DNA from: Psilocybe cubensis
Taxonomy: Eukaryota
Reading direction: 5' to 3'
Assembly (NCBI GenBank): GCA_017499595.2
Contig: CM039010.1
Location: 2,108,001 to 2,172,000, forward strand
DNA length: 64,000 bases
In this document: one piece after another, positions 1-64,000 of the stretch
Layout of the letters: every line of letters begins with the position of its first letter
Position numbering within the stretch: the first letter of the stretch is position 1
Notes under the pieces: generated by a model
What the model was told of the DNA's origin: nothing
The model's database searches: none
Seen by the model: the letters and a program-made list of their open reading frames with translations, nothing else
Made by a program: the position numbers and the translations under genes

Positions 1-32
1 GCACGGTGACACTCGAGTATTATGCAGTGAAC

Positions 33-160
33 ATAAGTGCATTCAAGTACAGTGTAAGTGCATGCAAGTGCAGTGCAAGTGCGCGCAAGTGCAATGTAAG
101 TGCAACGCGAGTGCATGCAAGTGCATGCAAGTGCGCGCGAGTGCACGTGAGTGCACGCGA
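33..160. repeat. Degenerate ~10-bp tandem repeat (GTGCATGCAA-like), probably subterminal repeats of a truncated transposon
   Basis: Repeated gtgcatgcaa / gtgcgcgcaa / gtgcacgtga / gtgcacgcga units. A related inverted stretch (ctgcacttgcgtgcacttat) lies at ~788-807. Confidence 0.55.
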
Positions 161-881
161 GGGTTTTCCGTTCATAGGAGTGGGTGTCCCAAACGGGAAA
201 TGACCAAAAAATGGAGAGAAAAAGAGAGAGACTCACGATGCTTTGCTTTTGTTAAAATTTTGAAGAGAAATGACTTGAAAGTACTTGAAAATATGTACGG
301 ATTGTCACAAACATAAATTTTGTGAAATACCGTGTGAAACGAGAGTCAATTTTTCAAAAATTTCGCGCTGACGCGCGTCCGAGAAATGGTCTACAGAGAG
401 AGTAAAAAACACCATTATGCAGAATGGGTATACCACAAAAACAGAAATATATAAGTTTCATATTTTACTTTCCCATACTCCAAGGCACAAGGTGTATTTA
501 CAACGAGTTCATTGGTCCTTGTGACGACAGATCACAAGTCCGTGACAACACATCCCTGGCAGTGCAATGTGACAGAAAATGGCGCACAAACTGTCGGAAG
601 CATATTTTAGAATCAATAGTCTAACAGAGGTAGTATTCAAAACTCATGCTAGCAGCCAAAATTGTTTATTTGCCTCAGACCTCAGTTGTACGAGCAAAAC
701 ATAGCATGTTCTCCTCACTCGGCATGCACCGGCACCTTAGTCCCGAGGAAATAATTGTGACATATTGGCACACTGTCACGCGGGACTCTGCACTTGCGTG
801 CACTTATTTTTCTATTTGCCCGAGCTTCCCGGGTCCTAACAGAACAACATTTTAACTTATCTTTGATAATTGGAGGCAACA

Positions 882-2426
882 CTAGCACAATTTTATAACT
901 ATCTGAGGACAACTTTGAAAGGACGCATTATTACTGGAATACAGCAAAATTAAACATTCATGAAACAATATCCTTCTCTCTGCTATGGTCACCAGTGTTG
1001 CTCTAACATGTTCAAACAGTTTAAATATGTTAAACTCTGTACTCTGGACTTTGGATATACAACTTGCCTCTATATTGCTGTCATTATCGAGGTTGTCTAT
1101 CCTGCGATGGAGACTTAAATGGAGGACGTTCCTATCTTTGACAACATAACGGTCATTAAGTCTACATGATCCGGTAAGTCCAGGCAGAAAAGACAAAAAC
1201 AAGTAGAGACTTACAGTGAGAGCAGCGATATCGAGAATGCTATCATGTGAGGGAAGCTTAGCATGGGAACTGCGCATTAAAGCTTTAGAATACTTGCACG
1301 AACCTTTTGGGACTACTTGAAGAATGCATATCCATTCGACTAAGCGTACATACAATCATGAGAGGTTCAAAGTCAGCTTATGAAAATGATGACGTACAAC
1401 CCTGAGGGTCTACGAGAAACTGCAACCAAGGTTCATGAGCAATGAGGTTTTTTGAAGTGGGATGGCTTGACCAACATACATATACGAGAACCGTTATCCC
1501 AGGTATTGCCGAAAGAAGCCCGGTTTCTGATAAACGCGTATGTCAACGTATGTCTGTTGTCATATAATATTTTGTTATCTTACTGACTGTCCATGCCATA
1601 ATTTGGTCTGCAATACCATCCAAGCTGTAGTTTTATGGTTAACATTTCTGTAGTGCAAAAAAGGTATTAGGATTTTACCTTCGTGTGACTTCTGTGCCCC
1701 TCTTTTTGAACGCGAGATAATAGAGTAGGAAGGACGATATGGCAATGTCGCTCGCACACCGCAACGACAATAAGCATGTTAACAACCAATGCCAGTTAAT
1801 AATGAATATTTGAAGTGTATCTGCGCGGATCAAGTTCACAATATTGTAAACTATTACAATCATGCGCAATAGAGCTACTGCGGCACAGCCCCAAAGCCAG
1901 CCCATGCCATGATTTCCGAAGACGCGGGCACGATTTACATAGAAAAGCTAATGATATTATTAGCTGCTGTATAGATATTGGATATTAATGCTCAAGACCT
2001 ACTTGAACAACAGGTTCAATAGTTCCGCTTACGAGAAGCGTGACCTTGCCGCTTGTAGGCAACTTGGAAAGCGAGGTAGGGTCGCCGTATTTAGTGACAA
2101 TGATATCGTAGAATGCCTGGCAGAAACATATTGAATGTCCAACTTGGCATACTCTGAAATAATATCGGTCATTAAATCTTCAAGCGGATAAAATATTAAA
2201 CTGACAGAAGAAACAGGACCTAAATACCCTAATTATGAGCCAGCGTGTCTAAATAATCAATGTAACAAATACGTACGAGCCCTTTGAGGAATGGTTTATC
2301 GTACGGAAATCGGGAAAAATATAGGTATGTTTGGGTGATTATCACACCTAACAAAATGCCCTGAATTATGTTTCCAGCCAACAGTATCCCTAAGGCTCTG
2401 GTTACAGTAGAGGGGAAGCCGGACAT
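882..2426 (-). CDS. Multi-exon fungal multi-TM membrane protein (DUF6534-like family); 3' end approximate
   Basis: Exon 1 reads MSGFPSTVTRALGILLAGNIIQGILLGVIITQTYLYFSRFPYDKPFLKGL, matching the G...G....L.G....Q.Y.Y...F..D...K N-terminus of this Agaricomycete family. Short GT-AG introns follow; late exons read FLVDPQG, EWICILQVVPK, FSISLLS, LNDR. Confidence 0.75.
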
Positions 2427-2924
2427 GCTGAGATGAAACGGATCCAGGTAGAGTTCTTAACAATCGCTGACAGAAGAGAGGTGAAGGCATAAAAAATGAA
2501 GTCTTTTCTCTATTTATCTGATACTCATGTGAGCTAAATGTAGAAGACTATAGAAAGCCACTCACGGGAAGGTGACAAATGCCTTGCAGTTACTGTTAAA
2601 CCATCTGATATATCACTCTTCGAAGATTTGATACTTTTTGAAGTTTCTAAAATAGCTGGCATGGATTTGGTAGTTGCTTGGAGTCCGTGGATATCAGTCA
2701 TTGCGGCAGATGCATTGAAATATTTTCGGATGATAGAATCACTCGTCAGATACTTAGCTCAGTTGAGAGATTGATTTCCGAAGTGCGTTTTCATTTTTCT
2801 CATGTTGCTGAGTCCAATCCTAGTTAATGCTCCCCTGAGGCTGCACATGACCGTATTTTGATGAGTACTAAGTACTAAATGCCCACGACCTCGGCATTAA
2901 CTGAACGCAGGAATTCTGGATACA

Positions 2925-3006
2925 CATTACACGTAATCTAGTACACAATAGTAAACACAATTTCCCTGGTACGGCAACTAATCGCGGCGAAGCCGCCTCT
3001 TCTAGT
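2925..3006 (+). mobile_element. Helitron-like 3' terminus remnant(s)
   Basis: GC hairpin GCGGC-GAA-GCCGC (2984-2996) followed by CTAG|T (3002-3006). A second CACGTAATCTAG|T lies at 2930-2942. Confidence 0.4.
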
Positions 3007-4198
3007 GAATAATCTGCCGATAGAAGCGATTTTTGCTTATCTAATTTCGGCTCCAGATTTTCGTGGGAATTCCGGCGAGAATGAAATCGGAGTCAAAAAA
3101 TCTTTGTGTTGCAGTTCCTGCAGGATCATTCTCCCGATTAAATTTTACAAAAATTTTTGACTCCGACTTAAATCGTCGCTTCTTAGTCCAGATCCTCTCG
3201 TAGGAAGTGGGACTGCCCTATATTGGATGGGAGATACGAAACACTAATGCTTATCACACTTTAATCGAATGGCAAAAGGTAACAAGATACTATACCAAAA
3301 GTACAGATTTCACCTAGTATATTCTCGCCACCGTGATATTACAATTTTATAAGCCTAACAAAGATAGCATAGAGGACGCTAAACCTGCTAAGCCACCACA
3401 CGGAAGACAACTATATATATCAAACCTAAACCTGAACAATACATCAATCAGAATAAGGAATCAGACAAGCTCACGTTCTCATATTTAGCCCCACGCACGG
3501 GGAAAATTACGTTTATTTCCTCTCCCAAACTTCACAGCATCTCTGGATCAGCTCAGTTTACATTTTTATCACAATCAATTCCCAATGTATCAGAAAAAAG
3601 GGGTGAGAAAATTTCTCCTTCGTTTGTGAATCTTGATTCTTGATCCATAACATTTGACTTGGTAAGACTCCATAACAAAGAGTATAGACTTATGTACTTG
3701 AGGCATGGTGGGTCTTGAGATTGGACCCTTTATGTATTGACGGGCGATAATATCATCGGCTCCAGAGCACTGGTTATAGTGACGGCGCGGCAGAGAAGAC
3801 TCTAATTTTAACCGGGTAGTTATTTCTTTTTGAAGTTCGACTTACCTCTGATATGTGTTCAGTGTAGGCTCTCATATCTCTAGCGACATATCCATATATA
3901 TAATAACACCAAATGGGGTTTTAATCTGTTTCAAGACCTTTCGCAGGTACCGGTGTTATAGTTGTCATAGATGATTCCTTGGGGCTTCCACACGCTACAG
4001 GGAAAATATGCTTCATATTTCGGGTGTTTGATCAATCTATCAGCGCCGCCGCACCGACGGGTTATACGGCGGAATAGAAAAGGTATTGATAACATTCATT
4101 TTTTTCTGTGCAATCAATCAGAGCATGATCAGAAGGCACCATGGTGTGCAACAGATAAAGGCGAAGTAAAAGACCAAGGCGGACTGCAGCCCCATATT

Positions 4199-5717
4199 AT
4201 GTCCTCACCTTCTCTACCTTCCCCAGCACATGGATTCGATGCCAATAACACGCTGGGTGCATTACTCATTGGGCTTTTTGCATCATCCTGTTTCTTTGGT
4301 ATAAGCTCTGTCCAAATTTACTTATACCAAAGGCGGTTCAAAGACGATAGAGCCTCGCTCAAAGCACTGGTGTGGCGACTTGTTCTTTTCTCTAATCCAA
4401 TACTAAGTCTAGTAACAAATAAGGTCGCTATTGTATGGTACGCGGCATTCTTTTATGAATATTGGAGATTTACAATCGATATTTGCTAATCCTATCAATA
4501 GGTCCTTGGAGCTTGCCCACTGCATCTGCATCTGGGATGCCTTTTATCTATATAGCGTCACATGGTATGGCCAACCAATGATGCTTTCTAGGCTCCCAGT
4601 CTCTCTGGACATATCTTTGTTAATCAGCGGGATTATCAGTGGCATAGTCCAAGTACGGTATTTCCTCGTCACTATCAGAGAAGCAACTGAGGTTCCTATA
4701 GGCATTTTTCATTGATCGTATTCGGATCGTTAGTGGAAAGAAGCTCATTCCAATAGTAGCCTGGTTAATGGGCATCCTCCGAATGAGCTTCATTTTGTTC
4801 ATTATCATAAAGGGAACACATATGACGAATCTTAAAGACTTCATCAACCAGTGGAAAAGATACATAATAGCCTCATTATGTGTTGGGGCTGCACTGGACT
4901 TTATGATCATGGTAACATTATCATACCACCTCCGAACTATGGGTCCACAGTTCCGAAGGTGAGTAAACCTTCCGCTTTTTAGAAATGTCTGATATTCAGG
5001 CCTATATTCTTTTCATTTAGTACCTCAATCACCGTGGATAAAATTACCACATGGACCATTCGTGCGTCTGCTACTCCTCTGCTATATTTCCATTAATCTA
5101 ATCCATAAAAAAGAGGCTGGAGCTGTAACTGGTGTCATTGATCTCCTCATCATATTATGTGCAAGTATCCTGTCCCTCTGTACTTCATATCTTAGTAACA
5201 AAGTATGCGCAGTTCGTGGTCATTCCGTACAACTGTAAGACATATACCCCTATTTACTCCCAGATAAATTTATTGAGTATCAACACCTCATACCTAGACA
5301 TTTGGCTGTCAATTTACGTATTCGCTGCACGTGGTAAGAGTACTTCACTGGACGTTCAACCTTAGCTTCGGAACTTGATTAACATACTGATTTATTCAGT
5401 CTTCTCAAACAGCTTGTTTGGCTCGTATGTGTGCAATGGATAATTTATGACTCTAATACTAATGGAGTATTGCCGTTGTTAGCCTCAACAAAAGGGTTTT
5501 ACTCCGAACTGGAGAGGAACCGAATGCAGTGAGGTTAGGCCCCCAAGTCCTCGACGAAAGCAATTTAGCATTTCAGGTGAGGCCACTTGTTCTATTCCTC
5601 TGTTTAGATTTGTTTTGACATCGTCACCACTACCGTAAGCCTGGCTTGGAGATACGAGTAACTCAAGCAACAGTTGTCAAAGTGGATCCGGTTTATGAAT
5701 GGCGCGACTTGATATGA
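4199..5717 (+). CDS. Multi-exon fungal multi-TM membrane protein (DUF6534-like family)
   Basis: MSSPSLPSPAHGFDANNTLGALLIGLFASSCFFGISSVQIYLYQRRFKDDRASLKAL, then SLELAHCICIWDAFYLYSVTWYGQP, DFMIMVTLSYHL, VDKITTWTI, FSNSLFGS, LNKR. GT-AG introns; predicted stop TGA at 5715-5717. Divergent from its paralogue at 882-2426. Confidence 0.8.
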
Positions 5718-7057
5718 TCGAACACTTCAAGATATCATTGTAAATATGACAAGATACTTGAAATTTTGAATCACCATGTTTTCGCGGACTTCTGCCCTCT
5801 AACTACACGCTCATTGCTGCTGACTGGTGGCCCACGCTCGATCTGGAAGTTAGCTAGTCGCCAGCATGCTTTCCAAACCCCACCCTTGTGCCATCTCCAC
5901 CTCTTCTCATTCTCAAGTTGTAATTCCGGTCCCAGTACATTAGAATTGACATCTTAAGGATTTTTGACTTTATCTGGCTCTCTTGCGACTTCAGATTGGT
6001 GATGAGACGACGAGAACAGTATACTGCCGTTAGTGTTGGCAGGTTTCGCGCCAGGTGTGCCGTGTATGTGTGTGTATATGGTGGTTGCTGTTGTTGGACT
6101 TTTGATTTGTAATCGCGTTTTAATCTGGTGTCTTGGTTAATTGGACTGTGTATACGCTGAGTTTTACATACAATCCTGGCAGATAAATTTTCATCTCAAT
6201 TAGATGACGAAGTAATTCTAAACACAAGTTTCTCCAGATTTCTTGCTGAAATCCATCTGAGCAGCTGAAATCCATCTGAGCAATGCGATAGGTGAGCGGA
6301 AGCACTATACTGCCTGGTACAGTCAATCTTAAGTCCTCAGGGCCGAGGGCCTCAATTATCATTCCTAAGAACTTCGAAGAGATCCTGGGAGATATTCGAT
6401 GAAATTTAACGTATAGCAAGTCGAATATGCCTTCGTCCCTCATCGACATCCTCCATCTCTGCCTTAACTCCGATTCGAATCTCGGGTGTTTGATCCCGAC
6501 CCGGACTGACGAGCAAAAATACGATGTCGAAACATTGCTTTCTTGCCTATCGTCAGTCAGTCAGTCACCCATCCTTTCTTTGTGCACCGCGACCGCATAA
6601 TGGTCGCCCGGGATACCCAATCTAAAGTTACCAACCAAAGGAATGGCACTCTATCAGACGCCATAACTTGATTCTTCCCATGATATCGAGCCAATGTGGT
6701 ACATCAACATTTGTTCTATACTGGTATGATAAGGCTAATCAAATTGGAATCAGAAGGCCATCGCATGCACTGATATCAAGGCCTCTTCCAATTAGTACCT
6801 TGAAATTCTGGACGCACGCCCCTGCGGAAGATATCAAAGTGGTCTGATATTGTTCTGTGGACACGATAAAGATATATAACAACTGAAGGTATCCATCATG
6901 AATCAAAATGAACTTTTTCTACTTCCAAATCTCATAGCTATATCCCATTTGATAATTAATATATCCTAATGTCCAGAATATATATAGGAACATTACCTGG
7001 ACTTCTATACGCCACCCTGATATCTTCAACAATCAAGGGATCGTTATACTCGACATA

Positions 7058-8739
7058 ATGAATGCATCATCATTCCCCCCTCCATCACTTGACCATAATC
7101 AGGCCCTTGAAGAGCTTATAGGCGCATTGAAAGCCATACAAGTGGCAAAATACTGCTGGAGTAAGCCGCCCACAGCCCCCGAATGACAATATTCTCTGAA
7201 TACTGACAGTTATTGTATCATCATGATAGTTTCTGCGGCATGCGTCCTATTTTATGACTATAGTCAGTGAATATGCTGTTCGGTAGTAAATACGTTGAAT
7301 TGATCCATATTCTACCTAACCAGTCATAACATTTGGTCAGGAGGCAAGTACAAGTGTACCATTTCACGGAGCCGTATTGAAAATACTGCTTAGGTGTCAT
7401 TTCTCTGGGTAAGCAAATGTCGTATCATGTACCCAACTGGCTATCGCTTACCCTGATGTTGCTTCAAGGGCAGGAATATCAACTTCCTCAAGGCAGTATT
7501 TTTTTTCGTAAGATGATATATTAATGAGGTAGCTAGTACCAGGAATAACATGATTACTACTTTACATAGAACCGGTACTTTCTTAATGGGTCTGCCCCGT
7601 ACGTGTTATAGCGTTACTATACTGCATGCTTATAGCTCACGAGAATTTTTTTTGCAAGATTCGTATTATATGGTAACTACGTTTTATCATTTCAACCGTT
7701 CTCACTAAAGCTTCAAATTTCCAACAGCATATTACTCGGGAAATGTAACCAACAGTGTATGAAAAATTGTCATTGTGGCTGACTCACCCTAATCTGACTC
7801 GTTTTTGACAGCTGTAGGTTGCTTTTTCAGTCTGTACTTTATCACTGTTGGGTATTGATCCACATCCACGAAAATAAATCAAAGTTGTAAGTATCATCAA
7901 TCTGAGCCTTACGCAATATTCCACAAGAGTTAACAATTCAACAGGTGCGCAAGTTATGAAATATCACATAGGGTCAGGGATCATAGGGATTATAATCCCT
8001 CAAGGTATGGCCCACAGAAGGTCGTATATGAAGGCGCTCCCTGTTAATCTATGATACAGTGATTTTACAGATTCGTTTATATGCCTTGTTTAACCATAGC
8101 AAGTGGCTTCTTGCATGTTTGGTACCCCTTTGCATACTATCTGGAACGACAGCAGCCATAATAGGCGGCATGGCCTTCAATCAGGAACAGAGAGGTCAGG
8201 AGCAAGTCCCTGACAATTTTTACAAAAAATGACAGGGTCTATTCGAAGATCATGCGATACAGGCGTTGCCCGTCCCCTGGGGAGGGAAGTTTTGCGTCAC
8301 TGAAACGATTCCATCGTATCTGTACGCCTTTTGGATCCCTGCCATAGTATTTGAAGGAATTTTGTGCACTTTGGCTATTATGAAGGGAATTCAAAACTAC
8401 AAAGCGTACGGTGCTCGGTACACATTCGGGATGCGATTTCACAATATGATGGTCGGTGATTCGGTAGCTTACTTTCTAGCGTGAGTCAAAGTCGACCATA
8501 CCTTGATTACCCCTCAACGTAACAACACGTTCCATCTCCAGAATCGCTGGCGCGTACATTTCATGCATGACAGTTTGGAAGGTTTCGCCGGTAAGAATGT
8601 CTTCTACAACCATTCATGGGATCACACTGATATACTGCTACAGAATCATTTTGACGCCACGATGGGGTTTACAGTGGTGATCTCTGCCACTCTGTGCAAT
8701 CGTTTGGTTTTGAAGATGGTCGACATGGCCAAGAGATAA
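7058..8739 (+). CDS. Multi-exon membrane protein with DUF6533-like N-terminus
   Basis: Spliced reading MNASSFPPPSLDHNQALEELIGALKAIQVAKYCW..SAACVLFYDY..ITFGQE..SFLW..NRY matches the YDY.LTF..E...W signature. Later exons: YLYAFWIPAIVFEGILCTL, GDSVAYFL, LCNRLVLKM. Confidence 0.75.
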
Positions 8740-11700
8740 ATGTGCAATGAGATTTGATCTCTGTTATGTTGACTGTATTACCGACGTCGACAGTCATTGT
8801 AGAAGACCGAATGTGCAAATTTGACAACTTGCACGCGCGCATGTGTGGGTGGGCGGTCGTCTTGGTTGCTACAATCTATTCTTGTCTCTTTTTCTGAGCA
8901 GCCCACAATAGCGAAGCTGCTCGTCTAGAAAATCATAGACGTAAGAAGCAGAGGTAAACAAAACCTCGTTACTCTGACAATAGTCCATTAAGCAATACGT
9001 CAGTTGCGTCAAAGTACCTCCAAATCGCCACTCGATATTCAGCCTTCAGGTGTGCGTTATTTAACGCTGGTAGTGAATTTGGACTGACTCGGGTACGCAC
9101 TGGGAAAGTAACAATGACGTTTTCAGCGGCAGGTAAACGATACATGTTGCCAAATTAGAGTCGCCTCCAAGTGAAATGTGGTGCGCAGAACCACGCCGAA
9201 GGGAGCACAGAGCCACATAGGCAATCGTCCAGAGTCAAAGGGACAGACTGACGGAAAGGTCTCAGAGGAAACTTATAGTTCTGGCTTCCGACATCAGGGA
9301 CTCCAGGATTCGTGAAAAGAGAATAGAGGGAGAAAGTAGGATGGTACCGAGCAGAAACAAGCTCAATCTCAAAATCTCCATCCTCTGCTCTATCACTCTA
9401 GCTCCAGTCTCAAGTTTGAGCTACCCAGATCAGGCGGAGGTGGTGGGATATGTCACAGGCAGAAGTTGGAGGATGAGGGGGAGGGGGAAGAGCCAGAGGA
9501 CGCAAAACAGAGTTCATCTCTGGTAATGCTGAGCAGATGCCCATGCTAAAGACAAAAGTTGGCGTGGAGAACATAAATATGTACTCATGCCAAGCCTCGT
9601 ACTGCGCCACCTGGTCTCATCTCACAATTCGCGATTCATAACCCAGGGCATAAAATTTTGGAACGGTAGGTTCCCTGCGTGCGTTTCAGGTTGATGATTG
9701 AGAGTGTCCGGTCCGGGCCTTCTTAAGACTTCCTAACGGCATAACAGATGTAACGAGGAATGGCCAGTATCAGTGCTGTAGCCATCGTTCGCTAGGATGG
9801 GCACGGCGGCGGCGGTAGTGGTGGTGGTGGTGGTGGTGGTGGGTTGTGGGTGGCTGGTGCTGTTTCGTTCAACTTGAATGCAGTTACCACGGTCATGTGA
9901 GGTTGTTGATAATTGACCGGGAGCAGTACGCCCACTTCTCAGGCTGAATTATCGTGGACTGTGGGTCAATTTGGGGTCAATGTCTTATGCGTCATCTGCT
10001 TACTGGTTATAGCACCCTTAATCTTTGTCTGAGCCTCAAGTCAAACGACACCCTGTGCGCATCCCACTTCAAGGAGATGGGCGCTGCGTAAGAGCGGCCC
10101 TCGTCATCGAGGCGCCGTTTGCAGATTGAACTGCCATCCAACGCGTTCGTCGTAAACTTGTTCAACAAAGTACCTCCTCATGCTTCGGGTGCCGCAGGAC
10201 TCAGTTGTGCGGAGAAGGTATAATCGCGTGTTTGGGCTGCTTGGTGTTGGTCAAGGAGCCTGACTCACGCGGCAAAGCAAAACTTATGTCAATGGCAAGG
10301 GTAATGACAATGCTCACGCGCGATTGACGTTGAGATCTTGGGACGTTGTGTAGATCTATGGCCGACGCCGTCCATTGCCTCAATAGATGTGACACGGCGC
10401 CCACGACGTCCCATAACAAGCACGAACGCCGATTCCAATGCGACGAGCAAGTTCGCGTCGCGTCACACTTCCTTCCCTTGTCGTGGTGTGGTGGGCAGTT
10501 TCGCTTCCGTATTTTCCTCACCCCGGGTCGTAAATTTTGGGGTAGGATATGAGCAAAAGGTAAGATGAACTTGTTGTTTGTCACTCCATTTCTGAGTCGC
10601 CCCTCGCGTCGTACGCGTCGCACTTGTGCGTGGTAGATAATATGATCAGAACGCACCCGGTCTCTCTCTCTGTTCCCGATGCCGTTTATCGCCCAATAGG
10701 TACCTAGAGCGGCGCCCGAACCAAACCCGATCCATTTTGTATTGTTTGGAGTTTCCCCGACTGCGGGTCGCGTTGCGTTGCGTTGCAGAGCAGCTCAGCA
10801 GGAGTAGGGTAGTTGGCTGTGGGTTGTACAAAGAAGGTGAGTGCATGCTACATTCAATACCGCCTATACAGTCACTCATTTTCATATTGATAAGACATAT
10901 GTGCAGTGAGATATGTACGATCCCCCATGTGCTAGCCCTATCCGGTATCCCTCATGCTATCGGTCGTTGTTTTGTCACGCTCAGTCCTTTTCAAAAAGCA
11001 CCCTTGGGATTTCACTTTGCATTGCGACGTCCTGCTTGTGCATCAGTAACTGCAAGTGAGTTCTATCCCGATGTGGACAACACAAAGTGTACCACAGGTT
11101 GTTTCAGGTGCCTTAATCGTTCGCGTCGTGTTGGGGTCGTGTTGGGCCCCGCGTTGGGTGTCATGACCGTGTCCTCTCATGTCCATATCCTATCATGTCT
11201 GTGTTGAGCTCGCGTCGTCTCGTGTCATTTCAAGTATGCGTCAGGTCTACATGTTATGCTCGCGTTGGTGTCGGACACGTTAAGCATTATATTTTGTTGG
11301 ATTTTTGTGTTGGATTTTGTGTGGGTCGGGCATGTGTCACGTTGAAGTTGTGCTGCGTGGCTGAAATAAAAAGTGGGTTTCTGTTCCTTCAGATATCCCA
11401 CATCCACAACGTGCCGGCCCAGAAATACTCAGGCATGGGAATGCGCTGGTGGTTTTGTAGAAGGGATATGTCGCATGTCACACCCGAACCGTCATAGTAT
11501 GCCGCTGCGCACCGCATGGTGCCATTTCCCTACTAGTCCGCGTGCCCCTCTTCGAACACGCACTTCCGAATTGCCAGAGGTTTTTCCGGAAAATCCTCTC
11601 TCTCTGGTTCCCATATCCTCACTTCTCAAAAGAGCTATCAAGAAGGGTAAAACCCCAGGTGACTGTGACACCCTTTCCCCTCCGTGGTCGAGCCAAATTA

Positions 11701-11916
11701 CCTCTAGTATCGGAACCACCCGGAAAAAATGCAGGCTCTAAGCTCTATGTTTTTATCCGGGAAACACACCGATGCCAGCTGATACCAGGGCACCGGGACA
11801 GGCTTTCACGGTGCCTCTTACTACCCAACTCGAAGTTGTCTCGAATCGTGTACATTTCTCTCTCGCACTTCATTGAAGTGTTCTCTGCATGCTTGCTTCT
11901 TTCAAATCGCTTACAC

Positions 11917-14900
11917 GTTCTATAGCGAACTCCCTGTGACCTGGGGACCCGGTCACCCGCTTTGGGTCACCGGGAATGATTAGCTAAGCTTAGTCAGCCG
12001 CGGCTTTTGTTGACTTTCCCTTTCGTTTTCTTACTCGTCCCTTCACCTCCATTCCGCTCGCTGGGACCCGCCCCTCGATCGCTCGCCGCTCGTCACTCCC
12101 AGGTCACCAATGTTTGGCGCGACTTCGACCGCTCAGGTCACAAGAATTTCGACCCCCGACGCCGTCCTTTGCCTCAATAGGTAGCTTGAACGGCCGCCCT
12201 CGACTCGATCCGGATGGGATGGAGTCTCCTCGCTACTGCGCGTTGCGTCGCGTTGCTAGCAGGGCATCGTGTGGGTGAGAAGTAGCTATGTGCAAAAACG
12301 GTGAGTTGAGTGCAACAATTGCGTATTCTTCAACACTACTGAGATCATTTACACCATGGGGGATTCAACGTGGGGGGCAAATTTCCACACGATGCGCGTC
12401 GCGTCGCGTCGCATTGCACTTCTCTCTTGTGAGCAATTCATTTTCTTTTTCTATCTCTGCTACTACTCCTTTGAACGTTGACCCGCTGATTACCCAACCC
12501 CCTCGATAGGTAATCCCAATGTGCACCATGCGCAACATGGCGCCCTCCACGTTCCAAAAAGAGCTTACGCAGATTCCAATGTGATTCATGTCGCGTTGCG
12601 TTGTACTTCTCTCCCGCGCTGTGACAGTGGAGTGTTTGTCGGTACAGACTCGACGTCGAAGTCACTTTGCGTCGCACTTTTCTCCCTTGGAAGGTGAGCG
12701 GAACTCATTCGGTCCTTCTGTTCGTCTTGACATATATTTTCCTATTTGACGCTATTGTTCAGCACGGACAATGCTCTGCGTCCCACAGTGGTGTCTGATT
12801 GAGTTGGATTTAGGCTCGCGCTGGGAGTATACAAGTTTGTGAGTGCTCTTTTCTCTTTTCATTTCTGCCTGGCGGCGCACCAGGAATCCTTTAGCATGCA
12901 GGTTCTCTTCCATGCTTTCTTATTTGCTGACCAACCCCTCTCTGTTTTGTTTTCTGCCAAATGGATCCACGCAAGGCTCAATTGATCAATGCGGATGCGG
13001 AGTTGATGGATTTGACACACAAGGCGCGTATACCAATTTCTCTTATCGCTTCAACTTAACTGGATCCCCTCTTCTTCTCCCCCCTGCGGCGTGTTCCCCT
13101 CATTATCTTTACCCCGCCTGTTGTCACCCCCGCTCTGCCCGCCAGCAAACACCTGCAATGTCACATACAGTGCTGCAGTTAAGCATTAAAACCTAGGAAA
13201 CTGGTGAAGGAGATTTCTGCGGTAGACCGCGCTCTCTAGTCCCTTTATTCCTCCTCTTTATTTTTGAATCTCTGAGCCACATGACACATGGGCAATCCAG
13301 GAATTTTCAGGCATGGAAATACACTGGAATTGCCCATAGTTTCTCACCTGCTTCCTTTCCCACATCATTATACCCCGCCTACCTTGGTCTGCCGCACATA
13401 TTTTTCCGCTTAAATTGAGTTATACCCATGGCTTGGACAACTTTATGCCGCCGACTTTATGCGTGGCTACCATTTTTTACTGCTGTGCAAATCTACCCCG
13501 TGAGAGCGTGCACATTCCATTGTCATTATCTGTTTCTGTGTGATTTGCCCATCGAGTCTTGAGTTGCATATCAGACAGCATAGAATAATGTGGTAGTAAC
13601 TATACATAACACTTCGACTAAGTAGAGTAGCAGTAAATACAACTAAGTCAAGTCAATGATTGAGTATTCAGTTTGAGGCACTGAGAATAGATTGGTTTTC
13701 AAGATAGAGCCAGATGTCTTTTCATGATCAGAATCTTCTGTCAAGTCGATGACATTGGGATCAATCAACAGGGATTGAGTTGTTGAAGATATACCCTTCT
13801 GAATAGTCCGTTATTGATTAACATCAATTTGATATGTTCAAGGCCTACCATCATATGGTCCAAGGCTTTGAGAATTTGAAATACAGCAGTATTGGGTTGC
13901 AAGAGAGGTGCTTAAAATCAAAATTAAAGGATTAAAAGAAGAGTTTAAACGAGAGCAAGCTGCATAGCTGTCGTAGCATTAAGTATTCATTATTACTTTG
14001 TTATTTGAAACTTTACAATTATGATTGTCTGCGGCTACTCTGTCTGTGCATAAATATATGCAAACCATAAAAAATATACTAGAACCAGTCAAGTACATAA
14101 GTAAGAGCATTAAAAATACCAATCAATAGTTATAAGTTATCATGTTTGGCCTTTTTTAGAGGACGACGAGGAGCTACAGCTTTTTTCCGCTTGGTTGGTT
14201 GAGCTTCCACCTCCTTTTGCAAAGATGCAGCCTCCCGCTTTAATTTGATATGTTTTGTAAGGGCTGAAAGTCCCTTTAATTGTTTGTCTTGCTGCCCTAG
14301 AATGTCAAGTTCATCAATGATTGCAAGTGGAGAGACCTTGCGATTATGAGCTTCTGAGTCAATATACTCAGGTATTTCTCGGAATCGCTGCCAGAATTTG
14401 CGGTCCTATGCTTTCCGTAAGTACTTGAATCATATTAATATCAAATTTCCCTACTTTGGATGAAATTCCGCTTTGCCAACTTTTGAGATGCTTGCCCTCG
14501 GAATTGAGTGATCCAAAATGTCGTTCCACCTCACGTAGAGGTGGCTTGATAGCTGTCTGATTACCATCTGCATCATTTACCCCCTCACCAACACTCCAGC
14601 ATGCCCATTGATCATGAAGGTTATATTTATCGAGTGTTTTTGATGGCTTCCAGCAGTCCCATAAATGCTCGGGTTGCTTGATAAGAGCAAATACTTGGTT
14701 CCATGTCACAGATGTCTGTCCAAAGACTGGAGGCCAAAAGAATTGAGGCTGACCTGTATTTATAAATCTGTATTTAGCAAATGTATATATCATAAAAGCA
14801 ATGACTTACCCTGTTCTGTGAAAGCAGACGCACTTGGTAGCACTAAATCAACCTGTGAATGCTTCCGGCGGATGGTACATGTTGGGGTTTTTGGAGATCC

Positions 14901-17900
14901 ATTTGCAAATGCTCGGAACTCTCCATTTTCAGCCATATACACACCAGTGTCATCGTTTTCACTATTATAAAATGGTAGATTTGCCGCAGTTGTAGCACTT
15001 TCAAGTGTTTCATGAGCGACTGTTGTGAGCTGCAGCGCAGGAAGTGGCTTATGCACTGCAGCTGAAAAAAAAGCCAATAAGGATTAAAGATGATGTGAAG
15101 CAGCTTTGTGACGCACATGTTGATGCTGTAGCCATTCTAGATGAGTAGTGAGTCGCTGAATACCCCTTTGCTGGTGATAACACTTGAGTACGCTGCTCAA
15201 CTATCTTCTGAATTCGAGCAACTTCAGCTAATTGAACACTTTGTGATGCAAGTAAAGATCGAGTTTCTTCAAGGGCAAGTTGAAGAAGCTGATTCTGGAT
15301 CCGCTGGAGATCAACCCTACTTCCTGCATTCGCTTTCAACACAGAAAAATCACTTGGAAACTGGTGCTTCATCCAATTCTGGACGTCTTGTTGAGCAAAC
15401 GCTGGAAGCCGGAATAGTGCTGAGTCCGGTACTTCTTGAAAGATGGCAGCACCACACTAAAGCAGAATATTTAATACAATGCTGCATAGTTAATGAAACT
15501 CTTACCTGGAATAGATAGGGACGTAGCTCCATAACCATTGACCAGTAGTTAGCTGCTCCAGACAAATTTTGCCGTCCAACAACATCCGAATATATTGTCT
15601 CAGCCATTGGGCATACAAGATGGAGAAAAATCTCAGGGACATGGACATGACGCCAAATAGGGTCATACACCTCATGAGCTTTATATCCATGTGCACCGAG
15701 TACAGCCTATTATGTACACATCCGGTTAGTAAGTCTTTGAATAATAAAGAGAAAAGTTCACCTCTTTTGGAAGTGCTGGTGCATAGGTGTCATAATATGT
15801 CTCTCCTCGTACCCATCCCATTCGGGACGTTACAGAGGGATCAACACTAACTCAAGATAAGTTATTAAGCATTGAACTAAATATATTTGAGCTTACCCCA
15901 TACGCTCTTGATTATATCCAAGAATATGGCGTGGTAGATATGCTTTTAAATGTGATGTGAATTCAGCAAAAGAAAATGCCTTGACGTAGAGATTGTACAG
16001 GCTTTGCTCATGGTATGGCGTTGCATATGACTTCTTGCCATGTAGAACACGTACTTGTCGCCAGGTTTTATTGATTGACCAGTTAATATCCAATGCTGAT
16101 GTGATATCAATAACATCATGAAGGAAATGATGATAAAAAGCGAATGCTCCCAGTGGGCATTTAACTGGATCAAGGTGGGCAATGAATACACTATACACCG
16201 GATTAACTTTCTGAATAGTGTAGATAATATATCAGATAGGGACAAGTGAATTGAGAGCTTAAATTTACCGTTCTCATCCCTCTGCTAGCACCCGCCTTCT
16301 CTTCTCCTTGACATCCCAGAACACACGGAATGGCAGTCTCTTTATTTGGATGAAGAAAGACATATGGCTGCAGCTCAGCCAGTCGAAGCGCTCGGAAATC
16401 ATCTCCACGGTTTCCTGACGCATTTTGTGCAGTCCAGCTCAAATGACCATTGATAACCGAACGTACTAGAGAACATTGTCAAATTATTACCAAAAGATTC
16501 AAAAAGTTACTCACACTCTCGATGCATAAGAAAGCCTTTTCCAACACTGTTCATCTGCGCTTCTGTGATTCCGGAGAGAAATGTATTGGCAACAATGTCC
16601 GGTGCATCCTCTTCGGGTATGAGGCCTCTGATAATATGGAATTAGTAACTTATAATCAGTGTAGCAGATTAAAAAGAAACAGACTCTCGAGCCCGTCGAA
16701 GAGCTTCATTCATACGACCTTTAAGTGCATCCCAAACATGGACATTGGTTGCTGGGCGCTGCTGGGAAAGACTGGGGTCTTTGGCTTCTTGCTCTTTACG
16801 GATACGAAGTGCACCAAAATATAGTTTCTTAATGTGTGACTGAGAATCAATGTAAGTTTTATGCATGGCCTAATACACTGATATCCGGACTTACCGCGCC
16901 AATAAATGTACCAGGTATGTCAATACCTTTGCGTGTTCGCTTTGGTCTCTCGGCACAGTACCGAATATACAATAGTAAATGGTGGGCGTCAACAATTTCG
17001 TCTTTGATTTGACCTGTCTTCAAGGCATGGCCACAAAAGATCTGAAACGTATTCAAGTTAGATTGGAATATGTATACATAGACTTAGCCAATGACCTTCC
17101 AGTCTTTAATAACCGCATTTTGAGTCTTAACTCCACCCGCTCGTCGATTATTCTCTGCACGTCTCGTCTCCTCAAGCCGGATCCGAGTTTGAAATTTGGT
17201 GTAACTTTCGCCTGGAAAAGGTCCACCTTGCATTTGAGTCTCCAAGTCAAATTCACTGTCGTCTTCAAGGGCTGTGTGGGCTAGGAGCTCGTCGTTGATC
17301 TCAAGAACCTCTTGAAATTCGTCCTCAGGATCACTATCACTATCATCGTCGTACCCAAGAACCTCCTCAGCAGCAGCACCTTCAATACCAAATTCTTGAA
17401 TGAGGATTTCGTCATTATTTCCTCTCAATACGGACATTGATGTGCCAACATATTGCGAGCTAGAAGATGGTAGCTCAGCAACTTGAGCATCAGGAATTGA
17501 TTCCTCCGTGACAACTGGAGGAAACCTGTTAATGCAACCCAATAAAATACTAAGTATAATAGAATATAATTAAAATATGTGCCACATACCAGTAGTCCGT
17601 CAACATTGTTCGAAGATGCTCCAAATTTGCACTCTTAGGTGGTGCTAAATTAGCATCAATACATGCTTCGCGAAGTGGCTCTTTCCGTCGTATAGAAGCT
17701 AGCCTAGACATGTACTGAGCGCGGGATATATTGATAACACCATTGTTGTTGGTCGTGGGGATTGTAATTTCAGCATGTTGAGCTTGCTTAGAAGACTCGG
17801 TGCGAGATATGTGCAGTGCCGAGTTGTCATTGGCAACTAACAACCTTGAATTCAAAGCCTGAGTATCGTTTATTGGAGACTGCATTGGTTTACTCAGAGA

Positions 17901-18298
17901 TTTTTGAACGAGAGTGGGGGAAACTGTATATTCATAAGACATTTTATAGAGTACATTCTTTTATTATCTTGTACTAGTTGAGTTCAACGATGGGCCACTG
18001 GAGCGATGTAGAATGGACACTCACCAAAGGAAAATAACCGGTCATTTCACGTTGAATGGCACTCATGATTGACTCATGAGTTTGGCCAGTGTTGTGCGCA
18101 TATTGGCCAGTGCCACTGAAGGCCACAGAAATAAATCAATGGCGGCACATACCCACAGTGTCCGGTGCAGGTTGCGATGCTCACTGCATGCCTCAGTGAA
18201 AGTCACCCAGCTCTGTGACCCAGGGCCAAATTTGTGCGGCAGGTCACAAAATGTCTGTGACCTGCGCCCAAGGAATGCCACGGGGGTCTCCTTGTTCT
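11917..18298 (-). mobile_element. Crypton copy 1
   Basis: Bounded by ttacac|GTTCT|atagcg and ctcctt|GTTCT|atagcg. Confidence 0.9.
14130..17942 (-). CDS. Crypton tyrosine recombinase (Ndc10/CryptonF-like YR plus GCR1_C-like domain), copy 1, catalytic His changed to Tyr
   Basis: About 13 exons spliced by hand: ASGNRGDDFR (R), GEEKAG (K), HLDPVKCPLGAFAFY, KAYLPRH (HxxR altered), SRMGWVRGETYYDTY (W and Y; exon absent from the ORF track), QWACWSVG..IKPPLREVERHFG..W (GCR1_C-like), basic tail KRKK..RRPLKKAK, stop at 14130-14132. Confidence 0.85.
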
Positions 18299-21200
18299 AT
18301 AGCGAACTCCCTGTGACCTGGGGACCCGGTCACCCGCTTTGGGTCACCGGGAATGATTAGCTAAGCTTAGTCAGCCGCGGCTTTTGTTGACTTTCCCTTT
18401 CGTTTTCTTACTCGTCCCTTCACCTCCATTCCGCTCGCTGGGACCCGCCCCTCGATCGCTCGCCGCTCGTCACTCCCAGGTCACCAATGTTTGGCGCGAC
18501 TTCGACCGCTCAGGTCACAAGAATTTCGACCCCCGACGCCGTCCTTTGCCTCAATAGGTAGCTTGAACGGCCGCCCTCGACTCGATCCGGATGGGATGGA
18601 GTCTCCTCGCTACTGCGCGTTGCGTCGCGTTGCTAGCAGGGCATCGTGTGGGTGAGAAGTAGCTATGTGCAAAAACGGTGAGTTGAGTGCAACAATTGCG
18701 TATTCTTCAACACTACTGAGATCATTTACACCATGGGGGATTCAACGTGGGGGGCAAATTTCCACACGATGCGCGTCGCGTCGCGTCGCATTGCACTTCT
18801 CTCTTGTGAGCAATTCATTTTCTTTTTCTATCTCTGCTACTACTCCTTTGAACGTTGACCCGCTGATTACCCAACCCCCTCGATAGGTAATCCCAATGTG
18901 CACCATGCGCAACATGGCGCCCTCCACGTTCCAAAAAGAGCTTACGCAGATTCCAATGTGATTCATGTCGCGTTGCGTTGTACTTCTCTCCCGCGCTGTG
19001 ACAGTGGAGTGTTTGTCGGTACAGACTCGACGTCGAAGTCACTTTGCGTCGCACTTTTCTCCCTTGGAAGGTGAGCGGAACTCATTCGGTCCTTCTGTTC
19101 GTCTTGACATATATTTTCCTATTTGACGCTATTGTTCAGCACGGACAATGCTCTGCGTCCCACAGTGGTGTCTGATTGAGTTGGATTTAGGCTCGCGCTG
19201 GGAGTATACAAGTTTGTGAGTGCTCTTTTCTCTTTTCATTTCTGCCTGGCGGCGCACCAGGAATCCTTTAGCATGCAGGTTCTCTTCCATGCTTTCTTAT
19301 TTGCTGACCAACCCCTCTCTGTTTTGTTTTCTGCCAAATGGATCCACGCAAGGCTCAATTGATCAATGCGGATGCGGAGTTGATGGATTTGACACACAAG
19401 GCGCGTATACCAATTTCTCTTATCGCTTCAACTTAACTGGATCCCCTCTTCTTCTCCCCCCTGCGGCGTGTTCCCCTCATTATCTTTACTCCGCCTGTTG
19501 TCACCCCCGCTCTGCCCGCCAGCAAACACCTGCAATGTCACATACAGTGCTGCAGTTAAGCATTAAAACCTAGGAAACTGGTGAAGGAGATTTCTGCGGT
19601 AGACCGCGCTCTCTAGTCCCTTTATTCCTCCTCTTTATTTTTGAATCTCTGAGCCACATGACACATGGGCAATCCAGGAATTTTCAGGCATGGAAATACA
19701 CTGGAATTGCCCATAGTTTCTCACCTGCTTCCTTTCCCACATCATTATACCCCGCCTACCTTGGTCTGCCGCACATATTTTTCCGCTTAAATTGAGTTAT
19801 ACCCATGGCTTGGACAACTTTATGCCGCCGACTTTATGCGTGGCTACCATTTTTTACTGCTGTGCAAATCTACCCCGTGAGAGCGTGCACATTCCATTGT
19901 CATTATCTGTTTCTGTGTGATTTGCCCATCGAGTCTTGAGTTGCATATCAGACAGCATAGAATAATGTGGTAGTAACTATACATAACACTTCGACTAAGT
20001 AGAGTAGCAGTAAATACAACTAAGTCAAGTCAATGATTGAGTATTCAGTTTGAGGCACTGAGAATAGATTGGTTTTCAAGATAGAGCCAGATGTCTTTTC
20101 ATGATCAGAATCTTCTGTCAAGTCGATGACATTGGGATCAATCAACAGGGATTGAGTTGTTGAAGATATACCCTTCTGAATAGTCCGTTATTGATTAACA
20201 TCAATTTGATATGTTCAAGGCCTACCATCATATGGTCCAAGGCTTTGAGAATTTGAAATACAGCAGTATTGGGTTGCAAGAGAGGTGCTTAAAATCAAAA
20301 TTAAAGGATTAAAAGAAGAGTTTAAACGAGAGCAAGCTGCATAGCTGTCGTAGCATTAAGTATTCATTATTACTTTGTTATTTGAAACTTTACAATTATG
20401 ATTGTCTGCGGCTACTCTGTCTGTGCATAAATATATGCAAACCATAAAAAATATACTAGAACCAGTCAAGTACATAAGTAAGAGCATTAAAAATACCAAT
20501 CAATAGTTATAAGTTATCATGTTTGGCCTTTTTTAGAGGACGACGAGGAGCTACAGCTTTTTTCCGCTTGGTTGGTTGAGCTTCCACCTCCTTTTGCAAA
20601 GATGCAGCCTCCCGCTTTAATTTGATATGTTTTGTAAGGGCTGAAAGTCCCTTTAATTGTTTGTCTTGCTGCCCTAGAATGTCAAGTTCATCAATGATTG
20701 CAAGTGGAGAGACCTTGCGATTATGAGCTTCTGAGTCAATATACTCAGGTATTTCTCGGAATCGCTGCCAGAATTTGCGGTCCTATGCTTTCCGTAAGTA
20801 CTTGAATCATATTAATATCAAATTTCCCTACTTTGGATGAAATTCCGCTTCGCCAACTTTTGAGATGCTTGCCCTCGGAATTGAGTGATCCAAAATGTCG
20901 TTCCACCTCACGTAGAGGTGGCTTGATAGCTGTCTGATTACCATCTGCATCATTTACCCCCTCACCAACACTCCAGCATGCCCATTGATCATGAAGGTTA
21001 TATTTATCGAGTGTTTTTGATGGCTTCCAGCAGTCCCATAAATGCTCGGGTTGCTTGATAAGAGCAAATACTTGGTTCCATGTCACAGATGTCTGTCCAA
21101 AGACTGGAGGCCAAAAGAATTGAGGCTGACCTGTATTTATAAATCTGTATTTAGCAAATGTATATATCATAAAAGCAATGACTTACCCTGTTCTGTGAAA

Positions 21201-24200
21201 GCAGACGCACTTGGTAGCACTAAATCAACCTGTGAATGCTTCCGGCGGATGGTACATGTTGGGGTTTTTGGAGATCCATTTGCAAATGCTCGGAACTCTC
21301 CATTTTCAGCCATATACACACCAGTGTCATCGTTTTCACTATTATAAAATGGTAGATTTGCCGCAGTTGTAGCACTTTCAAGTGTTTCATGAGCGACTGT
21401 TGTGAGCTGCAGCGCAGGAAGTGGCTTATGCACTGCAGCTGAAAAAAAAAGCCAATAAGGATTAAAGATGATGTGAAGCAGCTTTGTGACGCACATGTTG
21501 ATGCTGTAGCCATTCTAGATGAGTAGTGAGTCGCTGAATACCCCTTTGCTGGTGATAACACTTGAGTACGCTGCTCAACTATCTTCTGAATTTGAGCAAC
21601 TTCAGCTAATTGAACACTTTGTGATGCAAGTAAAGATCAAGTTTCTTCAAGGGCAAGTTGAAGAAGCTGATTCTGGATCCGCTGGAGATCAACCCTACTT
21701 CCTGCATTCGCTTTCAACACAGAAAAATCACTTGGAAACTGGTGCTTCATCCAATTCTGGACGTCTTGTTGAGCAAACGCTGGAAGCCGGAATAGTGCTG
21801 AGTCCGGTACTTCTTGAAAGATGGCAGCACCACACTAAAGCAGAATATTTAATACAATGCTGCATAGTTAATGAAACTCTTACCTGGAATAGATAGGGAC
21901 GTAGCTCCATAACCATTGACCAGTAGTTAGCTGCTCCAGACAAATTTTGCCGTCCAACAACATCCGAATATATTGTCTCAGCCATTGGGCATACAAGATG
22001 GAGAAAAATCTCAGGGACATGGACATGACGCCAAATAGGGTCATACACCTCATGAGCTTTATATCCATGTGCACCGAGTACAGCCTATTATGTACACATC
22101 CGGTTAGTAAGTCTTTGAATAATAAAGAGAAAAGTTCACCTCTTTTGGAAGTGCTGGTGCATAGGTGTCATAATATGTCTCTCCTCGTACCCATCCCATT
22201 CGGGACGTTACAGAGGGATCAACACTAACTCAAGATAAGTTATTAAGCATTGAACTAAATATATTTGAGCTTACCCCATACGCTCTTGATTATATCCAAG
22301 AATATGGCGTGGTAGATGTGCTTTTAAATGTGATGTGAATTCAGCAAAAGAAAATGCCTTGACGTAGAGATTGTACAGGCTTTGCTCATGGTATGGCGTT
22401 GCATATGACTTCTTGCCATGTAGAACACGTACTTGTCGCCAGGTTTTATTGATTGACCAGTTAATATCCAATGCTGATGTGATATCAATAACATCATGAA
22501 GGAAATGATGATAAAAAGCGAATGCTCCCAGTGGGCATTTAACTGGATCAAGGTGGGCAATGAATACACTATACACCGGATTAACTTTCTGAATAGTGTA
22601 GATAATATATCAGATAGGGACAAGTGAATTGAGAGCTTAAATTTACCGTTCTCATCCCTCTGCTAGCACCCGCCTTCTCTTCTCCTTGACATCCCAGAAC
22701 ACACGGAATGGCAGTCTCTTTATTTGGATGAAGAAAGACATATGGCTGCAGCTCAGCCAGTCGAAGCGCTCGGAAATCATCTCCACGGTTTCCTGACGCA
22801 TTTTGTGCAGTCCAGCTCAAATGACCATTGATAACCGAACGTACTAGAGAACATTGTCAAATTATTACCAAAAGATTCAAAAAGTTACTCACACTCTCGA
22901 TGCATAAGAAAGCCTTTTCCAACACTGTTCATCTGCGCTTCTGTGATTCCGGAGAGAAATGTATTGGCAACAATGTCCGGTGCATCCTCTTCGGGTATGA
23001 GGCCTCTGATAATATGGAATTAGTAACTTATAATCAGTGTAGCAGATTAAAAAGAAACAGACTCTCGAGCCCGTCGAAGAGCTTCATTCATACGACCTTT
23101 AAGTGCATCCCAAACATGGACATTGGTTGCTGGGCGCTGCTGGGAAAGACTGGGGTCTTTGGCTTCTTGCTCTTTACGGATACGAAGTGCACCAAAATAT
23201 AGTTTCTTAATGTGTGACTGAGAATCAATGTAAGTTTTATGCATGGCCTAATACACTGATATCCGGACTTACCGCGCCAATAAATGTACCAGGTATGTCA
23301 ATACCTTTGCGTGTTCGCTTTGGTCTCTCGGCACAGTACCGAATATACAATAGTAAATGGTGGGCGTCAACAATTTCGTCTTTGATTTGACCTGTCTTCA
23401 AGGCATGGCCACAAAAGATCTGAAACGTATTCAAGTTAGATTGGAATATGTATACATAGACTTAGCCAATGACCTTCCAGTCTTTAATAACCGCATTTTG
23501 AGTCTTAACTCCACCCGCTCGTCGATTATTCTCTGCACGTCTCGTCTCCTCAAGCCGGATCCGAGTTTGAAATTTGGTGTAACTTTCGCCTGGAAAAGGT
23601 CCACCTTGCATTTGAGTCTCCAAGTCAAATTCACTGTCGTCTTCAAGGGCTGTGTGGGCTAGGAGCTCGTCGTTGATCTCAAGAACCTCTTGAAATTCGT
23701 CCTCAGGATCACTATCACTATCATCGTCGTACCCAAGAACCTCCTCAGCAGCAGCACCTTCAATACCAAATTCTTGAATGAGGATTTCGTCATTATTTCC
23801 TCTCAATACGGACATTGATGTGCCAACATATTGCGAGCTAGAAGATGGTAGCTCAGCAACTTGAGCATCAGGAATTGATTCCTCCGTGACAACTGGAGGA
23901 AACCTGTTAATGCAACCCAATAAAATACTAAGTATAATAGAATATAATTAAAATATGTGCCACATACCAGTAGTCCGTCAACATTGTTCGAAGATGCTCC
24001 AAATTTGCACTCTTAGGTGGTGCTAAATTAGCATCAATACATGCTTCGCGAAGTGGCTCTTTCCGTCGTATAGAAGCTAGCCTAGACATGTACTGAGCGC
24101 GGGATATATTGATAACACCATTGTTGTTGGTCGTGGGGATTGTAATTTCAGCATGTTGAGCTTGCTTAGAAGACTCGGTGCGAGATATGTGCAGTGCCGA

Positions 24201-24676
24201 GTTGTCATTGGCAACTAACAACCTTGAATTCAAAGCCTGAGTATCGTTTATTGGAGACTGCATTGGTTTACTCAGAGATTTTTGAACGAGAGTGGGGGAA
24301 ACTGTATATTCATAAGACATTTTATAGAGTACATTCTTTTATTATCTTGTACTAGTTGAGTTCAACGATGGGCCACTGGAGCGATGTAGAATGGACACTC
24401 ACCAAAGGAAAATAACCGGTCATTTCACGTTGAATGGCACTCATGATTGACTCATGAGTTTGGCCAGTGTTGTGCGCATATTGGCCAGTGCCACTGAAGG
24501 CCACAGAAATAAATCAATGGCGGCACATACCCACAGTGTCCGGTGCAGGTTGCGATGCTCACTGCATGCCTCAGTGAAAGTCACCCAGCTCTGTGACCCA
24601 GGGCCAAATTTGTGCGGCAGGTCACAAAATGTCTGTGACCTGCGCCCAAGGAATGCCACGGGGGTCTCCTTGTTCT
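18294..24676 (-). mobile_element. Crypton copy 2
   Basis: Both ends are the internal junction ctcctt|GTTCT|atagcg. Confidence 0.9.
20507..24320 (-). pseudogene. Crypton tyrosine recombinase copy 2 with premature stop
   Basis: Same exons as copies 1 and 3 with intact HLPRH. G>A at 21639 turns CGA into TGA (ETRSLL to ET*), removing the GCR1_C-like C-terminus. Confidence 0.8.
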
Positions 24677-27600
24677 ATAGCGAACTCCCTGTGACCTGGG
24701 GACCCGGTCACCCGCTTTGGGTCACCGGGAATGATTAGCTAAGCTTAGTCAGCCGCGGCTTTTGTTGACTTTCCCTTTCGTTTTCTTACTCGTCCCTTCA
24801 CCTCCATTCCGCTCGCTGGGACCCGCCCCTCGATCGCTCGCCGCTCGTCACTCCCAGGTCACCAATGTTTGGCGCGACTTCGACCGCTCAGGTCACAAGA
24901 ATTTCGACCCCCGACGCCGTCCTTTGCCTCAATAGGTAGCTTGAACGGCCGCCCTCGACTCGATCCGGATGGGATGGAGTCTCCTCGCTACTGCGCGTTG
25001 CGTCGCGTTGCTAGCAGGGCATCGTGTGGGTGAGAAGTAGCTATGTGCAAAAACGGTGAGTTGAGTGCAACAATTGCGTATTCTTCAACACTACTGAGAT
25101 CATTTACACCATGGGGGATTCAACGTGGGGGGCAAATTTCCACACGATGCGCGTCGCGTCGCGTCGCATTGCACTTCTCTCTTGTGAGCAATTCATTTTC
25201 TTTTTCTATCTCTGCTACTACTCCTTTGAACGTTGACCCGCTGATTACCCAACCCCCTCGATAGGTAATCCCAATGTGCACCATGCGCAACATGGCGCCC
25301 TCCACGTTCCAAAAAGAGCTTACGCAGATTCCAATGTGATTCATGTCGCGTTGCGTTGTACTTCTCTCCCGCGCTGTGACAGTGGAGTGTTTGTCGGTAC
25401 AGACTCGACGTCGAAGTCACTTTGCGTCGCACTTTTCTCCCTTGGAAGGTGAGCGGAACTCATTCGGTCCTTCTGTTCGTCTTGACATATATTTTCCTAT
25501 TTGACGCTATTGTTCAGCACGGACAATGCTCTGCGTCCCACAGTGGCGTCTGATTGAGTTGGATTTAGGCTCGCGCTGGGAGTATACAAGTTTGTGAGTG
25601 CTCTTTTCTCTTTTCATTTCTGCCTGGCGGCGCACCAGGAATCCTTTAGCATGCAGGTTCTCTTCCATGCTTTCTTATTTGCTGACCAACCCCTCTCTGT
25701 TTTGTTTTCTGCCAAATGGATCCACGCAAGGCTCAATTGATCAATGCGGATGCGGAGTTGATGGATTTGACACACAAGGCGCGTATACCAATTTCTCTTA
25801 TCGCTTCAACTTAACTGGATCCCCTCTTCTTCTCCCCCCTGCGGCGTGTTCCCCTCATTATCTTTACCCCGCCTGTTGTCACCCCCGCTCTGCCCGCCAG
25901 CAAACACCTGCAATGTCACATACAGTGCTGCAGTTAAGCATTAAAACCTAGGAAACTGGTGAAGGAGATTTCTGCGGTAGACCGCGCTCTCTAGTCCCTT
26001 TATTCCTCCTCTTTATTTTTGAATCTCTGAGCCACATGACACATGGGCAATCCAGGAATTTTCAGGCATGGAAATACACTGGAATTGCCCATAGTTTCTC
26101 ACCTGCTTCCTTTCCCACATCATTATACCCCGCCTACCTTGGTCTGCCGCACATATTTTTCCGCTTAAATTGAGTTATACCCATGGCTTGGACAACTTTA
26201 TGCCGCCGACTTTATGCGTGGCTACCATTTTTTACTGCTGTGCAAATCTACCCCGTGAGAGCGTGCACATTCCATTGTCATTATCTGTTTCTGTGTGATT
26301 TGCCCATCGAGTCTTGAGTTGCATATCAGACAGCATAGAATAATGTGGTAGTAACTATACATAACACTTCGACTAAGTAGAGTAGCAGTAAATACAACTA
26401 AGTCAAGTCAATGATTGAGTATTCAGTTTGAGGCACTGAGAATAGATTGGTTTTCAAGATAGAGCCAGATGTCTTTTCATGATCAGAATCTTCTGTCAAG
26501 TCGATGACATTGGGATCAATCAACAGGGATTGAGTTGTTGAAGATATACCCTTCTGAATAGTCCGTTATTGATTAACATCAATTTGATATGTTCAAGGCC
26601 TACCATCATATGGTCCAAGGCTTTGAGAATTTGAAATACAGCAGTATTGGGTTGCAAGAGAGGTGCTTAAAATCAAAATTAAAGGATTAAAAGAAGAGTT
26701 TAAACGAGAGCAAGCTGCATAGCTGTCGTAGCATTAAGTATTCATTATTACTTTGTTATTTGAAACTTTACAATTATGATTGTCTGCGGCTACTCTGTCT
26801 GTGCATAAATATATGCAAACCATAAAAAATATACTAGAACCAGTCAAGTACATAAGTAAGAGCATTAAAAATACCAATCAATAGTTATAAGTTATCATGT
26901 TTGGCCTTTTTTAGAGGACGACGAGGAGCTACAGCTTTTTTCCGCTTGGTTGGTTGAGCTTCCACCTCCTTTTGCAAAGATGCAGCCTCCCGCTTTAATT
27001 TGATATGTTTTGTAAGGGCTGAAAGTCCCTTTAATTGTTTGTCTTGCTGCCCTAGAATGTCAAGTTCATCAATGATTGCAAGTGGAGAGACCTTGCGATT
27101 ATGAGCTTCTGAGTCAATATACTCAGGTATTTCTCGGAATCGCTGCCAGAATTTGCGGTCCTATGCTTTCCGTAAGTACTTGAATCATATTAATATCAAA
27201 TTTCCCTACTTTGGATGAAATTCCGCTTCGCCAACTTTTGAGATGCTTGCCCTCGGAATTGAGTGATCCAAAATGTCGTTCCACCTCACGTAGAGGTGGC
27301 TTGATAGCTGTCTGATTACCATCTGCATCATTTACCCCCTCACCAACACTCCAGCATGCCCATTGATCATGAAGGTTATATTTATCGAGTGTTTTTGATG
27401 GCTTCCAGCAGTCCCATAAATGCTCGGGTTGCTTGATAAGAGCAAATACTTGGTTCCATGTCACAGATGTCTGTCCAAAGACTGGAGGCCAAAAGAATTG
27501 AGGCTGACCTGTATTTATAAATCTGTATTTAGCAAATGTATATATCATAAAAGCAATGACTTACCCTGTTCTGTGAAAGCAGACGCACTTGGTAGCACTA

Positions 27601-30600
27601 AATCAACCTGTGAATGCTTCCGGCGGATGGTACATGTTGGGGTTTTTGGAGATCCATTTGCAAATGCTCGGAACTCTCCATTTTCAGCCATATACACACC
27701 AGTGTCATCGTTTTCACTATTATAAAATGGTAGATTTGCCGCAGTTGTAGCACTTTCAAGTGTTTCATGAGCGACTGTTGTGAGCTGCAGCGCAGGAAGT
27801 GGCTTATGCACTGCAGCTGAAAAAAAAAGCCAATAAGGATTAAAGATGATGTGAAGCAGCTTTGTGACGCACATGTTGATGCTGTAGCCATTCTAGATGA
27901 GTAGTGAGTCGCTGAATACCCCTTTGCTGGTGATAACACTTGAGTACGCTGCTCAACTATCTTCTGAATTCGAGCAACTTCAGCTAATTGAACACTTTGT
28001 GATGCAAGTAAAGATCGAGTTTCTTCAAGGGCAAGTTGAAGAAGCTGATTCTGGATCCGCTGGAGATCAACCCTACTTCCTGCATTCGCTTTCAACACAG
28101 AAAAATCACTTGGAAACTGGTGCTTCATCCAATTCTGGACGTCTTGTTGAGCAAACGCTGGAAGCCGGAATAGTGCTGAGTCCGGTACTTCTTGAAAGAT
28201 GGCAGCACCACACTAAAGCAGAATATTTAATACAATGCTGCATAGTTAATGAAACTCTTACCTGGAATAGATAGGGACGTAGCTCCATAACCATTGACCA
28301 GTAGTTAGCTGCTCCAGACAAATTTTGCCGTCCAACAACATCCGAATATATTGTCTCAGCCATTGGGCATACAAGATGGAGAAAAATCTCAGGGACATGG
28401 ACATGACGCCAAATAGGGTCATACACCTCATGAGCTTTATATCCATGTGCACCGAGTACAGCCTATTATGTACACATCCGGTTAGTAAGTCTTTGAATAA
28501 TAAAGAGAAAAGTTCACCTCTTTTGGAAGTGCTGGTGCATAGGTGTCATAATATGTCTCTCCTCGTACCCATCCCATTCGGGACGTTACAGAGGGATCAA
28601 CACTAACTCAAGATAAGTTATTAAGCATTGAACTAAATATATTTGAGCTTACCCCATACGCTCTTGATTATATCCAAGAATATGGCGTGGTAGATGTGCT
28701 TTTAAATGTGATGTGAATTCAGCAAAAGAAAATGCCTTGACGTAGAGATTGTACAGGCTTTGCTCATGGTATGGCGTTGCATATGACTTCTTGCCATGTA
28801 GAACACGTACTTGTCGCCAGGTTTTATTGATTGACCAGTTAATATCCAATGCTGATGTGATATCAATAACATCATGAAGGAAATGATGATAAAAAGCGAA
28901 TGCTCCCAGTGGGCATTTAACTGGATCAAGGTGGGCAATGAATACACTATACACCGGATTAACTTTCTGAATAGTGTAGATAATATATCAGATAGGGACA
29001 AGTGAATTGAGAGCTTAAATTTACCGTTCTCATCCCTCTGCTAGCACCCGCCTTCTCTTCTCCTTGACATCCCAGAACACACGGAATGGCAGTCTCTTTA
29101 TTTGGATGAAGAAAGACATATGGCTGCAGCTCAGCCAGTCGAAGCGCTCGGAAATCATCTCCACGGTTTCCTGACGCATTTTGTGCAGTCCAGCTCAAAT
29201 GACCATTGATAACCGAACGTACTAGAGAACATTGTCAAATTATTACCAAAAGATTCAAAAAGTTACTCACACTCTCGATGCATAAGAAAGCCTTTTCCAA
29301 CACTGTTCATCTGCGCTTCTGTGATTCCGGAGAGAAATGTATTGGCAACAATGTCCGGTGCATCCTCTTCGGGTATGAGGCCTCTGATAATATGGAATTA
29401 GTAACTTATAATCAGTGTAGCAGATTAAAAAGAAACAGACTCTCGAGCCCGTCGAAGAGCTTCATTCATACGACCTTTAAGTGCATCCCAAACATGGACA
29501 TTGGTTGCTGGGCGCTGCTGGGAAAGACTGGGGTCTTTGGCTTCTTGCTCTTTACGGATACGAAGTGCACCAAAATATAGTTTCTTAATGTGTGACTGAG
29601 AATCAATGTAAGTTTTATGCATGGCCTAATACACTGATATCCGGACTTACCGCGCCAATAAATGTACCAGGTATGTCAATACCTTTGCGTGTTCGCTTTG
29701 GTCTCTCGGCACAGTACCGAATATACAATAGTAAATGGTGGGCGTCAACAATTTCGTCTTTGATTTGACCTGTCTTCAAGGCATGGCCACAAAAGATCTG
29801 AAACGTATTCAAGTTAGATTGGAATATGTATACATAGACTTAGCCAATGACCTTCCAGTCTTTAATAACCGCATTTTGAGTCTTAACTCCACCCGCTCGT
29901 CGATTATTCTCTGCACGTCTCGTCTCCTCAAGCCGGATCCGAGTTTGAAATTTGGTGTAACTTTCGCCTGGAAAAGGTCCACCTTGCATTTGAGTCTCCA
30001 AGTCAAATTCACTGTCGTCTTCAAGGGCTGTGTGGGCTAGGAGCTCGTCGTTGATCTCAAGAACCTCTTGAAATTCGTCCTCAGGATCACTATCACTATC
30101 ATCGTCGTACCCAAGAACCTCCTCAGCAGCAGCACCTTCAATACCAAATTCTTGAATGAGGATTTCGTCATTATTTCCTCTCAATACGGACATTGATGTG
30201 CCAACATATTGCGAGCTAGAAGATGGTAGCTCAGCAACTTGAGCATCAGGAATTGATTCCTCCGTGACAACTGGAGGAAACCTGTTAATGCAACCCAATA
30301 AAATACTAAGTATAATAGAATATAATTAAAATATGTGCCACATACCAGTAGTCCGTCAACATTGTTCGAAGATGCTCCAAATTTGCACTCTTAGGTGGTG
30401 CTAAATTAGCATCAATACATGCTTCGCGAAGTGGCTCTTTCCGTCGTATAGAAGCTAGCCTAGACATGTACTGAGCGCGGGATATATTGATAACACCATT
30501 GTTGTTGGTCGTGGGGATTGTAATTTCAGCATGTTGAGCTTGCTTAGAAGACTCAGTGCGAGATATGTGCAGTGCCGAGTTGTCATTGGCAACTAACAAC

Positions 30601-31054
30601 CTTGAATTCAAAGCCTGAGTATCGTTTATTGGAGACTGCATTGGTTTACTCAGAGATTTTTGAACGAGAGTGGGGGAAACTGTATATTCATAAGACATTT
30701 TATAGAGTACATTCTTTTATTATCTTGTACTAGTTGAGTTCAACGATGGGCCACTGGAGCGATGTAGAATGGACACTCACCAAAGGAAAATAACCGGTCA
30801 TTTCACGTTGAATGGCACTCATGATTGACTCATGAGTTTGGCCAGTGTTGTGCGCATATTGGCCAGTGCCACTGAAGGCCACAGAAATAAATCAATGGCG
30901 GCACATACCCACAGTGTCCGGTGCAGGTTGCGATGCTCACTGCATGCCTCAGTGAAAGTCACCCAGCTCTGTGACCCAGGGCCAAATTTGTGCGGCAGGT
31001 CACAAAATGTCTGTGACCTGCGCCCAAGGAATGCCACGGGGGTCTCCTTGTTCT
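24672..31054 (-). mobile_element. Crypton copy 3
   Basis: Right boundary ctcctt|GTTCT|ctcaac returns to unique sequence. Confidence 0.9.
26885..30698 (-). CDS. Crypton tyrosine recombinase copy 3, apparently intact
   Basis: NRGDD, EEKAG, KAHLPRH, MGW, YYDTY and PPLREVERHFG..WR all present; no stop seen in the predicted exons. Confidence 0.85.
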
Positions 31055-32059
31055 CTCAACATTTATGTGAACCTTTAGATGCGCAAAATTGGTGCCGGGA
31101 GAGTTATTTATTCACAATCATCTTCTGAACAGCATTCCCTTGATTTTCATCCAAAATAATATCCCAGACTATGTTCTGATCGCTCGTCCCAGTCATCAAT
31201 GGGCAGAATCATATCACGAAGGCCTCATGAAGGCTATGCTGGAAGCACTTGGGCAGTTCCATCATTGGCGAAGGTCACGCTGTACAGGTGCATCGTGATA
31301 ATTAAAATTTTCTTTAGCACTGTGGTGGTAAGCAAATGGTAAGTACCATCCGATAACTTGAAATTTGATTGTTTGAGCTGCTCCGCAGTGATTACTTCTC
31401 AAGAAGGTGACAAGGCTTAGCTATTTCAGAGAACGTCTATCTTAACGCCGACCTGATGTATACGAGTACATATAGCCATTGATGTTGATGACTGCGATAT
31501 TTGGTCCACATATCCGTCGTTTTCGGTCACTCGACCCCAAAACTCCCTCAAAAAACTTTCGAAGCTTGCATTATATCCTCATGGTCACCTCTCACCGTCA
31601 TATCTTCCCAATCATTATCTAATATTACATTCTAATGCCAACTCGACGAAAACCCTTGCGGCTCCCCTTAATGTCTGCCTTTTTGCCTGATTTTGACTTT
31701 CGAATGCGGACAGAGCTGCAGGGGACAATCTTGTGTGTGTTTGGTCAATTCAATACGGTGATATTGTAATACTAATTTGAACATATCAGAGGTATATCCA
31801 AACGAGTCTCCGTGTGACTATAGGTTCACAGCATTAGCTGTGAACGGATATCTAGGATGTGTTTGATATATTTAATTAAAGTCCGCGATGTGTGAGAGTG
31901 TGCTGCAAATCGACCGAATGGAAGTCGTTTGGCTATTAATGGAAGTCAGTTGACAATGATTTACGGTGTCCGTTCATACATTTAAATGAAAGGGGGATAA
32001 GTTCTTCCTTCCTTGTTCCAACAGCACAATTGACAGTCACTCAATCCATAATCCACACC

Positions 32060-34178
32060 ATGATGGAAAACAGTGACGGTATTACGGGCAGCGATGACCT
32101 GAAGAAGCTTCAGAATCTCGACACTCGTACTGAGAGCAACGAGGAAACCACAGAGGAGCAACGGGACGGTGGAACGGTTGGCTGGATCAGCATTTTTGGA
32201 TCGTACGTAGCATGTTTTGGTATGCCTTCTACATGGCGCACGTTGAAACTAACTTTTATTACATTTTAGTTGGCTCGTCTCTTTCTCTACCTTTGGGTAT
32301 TTCTTCAACAATTGGAACTTTGGGGTAATAGTAACTGACAACATCATTGAATTAGCTATTTTTCTTCGTTTGGAGTATATCAAGGTGAGTAGTTCAAAGC
32401 TTCCTGTAAAATGTTCTCATATATTAATACGGAGTTCAGATTTCTACACAAGATTCTATCTCTCCGACAACAGTGCAAGCAAAATCGCGTATGTATTAAG
32501 TTCTGATTATCCTCACCCTGCATTAACTTTAGAAATAGCTGGATAGGAAGTTTCCAGCTCATGATGCCCTTTCTGTTTGGTCTTGTGTCTGGGAAACTCT
32601 TTGATGCTGGCTACTTCCATGCCTTGGTGATCACCGGATCAGCTCTGTTCACTATCAGGTGCGTTGAAATTTATTGATCATTAACGGATATAGGTTTAAT
32701 ATACCCAGTCTATTCATGCTGTCTTTGGTCAAGCCACAGCACTATGCTCAGGTCTTCCTTAGCCAAGGCGTCGGTATGGGAGTTGGACTGGGATTGACCT
32801 TTGTCCCGACTGTCAGCTCGATAGTCCACCATTTCCAAAAGCGAAAAGTACTAGCTACCGGAATTGTTATGAGCGGAAGCTCGCTTGGAGGAATTGTTTT
32901 CCCAATAAGTGAGTATTGGACATCTGTTCAGGTACATCAGTCGACCATACAATCTCATGCACCTCTTTGCAGTGCTAAAGTAAGCAAACTCAAGTCAATA
33001 CTCCATCATTTAACTAGGGTATCGAATTGAAAGCTGGTCATAGTCATCTCATCCCATCAATTGGATTCCCAAAAGCTGTTCGCGCCAGTGGATACCTTGT
33101 GCTGGGGATGCTTGTACTAGCTAACTGCCTGATGAAGTCGGCATACCCCAAGTCAACGGGCAACCGTCCTCAAGTAAACATACTAAGCTTCTTTACCGAC
33201 CCTCCGTACATTTTTGCCACCCTAGGGTAAGCGCATATTGGTCCCAATTTTTTAACAAGTATCCTGATGTAGCCGCCGTTAGAGCAGTGACCGCTGTTTT
33301 TGGCTTCTATTTTCCGCGTGAGTCGATGATTTTTTATATGGAGAACGATTTGTGTGCTGAATACCCAAAAATAGAGATATATCTGCAACTTTATGCTGTA
33401 ACACATGGTATTGATACATCATTAGCATTCTACTCGGTATGTGTGCTTGCACTTGTTGCTGGTCATATGGGATTGATCCAGAATTGATGAATATTGCTTA
33501 GCTTGCAATTCTCAATGGATCAAACGCCATTGGTCGTATTCTGGGAAATAATTTGGCACAGAATCACGGCCCTTTCACAGTACTGATTCCATGCACTCTC
33601 CTTACTGCGGCCAGTATATTCTCCGTGCTTGGAGTGTGAGTTTCTAATCTTGGTTGGCACATCTTGGACGCTGATATACTGTATGAAATCTATTAATTAG
33701 TCATAATTCTGGCTCGCTTGTGGTTGTTAGTATGTTCTACGGCTTCTTTGCTGGTGCCTGTAAGCCTTCATGCCTGAAAAGTGGCATAATAAAACTAAAT
33801 GATACATATTTACAGGGTTATCTATTTCCGTCGCATGCCTTGGCACCTTGGCCCGTCACCCAAATGAAGTGGGGTGAGTACATTACTTTTTGAAGATTGG
33901 CGCGCCTATATCATTGGATATCATTAGCGCTCGGACCGGACTTGCCTTAGCAATCAGCTCCTTCGCTACATTGGGATCAGCGCCAATACAAGGTTCACTA
34001 CTTGGACCGGAGTTTAACTGGAACAAACCCGTAATCTTCTCTGGGGTATGTTTATCTATATATTGCAGTAATTCTCTTGATTATTCGTGCTTTACAGGTA
34101 TTTATGGGGATAACATCAATTTTCTTTGGAATAGCCAGGTATTTTTATGCGAAAGAACGTAACACCCAGAAAGTATAA
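32060..34178 (+). CDS. MFS monocarboxylate-permease-like transporter (Mch family)
   Basis: DGGTVGWISIFGS, YFSSFGVYQ, WIGSFQLMMPFLFGLVSGKLFDAGYF, FLSQGVGMGVGLGLTFVP, HHFQKRKVLATGIVMSGSSLGGIVFP, ILNGSNAIGRI, GLALAISSFATLGSAPIQG. Many short introns; stop TAA at 34176-34178. Confidence 0.9.
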
Positions 34179-34279
34179 AATTCGCACGGTGTATTGTACT
34201 ATTATAAAATTATTGGGAGATACGGCCTCAGTTGGCTTAAAGTTATAAAACAGAGGCGTGCGTAGTGTTGAGTATACTG

Positions 34280-34420
34280 ATCAGCTGTCAAAAGTAACCC
34301 AAGTTACCCTCGATATAATCTGCGACACTGCCTTTGGAAACCAAGCAGACTCGTTACTCAACCCACATAATGAGATATCAGAGGCATACAATACCTCCTC
34401 GACGCAGCAGCCTGGAGGCT
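34280..34420 (+). pseudogene. Cytochrome P450 fragment
   Basis: LSKVTQVTLDIICDTAFGNQADSLLNPHNEISEAY resembles the TLDII..AFG segment of fungal P450s. No other P450 motifs were seen nearby. Confidence 0.55.
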
Positions 34421-35098
34421 GCCCGATACAGTGTATATTTGAACTCATACCAAATCTATTAGTATTTCTCTGACCCATGTTATAGCTGAAATACGTTCTG
34501 ATGCTTGCTAATGGCAAGATTTCATTCTTTGAGCATGAAAGCTAAAGGCTGCTCCAATACCAGTCCCGCTCAAACCTCCGCCTTAACACCGATTGGAATT
34601 CTGATCATGTAAATTACTACTACTGGTACACATATTGTGCTATGTTAATGATAAGGGTAATGACAATGGCAATGCTCACGCACGGGTTGGAGTTAAAATC
34701 TTGAGGCGTTGTACATGTACTGCGTATGACAACTTACTCATTCGCTCAGTGCCTCAAGATAACTAGACTTGGACATGGAAATTCAAGTTCTCCCGCTTGT
34801 CACTCGCTTCACTGGGTCGTGGGCACCAAAACTCAAAAATCGTCTTCGTTTTCTTCAAAGGCGACACCGCTTCGAATTCTAGTCCCCCCGTCTCGACACA
34901 TTACTTTGCAAGCTCCGCGCTGTGAGAAATCGCAAATCATGAATCGATACAGGGAAAGGTAAGTATATAACTTTGGCTTCCCTCTCGGTACTAGGACAGG
35001 GACTTGAACTGTACACTCTCCAGCTTTAAAATTGGCCTTTTCCGCACTTTTGTCGACATATTTGCTACTCTGACATGATTCTAGACTTCAATTCGAAA

Positions 35099-35880
35099 AT
35101 GAGCTACAGTACCACTACACTTCTACTCGTTCTAGCATATGTCAGCTTCTCCACCTCTGCCGCCGCCATATCAACAGCAACATTGGTGGAAACACCGCCT
35201 ATTAACAACACACTCTACATCATCTCCAATGCAGAACGTCCCTCGCTGCGTCTACCAGGGCTCACACCTGTAGGGTTCAAGCGGTCGCGGAATTGTTTGC
35301 CTAATGTATGTCTGCTTAACACAAATCTATTCGTCTACTCTATCACTTCAACCACCCCTGGACTCACGGCTGACCGCTCACTTTTTCATTTAATTTAAAT
35401 GTCTGGGTGTGCGAGTAGGTTCTGGCGCCGTTGGATATAGGGCTCATTGTTAGCTGCCCGTACGACGCGCGGACGGGGTTGTGCGCGGAGACCGTTGAGA
35501 CGATTGGGCCGACTGCAAAGAAGCTTGGGGTGGAGGTTAATGCTACGTGGTATGTGTTGTGTGTGCATGCTCCATCCCTTACCTAGAGACCTCGTGCCAT
35601 TGTTATAAGAACTGATTGTGATTCGCAGCGTTGCTGGCCAGGACGCGGATGATGATTGTCTGTATAATCTCATCAGTGGGTTTGGCAAAAAGAGCACAAA
35701 AGCTGTTTTAATTGTTTGGGTGGGTAGTTCAACTCTTCCCTGGTCCAGTCTACCATTCTTGGAGACCTGGAATAATGGTTTTTTTCTTAGGATATTCTCG
35801 ACTTTGACGGGTTATTCGAGAGCCTGGATATAGACGATAGTACACCGGAAGCTGATGACTCGGATGATGATACACCCCAG
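35099..35880 (+). pseudogene. Small secreted-protein gene, probably decayed
   Basis: Signal-peptide-like MSYSTTTLLLVLAYVSFSTSAAA then PPINNTLYIISNAERPS. Downstream splicing is unclear and stops occur. A paralogous fragment lies at ~55535-55685. Confidence 0.45.
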
Positions 35881-36331
35881 TAAGTCTTCCATGTGGCACT
35901 GTACAGCTGTATATGCTGATAACATTGAATTCTCGGTGAAGCTTTGATCTGCTTTCGAAGGTGGTTCAGAATGAGGTTACTAGTGTCGTTTCTCAGGGGT
36001 GCGCAGGGTTAGATGGACAGGCGCCGGGGTCGTTCAGGCGGTCGCTCAGAGCGGCTAGAGGGTACTCCAAGAAGATCCAAAAGAAAGAAAGAATTCTCTC
36101 GCGCGTTGTTGGGAAATCGGGGCAGGTGTAAAGACAAGGCTGTGTCTACTTTTTACCATTCATTTCTTCATTTCAGAGTTCTTCGTCCAGGAATCCGAAT
36201 ATAAAGCACAAGTTCTGTATCACCGAGTATCGTTAAAATGACAGATGTTACGAGATCCAACATACTCAGAAATTTCTGGATATTAAACCACGATACTGTG
36301 GAGAAGTAGATCAAAGCAGTCAATCTAAGTC

Positions 36332-37692
36332 TCAATCCTCCAGCCTCTACCTCTGTCTCATCTCCTCAACAAGCACTCTCGCCTCTCTAATCCTACCCGA
36401 GTTCATATAAAGCCGCGATATCGCGCCGAGCATAACCCCATAGGTCTGCGTCCCATCAAACCCTCACTCACCAGCTCCTTCCGGAACACCTTCAACTCTC
36501 TAACAACGCCCTCATCCACCTTCTTCCCCCAGCCACTGGTTTTCTTGCCCACCCAAGCCTCGCTCATCCGGCGATACGCCTCGACGTGCGTGGCAAACTC
36601 TCTGCGCAGTGTATCGGACGTGGGTGAAGCGTGTATACACGCGCGACACGTGCATGTGAATGCGTAAGGCACGAGTGCGGCGCGTCGTACGGAGACGGGG
36701 AAGTAAACAGGGCAGTAGCAGTGCAAGAGCTGTTTTCCCGCTTTGATTCCCCGCGCGGCGCGTATATGGAACACGAAGGAGGCGAGGTCGATGCGGGAGC
36801 GGTTGTTGGGCATTTAGCTTTGTTTCCGATATCCAATTTAAATAGTTCGGTTTGGTATATGCGTGCCTGTGGTTTATCCGTGCTACGATCTTGTATACGG
36901 CTGTGTACGCTTTGTCCGTCCCCTTCCTTTCGTTGCCTAGTTCCCGGTAACCAGCCCGCATGAGGCCCATTGTGATGGCCAGCACATCCTCAATATCGCG
37001 CGCGAGCGCGGTGCTATCACTGTTGATATCCAAAGCGCTGGCTGGTTTTCCTATCGCGTGAAGCCGGCTGTTGATGACTGGGATCACGATCAGCGGCCGC
37101 TCGGCGAACATTAGCGCGCCTGCATTAATGTTGTGCGTCGCAAACACGCCTAGCCCCATCTCTCTCTTATGCGCCTCTGTATCGCCCGTCTCATATGCCA
37201 CACTCAAGGCTTGCACTCTCGGAAGCGCTTGGATACTCCGGCGCGTTCAATACGCGCGTCTGCGCGTCCCCCCAGCGCAGTCCACTCACTATACCCACCC
37301 GCAGGCCTGTCTTGTACGTGTCACATTTGGAGTGTTTTTAAGTTGATGGGGGTACCGGGAGTGGTATTGGTAGTTGATGTGGGTGATCGCTTTACGATAG
37401 GGTCTGTGATAAAGTAAATGGATGAAGAGGATAGATGGGGTGGGTATAAGCGCTGCTCGGAATTGTGAAGTGAGGAGCTGGATGTGGATGTACCGATATC
37501 ACCGTTCTGGTCCTTCAACTTCGCCTCTAAATCCACCTTTACCTTCGTATGCGCATGCTCATCGACGTCTCCATCAATCCAAACATCCTCTATCCCGAGC
37601 GCGTGCTCATTCAACCCATTTTTAGCATTCGCTTTCCCATTCTTGGCTTTTGCGTTCGTGTCACCTTCCCCCTTCTCAGACGTATTCCCCAT
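36332..37692 (-). pseudogene. SET-domain lysine methyltransferase pseudogene (paralogue of 55746-56966)
   Basis: GLGVFATHNINAGALMFAERPLIV, ARINH, IRAARGIKAGKQLLHCY, YAFTCTCRAC. Frameshift near EGL(D)G, deletion of the LANCH..RTNG block and an altered acceptor before CMPN relative to the intact paralogue. 5' end approximate. Confidence 0.75.
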
Positions 37693-39846
37693 ACTTCTGC
37701 TGCTCACCTGTCCAAGTCTGATATTCAAGTTAAACAAAGAATAACCTTTCGATAAGATTTTAAAAGAAATGTTGACGCTGCTTTATGCGTGCCTTTGAGT
37801 CTTTTTCTGTCTGGTGAAAGGGGGCGTGCAGGAGCAGGAGCGTCTTTAGTTTCTTTAACGTTGGTGTTGGGGTAAGTAAGGGGATATGCAACACACGTTT
37901 CTTGACTTCATCACAATTTGGCTTTGTTAATTGCAAATCGATCGTGGCCCCGTTCTATTCGTGGTTCACGGTTTTTGGTTTGTGCTTTGAGCGTGAAGAT
38001 ATGCAATTTTAGCTGTGAGATTCACATATTTGGGTTTAGTCTTGGACCAGTGGTGGCGGCAGGAGCAGGAAATCAGGAAAAGTGTCCGCTCAGGAAAGTA
38101 TGGAACCCGACCGATTCTGATCTTGTATTCTCGATACCACACACACACACGGGCACACACACATAAAGCCACCCGGTAAGATTATACACCACTGTGGGGT
38201 ATTATAAGTCAGTAAAAAGCGGAAGAGTGAAAGGATGAAAGGGGGAAAGGACGGGAGAAACATACTATCGCTCAGAATCTCTGCCATTTGGTTTGCCACT
38301 CATACTCGTCGATTGACATTGCTCCTCGGAGTCTTCTGCATTATTCTCATTGGCTTCCTTAACCCTGATCAAAAATCAAACCAAAGTGCAGAACAACCAT
38401 CAACACGCAGCCTCATGTACCTACCGGATATTACTGAAATAAGAAAATAAAAACTCTTCAACACTGGGTACCGTTGGAGCCCAACTCTAATCAACTAAAG
38501 AGGGAGAAAAAAGAGAAAAGTCAAGAACAGAAAGAGGAGTAATTGCTGTGAGAACTGGATGTGCACGTACAACCATTTCTTTTCCTTTAACTAGTTCCAC
38601 TTTGTACTCCCGCGGCATAGCCGTTCATTGTTCCAAATGGCTAAAGGAAGAATTCGAATTGGACGCAATGCCCTTTCAAGAGACGAGGCTTCAAGCACGA
38701 GGAAAGTATACGCATATATGCATAGTAGCCGACGGTAGCCTTCATGGTCTGAGTTGGAAGTCAATCCATAATCGTGTGATAGTCTGGGGCTGTGAAATTC
38801 GAACGTGGGAAAAGCGTGCCCAGACAGACATCAAGCAAACAATGGCCAAATATCATCCGGCAGATTTGCCGAGTGATGGGCCCGACACTTCCCATTTGAA
38901 ATGGGATTGCTCTTCCAACACAGGTTGGTGGAATGATCTTTTATTGACCCTCCAAGGTAGAAAATAGGACACGGATCGAGTGTTAATCTCTGGTTTTCCT
39001 CATTGCTGCTAATCTAAATATCCACCCTTCATCTCGATCCCCTTCCCTCCCACCTCACTCTCTCTGACATTCACACTTCACTTTACGAGACCCCACAACT
39101 ACCACAACCCAACCAGTAACTAACACCCCCCCCTAACAACCCACCACATTCTGCGATGGCGTGCCCATCCCATTGATTCTACTAAGGGGTCTTGATAGAT
39201 CGATGGGGGAATGTCTGGGTCTCAACCATGACATGATTTTGTCCTGTGTATGCCTTCGAAGGGGTCCTTGTGAGCCGAAGCAGGTACAGGTTTATTAAAT
39301 AATAAATCATGTACGAGTCAATACGGTAAAAGGTATTAGATTATAGACAGAAATCTTATGTACGATGTGACTGTGATATTACCTTCAGGATACCTAGATA
39401 AGCGTAAGGAATGTTCTGATTGACTCTCTTATTTGAATCGTCCAACCGGCAGTGGAGCAGCTTGTTAGATGCTCCGTTCATATGGGTATCCGTCCCAAAT
39501 GGGAAGAGGTGACCATCCGAAACTAGATATCACCTTGAAATATCGCTGTGCACGTCCCCATTGTAGGACGTGACGGAGTGATCAAATTATGCAGAGAAAG
39601 GGGATACCATCATGTCCTAATCAGCGGATGGTGCCAGAAGACTTTTCTCACGACTAGTATTTCCCAAACAAGATGTCGTCAATTATAAAGACCAACCATC
39701 ATTTAACGTGCGGTCGTTCAAATCCCTTGACATCTATAACATTTGTGTCGGTCCGTTGACTTGCATTAGGACAAGCCAAAGCTTTTCATAAGTGTTGTCT
39801 GACCTAGTGCGTTGCTGGACAGAAATTCTTCTCATTGTTTGGCATT

Positions 39847-41350
39847 ATGGAGGCCTCCCAGCCTGTCCCCTTGCTGCTAGGTGGGAAATTATTGCAATAA
39901 TATGAAGCGCCCATGATTCATCAATATCTTTGAAATAGGTCAATTATTCTCCAGGGATTCCAATGCTTTCTCTCCCAACATACGTCTTCTCATCGCATAT
40001 GACGTTCTTTATATCACAGGCTTTCTTTCATTGGCAGTTGTAGTCCTAACTGCATACTTCTCGTCGGCAACTCATAGAACCTCACTATGGTACCTTGGTG
40101 TCACATCCTGGGTCATTATTGCATTTGCAAACATCTTGCTATTGGGGCAGCAAACAGGCCCAGAGCCGAATGTCTACTATTGCTTGGCTCAGGCGACCTT
40201 GATATATGCATCTCCTGCATAGTAGGTTACACATTACTATTCCATCCGGTTTTCAACATCTAAAAAATGGGCAGCGCGGCTGTTGTCAATGCGGCATACA
40301 TGATACAGGTACGTCCGCAGATTTCTTGTGCTTCATTTATTCTCATTCCATACACAAGGCATATTGCTCTTTAGCTTCGTCAAGATCGAAGCAACTAAGT
40401 TGTCGTCCTGCCTTTGTTAAATCTGTGCGAATAGGATATTCCTTTGTAGTGTAAATATCTGACTCTAACATGGTTTTAGCTGCACGCAATATCAGTCATG
40501 ATCTTCTTCAGCCTTGTACTGGAGATCCTTATTGTAAGTTAAACATCGCAAAAAAGGAAGTTATGTATCAATGATTGGTTTAGCTTGGCCTTTCCCGGAA
40601 AGAGCTCATCCAGAGAGACCCTTCTGGGATGTATTGTCACTTGAACTCCCAGACACCGTAAGGATCATTTACGTGTAACTCTCCAACTCTATTTCAATTT
40701 CAATTCAGAAGTCGTGTTACTGCTGCGGTCACCATCTTGGGCATGTCAATTATATTGATAATGGAAGGTAACACATATTTCTTCTAGTAGCACCTCCGAT
40801 AAATTTAATCTCAATATTTTGTCTTAGTACTCATCTTTCGTCTTATTCGGCAGACGACTGAAGGTGTTAAAGCGGCCTCTCGGACATCCATGAATATACG
40901 GCAGGAGGCCTTCTCCCGGGAGGTGTTCACTCGCATGGCATTCTTCAGTGGTTGGGCATTAATATGCATAGGGTAAATGGCTCTATTTCTTCACGCTGAA
41001 CCAGCCAATACAGATTAATCATTCTACAAGGCTGTCCTTTATCCAATATCTACCAGCTTCCAAAGTCAACAACACTGATGCTCAAATTGTGCAGGCTACA
41101 TGTACGAAGATTTTTCATTTACTCAACTTCTGGACAGTGCGAACACTACTCTGACGTTTTTGTCTACAAGTGCCATGCGTTGCAACACTAACCTTTGGAT
41201 CGCAAAAGGTAAGAAGCAAAGGCAATGTTTATTGTGGTTTTACATACCAATGACAATAAACTCCAGGACGTTTTGAGTGTATATATCAAACCAAGAAAGA
41301 GATTTTTGAGCCTCAAGTTCAACAAGAATTTAGCTAGCGACATATGCTAA
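39847..41350 (+). CDS. Uncharacterised multi-TM (GPCR-like) Agaricomycete membrane protein
   Basis: Spliced MEASQPVPLLL|GQLFSRDS..VLTAYFSSATHRTSLWY..ILLLGQQTGPEPNVYYCLAQATLIYASPA..RDPSGMYCHL..LTFGSQK|DVLSVY..DIC*. GT-AG introns keep frame where checked. Confidence 0.75.
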
Positions 41351-42456
41351 TCTTTTTCCAATCCTTTTGCCAACTGAATCTTTCTTACAATGTGTCTGTC
41401 GTTACATGATCGTGGTTCATCTTTGAAAGATGATTACTTTAAAATGACAAATGTAGCACATATGTATCATTTTATAAACGGGGGCCGTGCCCATCAATGT
41501 GCAGTGTAATGCAGCAAAGGAAGTTCTCAAAGATGAATCTGAATGCATGTCGAGAGAGTAACAAAACAGCATGCAATTACTGTAGGAACTTATAGGTATC
41601 ATTATCTGTGCACCCAATACGTAGAAATTTTGTTTAAAAAGAAATTGTGATGGAAATGACAAATGGAGATTGGAATTGAGCTAGGCAGATAGATATCAAA
41701 CCGTACCCTAATTGACATGGAGAACACGATAAACATTGTAAACGCTACTATTGGAACAACTATTCACTTACGGTAAATAAAAGAAAAGTGACGTGCACAG
41801 TACAATACGTCGCAATCCCGATTCATATTGTCCTCCAGCACTACTACTTAACTGGCTTGGCAAGTTCCTGGAATCCTTTTAACATTGAATGAAAATGAAA
41901 AAAGAATGTCTACACACCTAAATATAAATTGCTCAGCCAGTGTCCTTAAACTGCCGTATTGAAAGGTGTGAAAGAACCAACTTGGGAAAAATGACAGATC
42001 GGCTAGGCCGGTGATGTACCACGGGCGCATCTTTACGAGTAATTATAACATAAGAAGACCTACCCGGGCCTAAAATATATTCATGGATCGACATCTTCGC
42101 CTACGAACGAAAGTGGAGCTATCCGTTCCGTTTCACCGACTCGCATGTCGACCATAAGGAGCCACTCACTCGCTATGAGCAATCGAATCAGTGTATTTTG
42201 GCAGATCTCCTTGAAGGCCATGGGTTTCTCGTCATCTTACCTTTCGACTATGCACCCATCCCGCTCCCATTGATATTGATACATCTGGTGCTAAGGGTAT
42301 CTTTGCGTAACTTCTGCAATTTTTTATGCCCGCCAACAATTCTACTATTTTTCTGTTCTCTAAATTTAAGCTCCGGTTGTCAAACTTTATCAATTGAGTG
42401 TTTATAAATTTCGAGCATAGGCATATTGTCATATCGATACACCTGTAGTCGCACCC

Positions 42457-44715
42457 TGAAGTCTTCATACCCTGGCAGTTGCCAGGTGTATGGGAAGTAT
42501 CTACGCTGGCAACTGCCAGGTGCCACAATTGAAGTCTTCAGCTGAGCGATGGTCAATACGACCAAACAAATCCCAAACACGGTGAGCGGGGCCCCGTCGG
42601 GGGCGAAAAATGGCTTTGCTCGTTGTTCGGGCGGCCGTTTGGGGCGGGAAAAAATACGTCGGGGTCGGCTCGATGAGCAGACCGCATCGGCGTTGTTTGC
42701 GCGGCGTTATGGACAGCGGGCGGGGTGGATGGGGCGGGGCGACGTTGGATGACGCTCGCATTATTTCTGGGTGATTTCCCGATTCGGGTAATAGATCATT
42801 GATGTACTGATGTAATCAAATTGATCATCACCATCAATCCATCACGCCGCGGCCATCGATTCAGCCAGCGCATGCACCGTGCGCGCGCGCGCGTTGAAAA
42901 TGCGCACTGCTCGTTGGCCTGTAGGTCTTTCGCGCAGACGCTTTGTTATGAGACATAATATTACTAATAGAGGGACGTCCTGCGACGCCGTATGCTCACC
43001 AAATCAAACAAATGAGATATCTAAAGGATTACAATGCATTATGCAACACATAGTATCTTTACATGTTTCTACATAGTTGATGGACATGGCACATATTTTG
43101 AGTGACTATGGATTAGAAAATATAGTAGTAAGATGATCAATACATGAGTAATTTGGTAATACTTGTCAAATACAGTTCATGTAATGGCTTTTGATGAATG
43201 TTGCTACTGTTATATCCACTGGCACTTGTTGTGCCCTTCCTGTGCCACTCTGGATGCTATATTTGTTTGTATGTTGTTAAGAAAGTTTAACAATTATTGC
43301 TATATATGTAGATTCTTATGCACGACTGTAAAGGATCGGAAAGCTTGCTCGAGAACACTTTATTATCTCAATATCTAAAAATAGCCACATTTCCGGACGC
43401 TCTTTCCACGTCAATTCCAACAGTAAATATTCAATTGGGAAACATCTTCATGTTGAAGTTGAAAATAAAATTATTGCTAAAATAATGTAAAATCATTCTA
43501 TATCCAAATATACCGTGAAAAAAAAATGGATGCCTCAAAAGGTGTGCTTCAGGCTCGGAAGGTCGACCTCAGAAACTACTAAATCCATAAATTCATCCAA
43601 CAAGATCACCTTGTAGGATATTACAACACACGGTATAAAGTGTATATATTTCAATTCATTTTTAAACCAGCTACATGTTGGTATCTTTTTTTTGATGTAA
43701 TGTTCAGAATTGCGTTCAGAATTGCAAAATTACATAGAAAATTTTGAATCCGAGATCACCAAATTAGATTCCGGCACTGTATATGTGCTAAATATTGAGT
43801 GAGACAGCAAATATAACACTGTTTTTGTCTATACTTCCAAGATGAATACTCTGTAGAATAGGTTGGTTACTCATATGCCCTTTTATTTGATCTCGAGTTC
43901 ATCAGAATGTGAAAATAATCAGTGACCCCTTCTTTTTTGCATCATTGATACTGGCAAAGTAGCAGCAATCCCATTTTACATTAGATATTCTTACTATATA
44001 TTGCTATATATGATCACATAAACGAGATACAGGCCTCTAGTGACATTAGTAGCCTATAGGTTGAGCTAAATAAGTTGTCTACTCTGTGCTTCTGCCAGTC
44101 AAGGTATCATATCACTGTTTTCCCAAGCCTACTCAAGGTAATTACCACAGCAGACTGACTGAACTCTACAAATGTGGGTCAATATTACCACTCACCACTG
44201 TCGCATGCCTGTATAGGTAACCTCTATGCTTTATCTGCGCTGCAAGAGCGCCGGGATAACGAGCAGTGCGCGTTTTCAATGCGCGCGCGTGCACGGTGCA
44301 TGCGCTGGCTGAATCGATGGCCGCGGCGTGATGGGATTGATGGTGATGATCAATTGATCACATCAATACATCAATGATCTGCAACCCGAATCGGGAAATC
44401 ACCCAGAAATAATGCGAGCGTCATCCAACGTCGCCCCGCCCCATCCACCCCGCCCGCTGTCCATAACGTCGCGCAAACAATGCCGACGTGGTCTGCTCAT
44501 CGAACCGACCCCGACGCATTTTTTCCCGCCCCAAACGGCCGCCCGAACAACGAGCTACGCCATTTTTCGCGCCCGGCGGGGCCCCGCTCACCGTGTTTGG
44601 GATTTGTTTGGTTGTATTGACCATCGCCCAGCTGAAGACTTCAAATGTGGCACCTGGCAGTTGCCAGCGTAGATACTTCCCATACACCTGGCAACTGCCA
44701 GGTATGAAGGCTTCA
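42457..44715. mobile_element. Non-autonomous DNA transposon / foldback-like element with ~460-bp terminal inverted repeats
   Basis: 42457-~42915 is the reverse complement, with scattered mismatches, of ~44257-44715 (termini TGAAG(T/C)CTTCATAC). Mirror ORFs at 42501-42761(-) and 44412-44672(+). AT-rich interior has no recognisable transposase. Confidence 0.85.
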
Positions 44716-44886
44716 ACTAGCAGCTAAGGCTGATCGATAGCTATAGACCAAGTCAGGATGGGGAAATTGAGTTATTTTAAAACGGCACAGTTGCCATGAT
44801 CGTACGTCAACCTCAAGGCCACCTAAGGCTATACGGCCATACTATAGCATTAAATTGCATGGTGCACTGTTAGCAGCTGTGTAACT

Positions 44887-46699
44887 ATGTCTTTCTCTTT
44901 CTTTGCCGGCCTTGTTGTCCTCGCTATCTTCTTAATTCTTCTTTGGGCAATGACACCAATATTCAATCCTAAGACCACCTTTGCTACTTATCGCTTTGCT
45001 CCGTGCCCGTCCCTCGTTCCCGTCCGAAGCTATGACGGAAAGGGTGGAGTGGAGTACATTTCGCTCAAAAGTCTGCTCGATACCCACTGTCCTAGCCTGT
45101 TTCTAGGCTACAGGCCATTGTGGTGGGTAGCAAAGTACGTCATGCTGTTAGCGCAAATACAATAGAAGATCTAACATTCCCGCACCAGTGGCCACCTTCA
45201 GACTCTATACAGCGCCATAAAGCAGTTTTCAAGAGAAGATCAAGTCTGGTATAAAAGGTAAGCCAGATAGTTACGCTCATTGTTTATTAACAGTGTTTTT
45301 ACTCGTAATTGCAGGACTTATCTTCGCTTAGCCGACGGAGGAACCTTGTATGCTCTCTTAAGACAGAGTTTAGGGTGTTTGTCTCACTATTATGCATAGG
45401 GGTTTGGATTTTACACCCTCAGAGGAATATGGAGTAAGGAAAGATGCCCCAATTGTCGTGATACAGCATGGACTGACGGGCGGTAAGTCAGTGTGTCTAC
45501 AACGTCGGGATACTTGTCTAAGTGATTGTTGATATACCCAGGCTCACATGAACCTTATATTCGAGCCGTGCTGAGTCGCGCATGCCGGCCAGTAGAAGAG
45601 GGTGGGCTTGGCTACCGAGGAGTTGTGATAAACTTCAGGGGATGTGAGTATGATGGGCGTTACCATTCATGAAGGCGTTTGTTCTAAGCCTTGAATTAGG
45701 CGCGGGTGTGCCATTGACCTCACAGCTTCTCTACTCTGCGGGATCTACTGACGACACACGCCAAGCGCTGATGCATATAGTACATAGATTCCCGGACGCA
45801 CCGCTTCTCGGTCTCAGCTTCTCCCTTGGGGCAAATGTTTTGACAAGATATGTAGCTGAAGAAGGCGATCGGTGTCTCTTGAGATCTGCATGTGTCCTCG
45901 CATGTGTGAGTGATATTTTGTTTTTCTTTTATGAGATTTGAAAGCTAATTCACTTCATATAGCCTTGGGATATGAAATTTAATGGAGATAGGTACGTTCC
46001 CAGAATTTTGGCTTATCAACTTACACACTCAACAAAAGTTCAAAACATTTTAGGCTCAACGCTGCCATTCTCGGGAGACACCTCTGGTCTAAAGGAATGG
46101 GGCGCAATATGCAAGCGCTCATTAAGCAACATAAAGACATCCTACTCTCCAACCCGGACTCCCCAACTTACAAGGTCACACGGCGTGTGCTGAGCATGCG
46201 CAACCCAGCCCTGAACGAACTAGACAACGTCTTTACCGCCGTGATTGGGGGGACTTCACCGCCGTTTCCTTTCGAGGACGCCGCCTCGTATTATACCTGG
46301 GCATCCTCGCATAAATGCCTTGACAAGATCAGAATACCTTTCCTCACAATTAATGCGTCGGACGATCCGGTGGTTAAGCAGGTCCCGGAGGAGTGCAGCA
46401 ACGGCCTGGTGGTGCTCGGTCTCACTCAGGGCGGTGGGCACCTGGGCTGGTTCCAGTCTGACGACTCGTTCGACGTTCGCTGGACGACGAAGCCGCTGCT
46501 CGAGTGGCTGCGCATGTCTGGCGACTACCTTCTCGGAGATCACGAGCGCATGAAGTCATCGTTGTACGTTGCGGACGATGGCTTTTTGAGGGACGCGAAA
46601 AACCCCAGGTTGGGCTGCAAGGTGCTCGAGGTCAAAGAAAACTCATTAATAGACGGAAACGCGGGCCAGCAACAGGTTTTTCGAGGCCAATTTCTGTAG
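44887..46699 (+). CDS. Alpha/beta hydrolase, Eht1/Eeb1 (YheT/ABHD1-3) family acyltransferase/esterase
   Basis: GHLQTLY, LADGGTL, HGLTGGSHEPYIR, NFRGC, YSAGSTDD, LSFSLGAN (nucleophile Ser), NASDDPVV, GGHLGWF. Confidence 0.9.
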
Positions 46700-48227
46700 C
46701 TGTGTGAGATTACTCTGGATTAGATGGGTGATAAAGCAAATTGTTGGAGATTTTCTCGTTAGGCTATAAATTTTGTGTATTTAATATTTAGCATTTGTAG
46801 TACCAACACTTTTTATCATTTTGGCGTAATTTCTTAAAGAGATTCTCCTGTAGCAAATACACCCCCTGTTGCTCACTCGCCTTGCTCAGTACCATCGAAA
46901 TCGAGCGCCTAAATTGGAAAACCTCCATTAATTCATTGATTGAAGTCTCCTAGCATCCATACGTATATTCATCAAACCAAACCAAACCAATGCCATACAT
47001 ATACCTGTCTACCGAGCGGTGGCTGTAATATCGTTCAAGGGAAGGGTCCAGAGTGTATTAGCCCAGAGGCCCTCGGATATAGACTAAGATACGCCGGACA
47101 TCCGAAGTGTTACATCTTTTATAAATTATATATAGTACTTGTAACTCTTCCATCAAATAAAGTCCTTGTCGCGCATCGAACTTTAAACTCCCGGAGCACT
47201 TCTGGATATCTTTAGCAAGTTATTTACCGATGTGGATTGCCACAGTCGCCGAATGTCTTTGGTAAGGGCCTTCTCGGCTCAACATCCTCCTAAAAAGATG
47301 GACGAAGCATGATGTAGACTCATTCACAAACAACTGCAGACCTCATTGCTATGTGAACAATTGCAGTTTGTCGTGATATTGTAGTTATTTCAAAGTTTCA
47401 ATGACCTTCGAGGGGACGGTTGGGTTATGCCGATTTCACATGCACAAGTGGCCGTCACGGCACGTCTTGCTTCAATCAAGAATACACGCATACTGATTTT
47501 CTAGATTATTGCTACTACGGTACGCGATATTTACGGCATTGTACTTCATCTATGTAGACAACAATTTCAACATCCGGGAGATCATTCCAGATGTCTGGGG
47601 ATTAGTCATTCTCAAGCTCTATACATATGAAACTCAAGCGTTTGTGAGTGGGTTCTTCTAAACTTGGGTGGCGTCTCATTCTATTAAGTACTCCTTAATT
47701 TCTAGTAAGTAATAGGCTCATACTTATGTCCTTACGCTCAAAGTTTTGGAAGCAAATCTGTACACAGTTTTTGTCAAAAGATGGATATCACGATAATGAT
47801 AGCCCCGGACAAATAACGCTGACTTGCCGCTATTGTAGAGGTGCCAGCAGCAAGGAGAAACACAGAACGTTACTGATGTGATAAAGAGGCACTCCACATC
47901 TTTTCTGATGCAAATGGACGAGACGTTATACACCTCCAATATGGCTAATCTTTCGCCAGTTTTTTTTACCCCCAACTTTAAACGCCGATTGTGAATACAA
48001 GACCTTCTTAATTGGCCTCTCGCAGTGAGGCCGTGCTGGAAAGATCTGGGAGCGATAACATGTTTAGCTTTGAATCTAGGTCCAGTTTCAAGTTTCCTCT
48101 GCTCAAAACAGCAGAATGCCATGGTCCGGTCGTTCTGGTTTCGTCCTGCCGCCATCGGGAAGTGCGTGCCGAGCAGATTGTCTGTTACTGTGACATCATT
48201 GACTAAGCGGCATCAATAATCCGCTGC

Positions 48228-48534
48228 ATAAGATATATTTCGCTCGGATTAAATTGCACTTTTTCGGAATGTGCTAAATTTGAGTAGAAGTGAAAGGAGG
48301 AGAAGGTGACAGAATATCCGAGTTATCTGATATTCCGTGGGTGCGTAGGGCTTTGGCGGGTGGTCAGGAAAGACCAAGTGAAGGTCACGAGAAATGACCG
48401 GATTCGAAGTGAGACACGCAAAGCGCGAGTCGTGAGGAAACGAAAGCGAGGAGAAAGGTTTAGCCGCCAAAGGCCTGAGCGCTTGGATCGAACCACGTGG
48501 AAATCGCAAACGAGAACCAACGGTGGCAGTACCA
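48228..48534 (-). repeat. Split direct repeat B2 (307 bp)
   Basis: Appears identical to 48873-49179. Confidence 0.9.
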
Positions 48535-48572
48535 AACACTGGAAAAAGGAAAGAAAAGGGAGAGGAGGGTGG

Positions 48573-48874
48573 GCTCAAAAGAAAAATCGGAGGCGAGTCG
48601 AGGGGAAAGACGAGATGAGACTGGACGAGTCTGAAGACGAGCCGGTAGGGGAGAAAAATACGAGGACAACTTTTATTATATAGATGTACAGAAATTAAAG
48701 AATCAACAGAAGAGACTGGGGAGGTATGACAGGTGAGACCTGACAAGTGTCAGGTTCAGGAACCGGAAGACGTTAAGACGATCATTAAAACAGAGAAGAC
48801 AAAACTCAAATAAGCAATCGTCATCCTCGCTGCTATCTTATCCATAGATGAGTGCTACGCACTCATCGTGGAAT
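48573..48874 (-). repeat. Split direct repeat A2 (302 bp)
   Basis: Appears identical to 54472-54773. Confidence 0.9.
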
Positions 48875-49179
48875 AAGATATATTTCGCTCGGATTAAATT
48901 GCACTTTTTCGGAATGTGCTAAATTTGAGTAGAAGTGAAAGGAGGAGAAGGTGACAGAATATCCGAGTTATCTGATATTCCGTGGGTGCGTAGGGCTTTG
49001 GCGGGTGGTCAGGAAAGACCAAGTGAAGGTCACGAGAAATGACCGGATTCGAAGTGAGACACGCAAAGCGCGAGTCGTGAGGAAACGAAAGCGAGGAGAA
49101 AGGTTTAGCCGCCAAAGGCCTGAGCGCTTGGATCGAACCACGTGGAAATCGCAAACGAGAACCAACGGTGGCAGTACCA
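48873..49179 (-). repeat. Split direct repeat B1
   Basis: Appears identical to 48228-48534. Confidence 0.9.
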
Positions 49180-49403
49180 GACGGAGCGCAAGCTCACCAC
49201 CAACGCCGTGGGTTCTCGGGCCACAAGGAAGACCCAAGCAGAGCTGAGCACCAATGTTAGAAGAGGACGGACGTTGATATCAAACCAGATGTCAAGAAAA
49301 TAAGCATGATTTAATTGAGTGAACACAGGATAAGTTTATACCGGAATAAAGTAGCGAGAAGGGAAATATTGCAGCAGAGAGTAGGTAAATAAAGTACAAT
49401 GGT

Positions 49404-51278
49404 CTATAAGTTGAGAGAAGCAGCATTGGAGAGCGAGGATTGCGAGATGTTACAGTTGATGCGGAATTGTTCGACAGAAGCGGAAACATTATCTAGGTTT
49501 GATTTGGAATATGCAGCAGATGTACAGGATGGGATGATTTCAGCCATACGGCGCCAATAAAGAAGGAAAGCGAGCGAGGTCCAGCCACCGGTGGCGGCCA
49601 CAACCTGGAGAGAAAGAGATAAGAGATATGAAGGGAAGGAGATGAAGAGAAATACCTCAGGAGGGACACCGGCAAGGAGGAGGGTAACCGCACCACCAAT
49701 GCGGAAGGAGTGGCCGGATATGTGAGCGAGGTTAAGACGGTCCCACACTTTGCACACAAATTGCAGAAAAGTGTGTTTGTACAAGTGGGCCCAACCCCCA
49801 TTGTTGGTGCGGTAAGCGAAGAGAGATGATAAGGGAGGAGGATTTCTGTTGATAATCATATGGTTGAGAAGAGCAGAGACAGGGCACAGAGCATCTCTGC
49901 GGGCAGTGATGATGATATCTGCGCCCTCCTCGTGTGTGGTTTTGGTCCAGGGGATGTGGAAACTAGCCGAGACGGCAGAACCATTGATATAGCGAAAGTT
50001 TATGAGAGAGTCGGAGGCGCAAACGTTGAGCAGTGGAGAGAAGGAGGAGGCAGACTTGACAGTGGTTTCCCCAAGACGACGACAGCCGAAAAAGGTAACA
50101 AGGGCACAAGCCCAAACTGCCGCATCGAAGGGTTTTGAGATGTCGATGGAATTGCGGAGGGCAAGAAGATGTTCGATGGAAACCGGAGCACGCGGAGGAC
50201 GCTTGAAGGCTACACCAGCCTTACTGGCTGCTTTCCGTGCAAGAGACAGCCATTCGTTGTCTCCGTGCCAATCAGCCCCTTTGAGGACATGCCAAGCTCT
50301 GACACCGGCAAGCCAGGATTTGACTGTATTGCCAGAAACGCGACCGGAGGCCCAGTCAACAAAGGCAGTAAGGGTAACGATGGATGCGGGCATGCGGGAA
50401 GGCTCGGAGATGGAAGATTCGTCGCAGAATTCATGAAAACGTTTGAGACCTGCCGCATAGGTGGATTTTGAATTATCAGCGAGGGCCCGTGCCACGAGGT
50501 CGTAAGCCCGGTCCACTACAGCTGGGGGATGAGATGAGGACAGGTCCATTCTGTGAGACTGATCAAAAGAGGAAGTCCAAGAAGTGAGGCGAGCAGCAGC
50601 AGGAACGTTGGGGCGGAAAGGATGAGATGATGATAAAGGGTTTGATGAAACAGGAGGAAGGTTATTTAACACGGGAGGTGAAGAGACCTTAGCTAACGAA
50701 GGGGAACAGGATGGTGAGGGAAGGGGTTGTGAAACTGGAGAAAGTACTGGAATCTGAGGGTTTAAATAAGAAGAAGGGGATCCGGGGGGAAGCAGGAAAG
50801 GAACAGGGCGAGGGTGAAACTTTTTGGAAGAAGATAGAATTGGAAGTGAAGAAACTTTAGAAGGGAAAGAAGAAGAAGAGCGGCTACGACGAGGTTTACT
50901 AGAACGTACAATTTTAGAAGAAGGGGGGTCAGAAAGCAAAGAGGAAAAGGGATGAGATTGGAACTGTGAAATGGGGATGTTTGATAGCGACACGCGGCGC
51001 GGAAGGGAAGTCGAGGAAGCGGACTCCCCACACGTGGAGCATCGGCCTTCCCGAGGCCCTTTATGCGAACAATGCATTGGGCAGGAAAGAGGAGCGGAGC
51101 TCGCCAGGCAGCGAGAAGCGAACCTCCAATTCAAAGCCGAGAGGACCACCCAATCCGCGCGAGAGGGGGTCAGCAGGATTCTCTTTGGAAGCAACGTAGG
51201 ATAATTCTGGAACAATATAAATGGAAGAGAGGACAGCACAAGAACGACGGATGGAGAGGTTGATGTGAGGGTTAGCAC
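49404..51278 (-). CDS. DIRS/Ngaro tyrosine recombinase (true start uncertain; predicted intron 49605-49655)
   Basis: SKSTYAAGLKRFHEFC, TFFGCRRLGE (R), IPWTKT (K), ISGHSFRIGG (HxxR), GVPPE|VVAATGGW (W), AFLLYWR (Y). Confidence 0.9.
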   Translation of the reverse strand: MLTLTSTSPSVVLVLSSLPFILFQNYPTLLPKRILLTPSRADWVVLSALNWRFASRCLASSAPLSCPMHCSHKGPREGRCSTCGESASSTSLPRRVSLSNIPISQFQSHPFSSLLSDPPSSKIVRSSKPRRSRSSSSFPSKVSSLPILSSSKKFHPRPVPFLLPPGSPSSYLNPQIPVLSPVSQPLPSPSCSPSLAKVSSPPVLNNLPPVSSNPLSSSHPFRPNVPAAARLTSWTSSFDQSHRMDLSSSHPPAVVDRAYDLVARALADNSKSTYAAGLKRFHEFCDESSISEPSRMPASIVTLTAFVDWASGRVSGNTVKSWLAGVRAWHVLKGADWHGDNEWLSLARKAASKAGVAFKRPPRAPVSIEHLLALRNSIDISKPFDAAVWACALVTFFGCRRLGETTVKSASSFSPLLNVCASDSLINFRYINGSAVSASFHIPWTKTTHEEGADIIITARRDALCPVSALLNHMIINRNPPPLSSLFAYRTNNGGWAHLYKHTFLQFVCKVWDRLNLAHISGHSFRIGGAVTLLLAGVPPEVFLFISFPSYLLSLSLQVVAATGGWTSLAFLLYWRRMAEIIPSCTSAAYSKSNLDNVSASVEQFRINCNISQSSLSNAASLNL

Positions 51279-53040
51279 TGCGGCCCTTGGTAAAGGCGCC
51301 TATAGTGCCTTGATTATCTGAGTGAATCAGGAGGCGGATGTTGGATAGAGGTAAGCCCTCAATGATGTAGATGAGGAGTTCAATAGCGATGGTTTCCAGC
51401 CAACAGATGTCGCGTCGGCCAACCTTCCAGGAAGAGGACAACTGGAAGGCCGCCCATTTCCCATCAATAACAATACCAATGCCCCAGGAGGTGCTGGCGT
51501 CCACGAAGATCTGTCGATCAACGACGGGACCAAGCGGTGAAAGGAGACGGGTGATGCCCACAGAGGATAAAATGGGAATCCACCAACTGACGTCTGTCAA
51601 AACCGATGGAGGGGGGTAACGGCTTGCGTATTCATTGTCATTAAAGGAGGCAGCGAAGTTAGAGAGGGAAGGGAGGTGTGAACGACCAAGGGGATATACA
51701 ATGGTAATGTAGCAGAGAGAACCGTGCAAACTCTCCACCTGACTGAGTCGACACCGATGGCCACTGAAATTGTCAAGGAAGTGACGAGCGCGGGCGAGGA
51801 ATTTTAGGCGCTTAGGATCGGCCAACGCAACTGTGTGGTTGGCAAAGTCCCAGACCAGGCCCAAAAAGATAGTGGAGGAGGAGAAAGTGCGAGTGCCCTT
51901 GGTGGGATGCCAAGGGACACCTAGGTCACTGACATGCGACATCATTGAGTCCCAATCGTAGTCGTAGCGGAAGGCTCCGTCCACAAAGGGGCCAGAGAGG
52001 GAGGGGCTGCGAAGGATGTTGAGGTCATCCTCGTACTTCAGGATAGGCTTGACGCCAGATGCAATCCAGATATCAACTAGAGCATTGGCAATCATGCCTG
52101 CATTGGAACTGGCGCAAGCAGCACCGAAGGGATGAACATGATCGATGTAGAACTCGTCTTCCCCAAGACCTTGAACAACAAGCCATGGCTTGTGGTCTGG
52201 GAAGACAGGGCATGTGCGGTGGAATTTTTCAATGTCTACCGTCACCGCCTGAGTGCCCGGGGGGGCCATAGCAACCTGAAGAAGGTATCAGAGAGGAAGA
52301 GGGAAAGTCAAGATAAGATGAAGTAGGAAGGGAAGCAAAGAGATGAGGGAGTGCATTGTGCGGATAGAGGAGAAAGGGAAAGGTGGAGGAGGAGGGAGGG
52401 GAGGAGAAAAGGAAGGGATGAAGGGAGGGGAGGGGATGAAAGGAGAAGGAGGGGATGGAGGAGAGGAGGATAGACGTACGATGTCAGCCACGCGGACGGC
52501 AGTGTCAAAGCGTGTCGGAAAATCGGATTTACGGATGAAAGAGTTCACCGATGGAACTTGGGAGGTAGCCTTGGAGAGATTGCGACAAATACGAATTTTG
52601 TCGGGCTCTCCAGGAGCTTGAGGTTGGATTGCAACAATGAGAGGGGAGGATTGGAAAGGTCCGCGGAGGATTTTTTCAATGAGATCTCTGGGGAAAGGAC
52701 CAGTCATACGACCAGCAGAAACCTCGTCATTGATGTAGGCCGAAACCTCCGCAGGAAAGAGAGAACAAGAGGGATGGTTTTTTAGGATGTGGGTGGAGGA
52801 GAGAGGAGGCATGGGACCAAGAGGAAAGCCGGATGAAAGGTTGCGAACAAGGAGTGGGTAAGTTGAGGAGAGGTTGAATTTTTTGAGAGCGGAATGAAAG
52901 GCAGCGGGTGAGTAGGGAGTGACAATGCGCGAAAAGATATTGGGGAGAGTGTGTAAAGAAGGAGAGAATGGGGGGCGGACATGAATGCGAGAGGAAAAGT
53001 CGGGATAAAAAAGGCGGGGAGGAGAAGAGAAGAAAGATGA
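51061..53040 (-). CDS. DIRS/Ngaro reverse transcriptase-RNase H (predicted intron 52276-52479; the ORF extends upstream overlapping gag)
   Basis: EVSAGRMTGPF, SSPL, KIRICRNLS, SVNSFI, DI|VAMAPPGTQAVTVDIEKFHR, PFGAACAS, YEDD, FLGLVWD. RNase H motifs FVDASTSWGIG, WLETIAIE, SDNQG, NPADPLSRG. Confidence 0.9.
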
Positions 53041-53041
53041 A

Positions 53042-54466
53042 TTAGTTGTAGGCAGGTCTTGCCCGACAGGTGAAGGAGAAAGCGTGATGGGATTTAGAAC
53101 CACAGAAGCAGCAGATGTGGGAACGGGCAGTGCCGTGTCCGCATGGGGTAGGGTTGTTGGGGCCCCTGATGTTAAAGGAAAGACAGATTTCTCTGTTGTC
53201 AGGAGCAAGGAGTTTCCCATCTTGGGAGTGGGCCCAGGCATTCTTACCATCTGGGAACTTAGCCGGGACTTTGTCTTTGGGATGGGAGCCGAGGGAGTGA
53301 CCGACCTCTGCACAAAGGAGGCAGATAGGTGGGCCGGTAGATGACCTATTGCCTGATTGAAAAAGAGTGTTGGAGGAGGAATTGCCAGAGCGGCGATTAG
53401 AGGAGAAGGATTTGAAACGAGATACGGACTCTTCGAGTGAAGCAAGTTTGGAGGAGAGGGCTGCCACCTGAGATTGTGCAGCCTGGGCCTGTCTGTACTC
53501 CGAGATAGCATGGTTAAACGCGGTCTCGTAGTCAAGAACAGAGAAACGTTGAAGGAAAGTGTGAGTATCACGACGCAATTTGAACTCTGCCACCTTCCAT
53601 GCCGGATAAAGGGCGACAGAATCAGGGCGAGAGCTCCAGAAAGAAAAATGACCAGTCCAAATGGAAATCCACTCATCATCAGAAGCGCGCTCCCTCTGAA
53701 AGCGGGTATATTGATCGGCAGCTTGCATGAAAGAACCAAAATCAAGGGAAAGCTCTTCCCCCAATTTGGCGGTAAGCTTTTCGATGTCGAGGATGTAGAG
53801 AGCTTTCGAGTCTGGAGAAATTGAATTGGACTTCTTGATAGGAAGGCTGGCAAGGTTGTCAATGATGTAACGGAGACTTTTTTGAGTGAAAAAGGGAAGA
53901 GGGAGATTAGCCTGAGCTTTTTCCGTCTGGAACATGATTTCTGGAAAAGCAATGACGGTAGGAGCCATCGGATCACGAATAGAAAGGGACGAGCCTTGCA
54001 TGCATCTGCGCTTGGCAATTCTGTCCTCAGCAGAGGAAGGGAGGTCTTTGATGGAAGAGTCCTCGATAGATCTTTTCTGTTCTCTGGCAAGGGAGTCCTG
54101 TTCAGAGAGCCAGGCAATGAGATAATCAGGGATTTCATCTTTATCCAGATATTTTTTAGCAATAGCAGGAATTCTGAGCTGAGCCTCGTCATCGGGTGAA
54201 AGAGAGATAACGGAGGCCTCGGGGGATCCGGGCATAGGAAAAGCCGCGGGATCCAGACTATGATTAGCAGTTTTGGTGATGCGCTCGAGATTTTTTGCCA
54301 CAATGGCCTTGTTGCGAGCCAGTTTCAGAGGCAGAGGCAGAGATTTTAAGACAGCATAAGCAGCGGGAACAGCACGGGTAATGTGCGCTCTGGGAGGATT
54401 AGCAGGCGGCGCTGGGACGGGAGACGGTGCGCGAGAGTCGTGAACGGATTGGCCGGCTTCAGACAT
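53042..54466 (-). CDS. DIRS/Ngaro ORF1 (gag-like) with C-terminal Cys/His zinc-finger motifs
   Basis: ATG just inside repeat A1 (MSEAGQ). C-terminal CLLCAEVGHSLGSH and CLSFN..CGH..HICCFCGSKSH motifs. Confidence 0.8.
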   Translation of the reverse strand: MSEAGQSVHDSRAPSPVPAPPANPPRAHITRAVPAAYAVLKSLPLPLKLARNKAIVAKNLERITKTANHSLDPAAFPMPGSPEASVISLSPDDEAQLRIPAIAKKYLDKDEIPDYLIAWLSEQDSLAREQKRSIEDSSIKDLPSSAEDRIAKRRCMQGSSLSIRDPMAPTVIAFPEIMFQTEKAQANLPLPFFTQKSLRYIIDNLASLPIKKSNSISPDSKALYILDIEKLTAKLGEELSLDFGSFMQAADQYTRFQRERASDDEWISIWTGHFSFWSSRPDSVALYPAWKVAEFKLRRDTHTFLQRFSVLDYETAFNHAISEYRQAQAAQSQVAALSSKLASLEESVSRFKSFSSNRRSGNSSSNTLFQSGNRSSTGPPICLLCAEVGHSLGSHPKDKVPAKFPDGKNAWAHSQDGKLLAPDNREICLSFNIRGPNNPTPCGHGTARSHICCFCGSKSHHAFSFTCRARPAYN

Positions 54467-54471
54467 GGCGA

Positions 54472-54773
54472 GCTCAAAAGAAAAATCGGAGGCGAGTCGA
54501 GGGGAAAGACGAGATGAGACTGGACGAGTCTGAAGACGAGCCGGTAGGGGAGAAAAATACGAGGACAACTTTTATTATATAGATGTACAGAAATTAAAGA
54601 ATCAACAGAAGAGACTGGGGAGGTATGACAGGTGAGACCTGACAAGTGTCAGGTTCAGGAACCGGAAGACGTTAAGACGATCATTAAAACAGAGAAGACA
54701 AAACTCAAATAAGCAATCGTCATCCTCGCTGCTATCTTATCCATAGATGAGTGCTACGCACTCATCGTGGAAT
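54472..54773 (-). repeat. Split direct repeat A1
   Basis: Appears identical to 48573-48874. Confidence 0.9.
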
Positions 54774-55534
54774 GCCGGTGTCATTGTCACATATACAATT
54801 TCGTGGGTGCCAGTGTCAGGCAGCCTTGTTACAATACGCAACCGATGTCCAAAAGCAATGTCACTGTATACACTTGCATCGTAAATATATATAGATTTAC
54901 CATGTAAGTTGTCATCAATGAGATGGCCGTTGCTTGTTTGACGCAAACCGAGTGTTACGGAAGTTTTGGGAATCAATCTTTATGTTAAGGGCCCGCTAAA
55001 ATCAGGGTGGCAGTGGATAATTCTGAGACGACTCATCGAAGCGATTTTGAAGCGACTCAGAGCCAACAATGGAACGTGGAAGTCTCAGAATAGCGCTGAA
55101 TAGATATCACAAAATTGTTTTTGGTCGCCTAGGCTGAGCCGGGACTGGGATAGAGCAAGTACGATGATACGATGTGGGCACCAAGGAGCTGTAGACACCA
55201 TCTTGAGATATTCAACTGTATCACTAACACTTGCTTGGTTTTAACTGCCCAGAAGAAGAGAAGACAGTAAGCTTGGGTTCGCCCCCACCACCACTGTATC
55301 TGAGGGCTGCAGAAGGAGAAAGAGGAGGCTCGACAGATTTTAACGCTATACAGATCTCCATGAGGATGTTGGAAATATGGCAGAGATACACGACAGGATG
55401 AGGGGACATTCGGAAGTGTGCGTCAGAATGATCATAGGCCGCCGTTGAGTGGCTTGATGTCTAACTGAAAGAGTTAAAAATGATCCTGAAGCTGAAGGTT
55501 AACAATTCTTTAACTATTGTCGTTAACCGTCTTT

Positions 55535-55685
55535 GCAGACTTCTCCGCCTCGTCCTACACAACAGTACCAGGAACTCCACAACCAGAAATAATACAGAAA
55601 ACAGCACCACCGTTGAACAACACACACTACATCATCTCAAATGCCGAGCGTCCGTCATGGCATTTGCAGAGCCTCACACCCAATG
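55535..55685 (+). pseudogene. Truncated paralogue of the secreted-protein gene at 35099
   Basis: PPLNNTHYIISNAERPSWHLQSLTP versus PPINNTLYIISNAERPSLRLPGLTP. Confidence 0.6.
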
Positions 55686-55745
55686 TTGTTTACCGAGTAT
55701 TGGTGTAGAAGCAGTAATCAACGTATATTCATCTAAATCTAGTAT

Positions 55746-56966
55746 TCAACCTTCGAGCCTCTGTCTTTGTCTCATCTCCTCAACAAGCACCCTCGCCTCC
55801 CCAATCCTGCCCGAGTTCATATAAAGCCGCAATATGGCGCTGAGCATAACCCCATAGGTCCGCGTCCCATCCAGCCCCTCACTCACCAGCTCTTTCCGAA
55901 ACTCCTCCAACTCTCTAACGACGCCCTCATCCACCTTCTTACTGGCTTTCTTGCCCACCCAGGCATCGCTCATCCGGCGATACGCCTCCACGCGCGTGGC
56001 GAACTCTCTGCGCAGGGTATCGGACGTAGGTGAAGCGTGTGTACACGCGTGACACGCGCATGTGAATGCGTAAGGCGCGAGTGCGGCGCGTCGTGCGGTG
56101 AGGGGGAGGTTGACAGAGCAGTAGGAGTGAAAGAGCTGTTCGCCTGCTTTGATCCCCCGCGCGGCGCGTATGTAGAACGCAAAGGAGGCGAGGTCGAAGC
56201 GAGCGTGAATGTTGGGCATGCAGCTGTGATTTTCTTAGTAAATTAAATGGTTGGATTTCGTAGAGCTGTACCTGTGGTTTATCCGTGCTGCGATCTTGCA
56301 TATGGCCGTGTACGCTTTGTCTGTCCCCTCGCCTTCGTCGCTGAGCTCGCGCACAATCCACCCGTTCGTTCGGACGATGCCTAGCAGGGGGCCCTCGTCG
56401 TTATGGCAGTTTGCGAGCTGCATGAAAGCGTCCCGGGAACCAGCGCGCATGCGGCCCACCGCAATGGCTAGCGTGTTCTCAATATTGCTATCGCTAGTCG
56501 CGAGACGCCCACTGTTGACGGGAATCACGAGCAACGGCCGCTCGGCAAAGATGAGCGCGCCTGCGTCAATGTCGCGCGTCGCGAACACGCCTAGGCCCAT
56601 CCCTTTCTCGTGCGCCCCTGCATCGCGCACCTCGTATGCCACACTTTCGCCATCCATGCTTGGGAGCGCACGAGGATACCCCGGGACACCTAACACGCGC
56701 TTCTTTGCGTCCCCCAGTGCGATCCACTCGCTCTGCCCGTCTGGATCTGGTCTGGGGGGGATGGTGGTAAACACGATCGACGCGGGCGAGTGGTCTGTTT
56801 TGTGAGCCTCAGATTTGGTGTAGCGCATTTGTGAATTGATATTAGCACCATCGCGGTCTGCATTTGCGTTGGTGCTGATGTTTGAATTGGAGTTTGCGTT
56901 GGGCGACGGAAGAGGATACAAGGCGCGCTGCTTGACCTTATTCCCGTTCAAGAACCCACGTTTCAT
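55746..56966 (-). CDS. SET-domain protein lysine methyltransferase (SMYD/Set5-like)
   Basis: MKRGFLNG..GMGLGVFATRDIDAGALIFAERPLL..RINH|SCMPN (one intron ~56222-56273)..RAARGIKAGEQLFHSY..post-SET YAFTCACHAC. Confidence 0.88.
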
Positions 56967-57535
56967 TTTGCTTTTTGTGGGTTTGTACGCGACTCTGAAT
57001 TGGTCGTGAGCAATGAGTGTGGAGGGTAAGAGGAAGAGCAAGGAGAGCCACACAAAGACCCTTTAATCTGATTCTGATATTATATCTTGTATCTAACACA
57101 CACGAAGCGACTTTTGTGCCACTCCGAGGAAGTATCTAAAAATGTCAAGAGCAGACGAAAGAATGAAAGAACGGGAAACACTTTCAATATCAGTTTCAGG
57201 ATTTTTAGGACTCATCCCCCGATTGAATGAAACAGTGAAAGTGCGAAAGGGTCTTTGTCTTCTGTTTTCATGTCGATTACAGGTCCTAAGGCGACGTCCA
57301 GGTTAGGCGGTGATGGAGCGTGGGAACATACTTCCGGGCACGTGCGCATGACAACTAGGATTGAGGATTCTGGTTGTCCTCATCGCCGCTAATCTGCCTA
57401 TCCACCCCTCTCGATCCTCTCCATACACACCCCAAACACACATATCCACCTCTTTACGAAAATATACATTTATTAACACCACCACTCAAGCAGTAACTAA
57501 CCCGCAAACCCACCACCAATCCATCACATTTCGCG

Positions 57536-59607
57536 ATGGCCAGCCTGATCGCCATCCTGGACCTCAAGGGCAAGCCGCTGATCCAGCGGTCGTACCGCGA
57601 CGACGTGCCCCCGGCGTACGTGGAGCGGTTCCTGCCGCTTGTGTTGGAGATTGAGGAGGAGGGGCAGCAGGTGACGCCGTGCTTTTCGAGCCAGGGGGTC
57701 AACTATATGCACATCAGGCACTCGAATTTGTACCGTGGGTCTCTTCCCTCTTTCTCATTTTTTTCCAACGCTCATTGATTGTGTGCTTATATCTATCAAT
57801 GGCTTAACATGATTATCTCGCGGTTTTTTGTTTTGTTTTTTATGATGGTAACACCGCTCCCCATATACAGTCCTCGCGCTCTCAAAGCGCAACACCAACG
57901 CGTCCGAAATCATCATCTTCCTCCACCGGCTCACACAGGTTCTCGTCGAGTACTTCAAAGAGCTGGAAGAAGAGTCGATCAGGGATAACTTTGTCATCAT
58001 CTACGAGCTGATGGACGAGATGATGGACTTCGGGTACCCGCAGACGACGGAGAGCAAGATATTGCAGGAGTATATCACGCAGGAGTCGCATAAGCTCGAG
58101 GTGCAGGTGCGGCCGCCGATGGCGGTCACGAATGCGGTGTCGTGGCGCACGGAGGGGATTAGGTATAGGAAGAACGAGGTGTTTTTGGATGTCATTGAGA
58201 GTGTGAATATGTTGGTATGTGTGTTGTCTTTTTTGTGCCCTTGTGGGTTTTTTTTTGTTGGTTGGAATGTTTATGCTCATGAGCGGACTGCAAGGTGAAT
58301 GCCAATGGAAATGTGGTACGCTCAGAGATTTTGGGCGCGGTGAAGATGAAGTGTTATTTGTCTGGTATGCCCGAGCTGCGGCTGGGACTGAACGATAAAG
58401 TCATGTTTGAGAGCACAGGGCGAAGTACGTCCCCCTCCTCCCTTCTCCCTCCTCATCCCCCCTCCTTCCCTCCCTTCCTTCTTTATATAAACCCTAACCC
58501 CCTTCCCCAGCCGCCCGCGGCAAAGCCATCGAAATGGAAGACGTCAAATTCCACCAATGCGTCCGACTCTCGCGCTTCGAAAACGACCGGACGATCTCCT
58601 TCATCCCGCCCGACGGCGAGTTCGAGCTCATGTCATATCGGCTCTCGACGCCCGTCAAGCCGCTGGTGTGGGTCGAGGCGTCCGTGGAGAGTCATAAGGG
58701 AAGTAGGGTGGAGTATATGGTTAAAGTCAAGGCGCAGTTTAAGAGGAGGAGTACGGCGAATAATGTGGAGATTTATGTGCCGGTGCCGGATGATGCGGAT
58801 AGTCCCAAGTTTAGGGTGAGTTTTTTTGTGCTGTTTGCGTGGTTTGTGGGTGGTGGTGGTGGTGGTGGTGGTGGTGGTGGTTTGGGTACGGGTATGGGTA
58901 CGGGTGAATGCTGACTTGTTTGTTTTGCTTCGATGCTTTAGGCGTCCACGGGGAGTGTGCAGTATGCCCCTGATAAATCTGCGTTTGTGTGGAAGATCAA
59001 GCAGTTGGGTGGAAGTCGCGAATTCTTGATGCGCGCGCATTTTGGACTGCCTAGTGTTAAAAGTGGTACGTATACGCGTTTTTTGTTTCTATCATTTTGA
59101 GTTTTTTAATATGATTTATTTATTGATCTTGTCTACGTCTATGTCTACGTCTTTGATCATCGTTCACCATTCCTCAATCCTCTTACCCCTCAATCCCTCA
59201 ATCTCATCAATCACCCACCCCCTCAATCCCTCAATCCCTTCAATCACCCACCTCTACCCAACCCAACCCACCCACCCTACCCCCAACACAGAACAAGACA
59301 TCGACAAACGCGCACCAATAACCGTCCGCTTCGAAATCCCCTACTTCACCGTCTCGGGCATCCAAGTCCGATACCTCAAAATTGTGGAGAAGAGTGGGTA
59401 TCAGGCGTTACCGTGGGTGAGGTATATTACGCAGAATGGGGATGATTATAGGTGGGTTTTTTGTTTTTGTGGTTTTATTTGGGTTTTGGGGGGGGGGGGG
59501 GGGGGGGGGGGGTTGGAGTGGGATTTCGCTGATGCGTTTTTTTTTTCTTTTTTGGTAGTTTGAGGACGGCGTTGGAGAAGGGGAGTGCGCCGATTATGCC
59601 GATGTAA
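57536..59607 (+). CDS. APM1: AP-1 clathrin adaptor complex medium (mu1) subunit
   Basis: MASLIAILDLKGKPLIQRSYRDDV, ELEEESIRDNFVIIYELMDEMMDFGYPQTTESKILQEYIT, VSWRTEGIRYRKNEVFLDVIES, LSGMPELRLGLNDK, FIPPDGEFELMSYR, YQALPWVRYITQNGDDY. Confidence 0.96.
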
Positions 59608-61140
59608 GAGGGAAAGAGCAAGAAGGAAGAGGGAAGAGGAAGGCTGGCGTTTTTTTCTCTGTCTCTCTGTCTTTTTTTTTGTGTGTAGGTGTAATATGTG
59701 CGTATGTGCGTGTGCGTAGGTGTGTGTAATTAGATTATGTGTGGTGTTGGTGTTGGTGTTGGTTTTGGTTTTGGTTTTCTTTTACCTTTGCTTTTTTGAT
59801 TTGGTGTTGTTGCTTTGGGAGTAAATATTCGATTCGGAATTGTAGCTGGGTTTGGATCTGAGGTGCAAGTGCAAGTGTAAATGTAGGTTGAAAGTTTTTA
59901 ATTGGGCACAGTTCAGTGTTGTCAGGATTCAGGAATTGTGAAGTTTGACTTTGGAACAGCTCAGGGGACGCGTCGCCAATTTTTTTATGTTTCTTGCTGG
60001 TTTTTTTAGGTTTAGATCACTCGAATCTGGGTGTTATCAATGGAATCGAAGCGAAATTACGATGATGGTTCCCGTGCACTCTGAGTAGAGCATAAGCGCG
60101 TGCGCGCACCTACTGGAAATGTTGTTTTTGCATTTGCCAAAAAAAAGAAAAAAAAAAGAACTCTGCGATGATGTTGTATTTAATTGAATAAGAGATTATG
60201 GGGTACGAAATTGGTGTCAGTCCGATTTTCCAAGTAACCAAGTATTTGCGTGGTCTAATAATCTAATTCTAATTGTTGGTGTTGGTTGTGGACTGTGCAA
60301 TGTGCAATGACCCGCGTCATGCATTCATGATCAGATCCTCGGGCCTCGATCCTTGCGTCTAATTTAATGCGTGTCCAAACACCGACCGCCTTTGGTAGTA
60401 GGGTCAATAGGTTTATAGGTCAAATGGTCAACAGGTCAACGGGTCAATAGGTCAACGGATGGAACGGTGCGCTGGTGAATCGTGAACATATTGTGGAGAA
60501 TGTGGATGGATGTCTGCCTATGGGTATGGTGTTGTGCGGACAGATACGGATGTGGGTGGTTGCGGTTGGGTAACGGTCGTCTGGATTGGAACGGTGCAAG
60601 TTTTTTTTTAATGCGGTGTGACACGACGGGCTTTCAAATTTCAAGATTAGCGGAGTTTTTGAGCGGCTGACGTTTGGGATTCAAGTTAAAATCGCCAATG
60701 GGTGTTCTGGGTTGACCTTGAGCGCGGTGGGTAGATGAGGCGGGTGGTGAGATGGAGGTGTTGTCTAGGAGGCAGAGAGATTTGGGATTAATCTGATATA
60801 TGCTCGGATTCCGAACAGCGAACGCTGGGGTCTGGAGCTGGCGCTGTCTGGAGGAAGCGCTCAACGGAAAGACCGCCACGTCAAGGATAGTTCCAACGGA
60901 GTACCCATCTACGCCAGAGAAACATACTTACCCAGACTTTCAAGACTTTGCAAGTTAATAAAGGACAGATATGTCGAGACGAAATGCGCTTATCTTATCT
61001 TATCTCGAGTGTACCCACATGTTTGTTTGTCACACCTATAGCTTCCGAGGCTCCGCCACCCCACGCGAGTAGTGGTCTCTGCCTCTGCCACCAACTCACC
61101 TCACCTTACCTTACCTCACCTCAACTCAACGGCGCCCTCC

Positions 61141-63212
61141 ATGTCGGATGAGTGCACTCCGGTAAGCCTCCTCCTCCACCTCACATACGCCAACCAAACT
61201 CACAACACCACCAACCAATACGAATGCCTATACCAACCCCAATACCAATACAAACCCAAAATTAACGCTTTCATGCACAACTTTATGATCGCATACAGCA
61301 CCACGACTGGCTCAACGCCCTCTTAACCTTCGGTCTCTGCTGCGGCCTCGTCATCTCGTATCTGCCGCAGCACTTCCGGATTATCCATGCCAAGTCGTCA
61401 GAGGGGTTCAGCCCCGTGTTTCTCCTCCTCGGAACGACGTCCGCTGCGTGTGGTATGTTCAACATGTAAGTCGCGCGCTGTGTTGCTTGTAATGGGCTGG
61501 GCTGTACAGTAATGGGTGGGCTGTATTGTGCTGGACACTGGGAGTGGGAGCGCGGTGCTGCAGGTGCAAGTGCAAATGTCGAATAAGAACGCTAATGAAC
61601 ACGAATGTGAACAGGATCACGCTGCAAGCTCCGATTGTCAAGTGCTGTCGCGTCGTTGTGCGTGTGTTTTGCTTTGACGAGTCTGTTCTATTGTGCGCTT
61701 TGATTGACGCGACGTGACCTGCGTCATATTGCAGAGCTTTGGAAGCTGCGCGGAGATGACGGCGGGCGTGGTTCAAGTCAGCTTGCAGTGGATATGTTTC
61801 GGATTCGTGTACGTCCCTTCCCTTGCTTTTCACCATTGACAAAGTACCTCACTGATGAATAAATCTGGGGTTTAGGTTTGTTTTGTATATGATATACTAC
61901 CCACAGCACCTGCGCTACGCCGGCATCCGTCTTGACACCGAGCAGCCGCTGTCGTCTGCTGACCACAGCACGAGCACGAGCAACATGAAGACGAAGACGA
62001 AGACGGGCGTGCGAAGCGCGGAGTGGCGGCTCTCGGTGATTCTGGCGTGGATCACCGTCGCGCACTTGTGCGTCCTTCCCCTCCTCCCTCCCTCTTACCC
62101 TCCCTTACTTACTTACTTACTTTAACCCATATCAATCTTTGTGAAACAGCGTCTTCGTGGCTCTTACAACCGCGTACCTCCTAAGCACCACCACCTTCCC
62201 CCCAGCCCCATCCCCTGCTCCCTTACCCCCTACCCCTCCCACACCCACACCCGCACCCACACCCACACCCACCCCTCACCTCCCCCCACAAATATCCGCC
62301 TGGGCAACACTCCTCGGGCTCTCCTCCGCCTCGCTCGCAGCCATCCAATACGCCCCGCAGCTAGCGCACACGTACCGCACGAGGTTGGTGGGTGCGCTGA
62401 GTGTCCCGATGATGTGTATTCAGACGCCTGGTGGTGTGTTGATGGTGTTGAGTATTGTGTGGAGGCCTGGGACGAATTGGACGAGTGAGTGTTTGATTTT
62501 TTTGGGGGTTTTGGTTTTTGGTTTTGGTTGGGGTTGGGGTTGGGCTTTTGGTTGTGGTTGGTTGTTGAGTGCGGTGTCGCTATTTTCTATTTCTAACCAT
62601 CACATACTGTTTTTCATTGGACTTTTTTCACCCACTTTTCACCCCCTTTCACCACATTTAACCTTGACTAAATTCGAATTTACAGGTTGGATAACGTTCG
62701 CTGTCGCCGCGCTTTTACAAGGATGTCTACTTGCGATGTGTATAGCTTGGAAAATCCGCCAGCGAAGATTGGGAATTGACGATTTTGGGAATGCGCTCCT
62801 TGACCCGGCGTCGTCTCCCCCCACCTCTACGCACAACGCGACGTACGGCGCTACAGACACAAACGCAAACGCAAACACATCTACGACCACAAGAGCCGGA
62901 AACGTAGAAAACGTGTCAGTAGAAGAGGTGGAGGATATCGTACCAGTCCCGGGTCTAGTGACGACACCATCGGAAGACCCGCGCGCTGTACGCGCTGTGT
63001 TGGCTGCTGCGCTCGAGTCGGCGGCGGAGAGTCGGTTGGTGGATGTGGGGGATGAGCGGACGCCGTTGTTGGGTGGGGGTGGGTCTGGTGTTGTGGGTGC
63101 GGGTGCGGGTGCGAGCGGGAGTGGGGGTGGGGTTGGGGGTGGGACGGGGGCGGGGAGCAAGCAGGTGAGCGAGGAGGTGAAAGGGTGGCAGGCGTGGTTT
63201 CGCCGTAGATGA
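61141..63212 (+). CDS. PQ-loop repeat membrane protein
   Basis: GLCCGLVISYLPQHFRIIHAKSSEGFSPVFLLLG (first PQ loop) and LAAIQYAPQLAHTYRTRLVGALSVPMMCIQTPG (second PQ loop). Acidic dileucine-like DERTPLL near the C-terminus. Confidence 0.9.
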
Positions 63213-64000
63213 TAGATGATGGGTGAGATTTTGGGTGACTTTTAATGTTTTTTTTTGCGGAGGGTCGGTGGAGTGGAAGGTGGAGGTTGAGGTTGGGTGG
63301 ATGTTTTCTCAAGACTCAGTTTCGTTCGTTTCTGTGTTCGTGTTCGTTTTCTTCTTTTTTGTTCATGTTCGTGGTCGTTTCGCATGTGGATCAGGTTTTT
63401 TTTTGTATTGTATTATATTACACTACTCACTCATCATCATCATCGTCGTCGTCATTGTCTTCACATTGTCATTAAACGTTATGGTAGATTGGTTGGTTGA
63501 TTTATTTATTCTTTAATACACTGTTTTTTTTTTGCGGTAGCGATAGCGATACAATTGTACTCATTTCTCAGTGCAATTCAACATTATCTTCAACTCCACT
63601 GTGGCGCTGCTATAGATTAGTTTTATTCAAGTTATGCTTCATGTAAAAGCTGTAAATATCAGTTCTCGATATACAGTTCGGCATAATAAGTAAATGCAGT
63701 CTGAACCTGAAAGTCTCCCTCCATCTGGGATGATCCCGCACAATCCACATCCAGGCACTCGCGAACTTTTCACAAAACCTCCAGGTTCTCCAGTCTCCAG
63801 TCTCCAGAGACTTGGTAGCGACTTGATTCCGGCTTGGACGTAGGAAATTAGGAACACGTCCTTTTCTCGGCGAACGAGCGTCTATTTCCATACAGCGGCG
63901 AGGGTGAGCGCTCGCCGCTCGGAGGTGTTTTACGTTAACAACAGGTTATGTTATATTACGACATTCAAAATTTCAATAGGGCATGTACCCCCTTTAGGTT

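Follow-up and report, generated by a model that had tools for sequence, protein, structure and literature searches.

The CryptonF elements of fungi and oomycetes were reportedly described by Goodwin et al. in 2003. The kinetochore protein Ndc10/Cbf2 represents a domesticated Crypton-like recombinase fold. Starships, the giant tyrosine recombinase (YR) elements of Pezizomycotina, carry tens to hundreds of kb of cargo genes behind a terminal DUF3435-type "captain" recombinase. In bacteria, integrative elements accrete in tandem at a single attachment site when the site-specific recombinase adds a circle at or beside a resident relative. To our knowledge, a homology-assisted landing-pad mechanism has not been described for Cryptons. 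Cryptons characteristically end in short direct repeats of 4-6 bp (PMC3212892). Cryptons drive rearrangements between their own ends and stray target sites, and the active Crypton of Chlamydomonas prefers gene-proximal intergenic DNA and 5' UTRs (PMC9977147).

The window analyzed here, a stretch of 64,000 nucleotides of Psilocybe cubensis contig CM039010.1 (positions 2,108,001 to 2,172,000), contains three copies of a 6378-bp unit. This unit belongs to the Crypton-type DNA transposons, of the fungal kind with a YR and a putative GCR1_C-like region, and its protein matches also identify the genome as that of P. cubensis. The array and the ends of its units have the following features:
11917..31054, unstranded, head-to-tail array of three Crypton-type units of 6377, 6378 and 6378 bp
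11917..11921, + strand, GTTCT, the presumed 5-bp crossover or terminal direct repeat, which opens every unit (junction listing)
11917..12150, + strand, left terminal region with five GGTCAC/GTGACC sites (11936, 11951, 11965, 12102, 12136)
18215..18293, + strand, right terminal region with three GGTCAC/GTGACC sites (18215, 18242, 18257)

The three copies were 99.9% identical in a blastn self-comparison and differed by 7 substitutions and 1 indel in a three-copy alignment. GTTCT was present at each unit start (11917, 18294, and 24672) and again at the beginning of the right flank (31050-31054), and the right terminal region abutted the left one at every unit junction. All eight GGTCAC/GTGACC sites were located at the unit ends and none in the remaining ~6 kb (motif map), and a search of the unit for long terminal repeats found none. 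Array identity, the GTTCT junctions and the GGTCAC clusters at the ends, together with the YR residues and the fold model described below, are the reasons for which we regard the unit as a genuine element.

Evidence from other loci was obtained from reads (runs X9 and X10) and contigs (run X1) aligned to the window. The first 45 bp of the left terminus were common to other copies of the element in the genome, with varied flanks. An X1 contig matching only 11919-11962 had a depth of 259.5 compared to 41.1 for single-copy DNA, suggesting about six further copies of the left terminus in X1. Position 11941 was covered by 218 reads in X9 and 200 in X10, and in the reads covering the terminus the letters before 11917 agreed at only 0.46-0.47. 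The sharing among about six copies in X1 and the drop of agreement in X9 and X10 indicate that the boundary at 11917 is a true terminus of the element.

The unit harbors a single gene:
14133..17942, - strand, tyrosine recombinase gene of copy 1, 1053 aa, ~10 exons (tblastn of P0001)

Its stop codon is located at 14133, and the gene recurs at offsets of 6377 bp in copy 2 and 12755 bp in copy 3. In the 1053-aa protein, Pfam detected NDC10_II alone (E 8.2e-11), with neither a reverse transcriptase nor a DDE transposase, and no other protein families were found by Pfam in the ORFs of the 6378-bp unit. R424, K456, H556, R559, W581, and Y591 were kept in 21-22 of 22 aligned relatives; we take R424/H556/R559/Y591, plus K456/W581, to be the catalytic residues from the spacing in Cre. 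The AlphaFold model matched Ndc10 best (6gyp, 4aco; E ~1e-6), followed by Cre and Flp at E ~1e-2. GCR1_C was not detected in P0001 at E<=0.01, and the match in P0004, a relative with 77% identity in the core, scored E 4.3e-4 and 21 bits, under the 23-bit cut-off of Pfam. The protein resembles Ndc10/Cbf2 in its best Pfam and best structural match, but it has retained the catalytic residues of a recombinase and is encoded in a repeated unit whose termini are conserved; it is the product of a transposon gene rather than of a host kinetochore gene. "Ndc10 domain" proteins of Agaricales now carry the label hypothetical. An assignment to the Starships was rejected, as there was no DUF3435 match and the unit has 6.4 kb and one gene, and so was one to the DIRS/Ngaro YR retrotransposons, since no reverse transcriptase or RNase H family was present in any ORF of the unit.

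Internal to the unit, after the cluster of putative recombinase sites and before the gene's 3' end, is a 1.6-kb stretch of GC-rich DNA:
11963..13550, + strand, non-coding "arm" of the element, 47-59% GC (GC profile)

From the arm to the stop codon, the sequence is AT-rich (34-42% GC); the body of the unit has 41% GC. No convincing plain or spliced ORF was found in the arm, and it did not match the family proteins or the family HMM. Rfam was searched over 8000-18400 with no match at E<=1, and a tRNA search found none. The consensus fold of the two A modules described below was weak (-17.7 kcal/mol over 189 columns). These results speak against a spliced leader or a known small RNA as an explanation for the conserved 25-mer and 31-mer described below; trans-splicing is not known in fungi.

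In the preliminary description, the arm had been regarded as a diverged homologue of the host DNA just upstream of the insertion, matching it in collinear blocks. The shared pieces, which in the flank sit 0.5-1.5 kb upstream of the array, are:
10362..10499, + strand, flank module M1, 25-mer head (10362-10386) and B-type body (10392-10499)
10675..10852, + strand, flank module M2, head with a 1-nt deletion and A-type body
11398..11449, + strand, flank island with the 31-mer 11419-11449, matched to the arm island
12155..12317, + strand, arm module M3, 25-mer head (12156-12180) and A-type body (nhmmer E 1.9e-45)
12487..12643, + strand, arm module M4, weak head ending in CGATAG and B-type body (12535-12643)
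13277..13327, + strand, arm island with the 31-mer 13297-13327, 25/31 identical to 11419-11449

All three matches reported earlier were recovered. The 25-mers at 10362-10386 and 12156-12180 agreed in 24 of 25 positions at exactly the coordinates given before, and occurred elsewhere only in array copies 2 and 3 (four matches in total compared to 0 expected from 100 shuffles). The match previously placed at 10678-10843 and 12158-12306 extended over the whole of M2 and M3 with 120/158 identical positions and a local score of 47.5, compared to 16.9±2.1 and a maximum of 24 in 100 dinucleotide shuffles and to 14.5-20 for five other regions of the window. The 31-mer pair near 11419 and 13297, extended by 24 nt on either side, scored 20.5, which was reached by 0/200 shuffles; in an unbiased blastn its E value was only 0.028. 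A further block, new compared to the earlier reading, linked M1 (10392-10499) and M4 (12535-12643) with 76/103 identical positions (blastn E 5e-7).

Collinearity, on the other hand, did not hold. The module order is swapped, with B-type before A-type in the flank and A before B in the arm, and both flank heads (10362, 10678) map to one arm head, so that the match is not simply collinear. Only ~320 nt of the ~1630-nt arm could be aligned with the flank. The terminal 239 bp gave no alignment with the flank (observed score reached by 120/200 shuffles), and neither did the gap between modules and 31-mer, the part behind the 31-mer, and the right flank (97-120/200 shuffles per test). By these alignments, the similarity between arm and flank is real but patchy. 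Outside the array, nhmmer found no further module matches at E<1 in ~45 kb of the window. The pairs across the two regions, M2-M3 and M1-M4, were more alike than the neighbours M1-M2 and M3-M4, suggesting that the split into A and B is older than that between flank and arm. Both regions have the same strand and similar GC, and the spacing from head to island is 1057 bp in the flank and 1141 bp in the arm.

Homology breaks exactly at the head, which is conserved in 24/25 positions compared to ~75% for the module bodies. This feature and the adjacency itself would fit guided targeting, in which the arm sequence or an RNA (e.g., the 25-mer head or the 31-mer) steers the recombinase to homologous DNA. 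We consider this extremely improbable, as the homologous pieces are not at the crossover but 470-1550 bp away, the junction consists only of the 5-bp GTTCT, the usual pattern of Cryptons, and the right flank has no homology. It is also highly improbable that the 25-mer head, and perhaps the 31-mer, serves as a secondary cis-site for module exchange or recombinase recruitment, by which elements would home beside relatives or their debris.

Pieces of the modules and islands recur at other loci in other arrangements. Although 8500-9800 and 12424-13077 were free of reads in X9 and X10, reads of both runs piled up on the two 31-mer islands and on the modules, the joints including 10623>10364 and 10859>10395. 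M1 pieces were found in a different order in these reads and in another X1 contig (depth 95). Three further X1 contigs matched 11401-11449 with 2-4 differences and one further contig carried the arm 31-mer, which points to roughly 4-6 further island loci; in X9, X10, and X1 the arm island had unrelated sequence on either side. The X1 contig matches were at least 90% alike compared to 81% between flank and arm, and flank and arm each have closer relatives elsewhere than each other. Reads of X9 and X10 with 90-95% likeness span the terminus region up to the 25-mer head, a putative linkage of head and terminus; in X9, 18-31 reads covered 11997-12167, with C>T at 12167 in 22/22. In the approximately six relatives sharing the terminus, the 25-mer was not found at >=90% and the X1 depth there was flat, and hence the modules are not general to all relatives.

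Taken together, arm and flank belong to one dispersed repeat family of low copy number, as old and strongly diverged members, neither of which was copied from the other. The family consists of 110-180-bp modules, each starting with a conserved 25-mer, and of a 31-mer island ~1.1 kb on. The upstream DNA is itself repeat-family DNA, and the view of the arm as a simple collinear homologue of unique host DNA was not supported. The earlier proposal that the element landed beside older relatives or captured a host repeat stands as far as the arm is internal to a Crypton, the homology is real and the repeat is dispersed, all of which fit both alternatives. An abundant dispersed repeat, combined with other insertions showing no association with it, had been named as evidence against the earlier reading; the repeat is indeed dispersed, but it has a low copy number.

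The element of arm and body was present in X1 at the 11917-31054 locus only (contig depth 85.6 for the arm, 98 for the body, and 41.1 for the flank), and the GC content of the arm is like that of the flank and unlike that of the body. If the arm originated in situ, it would once have been host DNA continuous with the flank after an ancient local duplication, and would have been enclosed by a recombinase-mediated rearrangement of the type known for Cryptons (PMC9977147) and then triplicated. This origin is very unlikely, given that flank and arm have their closer relatives elsewhere, that the arm lies inside a true terminus common to other copies, and that the head follows the terminal region in the X9/X10 relatives (putative linkage). 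Moreover, no simple one-step rearrangement would be expected to yield the order terminus-arm-gene.

Chance adjacency is quite unlikely, too. An old dispersed repeat might have been present in each of the two regions, since repeats and transposons share long intergenic "safe havens"; the family is dispersed, the intergenic space of 4.2 kb is long for a fungus, and the window contains other repeats. However, the family is low-copy and absent from the other 45 kb of the window, so that the probability of inserting at random no more than 1.5 kb from a member is estimated to be of the order of 1 in 1000, and the two members share strand, order, and spacing, although the order of the A and B modules itself is swapped.

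Downstream of the array, part of a host gene was recognized:
32668..33030, + strand, exon of a host MFS-type transporter (Pfam MFS_1 E 1.5e-5, below the gathering score on the single exon)

By eye, the start of this gene is likely near 32100, ~1 kb from the insertion point. The flank contains no GGTCAC cluster, and no recombinase relic was found below E 0.1 outside the array by tblastn with 43 relatives. The family HMM scored -6.4 on the six-frame translation of 7000-11916 compared to a shuffle mean of -3.4. Matches by tblastn at 10422-10508 (E 0.7-5) were Arg-rich chance matches. Neither the HMM and tblastn searches nor the comparison with the terminus thus revealed remains of an older Crypton's YR gene or terminus in the flank.

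The missing terminus, GGTCAC cluster, and YR relic would agree with a non-coding repeat family of the host that is not related to Cryptons (e.g., upstream or untranslated regions), of which an ancestor of the element captured one member and later landed beside another by preference. Both regions are T-rich on the + strand and show splice signals by eye, e.g., AAG/GTGAGT and 58-71-nt introns, on that strand, and the array ~1 kb upstream of the MFS gene is reminiscent of the gene-proximal preference of the Chlamydomonas Crypton (PMC9977147). We consider this explanation possible but rather doubtful. Pieces at least 90% identical occur in X9 and X10, genomes without the whole locus, which fits mobile DNA better than regulatory DNA of the host, and the head also follows the terminal region in relatives according to the X9/X10 reads, a putative linkage. 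Furthermore, simple capture by aberrant excision would be expected to place the cargo outside the terminus and not between terminus and gene.

In the most likely, albeit tentative, explanation, the flank represents the debris, without a gene, of an older relative that belonged to the clade of the element. The Crypton of the array would have used the tyrosine recombinase it encodes to enter an intergenic GTTCT site as a circle, would have been amplified head-to-tail into three units, and would lie beside the debris because such elements re-use sites and accumulate near relatives. This reading is supported by the X9/X10 reads (90-95% likeness) assigning the 25-mer head to the element clade, by the confinement of a dispersed family to flank and arm within the window, by the closer relatives of each member elsewhere, by the A/B split predating that of flank and arm, and by the agreement of both in strand, spacing, and GC. 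Evidence against it is the flank lacking a GGTCAC cluster and anything alignable to the 239-bp terminal region, the absence of a recombinase gene relic in the left and right flank, the swapped module order, and the six-copy terminus relatives without the 25-mer at >=90%. In addition, the head-terminus linkage in the reads is only putative, and one or more additional deletions would be needed to leave an arm without a body.

If insertions of this clade regularly adjoin arm-like DNA, target choice would extend beyond the 5-bp crossover, and Cryptons might also build and exchange non-coding modules, with a bearing on the spread of tyrosine recombinase transposons and on engineering them. Two metagenome scans yielded no independent insertions for a comparison of arm adjacency, and the case looks more like neighbouring repeat debris than like a new target choice. 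As the evidence stands, the locus presents a well-delimited mushroom Crypton that has its crossover, putative binding-site clusters and intact gene, was recently triplicated, and lies beside old related repeat debris. This is useful for transposon annotation in Agaricales.

In its head-to-tail array and its neighbour with homologous segments, the locus resembles the tandem accretion of bacterial integrative elements, which differs in being prokaryotic and having defined att sites; moreover, the presumed older neighbour here lacks a recombinase gene and a terminus. With the CryptonF elements of fungi and oomycetes (Kojima & Jurka 2011, PMC3212892), the unit shares the single multi-exon tyrosine recombinase gene with an intact catalytic set, the size of a few kb, and a short direct repeat at both ends without terminal inverted or long direct repeats. 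A C-terminal region resembling GCR1_C is a putative further similarity, its match being weak and confined to P0004. The unit differs in having a 5-bp repeat, compared to the 6 bp reported for most fungal CryptonF elements (PMC3212892), in forming three near-exact head-to-tail copies (99.9%), and in its 1.6-kb GC-rich arm sharing modules with neighbouring DNA. For CryptonF-1_cRei of Chlamydomonas reinhardtii, activity was observed directly, whereas it is inferred here, and the available part of that account mentions neither tandem arrays nor similarity between element and flank (PMC9977147). Both elements inserted into gene-proximal intergenic DNA and have a 5-bp terminal motif matching the target (CACCG into CAYCG there, GTTCT here), and since the CryptonF-1_cRei recombinase acts on stray sites, local rearrangements are plausible (PMC9977147).

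The array at 11917-31054 consists of three head-to-tail units of 6377/6378 bp, which are 99.9% identical in the self-comparison of the window. Once aligned, the three copies differ by 7 substitutions and by the length of one A run (A8/A9). Each copy carries 2-3 private changes, giving a star-like pattern. At five of the seven substituted sites, a CpG has undergone a C>T or G>A change, the pattern that cytosine methylation of the repeated copies would produce, and the A8/A9 difference (15064) sits in the pyrimidine tract of an intron, outside the coding sequence. GTTCT opens each copy and the same five bases (31050-31054) open the right flank, so that the empty site would read cgcttacac-GTTCT-ctcaacattt (CGCTTACAC-GTTCT-CTCAACATT). 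The idea that the insertion interrupted a host gene was dropped, as no convincing ORF spans the empty site assembled in silico. The motif GGTCAC/GTGACC occurs eight times per unit, and every site is confined to the ends, no more than about 80 bp from the right or about 225 bp from the left one. At each unit junction, the sites gather around GTTCT in a single cluster that spans about 370 bp. Features of the unit and its surroundings are as follows.

End near 8738, upstream of the array: apparent multi-exon membrane-protein gene, recognized by eye and without Pfam support
About 11917-13400: GC-rich part of the unit (47-59% GC)
13400-14130: AT-rich part of the unit (34-42% GC)
17942 to 14133 (copy 1), minus strand: single gene of about ten exons in the body of the unit (41% GC)
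32668-33030, downstream of the array: exon of an MFS-type transporter (Pfam MFS_1, E 1.5e-5), with the gene start placed by eye near 32100

Since the upstream gene ends around 8738 and the downstream gene starts around 32100, the array is inserted into about 4.2 kb of intergenic DNA, at a distance of roughly 1 kb from the start of the downstream gene.

The gene of the unit encodes a tyrosine recombinase. Its well-aligned exons showed 99-100% identity to a 1053-aa protein of Psilocybe cubensis annotated as hypothetical in NCBI, and the protein contains the Pfam domain NDC10_II (E 8.2e-11). R424, K456, H556, R559, W581, and Y591 were conserved in 21-22 of the 22 Agaricales relatives that were aligned, and their spacing corresponds to that of the catalytic residues of Cre. 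The best matches of an AlphaFold model (mean pLDDT 64.7) were Ndc10 structures (E ~1e-6), followed by Cre and Flp (E ~1e-2), and a PDB sequence search with the recombinase family profile gave no hit at E ≤ 0.01. No reverse transcriptase or transposase family was found in the unit. In copy 1, H556 of box II (KAHLPRH) is changed to Tyr (KAYLPRH, window position 15940); the histidine is kept in copies 2 and 3 (22318 and 28696), in the database protein, and in 21 of the 22 relatives. Because of this replacement, the recombinase of copy 1 may be catalytically impaired. Several Agaricales relatives (P0004, P0007, P0008, P0009, P0028, and P0033) are annotated with a C-terminal fusion to an XPG-I nuclease domain (XPG_I match of P0004, E 8e-19), of which the element in the window contains no trace. 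We know of no description of such a recombinase-nuclease fusion in Crypton-like elements.

The arm is the GC-rich left part of the unit. Contigs and reads of four public sequencing runs were aligned to 8500-18300; runs X8 and X11-X13, in which almost no words of this sequence occurred, were left out. In the contigs of X1, a run that does not belong to the study from which the window probably derives, depth was 41.1 for the flank upstream of the array (one contig), 85.6 for the arm (11967-13326), and 98 for the body (13298-18298). Arm and body thus have equal copy numbers, 2-2.4 times that of the flank, and both were found at no other place in the X1 genome. A further X1 contig of 1069 nt with a depth of 259.5 (about six copies) matched only 11919-11962 and then continued with a different AT-rich sequence. 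In the raw reads of two other runs, X9 and X10, position 11941 was covered by 218 and 200 reads, respectively, and the letters preceding 11917 agreed at just 0.46-0.47, which implies many different flanks. Past 11957/11962, the reads diverged into two or more further continuations, which were followed by 43 and 97 reads in X9. The depth over these 45 bp, the varied flanks, and the split continuations indicate that the left terminus is common to an element family present at many sites; a metagenome scan for it returned 0 stretches. Position 11917 is a true terminus, and the arm is internal, between this terminus and the gene.

Homology between the arm and the DNA upstream of the array is real but patchy. 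The three matches quoted in the preliminary description were all present at their positions. The 25-mer at 10362 and 12156 (24/25 identical) had no further occurrence in the window except in array copies 2 and 3, and 0 occurrences were expected from 100 shuffles. Segments 10675-10852 (M2) and 12155-12317 (M3) were identical in 120 of 158 columns, with a local score of 47.5. Dinucleotide shuffles (100) scored 16.9 ± 2.1 and at most 24, and comparisons with five other regions of the window of matched GC content gave 14.5-20. The 31-mers in the islands of flank (11398-11449) and arm (13277-13327) agreed at 25 of 31 positions, and the score of 20.5 obtained with ±24 nt was reached by none of 200 shuffles. 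A fourth block, missed previously, relates 10392-10499 to 12535-12643 (76/103 identical). Each region contains two modules of about 140-180 nt, opened by the 25-mer as a conserved head, which ends with CAATAG or CGATAG, and including a GCGTYGCGTYGC run. M2 pairs closely with M3 (A type) and M1 with M4 (B type; 10362-10499 and 12487-12643), so that the order is B-A in the flank and A-B in the arm. Of the 1.6 kb of the arm, some 320 nt can be aligned. For the terminal 239 bp, the gap between modules and island, the stretch behind the island, and the right flank, no alignment was obtained, as 97-120 of 200 shuffles reached the observed score in each test. Profile searches of the approximately 45 kb of non-array window detected no further module or island copies. 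With the module order exchanged and most of the arm unalignable, the initial view of the arm as a collinear, diverged homologue of the upstream DNA was too strong.

The arm appears to be non-coding. Plain and spliced ORF searches of arm and flank gave only Cys/Arg/Ser-rich frames, none of them convincing, and the arm matched neither the recombinase family nor the XPG-I extension of some relatives, nor anything in Rfam and tRNA searches. Relic recombinase or XPG-I exons were considered for arm and flank, but the recurrent weak tblastn matches at 10422-10508 that pointed to them failed a test with the family HMM. That the 25-mer head might be a spliced-leader RNA was also considered and dropped, as Rfam gave no match and trans-splicing is not known in fungi, to which the host belongs. 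No tRNA or SINE head was detected, no convincing conserved RNA fold was obtained for the modules, and a second metagenome scan, for a degenerate form of the 31-mer, gave 0 stretches. The sequence GTTCTAT..CGA at 11060 matches the start of the terminus in 10 of 12 nt, but is marginal (about 0.04 by our own estimate) and out of order, and was attributed to chance. At 13273-13345, the arm 31-mer is framed by ATGGGCAAT and ATTGCCCAT, which together with CCAG/CTGG ends form a 13-bp stem with one bulge, as judged by eye; this stem is not conserved, because the flank copy lacks the frame. The end of M2 (10839-10848) reads GAGTGCATGC, whose similarity to AAGTGCATGC, the 10-bp unit of a minisatellite at 34-145, is probably a coincidence.

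Other repeats are present in the window. Inverted repeats of about 482 bp (42457-42938 and 44234-44715), separated by 1.3 kb and with 93% complementarity, are candidate ends of a foldback or TIR element. Exact 302-bp direct repeats (48573-48874 and 54472-54773) and 310-bp repeats (48228-48537 and 48873-49182) bracket a block (48228-54773) with very strong purine skew (GC skew up to +0.36), in which minus-strand ORFs of 631 and 678 aa matched no Pfam family. Segments 36332-36936 and 55746-56341 (84% identical) and 37054-37296 and 56498-56738 (75%), on the same strand and 19.4 kb apart, coincide in part with long minus-strand ORFs, probably as the result of a gene duplication.

Arm and flank are both members of a low-copy dispersed repeat family. 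X9 and X10 contained no reads at ≥90% over 8500-9800 or 12424-13077, showing that the array locus is absent from both. Their reads nevertheless accumulated on the flank modules, whose order was changed by the joints 10623>10364 and 10859>10395 and by skips of 112 and 121 nt. At 11448, 63 and 48 reads left the flank island, and the arm 31-mer was entered by 48 and left by 45-49 reads, with unrelated sequence on both sides. In X1, three more contigs matched 11401-11449 with 2-4 differences, one contig held the arm 31-mer between two 255-nt stretches of other sequence, and one contig (depth 95) joined pieces of M1 and a head in a different order. The relatives elsewhere are ≥90% alike to flank or arm, whereas flank and arm are only about 75-81% alike. 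These closer relatives argue against copying of the arm from the flank or the reverse. They also make it improbable that the unit enclosed neighboring DNA in situ, a scenario favored by the GC match of arm to flank and by the single-locus status of the element. Since module pairs across the two regions are more alike than neighboring modules, the A/B split predates the split of flank and arm. About one genome-copy of X9 and X10 reads, 90-95% alike, runs from the terminal region to the head (18-31 X9 reads at 11997-12167, with C>T at 12167 in 22/22), which suggests that at least the head is part of the left arm in relatives, too.

Our tentative reading of the adjacency is that an older relative, belonging to the clade of the present element, left the flank behind as debris devoid of its gene. 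Site re-use and a tendency of such elements to accumulate near relatives might have brought the present one next to this debris; the tandem array is itself an instance of integration beside an existing copy. Against debris of this origin stand the lack of a terminus, a GGTCAC cluster, and a gene relic in the flank as well as the swapped module order. A host repeat taken up as cargo, combined with an insertion preference for such DNA, we consider somewhat unlikely. Chance clustering in repeat-prone intergenic space is a rather improbable explanation: if a genome of about 45 Mb contains a handful of copies, its probability is, by our rough estimate, about 1 in 1000. Targeting guided by the arm, one of the possibilities raised initially, seems highly improbable; in its favor are just that the arm and related flank DNA lie side by side and that conservation of the head is unusually strong. 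Most simply, the arm-flank feature is related repeat debris next to a site-specific element. A non-exhaustive literature search found no description of element-flank homology in Cryptons.

According to Kojima and Jurka (2011; PMC3212892), Cryptons are characterized by a gene for a tyrosine recombinase only, the absence of terminal inverted or long repeats, and terminal direct repeats of 4-6 bp. The unit shows all three hallmarks. A GCR1_C domain at the C-terminus, as is typical of the fungal group, was detected only as a weak match and only in a relative. By the tested features, the unit belongs with the fungal Cryptons and works like them. It differs from Starship and from DIRS/Ngaro elements and is not of those classes, and its gene differs from the host Ndc10 gene. 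According to PMC9977147, CryptonF-1_cRei, the only Crypton seen moving, has a 5-bp end, CACCG, and targets CAYCG; the site preference described there is matched by the setting of the array, which is intergenic and close to a gene.

Follow-up and report, generated by a model that had tools for sequence, protein, structure and literature searches.

How would a Crypton come to stand three times in a row, head to tail and with nothing between the copies, and what would the joints between such copies say about the way the element moves? Crypton movement has been deduced mostly from the ends of dispersed copies, and to our knowledge it has been watched as it happened in only one study. The locus that raises these questions lies in the mushroom Psilocybe cubensis (GenBank assembly GCA_017499595.2, contig CM039010.1). 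It was analyzed within a window of 64,000 nucleotides, positions 2,108,001 to 2,172,000 of the forward strand, and the coordinates below are those of the window.

The array and its units

A repeat search and alignment place three head-to-tail units, all oriented on the minus strand, at 11917-31049, with lengths of 6377 bp (unit 1, 11917..18293), 6378 bp (unit 2, 18294..24671), and 6378 bp (unit 3, 24672..31049). Start-to-start spacings in the repeat search are 6377 and 6378. Every border carries the 5-bp core GTTCT. At the left border (11917..11921) the context is ttacac-GTTCT-atagcg; in gene orientation the element has its 3' end here, and the core reads AGAAC. At internal junction 1 (18294..18298) the context is ctcctt-GTTCT-atagcg, internal junction 2 (24672..24676) is identical to it, and the right border (31050..31054), the element's 5' end in gene orientation, reads ctcctt-GTTCT-ctcaac. 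The distance between the outer cores (31050 - 11917 = 19133) equals 6377 + 6378 + 6378, so the array consists of three complete units, without any spacer, and a single additional core, an arithmetic far beyond chance. The first-pass annotation had described three units of 6377/6378 bp without a spacer, and repeat spacing, alignment, and border arithmetic all bear this out; the border and junction sequences around GTTCT read exactly as it gave them.

The GTTCT repeat stands at both outer borders, and terminal inverted repeats (TIRs) and long terminal repeats are absent. The two termini, GTTCTATAGCG... and ...GGGTCTCCTT, do not form an inverted pair, and only the subterminal GTGACC motifs are inverted. 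BLAST found no fourth copy of the unit elsewhere in the window. The empty allele at the site of the array is predicted to read ttacacGTTCTctcaac.

The units are 99.91-100% identical and vary at eight columns, comprising seven substitutions and one A8/A9 run. All seven substitutions are transitions, each private to one unit. With the indel counted, there are three private changes in unit 1 (including the A8 run at 15064, which is intronic), three in unit 2, and two in unit 3, the changes in units 2 and 3 all being substitutions. Unit-specific alleles stand, for instance, at 14474, 15940, 21593, 21639, 25547, and 30555. The pairwise differences of 6, 5, and 5 would suit growth in steps and origin in one step equally well. 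There are no differences between the units in the stretch around the second junction (24672). Four of the seven substitutions are at CpG, against a CpG share of 7.3% of sites (P 8e-4). The three copies are distinct and in decay, with a catalytic histidine lost in unit 1 and a stop codon in unit 2. Given its private C-to-T type changes, mostly at CpG, the array is probably no longer young or fully active.

The recombinase gene

Each unit carries one minus-strand gene of 13 exons and 12 introns (49-64 nt long, as measured in unit 3) for a tyrosine recombinase (YR) of 1053 aa. The gene of unit 3 (26885..30698) is intact, and its spliced product is identical to P0001, a 1053-aa P. cubensis protein with an Ndc10-II/tyrosine-recombinase domain. 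The gene of unit 1 (14130..17942) has the replacements H556Y and R956Q, the first of which affects a residue of the conserved HxxRH. The gene of unit 2 (20507..24320) has R731* and R746Q; its stop, at codon 731, lies downstream of the Ndc10-II domain and upstream of the GCR1_C-like C terminus.

A Pfam search with nine ORF pieces of the unit gave a single match above the curated cut-off, NDC10_II, the rest being weak and below it. NDC10_II covers residues 418-690 of the unit-3 product (E 8e-11, over the Pfam cut-off) and is matched by 28 of 28 aligned relatives. The gene shows the conserved pattern R..K..HxxRH..W..Y; across the 28 relatives, K456 and W581 are invariant and R424, H556, R559, H560, Y587, and Y591 are nearly so. 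A sequence search of the PDB with the recombinase returned no match. The AlphaFold model compared with the PDB has Ndc10 (1e-7), Cre (1e-3), and Flp (7e-3) as its best matches, with active-site loops modeled at pLDDT < 50. The domain match, the fold match, and the conserved residues together give the R-H-R-Y signature of a tyrosine recombinase that is looked for in a Crypton. The acting arginine and tyrosine are putative assignments by motif, and R419 in GNRGDD, which lies outside the conserved alignment columns, is a candidate for the first catalytic arginine. At the C terminus of P0001, GCR1_C is a weak match (E 0.12, 13.1 bits against a cut-off of 23); the domain is matched in 14 of the 28 relatives at E up to 0.1 (best 3e-5), and the P0001 region can be aligned with theirs.

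No reverse transcriptase or other transposase was found in the unit by Pfam on the nine ORF pieces or among the ORFs of its tail, a lack that separates a Crypton from DIRS, Ngaro, and MarCry elements. The element had been called a Crypton at first pass on the strength of one intron-rich Ndc10-II/YR gene, no reverse transcriptase, no TIRs, and a short terminal direct repeat. That identification holds, and the element is a new member of the Crypton-type YR DNA transposons, not a new kind of element.

Terminal blocks and family-wide termini

At internal junction 1 the order is 3' terminal block, core, and 5' terminal block, the blocks being named in gene orientation. The 5' block (18212..18293), in which GGAGACCCCC adjoins the core, is kept in relatives; it contains a perfect palindrome, GCAGGTCACA-N7-TGTGACCTGC, at 18239-18265 and a third GTGACC at 18215. 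The 3' block (18299..18519) holds five GTGACC/GGTCAC sites, at 18313, 18328, 18342, 18479, and 18513, and its layout of a 34-bp-spaced pair plus GGTCAC-N14-core is likewise kept in relatives. Of the GTGACC sites in the window, 24 of 40 lie within 80 bp (one side) or 225 bp (other side) of a unit border, and these same zones hold all of the exact TGTGACCTG matches (12 of 12). A protein presumably binds the GTGACC repeats. Two further candidate features were rejected: an inverted relic of the 5' block in the tail and left flank gave no match by BLAST, and a dyad arrangement of the arms flanking the core (GTYYSC ... GSAGAC) holds at only about 7 of 13 positions by a by-eye estimate.

Between the gene and the 3' block lies a tail of about 2 kb (18520..20506) with no ORF longer than 117 aa, no homology to relatives, no Rfam family, and no tRNA. 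Where the array unit has this tail, relatives carry a gene with an XPG_I domain. We found no paper describing an XPG-type nuclease as a recurrent second gene of Cryptons, and neither "XPG" nor "nuclease" occurs in PMC3212892.

The ends of the element were compared across 43 related metagenome loci. At every recognizable 3' end (eight ends), similarity stops at AGAAC, which is GTTCT on the other strand. All four loci found through a GTGACC-N28-GTGACC anchor, for which the core was not required, read GGTCAC-N14-AGAAC and then diverge; the four further 3' ends were found with a pattern that did require a core-like word. AGAAC is invariant in nine of nine rows of the alignment (A3), with no conservation past it, and the same-subfamily copies L029, L032, L035, and L037 diverge from the core outward. 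The 16 5' ends, for which the core was also not required, have AGAAC in 3 cases, GGAAC in 7, and other words in 6, similarity beginning after RGAAC in 10 of the 16; NNG-[GC]AGACCCC comes next after this word at each of them. Four rows that do not have this conserved continuation (L001 8099, L016 9436, L018 5505, and L041 1863) were left out of the 5' count, and L034 is truncated by the contig end. The constant core across relatives is the 3' copy, AGAAC, while the 5' copy varies, and the terminal repeat common to both ends is GAAC in three of five two-ended relatives; for this reason the 5-bp terminal repeat of the array may be 4 bp plus one matching base.

A comparison with reads and contigs covered one unit and the left flank, and in it no read or contig was seen to cross a junction or the whole array. 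In raw reads from two other strains (X9 and X10), the first 45 bp of the element stand at about fourfold depth, and loose ends exactly before 11917 (51 and 47 reads) have mixed neighbors. A further locus among the reads is ...CACAG-GTTCTATA. No empty site appears among the loose ends listed (18 of 46 rows). In X7 there are pieces of 151-198 bp at depth 2-3 that are identical to the element and have no flank, and these are evidence of nothing.

The same termini beside unrelated flanks are found at the level of the family (8 3' ends, 16 5' ends, and the X9/X10 loose ends), the exact element being known from the array alone. Ends that differed among other copies and had no GTTCT core would have pointed to an ordinary segmental duplication, as the first-pass annotation noted; the relatives lose similarity exactly at AGAAC/GTTCT. 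On these comparisons the unit borders are the true termini of the family. Each internal junction therefore equals the predicted junction of an excised circle, and an earlier proposal to that effect gains support. No tandem arrays, end overlaps, or 3'-to-5' junctions were found in the metagenome loci, which are short-read contigs that could hardly show any. In Mycena venus, two near-identical neighboring genes are a lead on tandem Crypton pairs.

Origin and meaning of the array

The array probably arose from a single insertion of a CryptonF-like YR transposon at GTTCT, followed by recombinase-mediated amplification in place to three copies. After one insertion at a GTTCT target, amplification would have proceeded by recombination at the element's own site, either by an excised circle re-entering a resident end or junction or through an exchange between sister chromatids, the left end of one against the right end of its partner. 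On this view each internal junction is a complete site restored from the 3' terminal block, the AGAAC core, and the 5' terminal block, and its sequence is that of an excised circle's junction. With two copies in place, the 6.4-kb repeats could have given rise to the third by ordinary unequal crossing-over. The C-to-T type changes private to single copies, for the most part at CpG, and the damage to two of the three recombinase genes would have come afterwards. We infer both the circle and the recombinase's part in the duplication.

It is unlikely that the recombinase had no part, with slippage or microhomology repair between GTTCT copies giving a dimer and unequal homologous crossing-over giving the trimer. 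Such a duplication yields the same junction sequence, and once it had occurred, unequal crossing-over would find good substrates in the 6.4-kb repeats. The damage now present in two of the three recombinase genes also fits, as does the lack of evident dispersed copies of the exact element. However, both breakpoints fall to the base on family-conserved termini. The region offers a great many 5-bp microhomologies, so this exact coincidence with the termini is not to be expected without a site-specific enzyme.

A multimeric (trimeric) circle, made of monomers joined by the recombinase or by concatemer copying, could also have integrated once at GTTCT, which we regard as rather improbable. The junctions are identical and the units are equidistant (6, 5, and 5 differences, with 2-3 private changes each), as a simultaneous origin predicts, but only eight differences give such a test little power. 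No circle, whether of one unit or of several, was seen, and the element has no known replication function and lacks the second gene of its relatives.

The number of copies has an independent check in X1, a contig set from another study. The flank contig there has a depth of 41.1 and ends 30 nt inside the element, and the element contigs, at depths of 85.6 to 101.3, begin at 11917 and finish 5 letters beyond 18293; the branch point of the assembly graph is thus exactly the core. The ratio of element to flank depth is 2.1-2.5 rather than 3, contig depth not being a copy number. Read depth, which had been proposed as a check of the three copies, thus bears out more than one copy in X1 and falls short of three. 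It also suggests that there are no dispersed copies of this exact element. One X1 joint, from 13327 to 14368 (side 26), was distrusted because it sits on a 31-bp genome-wide repeat. The depth ratio would suit an assembly artefact, with one or two units at the true locus and a repeat that was over-expanded or dispersed copies that were stacked. This is quite improbable, however, given that the private substitutions are biological in kind (all transitions, 4/7 at CpG, P 8e-4) and unlike long-read errors, that only the A8/A9 run resembles a possible error, and that X1 has more than one copy with branching exactly at the core. Barely credible is replicative amplification by a recombinase-inverted replication fork, a Flp/2-micron analogy of the first-pass annotation that was dropped: nothing speaks for it beyond a recombinase of the same superfamily, and it requires a replicating circle with two full sites in inverted orientation, whereas the sites here are all direct and the only inverted features are the short GTGACC motifs.

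Amplification in place by the recombinase would have counterparts in bacteria. In tandem prophages and tandem arrays of SXT-type ICEs, a YR-integrating circle enters a resident attachment site, and the head-to-tail copies are separated by a complete attP-like junction. The array here similarly has head-to-tail copies with a complete junction between them, but the bacterial arrays are prokaryotic and have long specific att sites and directionality factors, whereas here the host is a mushroom and all that target and element have in common is a core of 4-5 bp. DIRS and Ngaro elements are YR-encoding eukaryotic retrotransposons that are thought to integrate from a circle, with split repeats that mimic a circle junction. 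Their replication runs by way of RNA and a reverse transcriptase, whereas the Crypton unit lacks a gene for that enzyme. The same window contains a Ngaro-like element at about 48.2-54.8 kb; Pfam found no match in the ORFs at 49-55 kb.

Goodwin and colleagues reportedly described CryptonF elements of fungi and oomycetes in 2003. In Kojima and Jurka 2011 (PMC3212892), Cryptons have one intron-containing YR gene, lack both TIRs and long terminal repeats, and end in direct repeats of 4-6 bp that are taken as the recombination substrate, and CryptonF has a GCR1_C-type C-terminal domain and similarity to Ndc10 domain II. Like CryptonF, the array element has only one gene, an intron-bearing YR gene, lacks TIRs and long terminal repeats, and has a terminal repeat of the 4-6 bp class and similarity to Ndc10 domain II. 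It differs in standing as a perfect three-copy head-to-tail array, in belonging to a family with a defined AGAAC core and GGTCAC repeat blocks, and in having relatives with an XPG_I-domain gene. In Lopez-Cortegano et al. 2023 (PMC9977147), CryptonF-1_cRei of Chlamydomonas reinhardtii ends in CACCG, inserts at the near-identical CAYCG, and was seen moving in mutation-accumulation lines, with dispersed copies, excisions that were clean, and a gain in copy number that was left unexplained. The present family similarly has AGAAC at the element end and RGAAC at the target side, whereas the copies of the element studied here lie in a single array, two of its three genes being damaged, and are known from sequence alone. 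No description of a three-copy head-to-tail Crypton array was found in the literature searched.

A bolder reading, which we consider doubtful, is that the array is a working launch pad whose complete junction sites release monomer circles without emptying the locus, with circles preferring to re-enter there, and that the family is a two-gene mushroom Crypton lineage with a recombinase, an XPG/FEN-like nuclease, and a lox-like site of an AGAAC core and GGTCAC arm repeats. No description of such a two-gene lineage was found in the literature searched. Were the reading true, Cryptons would have a mode of movement that raises copy number, which would explain the copy gain in Chlamydomonas (PMC9977147).

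A circle model for Cryptons and short-core targeting are already in print (PMC3212892, PMC9977147). The array supports this long-proposed circle model of Crypton movement: its junctions fall to the base on family termini, and in this way it has kept the sequence expected of an excised circle. The relatives add a target rule, RGAAC, and a recurrent second gene, an XPG-type nuclease. The array also supplies a full candidate recombination site (core, flanking blocks, and GTGACC repeats) together with one intact copy of the enzyme, and this candidate site makes possible a simple recombination assay as well as a test of tandem copies as a source of circles.

The tandem units and the termini of the family

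Three units lie head to tail: unit 1 at 11917-18293 (6377 bp), unit 2 at 18294-24671 (6378 bp) and unit 3 at 24672-31049 (6378 bp), with an extra GTTCT following unit 3 at 31050-31054. The left border reads ttacac-GTTCT-atagcg, both internal junctions ctcctt-GTTCT-atagcg and the right border ctcctt-GTTCT-ctcaac, identical to what the first-pass annotation had recorded. With one unit as the query, BLAST returned three places in the window (identity 100, 99.92 and 99.91%), and the observation of a three-unit array is confirmed in the assembled sequence. When the window was searched by tblastn with 43 related proteins, 0 of 1068 related-protein segments lay outside the array.

The first-pass annotation had also called the element a Crypton with a GTTCT core, and comparison with relatives supports both. 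Cryptons have no terminal inverted repeats and are proposed to move through circles, their terminal direct repeats of 4-6 bp being regarded as recombination substrates (Kojima and Jurka 2011, PMC3212892). Scanning of metagenome contigs with protein alignment gave 43 related loci, handled here in gene orientation, in which GTTCT reads AGAAC and the left border of the array is the 3' end of the element. An anchor that does not require the core, GTGACC-N28-GTGACC (at 12102/12136 in the window), was used to find 3' ends. All four loci found in this way show GGTCAC-N14-AGAAC about 160-215 nt downstream of the anchor, and in all four the likeness wholly ends past AGAAC. Four further 3' ends (L017, L029, L032 and L039) came from a pattern that requires a core-like word and so represent a biased selection; the sequences of the close relatives L029 and L032 diverge exactly past AGAAC. 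All nine rows of the 3' alignment (A3), seven loci and the window element twice, have AGAAC unchanged, and no conservation is seen past it.

The 5' ends were sought through a conserved word, [GC]AGACCCC and then GTCAC, with no core required here either; this gave 15 loci in addition to L011 from the anchor search. Four false rows were excluded from the counts, and one locus is truncated by its contig end. The five bases before an NNG spacer at these 16 ends are AGAAC in three, GGAAC in seven, GGACC in two and GGAAT, GGATC, GTACC and TGAGC in one each, so that RGAAC is found in 10 of the 16; upstream of the core position, alignment A2 shows no conservation. Five loci retain both ends and measure 6.6-9.7 kb, similar to the 6.38 kb in the window. 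Their 3' core is AGAAC in every case and their 5' core is GGAAC (three), GGAAT (one) or GGACC (one), and the repeat common to both ends is thus GAAC in three of five. We infer from these ends that the 3' copy of the core probably moves with the element, while the 5' copy would derive from the target. Other copies with different ends and no GTTCT core, which the first-pass annotation held would speak against its reading, were not what emerged: the metagenome loci and the sequencing runs agree in placing the end of a multi-copy family at 11917.

The recombinase gene and the divergence of the units

A 112-aa piece encoded on the minus strand of the unit has a Pfam match to NDC10_II and, used as a query, matched 43 Agaricales proteins. 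The best match is P0001, a 1053-aa hypothetical protein with the source label Psilocybe cubensis (99% identity); further P. cubensis proteins match at 97% (P0002, which is 92% identical to P0001 over the full protein) and 77% (P0004). The contigs recorded for P0001 and P0002 differ in length. When the minus strand is spliced to fit P0001, the gene resolves into 13 exons separated by 12 introns of 49-64 nt. NDC10_II occupies residues 418-690 of P0001 (E 8e-11, a match that passes the curated cut-off) and is present in 28 of 28 aligned relatives. CryptonF elements combine a recombinase with GCR1_C (PMC3212892), the DNA-binding domain by which the group is defined; it is a weak match in P0001 (E 0.12) and is detected in 14 of the 28 relatives (best E 3e-5). 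K456 and W581 are invariant across the alignment of relatives, and R424, H556, R559, H560, Y587 and Y591 are conserved in nearly all of them; by motif, these residues are read as the putative tyrosine recombinase catalytic set, with R419 of the GNRGDD stretch a candidate for the first catalytic arginine. The AlphaFold model has a mean pLDDT of 65, falling below 50 in the active-site loops, and among PDB structures it best matches Ndc10 (1e-7), Cre (1e-3) and Flp (7e-3).

The product of unit 3 is exactly P0001. That of unit 1 carries two changes, H556Y and R956Q, and so lacks the conserved active-site histidine. In unit 2 the changes are R731* and R746Q, and its protein therefore ends ahead of the C-terminal region. 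This damage leaves unit 3 with the sole intact recombinase gene.

Alignment of the units contains eight variable columns, comprising seven substitutions and one A8/A9 homopolymer difference, which sits within an intron and may be an error. Pairwise differences number 6, 5 and 5, and every change, the indel included, is private to a single unit (three in unit 1, three in unit 2 and two in unit 3). All seven substitutions are transitions, and four of the seven convert CpG to TpG or CpA, with CpG positions making up 7.3% of the unit (P for at least four in seven, 8e-4). This is the pattern of deamination of methylated cytosine rather than of assembly error, and we regard it as the strongest sign within the sequence itself that the copies are real and have evolved separately.

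Across the unit at 18294-24671, the CpG observed/expected ratio starts at 1.18 in the initial 500 bp (GC 0.57), drops to about 0.5-0.65 in most of the tail and in the 3' two-thirds of the gene, and climbs to 0.8-0.96 towards the 5' end of the gene. The profile is compatible with much of the body having decayed through methylation and with a terminal block that is protected or younger.

Relatives have a further same-strand gene, with an XPG_I domain (a FEN1-like nuclease), in the tail that separates the recombinase gene from the 3' terminus; it is found in L012 (5364-6722), L018 (4496-5569), L001 (13598-14668), L032 (4440-5798) and L029 (9929-11311) and likewise in L014, L030 and L025. In 8 of 28 annotated relatives the gene model joins it to the recombinase; the element in the window lacks it. 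Two Mycena venus proteins, P0015 and P0016, have consecutive locus tags on one contig and are near-identical recombinase-plus-XPG models (93-100% identity in ungapped segments); they may represent a second tandem Crypton pair.

Sequencing runs and the surrounding window

Four sequencing runs were aligned to 9900-18293, which holds the left flank and one unit, and neither an empty site nor a circle was seen among the loose ends listed; the runs listed for the element included no RNA run. At 95% identity the element is absent from X9 and X10, raw reads under the same species label, with hardly any reads across 9900-11300 and most of the element; 11300-11916 is covered, with five fixed differences. 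The array locus of these strains is thus highly diverged or has been rearranged. Both contain the first 45 bp of the element at about 120 reads, against the 30-35 expected for a single copy. Loose ends directly before 11917 (51 and 47 reads) reach a consensus agreement of only 0.56 and 0.55, which indicates several different neighbours, and an additional locus reads ...CACAG-GTTCTATA (25 and 37 reads).

In X1, a contig set from an independent study, the flank contig (depth 41.1) ends 30 nt into the element, and element contigs of depth 85.6, 98 and 101.3 start at 11917 and end five letters past 18293. The core is thus the exact point at which the assembly graph branches, and the element is present in more than one copy. 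The element-to-flank ratio is 2.1-2.5 rather than 3, and contig depth does not equal copy number. The X1 contig carries the majority allele at each of the eight variable places, compatible either with three units and popped bubbles or with the ancestral sequence. These contigs suggest few or no copies of the exact element elsewhere. The tail contains a 31-bp word (13297-13327, with counterparts at this position of units 2 and 3) that recurs many times across the genome: its depth is 350 in X1, X9 and X10 each show about 48 reads, and loose ends flank it on both sides.

Left-flank stretches at 10362-10477 and 10675-10792 resemble, at 69-82% and on the same strand, the tail portion directly inside the terminal block, unit positions 239-699 (55, 45 and 40 bits; 30 block shuffles gave at most 31), and X1 contigs show small rearrangement joints there. 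Farther away, split direct repeats in the order A1 (48228-48527), B1 (48568-48867), A2 (48873-49172) and B2 (54467-54766) enclose long minus-strand ORFs that by eye resemble gag, RT/RNase H and a tyrosine recombinase, a layout we take to be that of an Ngaro-type retrotransposon. Purine skew is strong across 48228-54766, and Pfam gave no match to its ORFs at E 0.01. Minus-strand ORF sets at 36403-37246 and 55746-57062 have long near-identical peptide stretches in common (e.g., ...PYAFTC.C.AC.HASPTSDTLRREFAT.VEAYRRMS...) and look like a duplicated host gene; two of these ORFs had no Pfam match at E 0.01.

A candidate recombination site and possible routes to three copies

The window contains 40 GTGACC sites, where 25.7 would be expected. 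Twenty-four of these sites lie near unit borders, no farther off than 80 bp to one side or 225 bp to the other, and none falls in the remaining ~6 kb of each unit. All 12 exact matches to TGTGACCTG are in the same border zones, and the set includes, at 18239-18265, a perfect palindrome whose 10-bp arms flank a spacer of 7 nt. Relatives with only 35-68% protein identity share this palindrome, the GTGACC pair spaced 34 bp and the core-adjoining block GGAGACCCC. The terminal repeats are putative binding sites for the element's own protein, and an internal junction, at 18294 or 24672, would unite both halves into a complete predicted recombination site.

Two routes to a tandem arrangement would be the simplest. 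A circle could re-enter at a resident end, which offers the core and one proper arm, or at a junction, which would offer the full site; or the left end on one sister chromatid could exchange with the right end on its partner. The third copy could then arise by circle re-entry, sister exchange or plain unequal crossing-over. Single integration of a trimeric circle would also fit the equal distances between units, but with only eight differences that argument has little power. A duplication with no site-specific enzyme is very unlikely, given that both breakpoints would have to fall, to the base, on termini conserved across the family. Amplification as in Flp/2-micron, which the first-pass annotation had listed among three options, requires inverted sites, and the array has none.

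The element belongs to a known Crypton kind. No tandem Crypton array, Psilocybe Crypton or Crypton with an XPG gene was found in print by full-text searches of the main texts of openly available papers. The first active Cryptons were described by Lopez-Cortegano et al. in 2023 (PMC9977147); one has the end CACCG and the target CAYCG and shows clean excisions and a gain in copy number that is unexplained. To a specialist familiar with tandem prophages and these Chlamydomonas data, the array is not surprising. It places a candidate full recombination site beside an intact enzyme gene, and should lend itself to testing the Crypton model directly.

Follow-up and report, generated by a model that had tools for sequence, protein, structure and literature searches.

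Three head-to-tail copies of one unit lie on the minus strand of the 64,000-nt stretch of Psilocybe cubensis contig CM039010.1 analyzed here (the window), and each of the copies contains a split gene for a protein of the tyrosine recombinase (YR) type (Table 1). The preliminary description places the gene in copy 3, and the presence of three tandem copies is borne out by self-megablast, which aligns positions 11917–24676 with 18294–31054 at 99.914% identity over 12761 bp.

The gene of copy 3 has been reconstructed with a splice-site dynamic programme, yielding 13 exons on the minus strand (30698–26885) that join into one frame of 1053 aa, with the ATG at 30698 and the stop codon at 26885–26887. 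All 12 introns are of the GT..AG type, and their lengths, worked out from the exon coordinates, are 49–64 nt. This agrees with the approximately 13 exons expected earlier, and both ends of the gene are the same as those proposed then. One more exon, suggested at 26833–26774, was discarded, as it arose artificially from the way in which splice scores were weighted. The spliced product matches, with 1053/1053 aa identical, the “hypothetical protein JR316_0013358 [Psilocybe cubensis]” (P0001), whose gene model comes from the public annotation, is independent of the present analysis, and keeps all catalytic residues in frame. Hence the gene is already known publicly, annotated only as a hypothetical protein, and its description as hidden holds for a prokaryote-style ORF list, but not for the public annotation. 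The peptides quoted in the preliminary description are all found in minus-strand stop-to-stop ORFs: GNRGDD and EEKAG at 28959–29234, HLPRH at 28649–28987, VDPSVTSRMGWVRGETYYDTYAPALPKE at 28482–28607, RRKEPLREAC..ANLEHLRTML at 30306–30716, and the acidic tract at 29840–30325. The small exon said to supply the tryptophan and the presumptive nucleophilic tyrosine is exon 8.

Table 1. Coordinates of the array, of the copy-3 gene and of associated features within the window
Feature	Position	Strand	Remarks
Array	11917..31054	-	19138 bp; 6377-bp unit three times head-to-tail, with one GTTCT in addition (self-megablast)
Copy 1	11917..18298	-	H556Y (first His of HLPRH), R956Q, 1-base deletion in intron 10
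Copy 2	18294..24676	-	gene broken by R731* (CGA to TGA); also R746Q
Copy 3	24672..31054	-	sole intact gene among the three copies; product identical to P0001
GTTCT, 5 bp	11917..11921, 18294..18298, 24672..24676, 31050..31054	.	each junction and both array ends; candidate crossover/target motif
Exon 1	30346..30698	-	aa 1–117 plus 2 nt; disordered N-terminus, then SAP-like helical module (aa 74–118)
Exon 2	29852..30281	-	acidic tract and beginning of the N-terminal (core-binding type) recombinase domain
Exon 3	29651..29797	-	splice model and P0001 identity
Exon 4	29441..29595	-	splice model and P0001 identity
Exon 5	29271..29383	-	splice model and P0001 identity
Exon 6	29025..29221	-	R419 (GNRGDD), K456 (EEKAG)
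Exon 7	28653..28966	-	H556, R559 (HLPRH); NDC10_II match by this exon alone, E 1.8e-6
Exon 8	28518..28602	-	85 nt; W581 and likely nucleophile Y591
Exon 9	28262..28462	-	end of catalytic domain and Ndc10-like extension
Exon 10	27873..28212	-	coiled-coil linker or long helix, aa 688–754
Exon 11	27565..27816	-	linker, low confidence in the model
Exon 12	27210..27508	-	GCR1_C-like domain, first part (aa ~906–959)
Exon 13	26885..27160	-	remainder of GCR1_C-like domain, helices, basic NLS-like tail, stop codon
55-codon ORF	26398..26565	-	downstream of the recombinase stop; VIDLTED and terminal IIDLT
Motif cluster	24593..24896	.	8 GGTCAC/GTGACC motifs, mostly CAGGTCACA, across the unit junction
Inverted repeat	30995..31021	.	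perfect 10-7-10, GCAGGTCACA-AAATGTC-TGTGACCTGC, right end of copy 3; copy 2 equivalent at 24617..24643
Remainder, ~2.2 kb	24677..26884	.	GC about 50%; GCGTCGC-type short degenerate subrepeats

The encoded protein comprises, in this order, a SAP-like module, an acidic tract, an Ndc10/Flp-type core, a long helix, a GCR1_C-like domain and a basic tail. Profile and structure searches, proposed earlier as tests of the recombinase assignment, both identify the core. Pfam assigns aa 418–690 of the spliced protein to NDC10_II (E 8.2e-11, 42 bits with the cut-off of 26.3). The AlphaFold2 model (mean pLDDT 73.1, blocks within 221–700 mostly at 80–97) has the two-domain recombinase fold, with a core-binding and a catalytic domain, and matches Ndc10, Flp, Cre, Xer and lambda Int. 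In Foldseek, all four matches at E ≤ 0.001 are to Ndc10 (4aco, 3.0e-7), and Flp and Cre come next. The VIA-align comparison yields Z 19.3 for Ndc10 4aco (rmsd 3.8, 281 residues aligned), Z 14.1 for Flp 1m6x_C (rmsd 4.2, 235 aligned), Z 10.7 for Cre 3crx_A (276 aligned, model residues 227 to 582), Z 10.8–11.1 for XerA/XerH, and Z 9.4 for the core of lambda Int. The Phage_integrase profile (PF00589) has no match in P0001 and only five matches at E ≤ 1 among 47 relatives (best 0.037), the family being captured by NDC10_II instead. Since the profile built from the 47 relatives retrieves no recombinase or Ndc10 from the PDB sequences, it is the fold and the Pfam model that connect the family to recombinases of solved structure. 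The matches that this profile does produce (TBP poly-Q, MAK16, ANP32B) reflect low complexity only.

The full catalytic set is present in the order R, K, H-x-x-R, W, Y, as judged from this order and from the alignment of relatives, and is highly conserved: among the 47 aligned relatives, R419 is kept in 42, K456 in 45, H556 in 44, R559 in 43, and W581 in all. The candidate nucleophile Y591 is kept in 43 relatives, with gaps in the remaining four, while Y588 is variable. Moreover, in the hhalign alignment with a distant relative (E 1.7e-43) Y591 stands opposite Y, Y587 opposite R, and W581 opposite H. As Y591 is paired with a tyrosine and Y587 with an arginine, Y591 is singled out, and it is likely to be the nucleophile. 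The fold model and sequence conservation taken together support the copy-3 product as a tyrosine recombinase with the conserved catalytic set.

The catalytic residues of Cre are R173, K201, H289, R292, W315, and Y324. The spacing observed here, R-37-K-100-HxxR-22-W-10-Y, is similar to that of Cre, and in some VIA-align rows for Cre, such as 1kbu_A and 1crx_A, model residues 227/228–583 are aligned with Cre 19/20–317, which would place W581 at Cre 315 provided that the alignment has no gaps at its ends. The protein thus resembles Flp and Cre in the two-domain fold and the catalytic order, but the identity is as low as 10–13%, it is far larger, carrying the additional SAP-like, coiled-coil and GCR1_C-like parts, and no site of the 13-8-13 type surrounds GTTCT in the window. 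Ndc10/Cbf2 (4aco, 3sqi, 6gyp) is closer, being the best fold match, sharing the NDC10_II domain, and also sharing the post-catalytic region (model 384–706 on Ndc10 182–513). PMC3212892 states, with reference to data not shown, that the catalytic residues were lost in Ndc10/Cbf2 and Gcr1, whereas R, K, HxxR, W, and Y are still present in the protein of the window and in its relatives. Unlike Ndc10, the gene occurs in several copies, some of them decaying, and resides inside an element with defined ends.

Near the N-terminus we observe a SAP-like helical module (aa ~85–118). The Pfam SAP profile (PF02037) has no match at E ≤ 1 in any of the 47 relatives and does not detect the window protein. 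Proteins with both SAP and NDC10_II are found in other Agaricomycetes, and one of them, P0163 from Panaeolus cyanescens, contains SAP at E 4.6e-7, placed by MAFFT on the N-terminal module of the window protein. Its core is homologous to that of the window protein (it is the distant relative aligned above), and a helix-loop-helix module occupies the same position, but the P0163 lineage differs in passing the Pfam SAP model and in having H instead of W581. Fold search with the module alone gives Z of at most 5.5, with Z 3–4.5 for the SAP domains of Ku70, PIAS1, MKL1, SLX4, FAN1 and for LEM domains, and Foldseek reports nothing for it at E ≤ 0.001.

Downstream of the core, the coiled-coil-like linker anticipated earlier is seen as a long helix in the model, and the NLS-like tail, KRKKAVAPRRPLKKAK, is present. 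The intervening pattern W..W..G....PPL.E.E..FG...WR is found loosely, as WACWSVGE...KPPLREVERHFGS...SWR at aa 909–956, with wider spacing between the blocks than the dots imply. The GCR1_C-like domain itself is undetectable in P0001, either in the whole protein at E ≤ 0.1 or in the C-terminal 191 aa at E ≤ 10, but GCR1_C is found at the same place in 20 of the 47 relatives at E ≤ 0.01 (28 at E ≤ 1), exceeding the gathering cut-off in P0101, P0103, and P0132. Five mapped matches of the scanned relatives correspond to aa 906–999, and the assignment of this region is made because of these matches. The best ESM Atlas scores for aa 850–1035 are 0.81–0.83, below the counting level, with a GCR1_C cluster at rank 3 (weak, 0.81).

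A fusion to an XPG-type nuclease is seen in some relatives. XPG_I has been identified, by precomputed Pfam annotation or by scanning, in P0004, P0007, P0008, P0009, P0021, P0027, P0041, P0045, and P0132, representing at least six species, and is located C-terminally of the GCR1_C region. Of the 13 long relatives inspected, eight have [VI][VI]DL[TS] at the C-terminus. In the six-frame translation of the window, motifs of this type (VIDLTED, IIDLT) are confined to the 55-codon ORF that follows the recombinase stop, and it is possible, judging from this likeness, that the ORF is a remnant of the last exon of the nuclease gene seen in relatives. No XPG nuclease was identified in the window by tblastn with three fused relatives at E ≤ 1e-3.

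The left flank/element and element/right flank junctions share exactly 5 bp, GTTCT. No terminal inverted repeats or long direct repeats are seen in the self-comparison of the window, and the only Pfam domain found in the exon ORFs and ten ORFs of the remainder of the unit is NDC10_II, with neither RT nor DDE nor any other domain; hallmarks of DIRS/Ngaro elements (RT domain, split or inverted terminal repeats) are absent from the unit. In two runs of a single study, DNA contigs span the junction between head-to-tail units, and the point at which they branch to other flanks is exactly 24671/24672; these flanks may belong to a related element with the same first ~46 bp. Two runs presumed to be RNA gave a single contig, which covers 24671–24709 only. 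A 91%-identical paralogue is located on another contig, and Agaricales genomes have many (partial) paralogues each; no second insertion of the same element at another locus has been seen in the window and the read contigs. The read depth of the unit compared to the flank is 98/44 and 35/12, ratios that are not taken as copy number.

The copies differ at eight positions, as recorded in one assembly, with short-read contigs showing majority alleles only. All substitutions between them are transitions, and five out of seven are at CpG, which suggests methylation and decay of the array. As copy 1 carries H556Y in the HxxR motif and copy 2 is truncated, copy 3, with its undamaged gene, remains the potentially active one, in line with the preliminary description.

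Around the unit junction we observe a cluster of GGTCAC-type motifs, which are completely absent from the remaining ~6.07 kb of the unit. Three of such sites are located at the right end of copy 3 (30971–31018), where they are accompanied by the 10-7-10 inverted repeat. This repeat is not significant alone, being obtained in 25 out of 300 shuffles, and lies 29 bp from GTTCT rather than around it. The 2.2-kb non-coding remainder has no Pfam match in its ten largest ORFs and no Rfam family, and no coding capacity is detected in it.

According to PMC3212892, CryptonF elements combine YR with GCR1_C and have 4–6-bp terminal direct repeats, and Ndc10 and Gcr1 derive from them; the background given in the preliminary description agrees with this. 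PMC9977147 describes an active element, CryptonF-1_cRei, whose termini are the 5-bp CACCG and whose target is CAYCG, and states that Crypton activity was first seen only in Chlamydomonas mutation-accumulation lines and that the mode of transposition is complex. Similar to Crypton-Cn1 of Cryptococcus and CryptonF-1_cRei of Chlamydomonas, the window element has one intron-containing gene, encoding YR followed by a putative GCR1_C-type domain, and no TIRs or LTRs. Its end repeat of 5 bp falls in the 4–6-bp range (PMC3212892), and GTTCT parallels CACCG/CAYCG of the Chlamydomonas element (PMC9977147). On the other hand, the unit is longer (6.4 kb, of which ~2.2 kb are non-coding), has the SAP-like N-terminal module and a GCR1_C signal below detection, forms a precise three-copy tandem array, and has relatives fused to the XPG_I nuclease. 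Our literature search found no paper pairing “Crypton” with “XPG”, and no relevant paper pairing “Crypton” with “Psilocybe”.

Based on these features, we consider it probable that the locus is a CryptonF-type DNA transposon present as three head-to-tail units, each with a 13-exon YR gene. The recombinase would bind the GGTCAC-rich sequences flanking the element junction on either side, and exchange between the terminal GTTCT repeats, with Y591 as the nucleophile, would excise the element as a circle that could re-insert at a GTTCT target. Since resident copies end in GTTCT beside their own putative binding sites, such a circle could land in one of them, building a head-to-tail array. This reading is weakened by the damage to copies 1 and 2 and by the pattern of CpG transitions, which suggests silencing.

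The element could be a true Crypton and the array nevertheless be made by the host, through unequal crossing-over or replication slippage, GTTCT being merely an inherited terminal repeat. The eight differences can be placed without homoplasy on a simple tree, ((copy 1, copy 2), copy 3), so that the last step could be unequal exchange between two existing copies, and no tandem arrays are mentioned for the Chlamydomonas element in the available text of PMC9977147. Still, the first duplication would require exchange on just 5 bp of identity, the array contains an integral number of units plus exactly one GTTCT, and its boundary coincides with the point where read contigs branch to other flanks, making a host-made array rather doubtful. 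We also consider it unlikely, even if some relatives carry an XPG-type nuclease absent here, that the unit derives, as a defective and non-autonomous form, from a larger two-gene element (recombinase plus XPG/FEN-type nuclease) and is immobile without the nuclease of its relatives. The nine relatives with XPG_I, the terminal motif shared by most of the long relatives checked, and its occurrence just downstream of the recombinase stop agree with such an origin, but 42–43 of the 47 relatives have no XPG_I match in the gene model, the fusions may result from the merging of gene models, and relaxed tblastn finds no remnant in the unit beyond an 8-residue match at E 2.5. Tyrosine recombinases are not known to require a separate nuclease, which also counts against this explanation.

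CpG methylation can produce miscalls in long reads. The copy-specific differences could thus be base-calling errors at methylated CpG, or the array itself an assembly artefact, in which case the intactness of copy 3 alone would be biologically meaningless. The prevalence of CpG among the substitutions and the majority alleles in short-read contigs are compatible with that, but the head-to-tail junction is bridged by a contig in two runs and the protein cluster of P0001 has seven member sequences, so we regard an artefact as improbable. Least plausible of all, and in our opinion hardly credible, is a domesticated host family of Ndc10/Gcr1-like DNA-binding proteins rather than a transposon. Indeed, Ndc10 is the best structural and Pfam match, and GCR1_C-type domains are carried by yeast transcription factors (PMC3212892); however, the catalytic residues reported there as lost in Ndc10/Cbf2 and Gcr1 are kept in 42–47 of the 47 relatives, and the gene is repeated in tandem three times in nearly identical form, is disabled in two of these copies, and has many partial paralogues per genome.

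The CryptonF-type assignment may be extended, tentatively and with considerable doubt that all parts hold together, to a distinct Agaricales lineage of Cryptons characterized by the SAP-type module, the XPG/FEN nuclease and self-targeting to GTTCT, with copy 3 active. The nuclease of full-length elements from this lineage may end in the SUMO-interaction-like [VI]IDLT tail, the window element may be a nuclease-less derivative retaining only the terminal exon, and the GTTCT end flanked by putative GGTCAC binding sites may explain the tandem arrays.

Among the classes of eukaryotic DNA transposons, Cryptons have been studied least. Copy 3 is well defined as a candidate active element, although an ordinary one of an expected kind. 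The locus combines a coding-intact recombinase gene with two adjacent natural mutant copies (H556Y and the truncation), an exactly defined junction/empty-site sequence (GTTCT), and candidate binding motifs grouped in a compact cluster, a combination that makes a test with the cDNA and a reporter straightforward in a non-pathogenic fungus. It also bears on the origin of Ndc10 and Gcr1 from such elements.

Self-comparison of the window reveals a 6377-bp unit present in three head-to-tail copies, approximately 99.9% identical (see the table), the array being equal in length to three units plus 5 bp. The pentamer GTTCT is found at the left end, the right end and both internal junctions, and around it the flank and element sequences do not match on either side. 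According to the relevant passages of two papers, Cryptons have 4–6 bp terminal direct repeats regarded as recombination substrates (PMC3212892), and the active CryptonF-1_cRei has a terminal 5-bp CACCG and the target CAYCG (PMC9977147). The arrangement of the unit is that of a Crypton, with GTTCT paralleling the CACCG of CryptonF-1_cRei.

The preliminary description had placed in copy 3 a tyrosine recombinase gene of about 13 exons in one frame, hidden from the ORF track. All peptides cited there were found on the minus strand in the list of stop-to-stop ORFs. A dynamic programme over GT..AG introns, starting from the minus-strand ATG at 30698, yielded for 26885–30698 (–) 13 exons separated by 12 introns of 49–64 nt, with a product of 1053 aa; a 14th “exon”, resulting from heavy splice weighting, was discarded as an artefact. 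A database search with exon 7 alone retrieved, at 100% identity, the 1053-aa protein P0001, named “hypothetical protein JR316_0013358 [Psilocybe cubensis]”, which is the same as the predicted spliced product letter for letter. Thus, the gene is split as claimed and 26885–30698 indeed lacks a long ORF, yet the gene is already in the public annotation. The host, very probably Psilocybe cubensis, is no pathogen and no controlled organism.

Coordinates of the array copies, the exons of the copy 3 recombinase gene, substitution sites and other repeats
Feature	Position (window)	Strand	Source
Copy 1	11917-18298		self-comparison
Copy 2	18294-24676		self-comparison
Copy 3	24672-31054		self-comparison
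Exon 1	30698-30346	-	dynamic programme
Exon 2	30281-29852	-	dynamic programme
Exon 3	29797-29651	-	dynamic programme
Exon 4	29595-29441	-	dynamic programme
Exon 5	29383-29271	-	dynamic programme
Exon 6	29221-29025	-	dynamic programme
Exon 7	28966-28653	-	dynamic programme
Exon 8	28602-28518	-	dynamic programme
Exon 9	28462-28262	-	dynamic programme
Exon 10	28212-27873	-	dynamic programme
Exon 11	27816-27565	-	dynamic programme
Exon 12	27508-27210	-	dynamic programme
Exon 13	27160-26885	-	dynamic programme
Substitution sites (copy 3 coordinates)	25547, 25868, 27229, 27971, 28017, 28696, 30555		
Repeat A	48228-48534 and 48873-49179		
Repeat B	48573-48874 and 54472-54773		

Both profile search and structure prediction place P0001 among tyrosine recombinases. 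Pfam identifies NDC10_II at aa 418–690 (E 8.2e-11; 1.8e-6 with exon 7 alone). An AlphaFold2 model, built from an alignment of 47 relatives (A1), has mean pLDDT 73.1, mostly 80–97 across residues 221–700. All four Foldseek matches in PDB with E<=0.001 are Ndc10, followed by Flp and Cre. VIA-align superimposes the model on Ndc10 (4aco) with Z 19.3 and rmsd 3.8 over 281 residues, on Flp with Z 14.1, and on Cre with Z 10.7, covering both domains (model 227–583 on Cre 19–317); further matches are the Xer recombinases (Z near 11), the core of lambda Int (Z 9.4) and topoisomerase IB (Z near 7). As modelled, P0001 has the tyrosine-recombinase fold, nearest to its Ndc10 form.

The catalytic set proposed earlier is well conserved in A1: R419 (GNRGDD) in 42 of the 47 relatives, K456 (EEKAG) in 45, H556 and R559 of HLPRH in 44 and 43, respectively, W581 in all, and Y591 in 43, the other four rows being gaps. 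Of the neighboring tyrosines, Y587 is conserved in 40/47 and Y588 is variable. The distant relative P0163 (hhalign E 1.7e-43) has His opposite W581 and Tyr opposite Y591 but Arg opposite Y587; hence the presumptive nucleophile is likely Y591, ten residues past the position of W/H. The intervals between the catalytic residues resemble those in Cre and Flp.

Between the three copies there are seven substitutions and, in intron 10, an indel of one base. Copy 1 carries R956Q and also H556Y, which alters the leading His of HLPRH; copy 2 carries R731* and R746Q; the only private change of copy 3 is synonymous, and it is the sole intact copy. A tree ((1,2),3) would account for all these differences without homoplasy. 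All seven substitutions are transitions, five of them at CpG, which fits deamination of methylated repeats; alternatively, the bias could stem from base-calling errors at methylated sites, and the short-read contigs contain the majority alleles only.

The C-terminal domain had been called GCR1_C-like. In P0001 itself GCR1_C is not detected, either at E<=0.1 with the whole protein or at E<=10 with the last 191 aa, but at E<=0.01 it appears in 20 of the 47 relatives, and at E<=1 in 28 (best 1.7e-6; three exceed Pfam’s own cut-off). The five mapped matches correspond to P0001 aa 906–999, a region with an insertion in the Psilocybe/Panaeolus sub-lineage. For the family as a whole the label is thus fair.

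The possibly SAP-like N-terminal module is modelled as helices 74–82, 87–96 and 107–118 with pLDDT about 90. MAFFT aligns onto it the SAP domain of a sister lineage, with common columns L, C, N-L and L-x-x-L, yet Pfam SAP matches the module in none of the 47 relatives, and the module-only model scores only Z 3–4.5 against SAP and LEM domains (best overall Z 5.5). Hence the SAP-like assignment is plausible but unproven. In the sister lineage (Panaeolus, Lactarius, Ramaria, Suillus, Laccaria and others), which has His at the position of W581, precomputed Pfam data contain SAP N-terminal of NDC10_II in 11 of 25 matches (P0163, P0178, P0181, P0183, P0186, P0187, P0189, P0190, P0193, P0197, P0199).

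Outside the gene the unit has about 2.2 kb in which neither Pfam nor Rfam detects anything. The GGTCAC/GTGACC motifs, eight per unit, are confined to 304 bp around the junction (24593–24896), the remaining 6.07 kb having none; the whole window contains 40, compared to 25 expected. Five of the eight have the form CAGGTCAC, and two of these pair as a perfect inverted repeat (10-7-10) that lies 29 bp from GTTCT, which alone is not significant (25 of 300 shuffles produce one). The motifs are putative binding sites at the element ends. The non-coding part also contains four degenerate subrepeats GCGTCGC(G/A)TTGC..ACTTCTCTC (24982–25443, spacing 156–192 bp).

In DNA read contigs from two runs of one study, possibly the source of the assembly, the head-to-tail junction is spanned by one piece, and contigs diverge into other flanks precisely at 24671/24672. 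A commoner contig of one run, X1 (depth 259 vs 98 for the unit), shares 24674–24717, the initial ~46 bp of the element, with two mismatches, and diverges beyond it; the contig ends at the element terminus. This abundant contig points to a related and perhaps non-autonomous family that has this left end in common. The 31-mer 26052–26082 has about 3.5 times the unit depth, with other sequences branching off both sides, and in one X1 contig 26082 is followed directly by 27123, so that 1040 bp with the 3′ end of the gene are missing; deleted or chimeric relatives are thus probably present elsewhere in the genome.

The data show that the recombinase gene of copy 3 is intact and establish the fold and catalytic residues of its product, as well as the ends of the element and its array. 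The element would leave as a circle through exchange between terminal GTTCT copies and go into GTTCT targets, and circles entering the GTTCT end of resident copies would create tandem arrays; the last copy could instead have been added by host unequal crossing-over. Another possibility is that the unit derives from a larger element. At least nine Agaricales relatives from at least six species (P0004, P0007, P0008, P0009, P0021, P0027, P0041, P0045, P0132) carry an XPG_I nuclease domain past the GCR1_C region, and 8 of 13 long relatives checked, a set that contains all of these XPG_I carriers, have a SUMO-interaction-like end [VI][VI]DL[TS]. A 55-codon ORF just downstream of the recombinase stop, 26398–26565 (–), contains VIDLTED and a terminal IIDLT; motifs of this type are unique to it in the six-frame window, and beyond them the window has no trace of an XPG-type nuclease.

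Elsewhere, the region 48228–54773, with strong purine skew, contains 100%-identical direct repeats in the order A, B, A ... B, an arrangement of split direct repeats that is characteristic of tyrosine-recombinase retrotransposons of the Ngaro/DIRS type. The repeats surround long minus-strand ORFs (631, 408, 678 and 509 codons); the region yields no Pfam match at E<=1e-3 (weak Phage_int_SAM_1, E 0.15). A 460-bp inverted repeat (42457–42915/44258–44715, 94.6% identical) has arms about 1.3 kb apart in the self-comparison. Out of 17 flanking ORFs scanned, the only ordinary host-gene signal is a PQ-loop repeat in 62145–63209 (+) (E 8.3e-10).

The element probably belongs to the known CryptonF kind. 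In the literature searched, we found no relevant link of Crypton with Psilocybe (the sole match is a list of fungal names) and no joint mention of Cryptons, Agaricomycetes and transposable elements, or of Crypton and XPG. The locus is a handy natural set, comprising one intact and two mutant copies with a defined junction.
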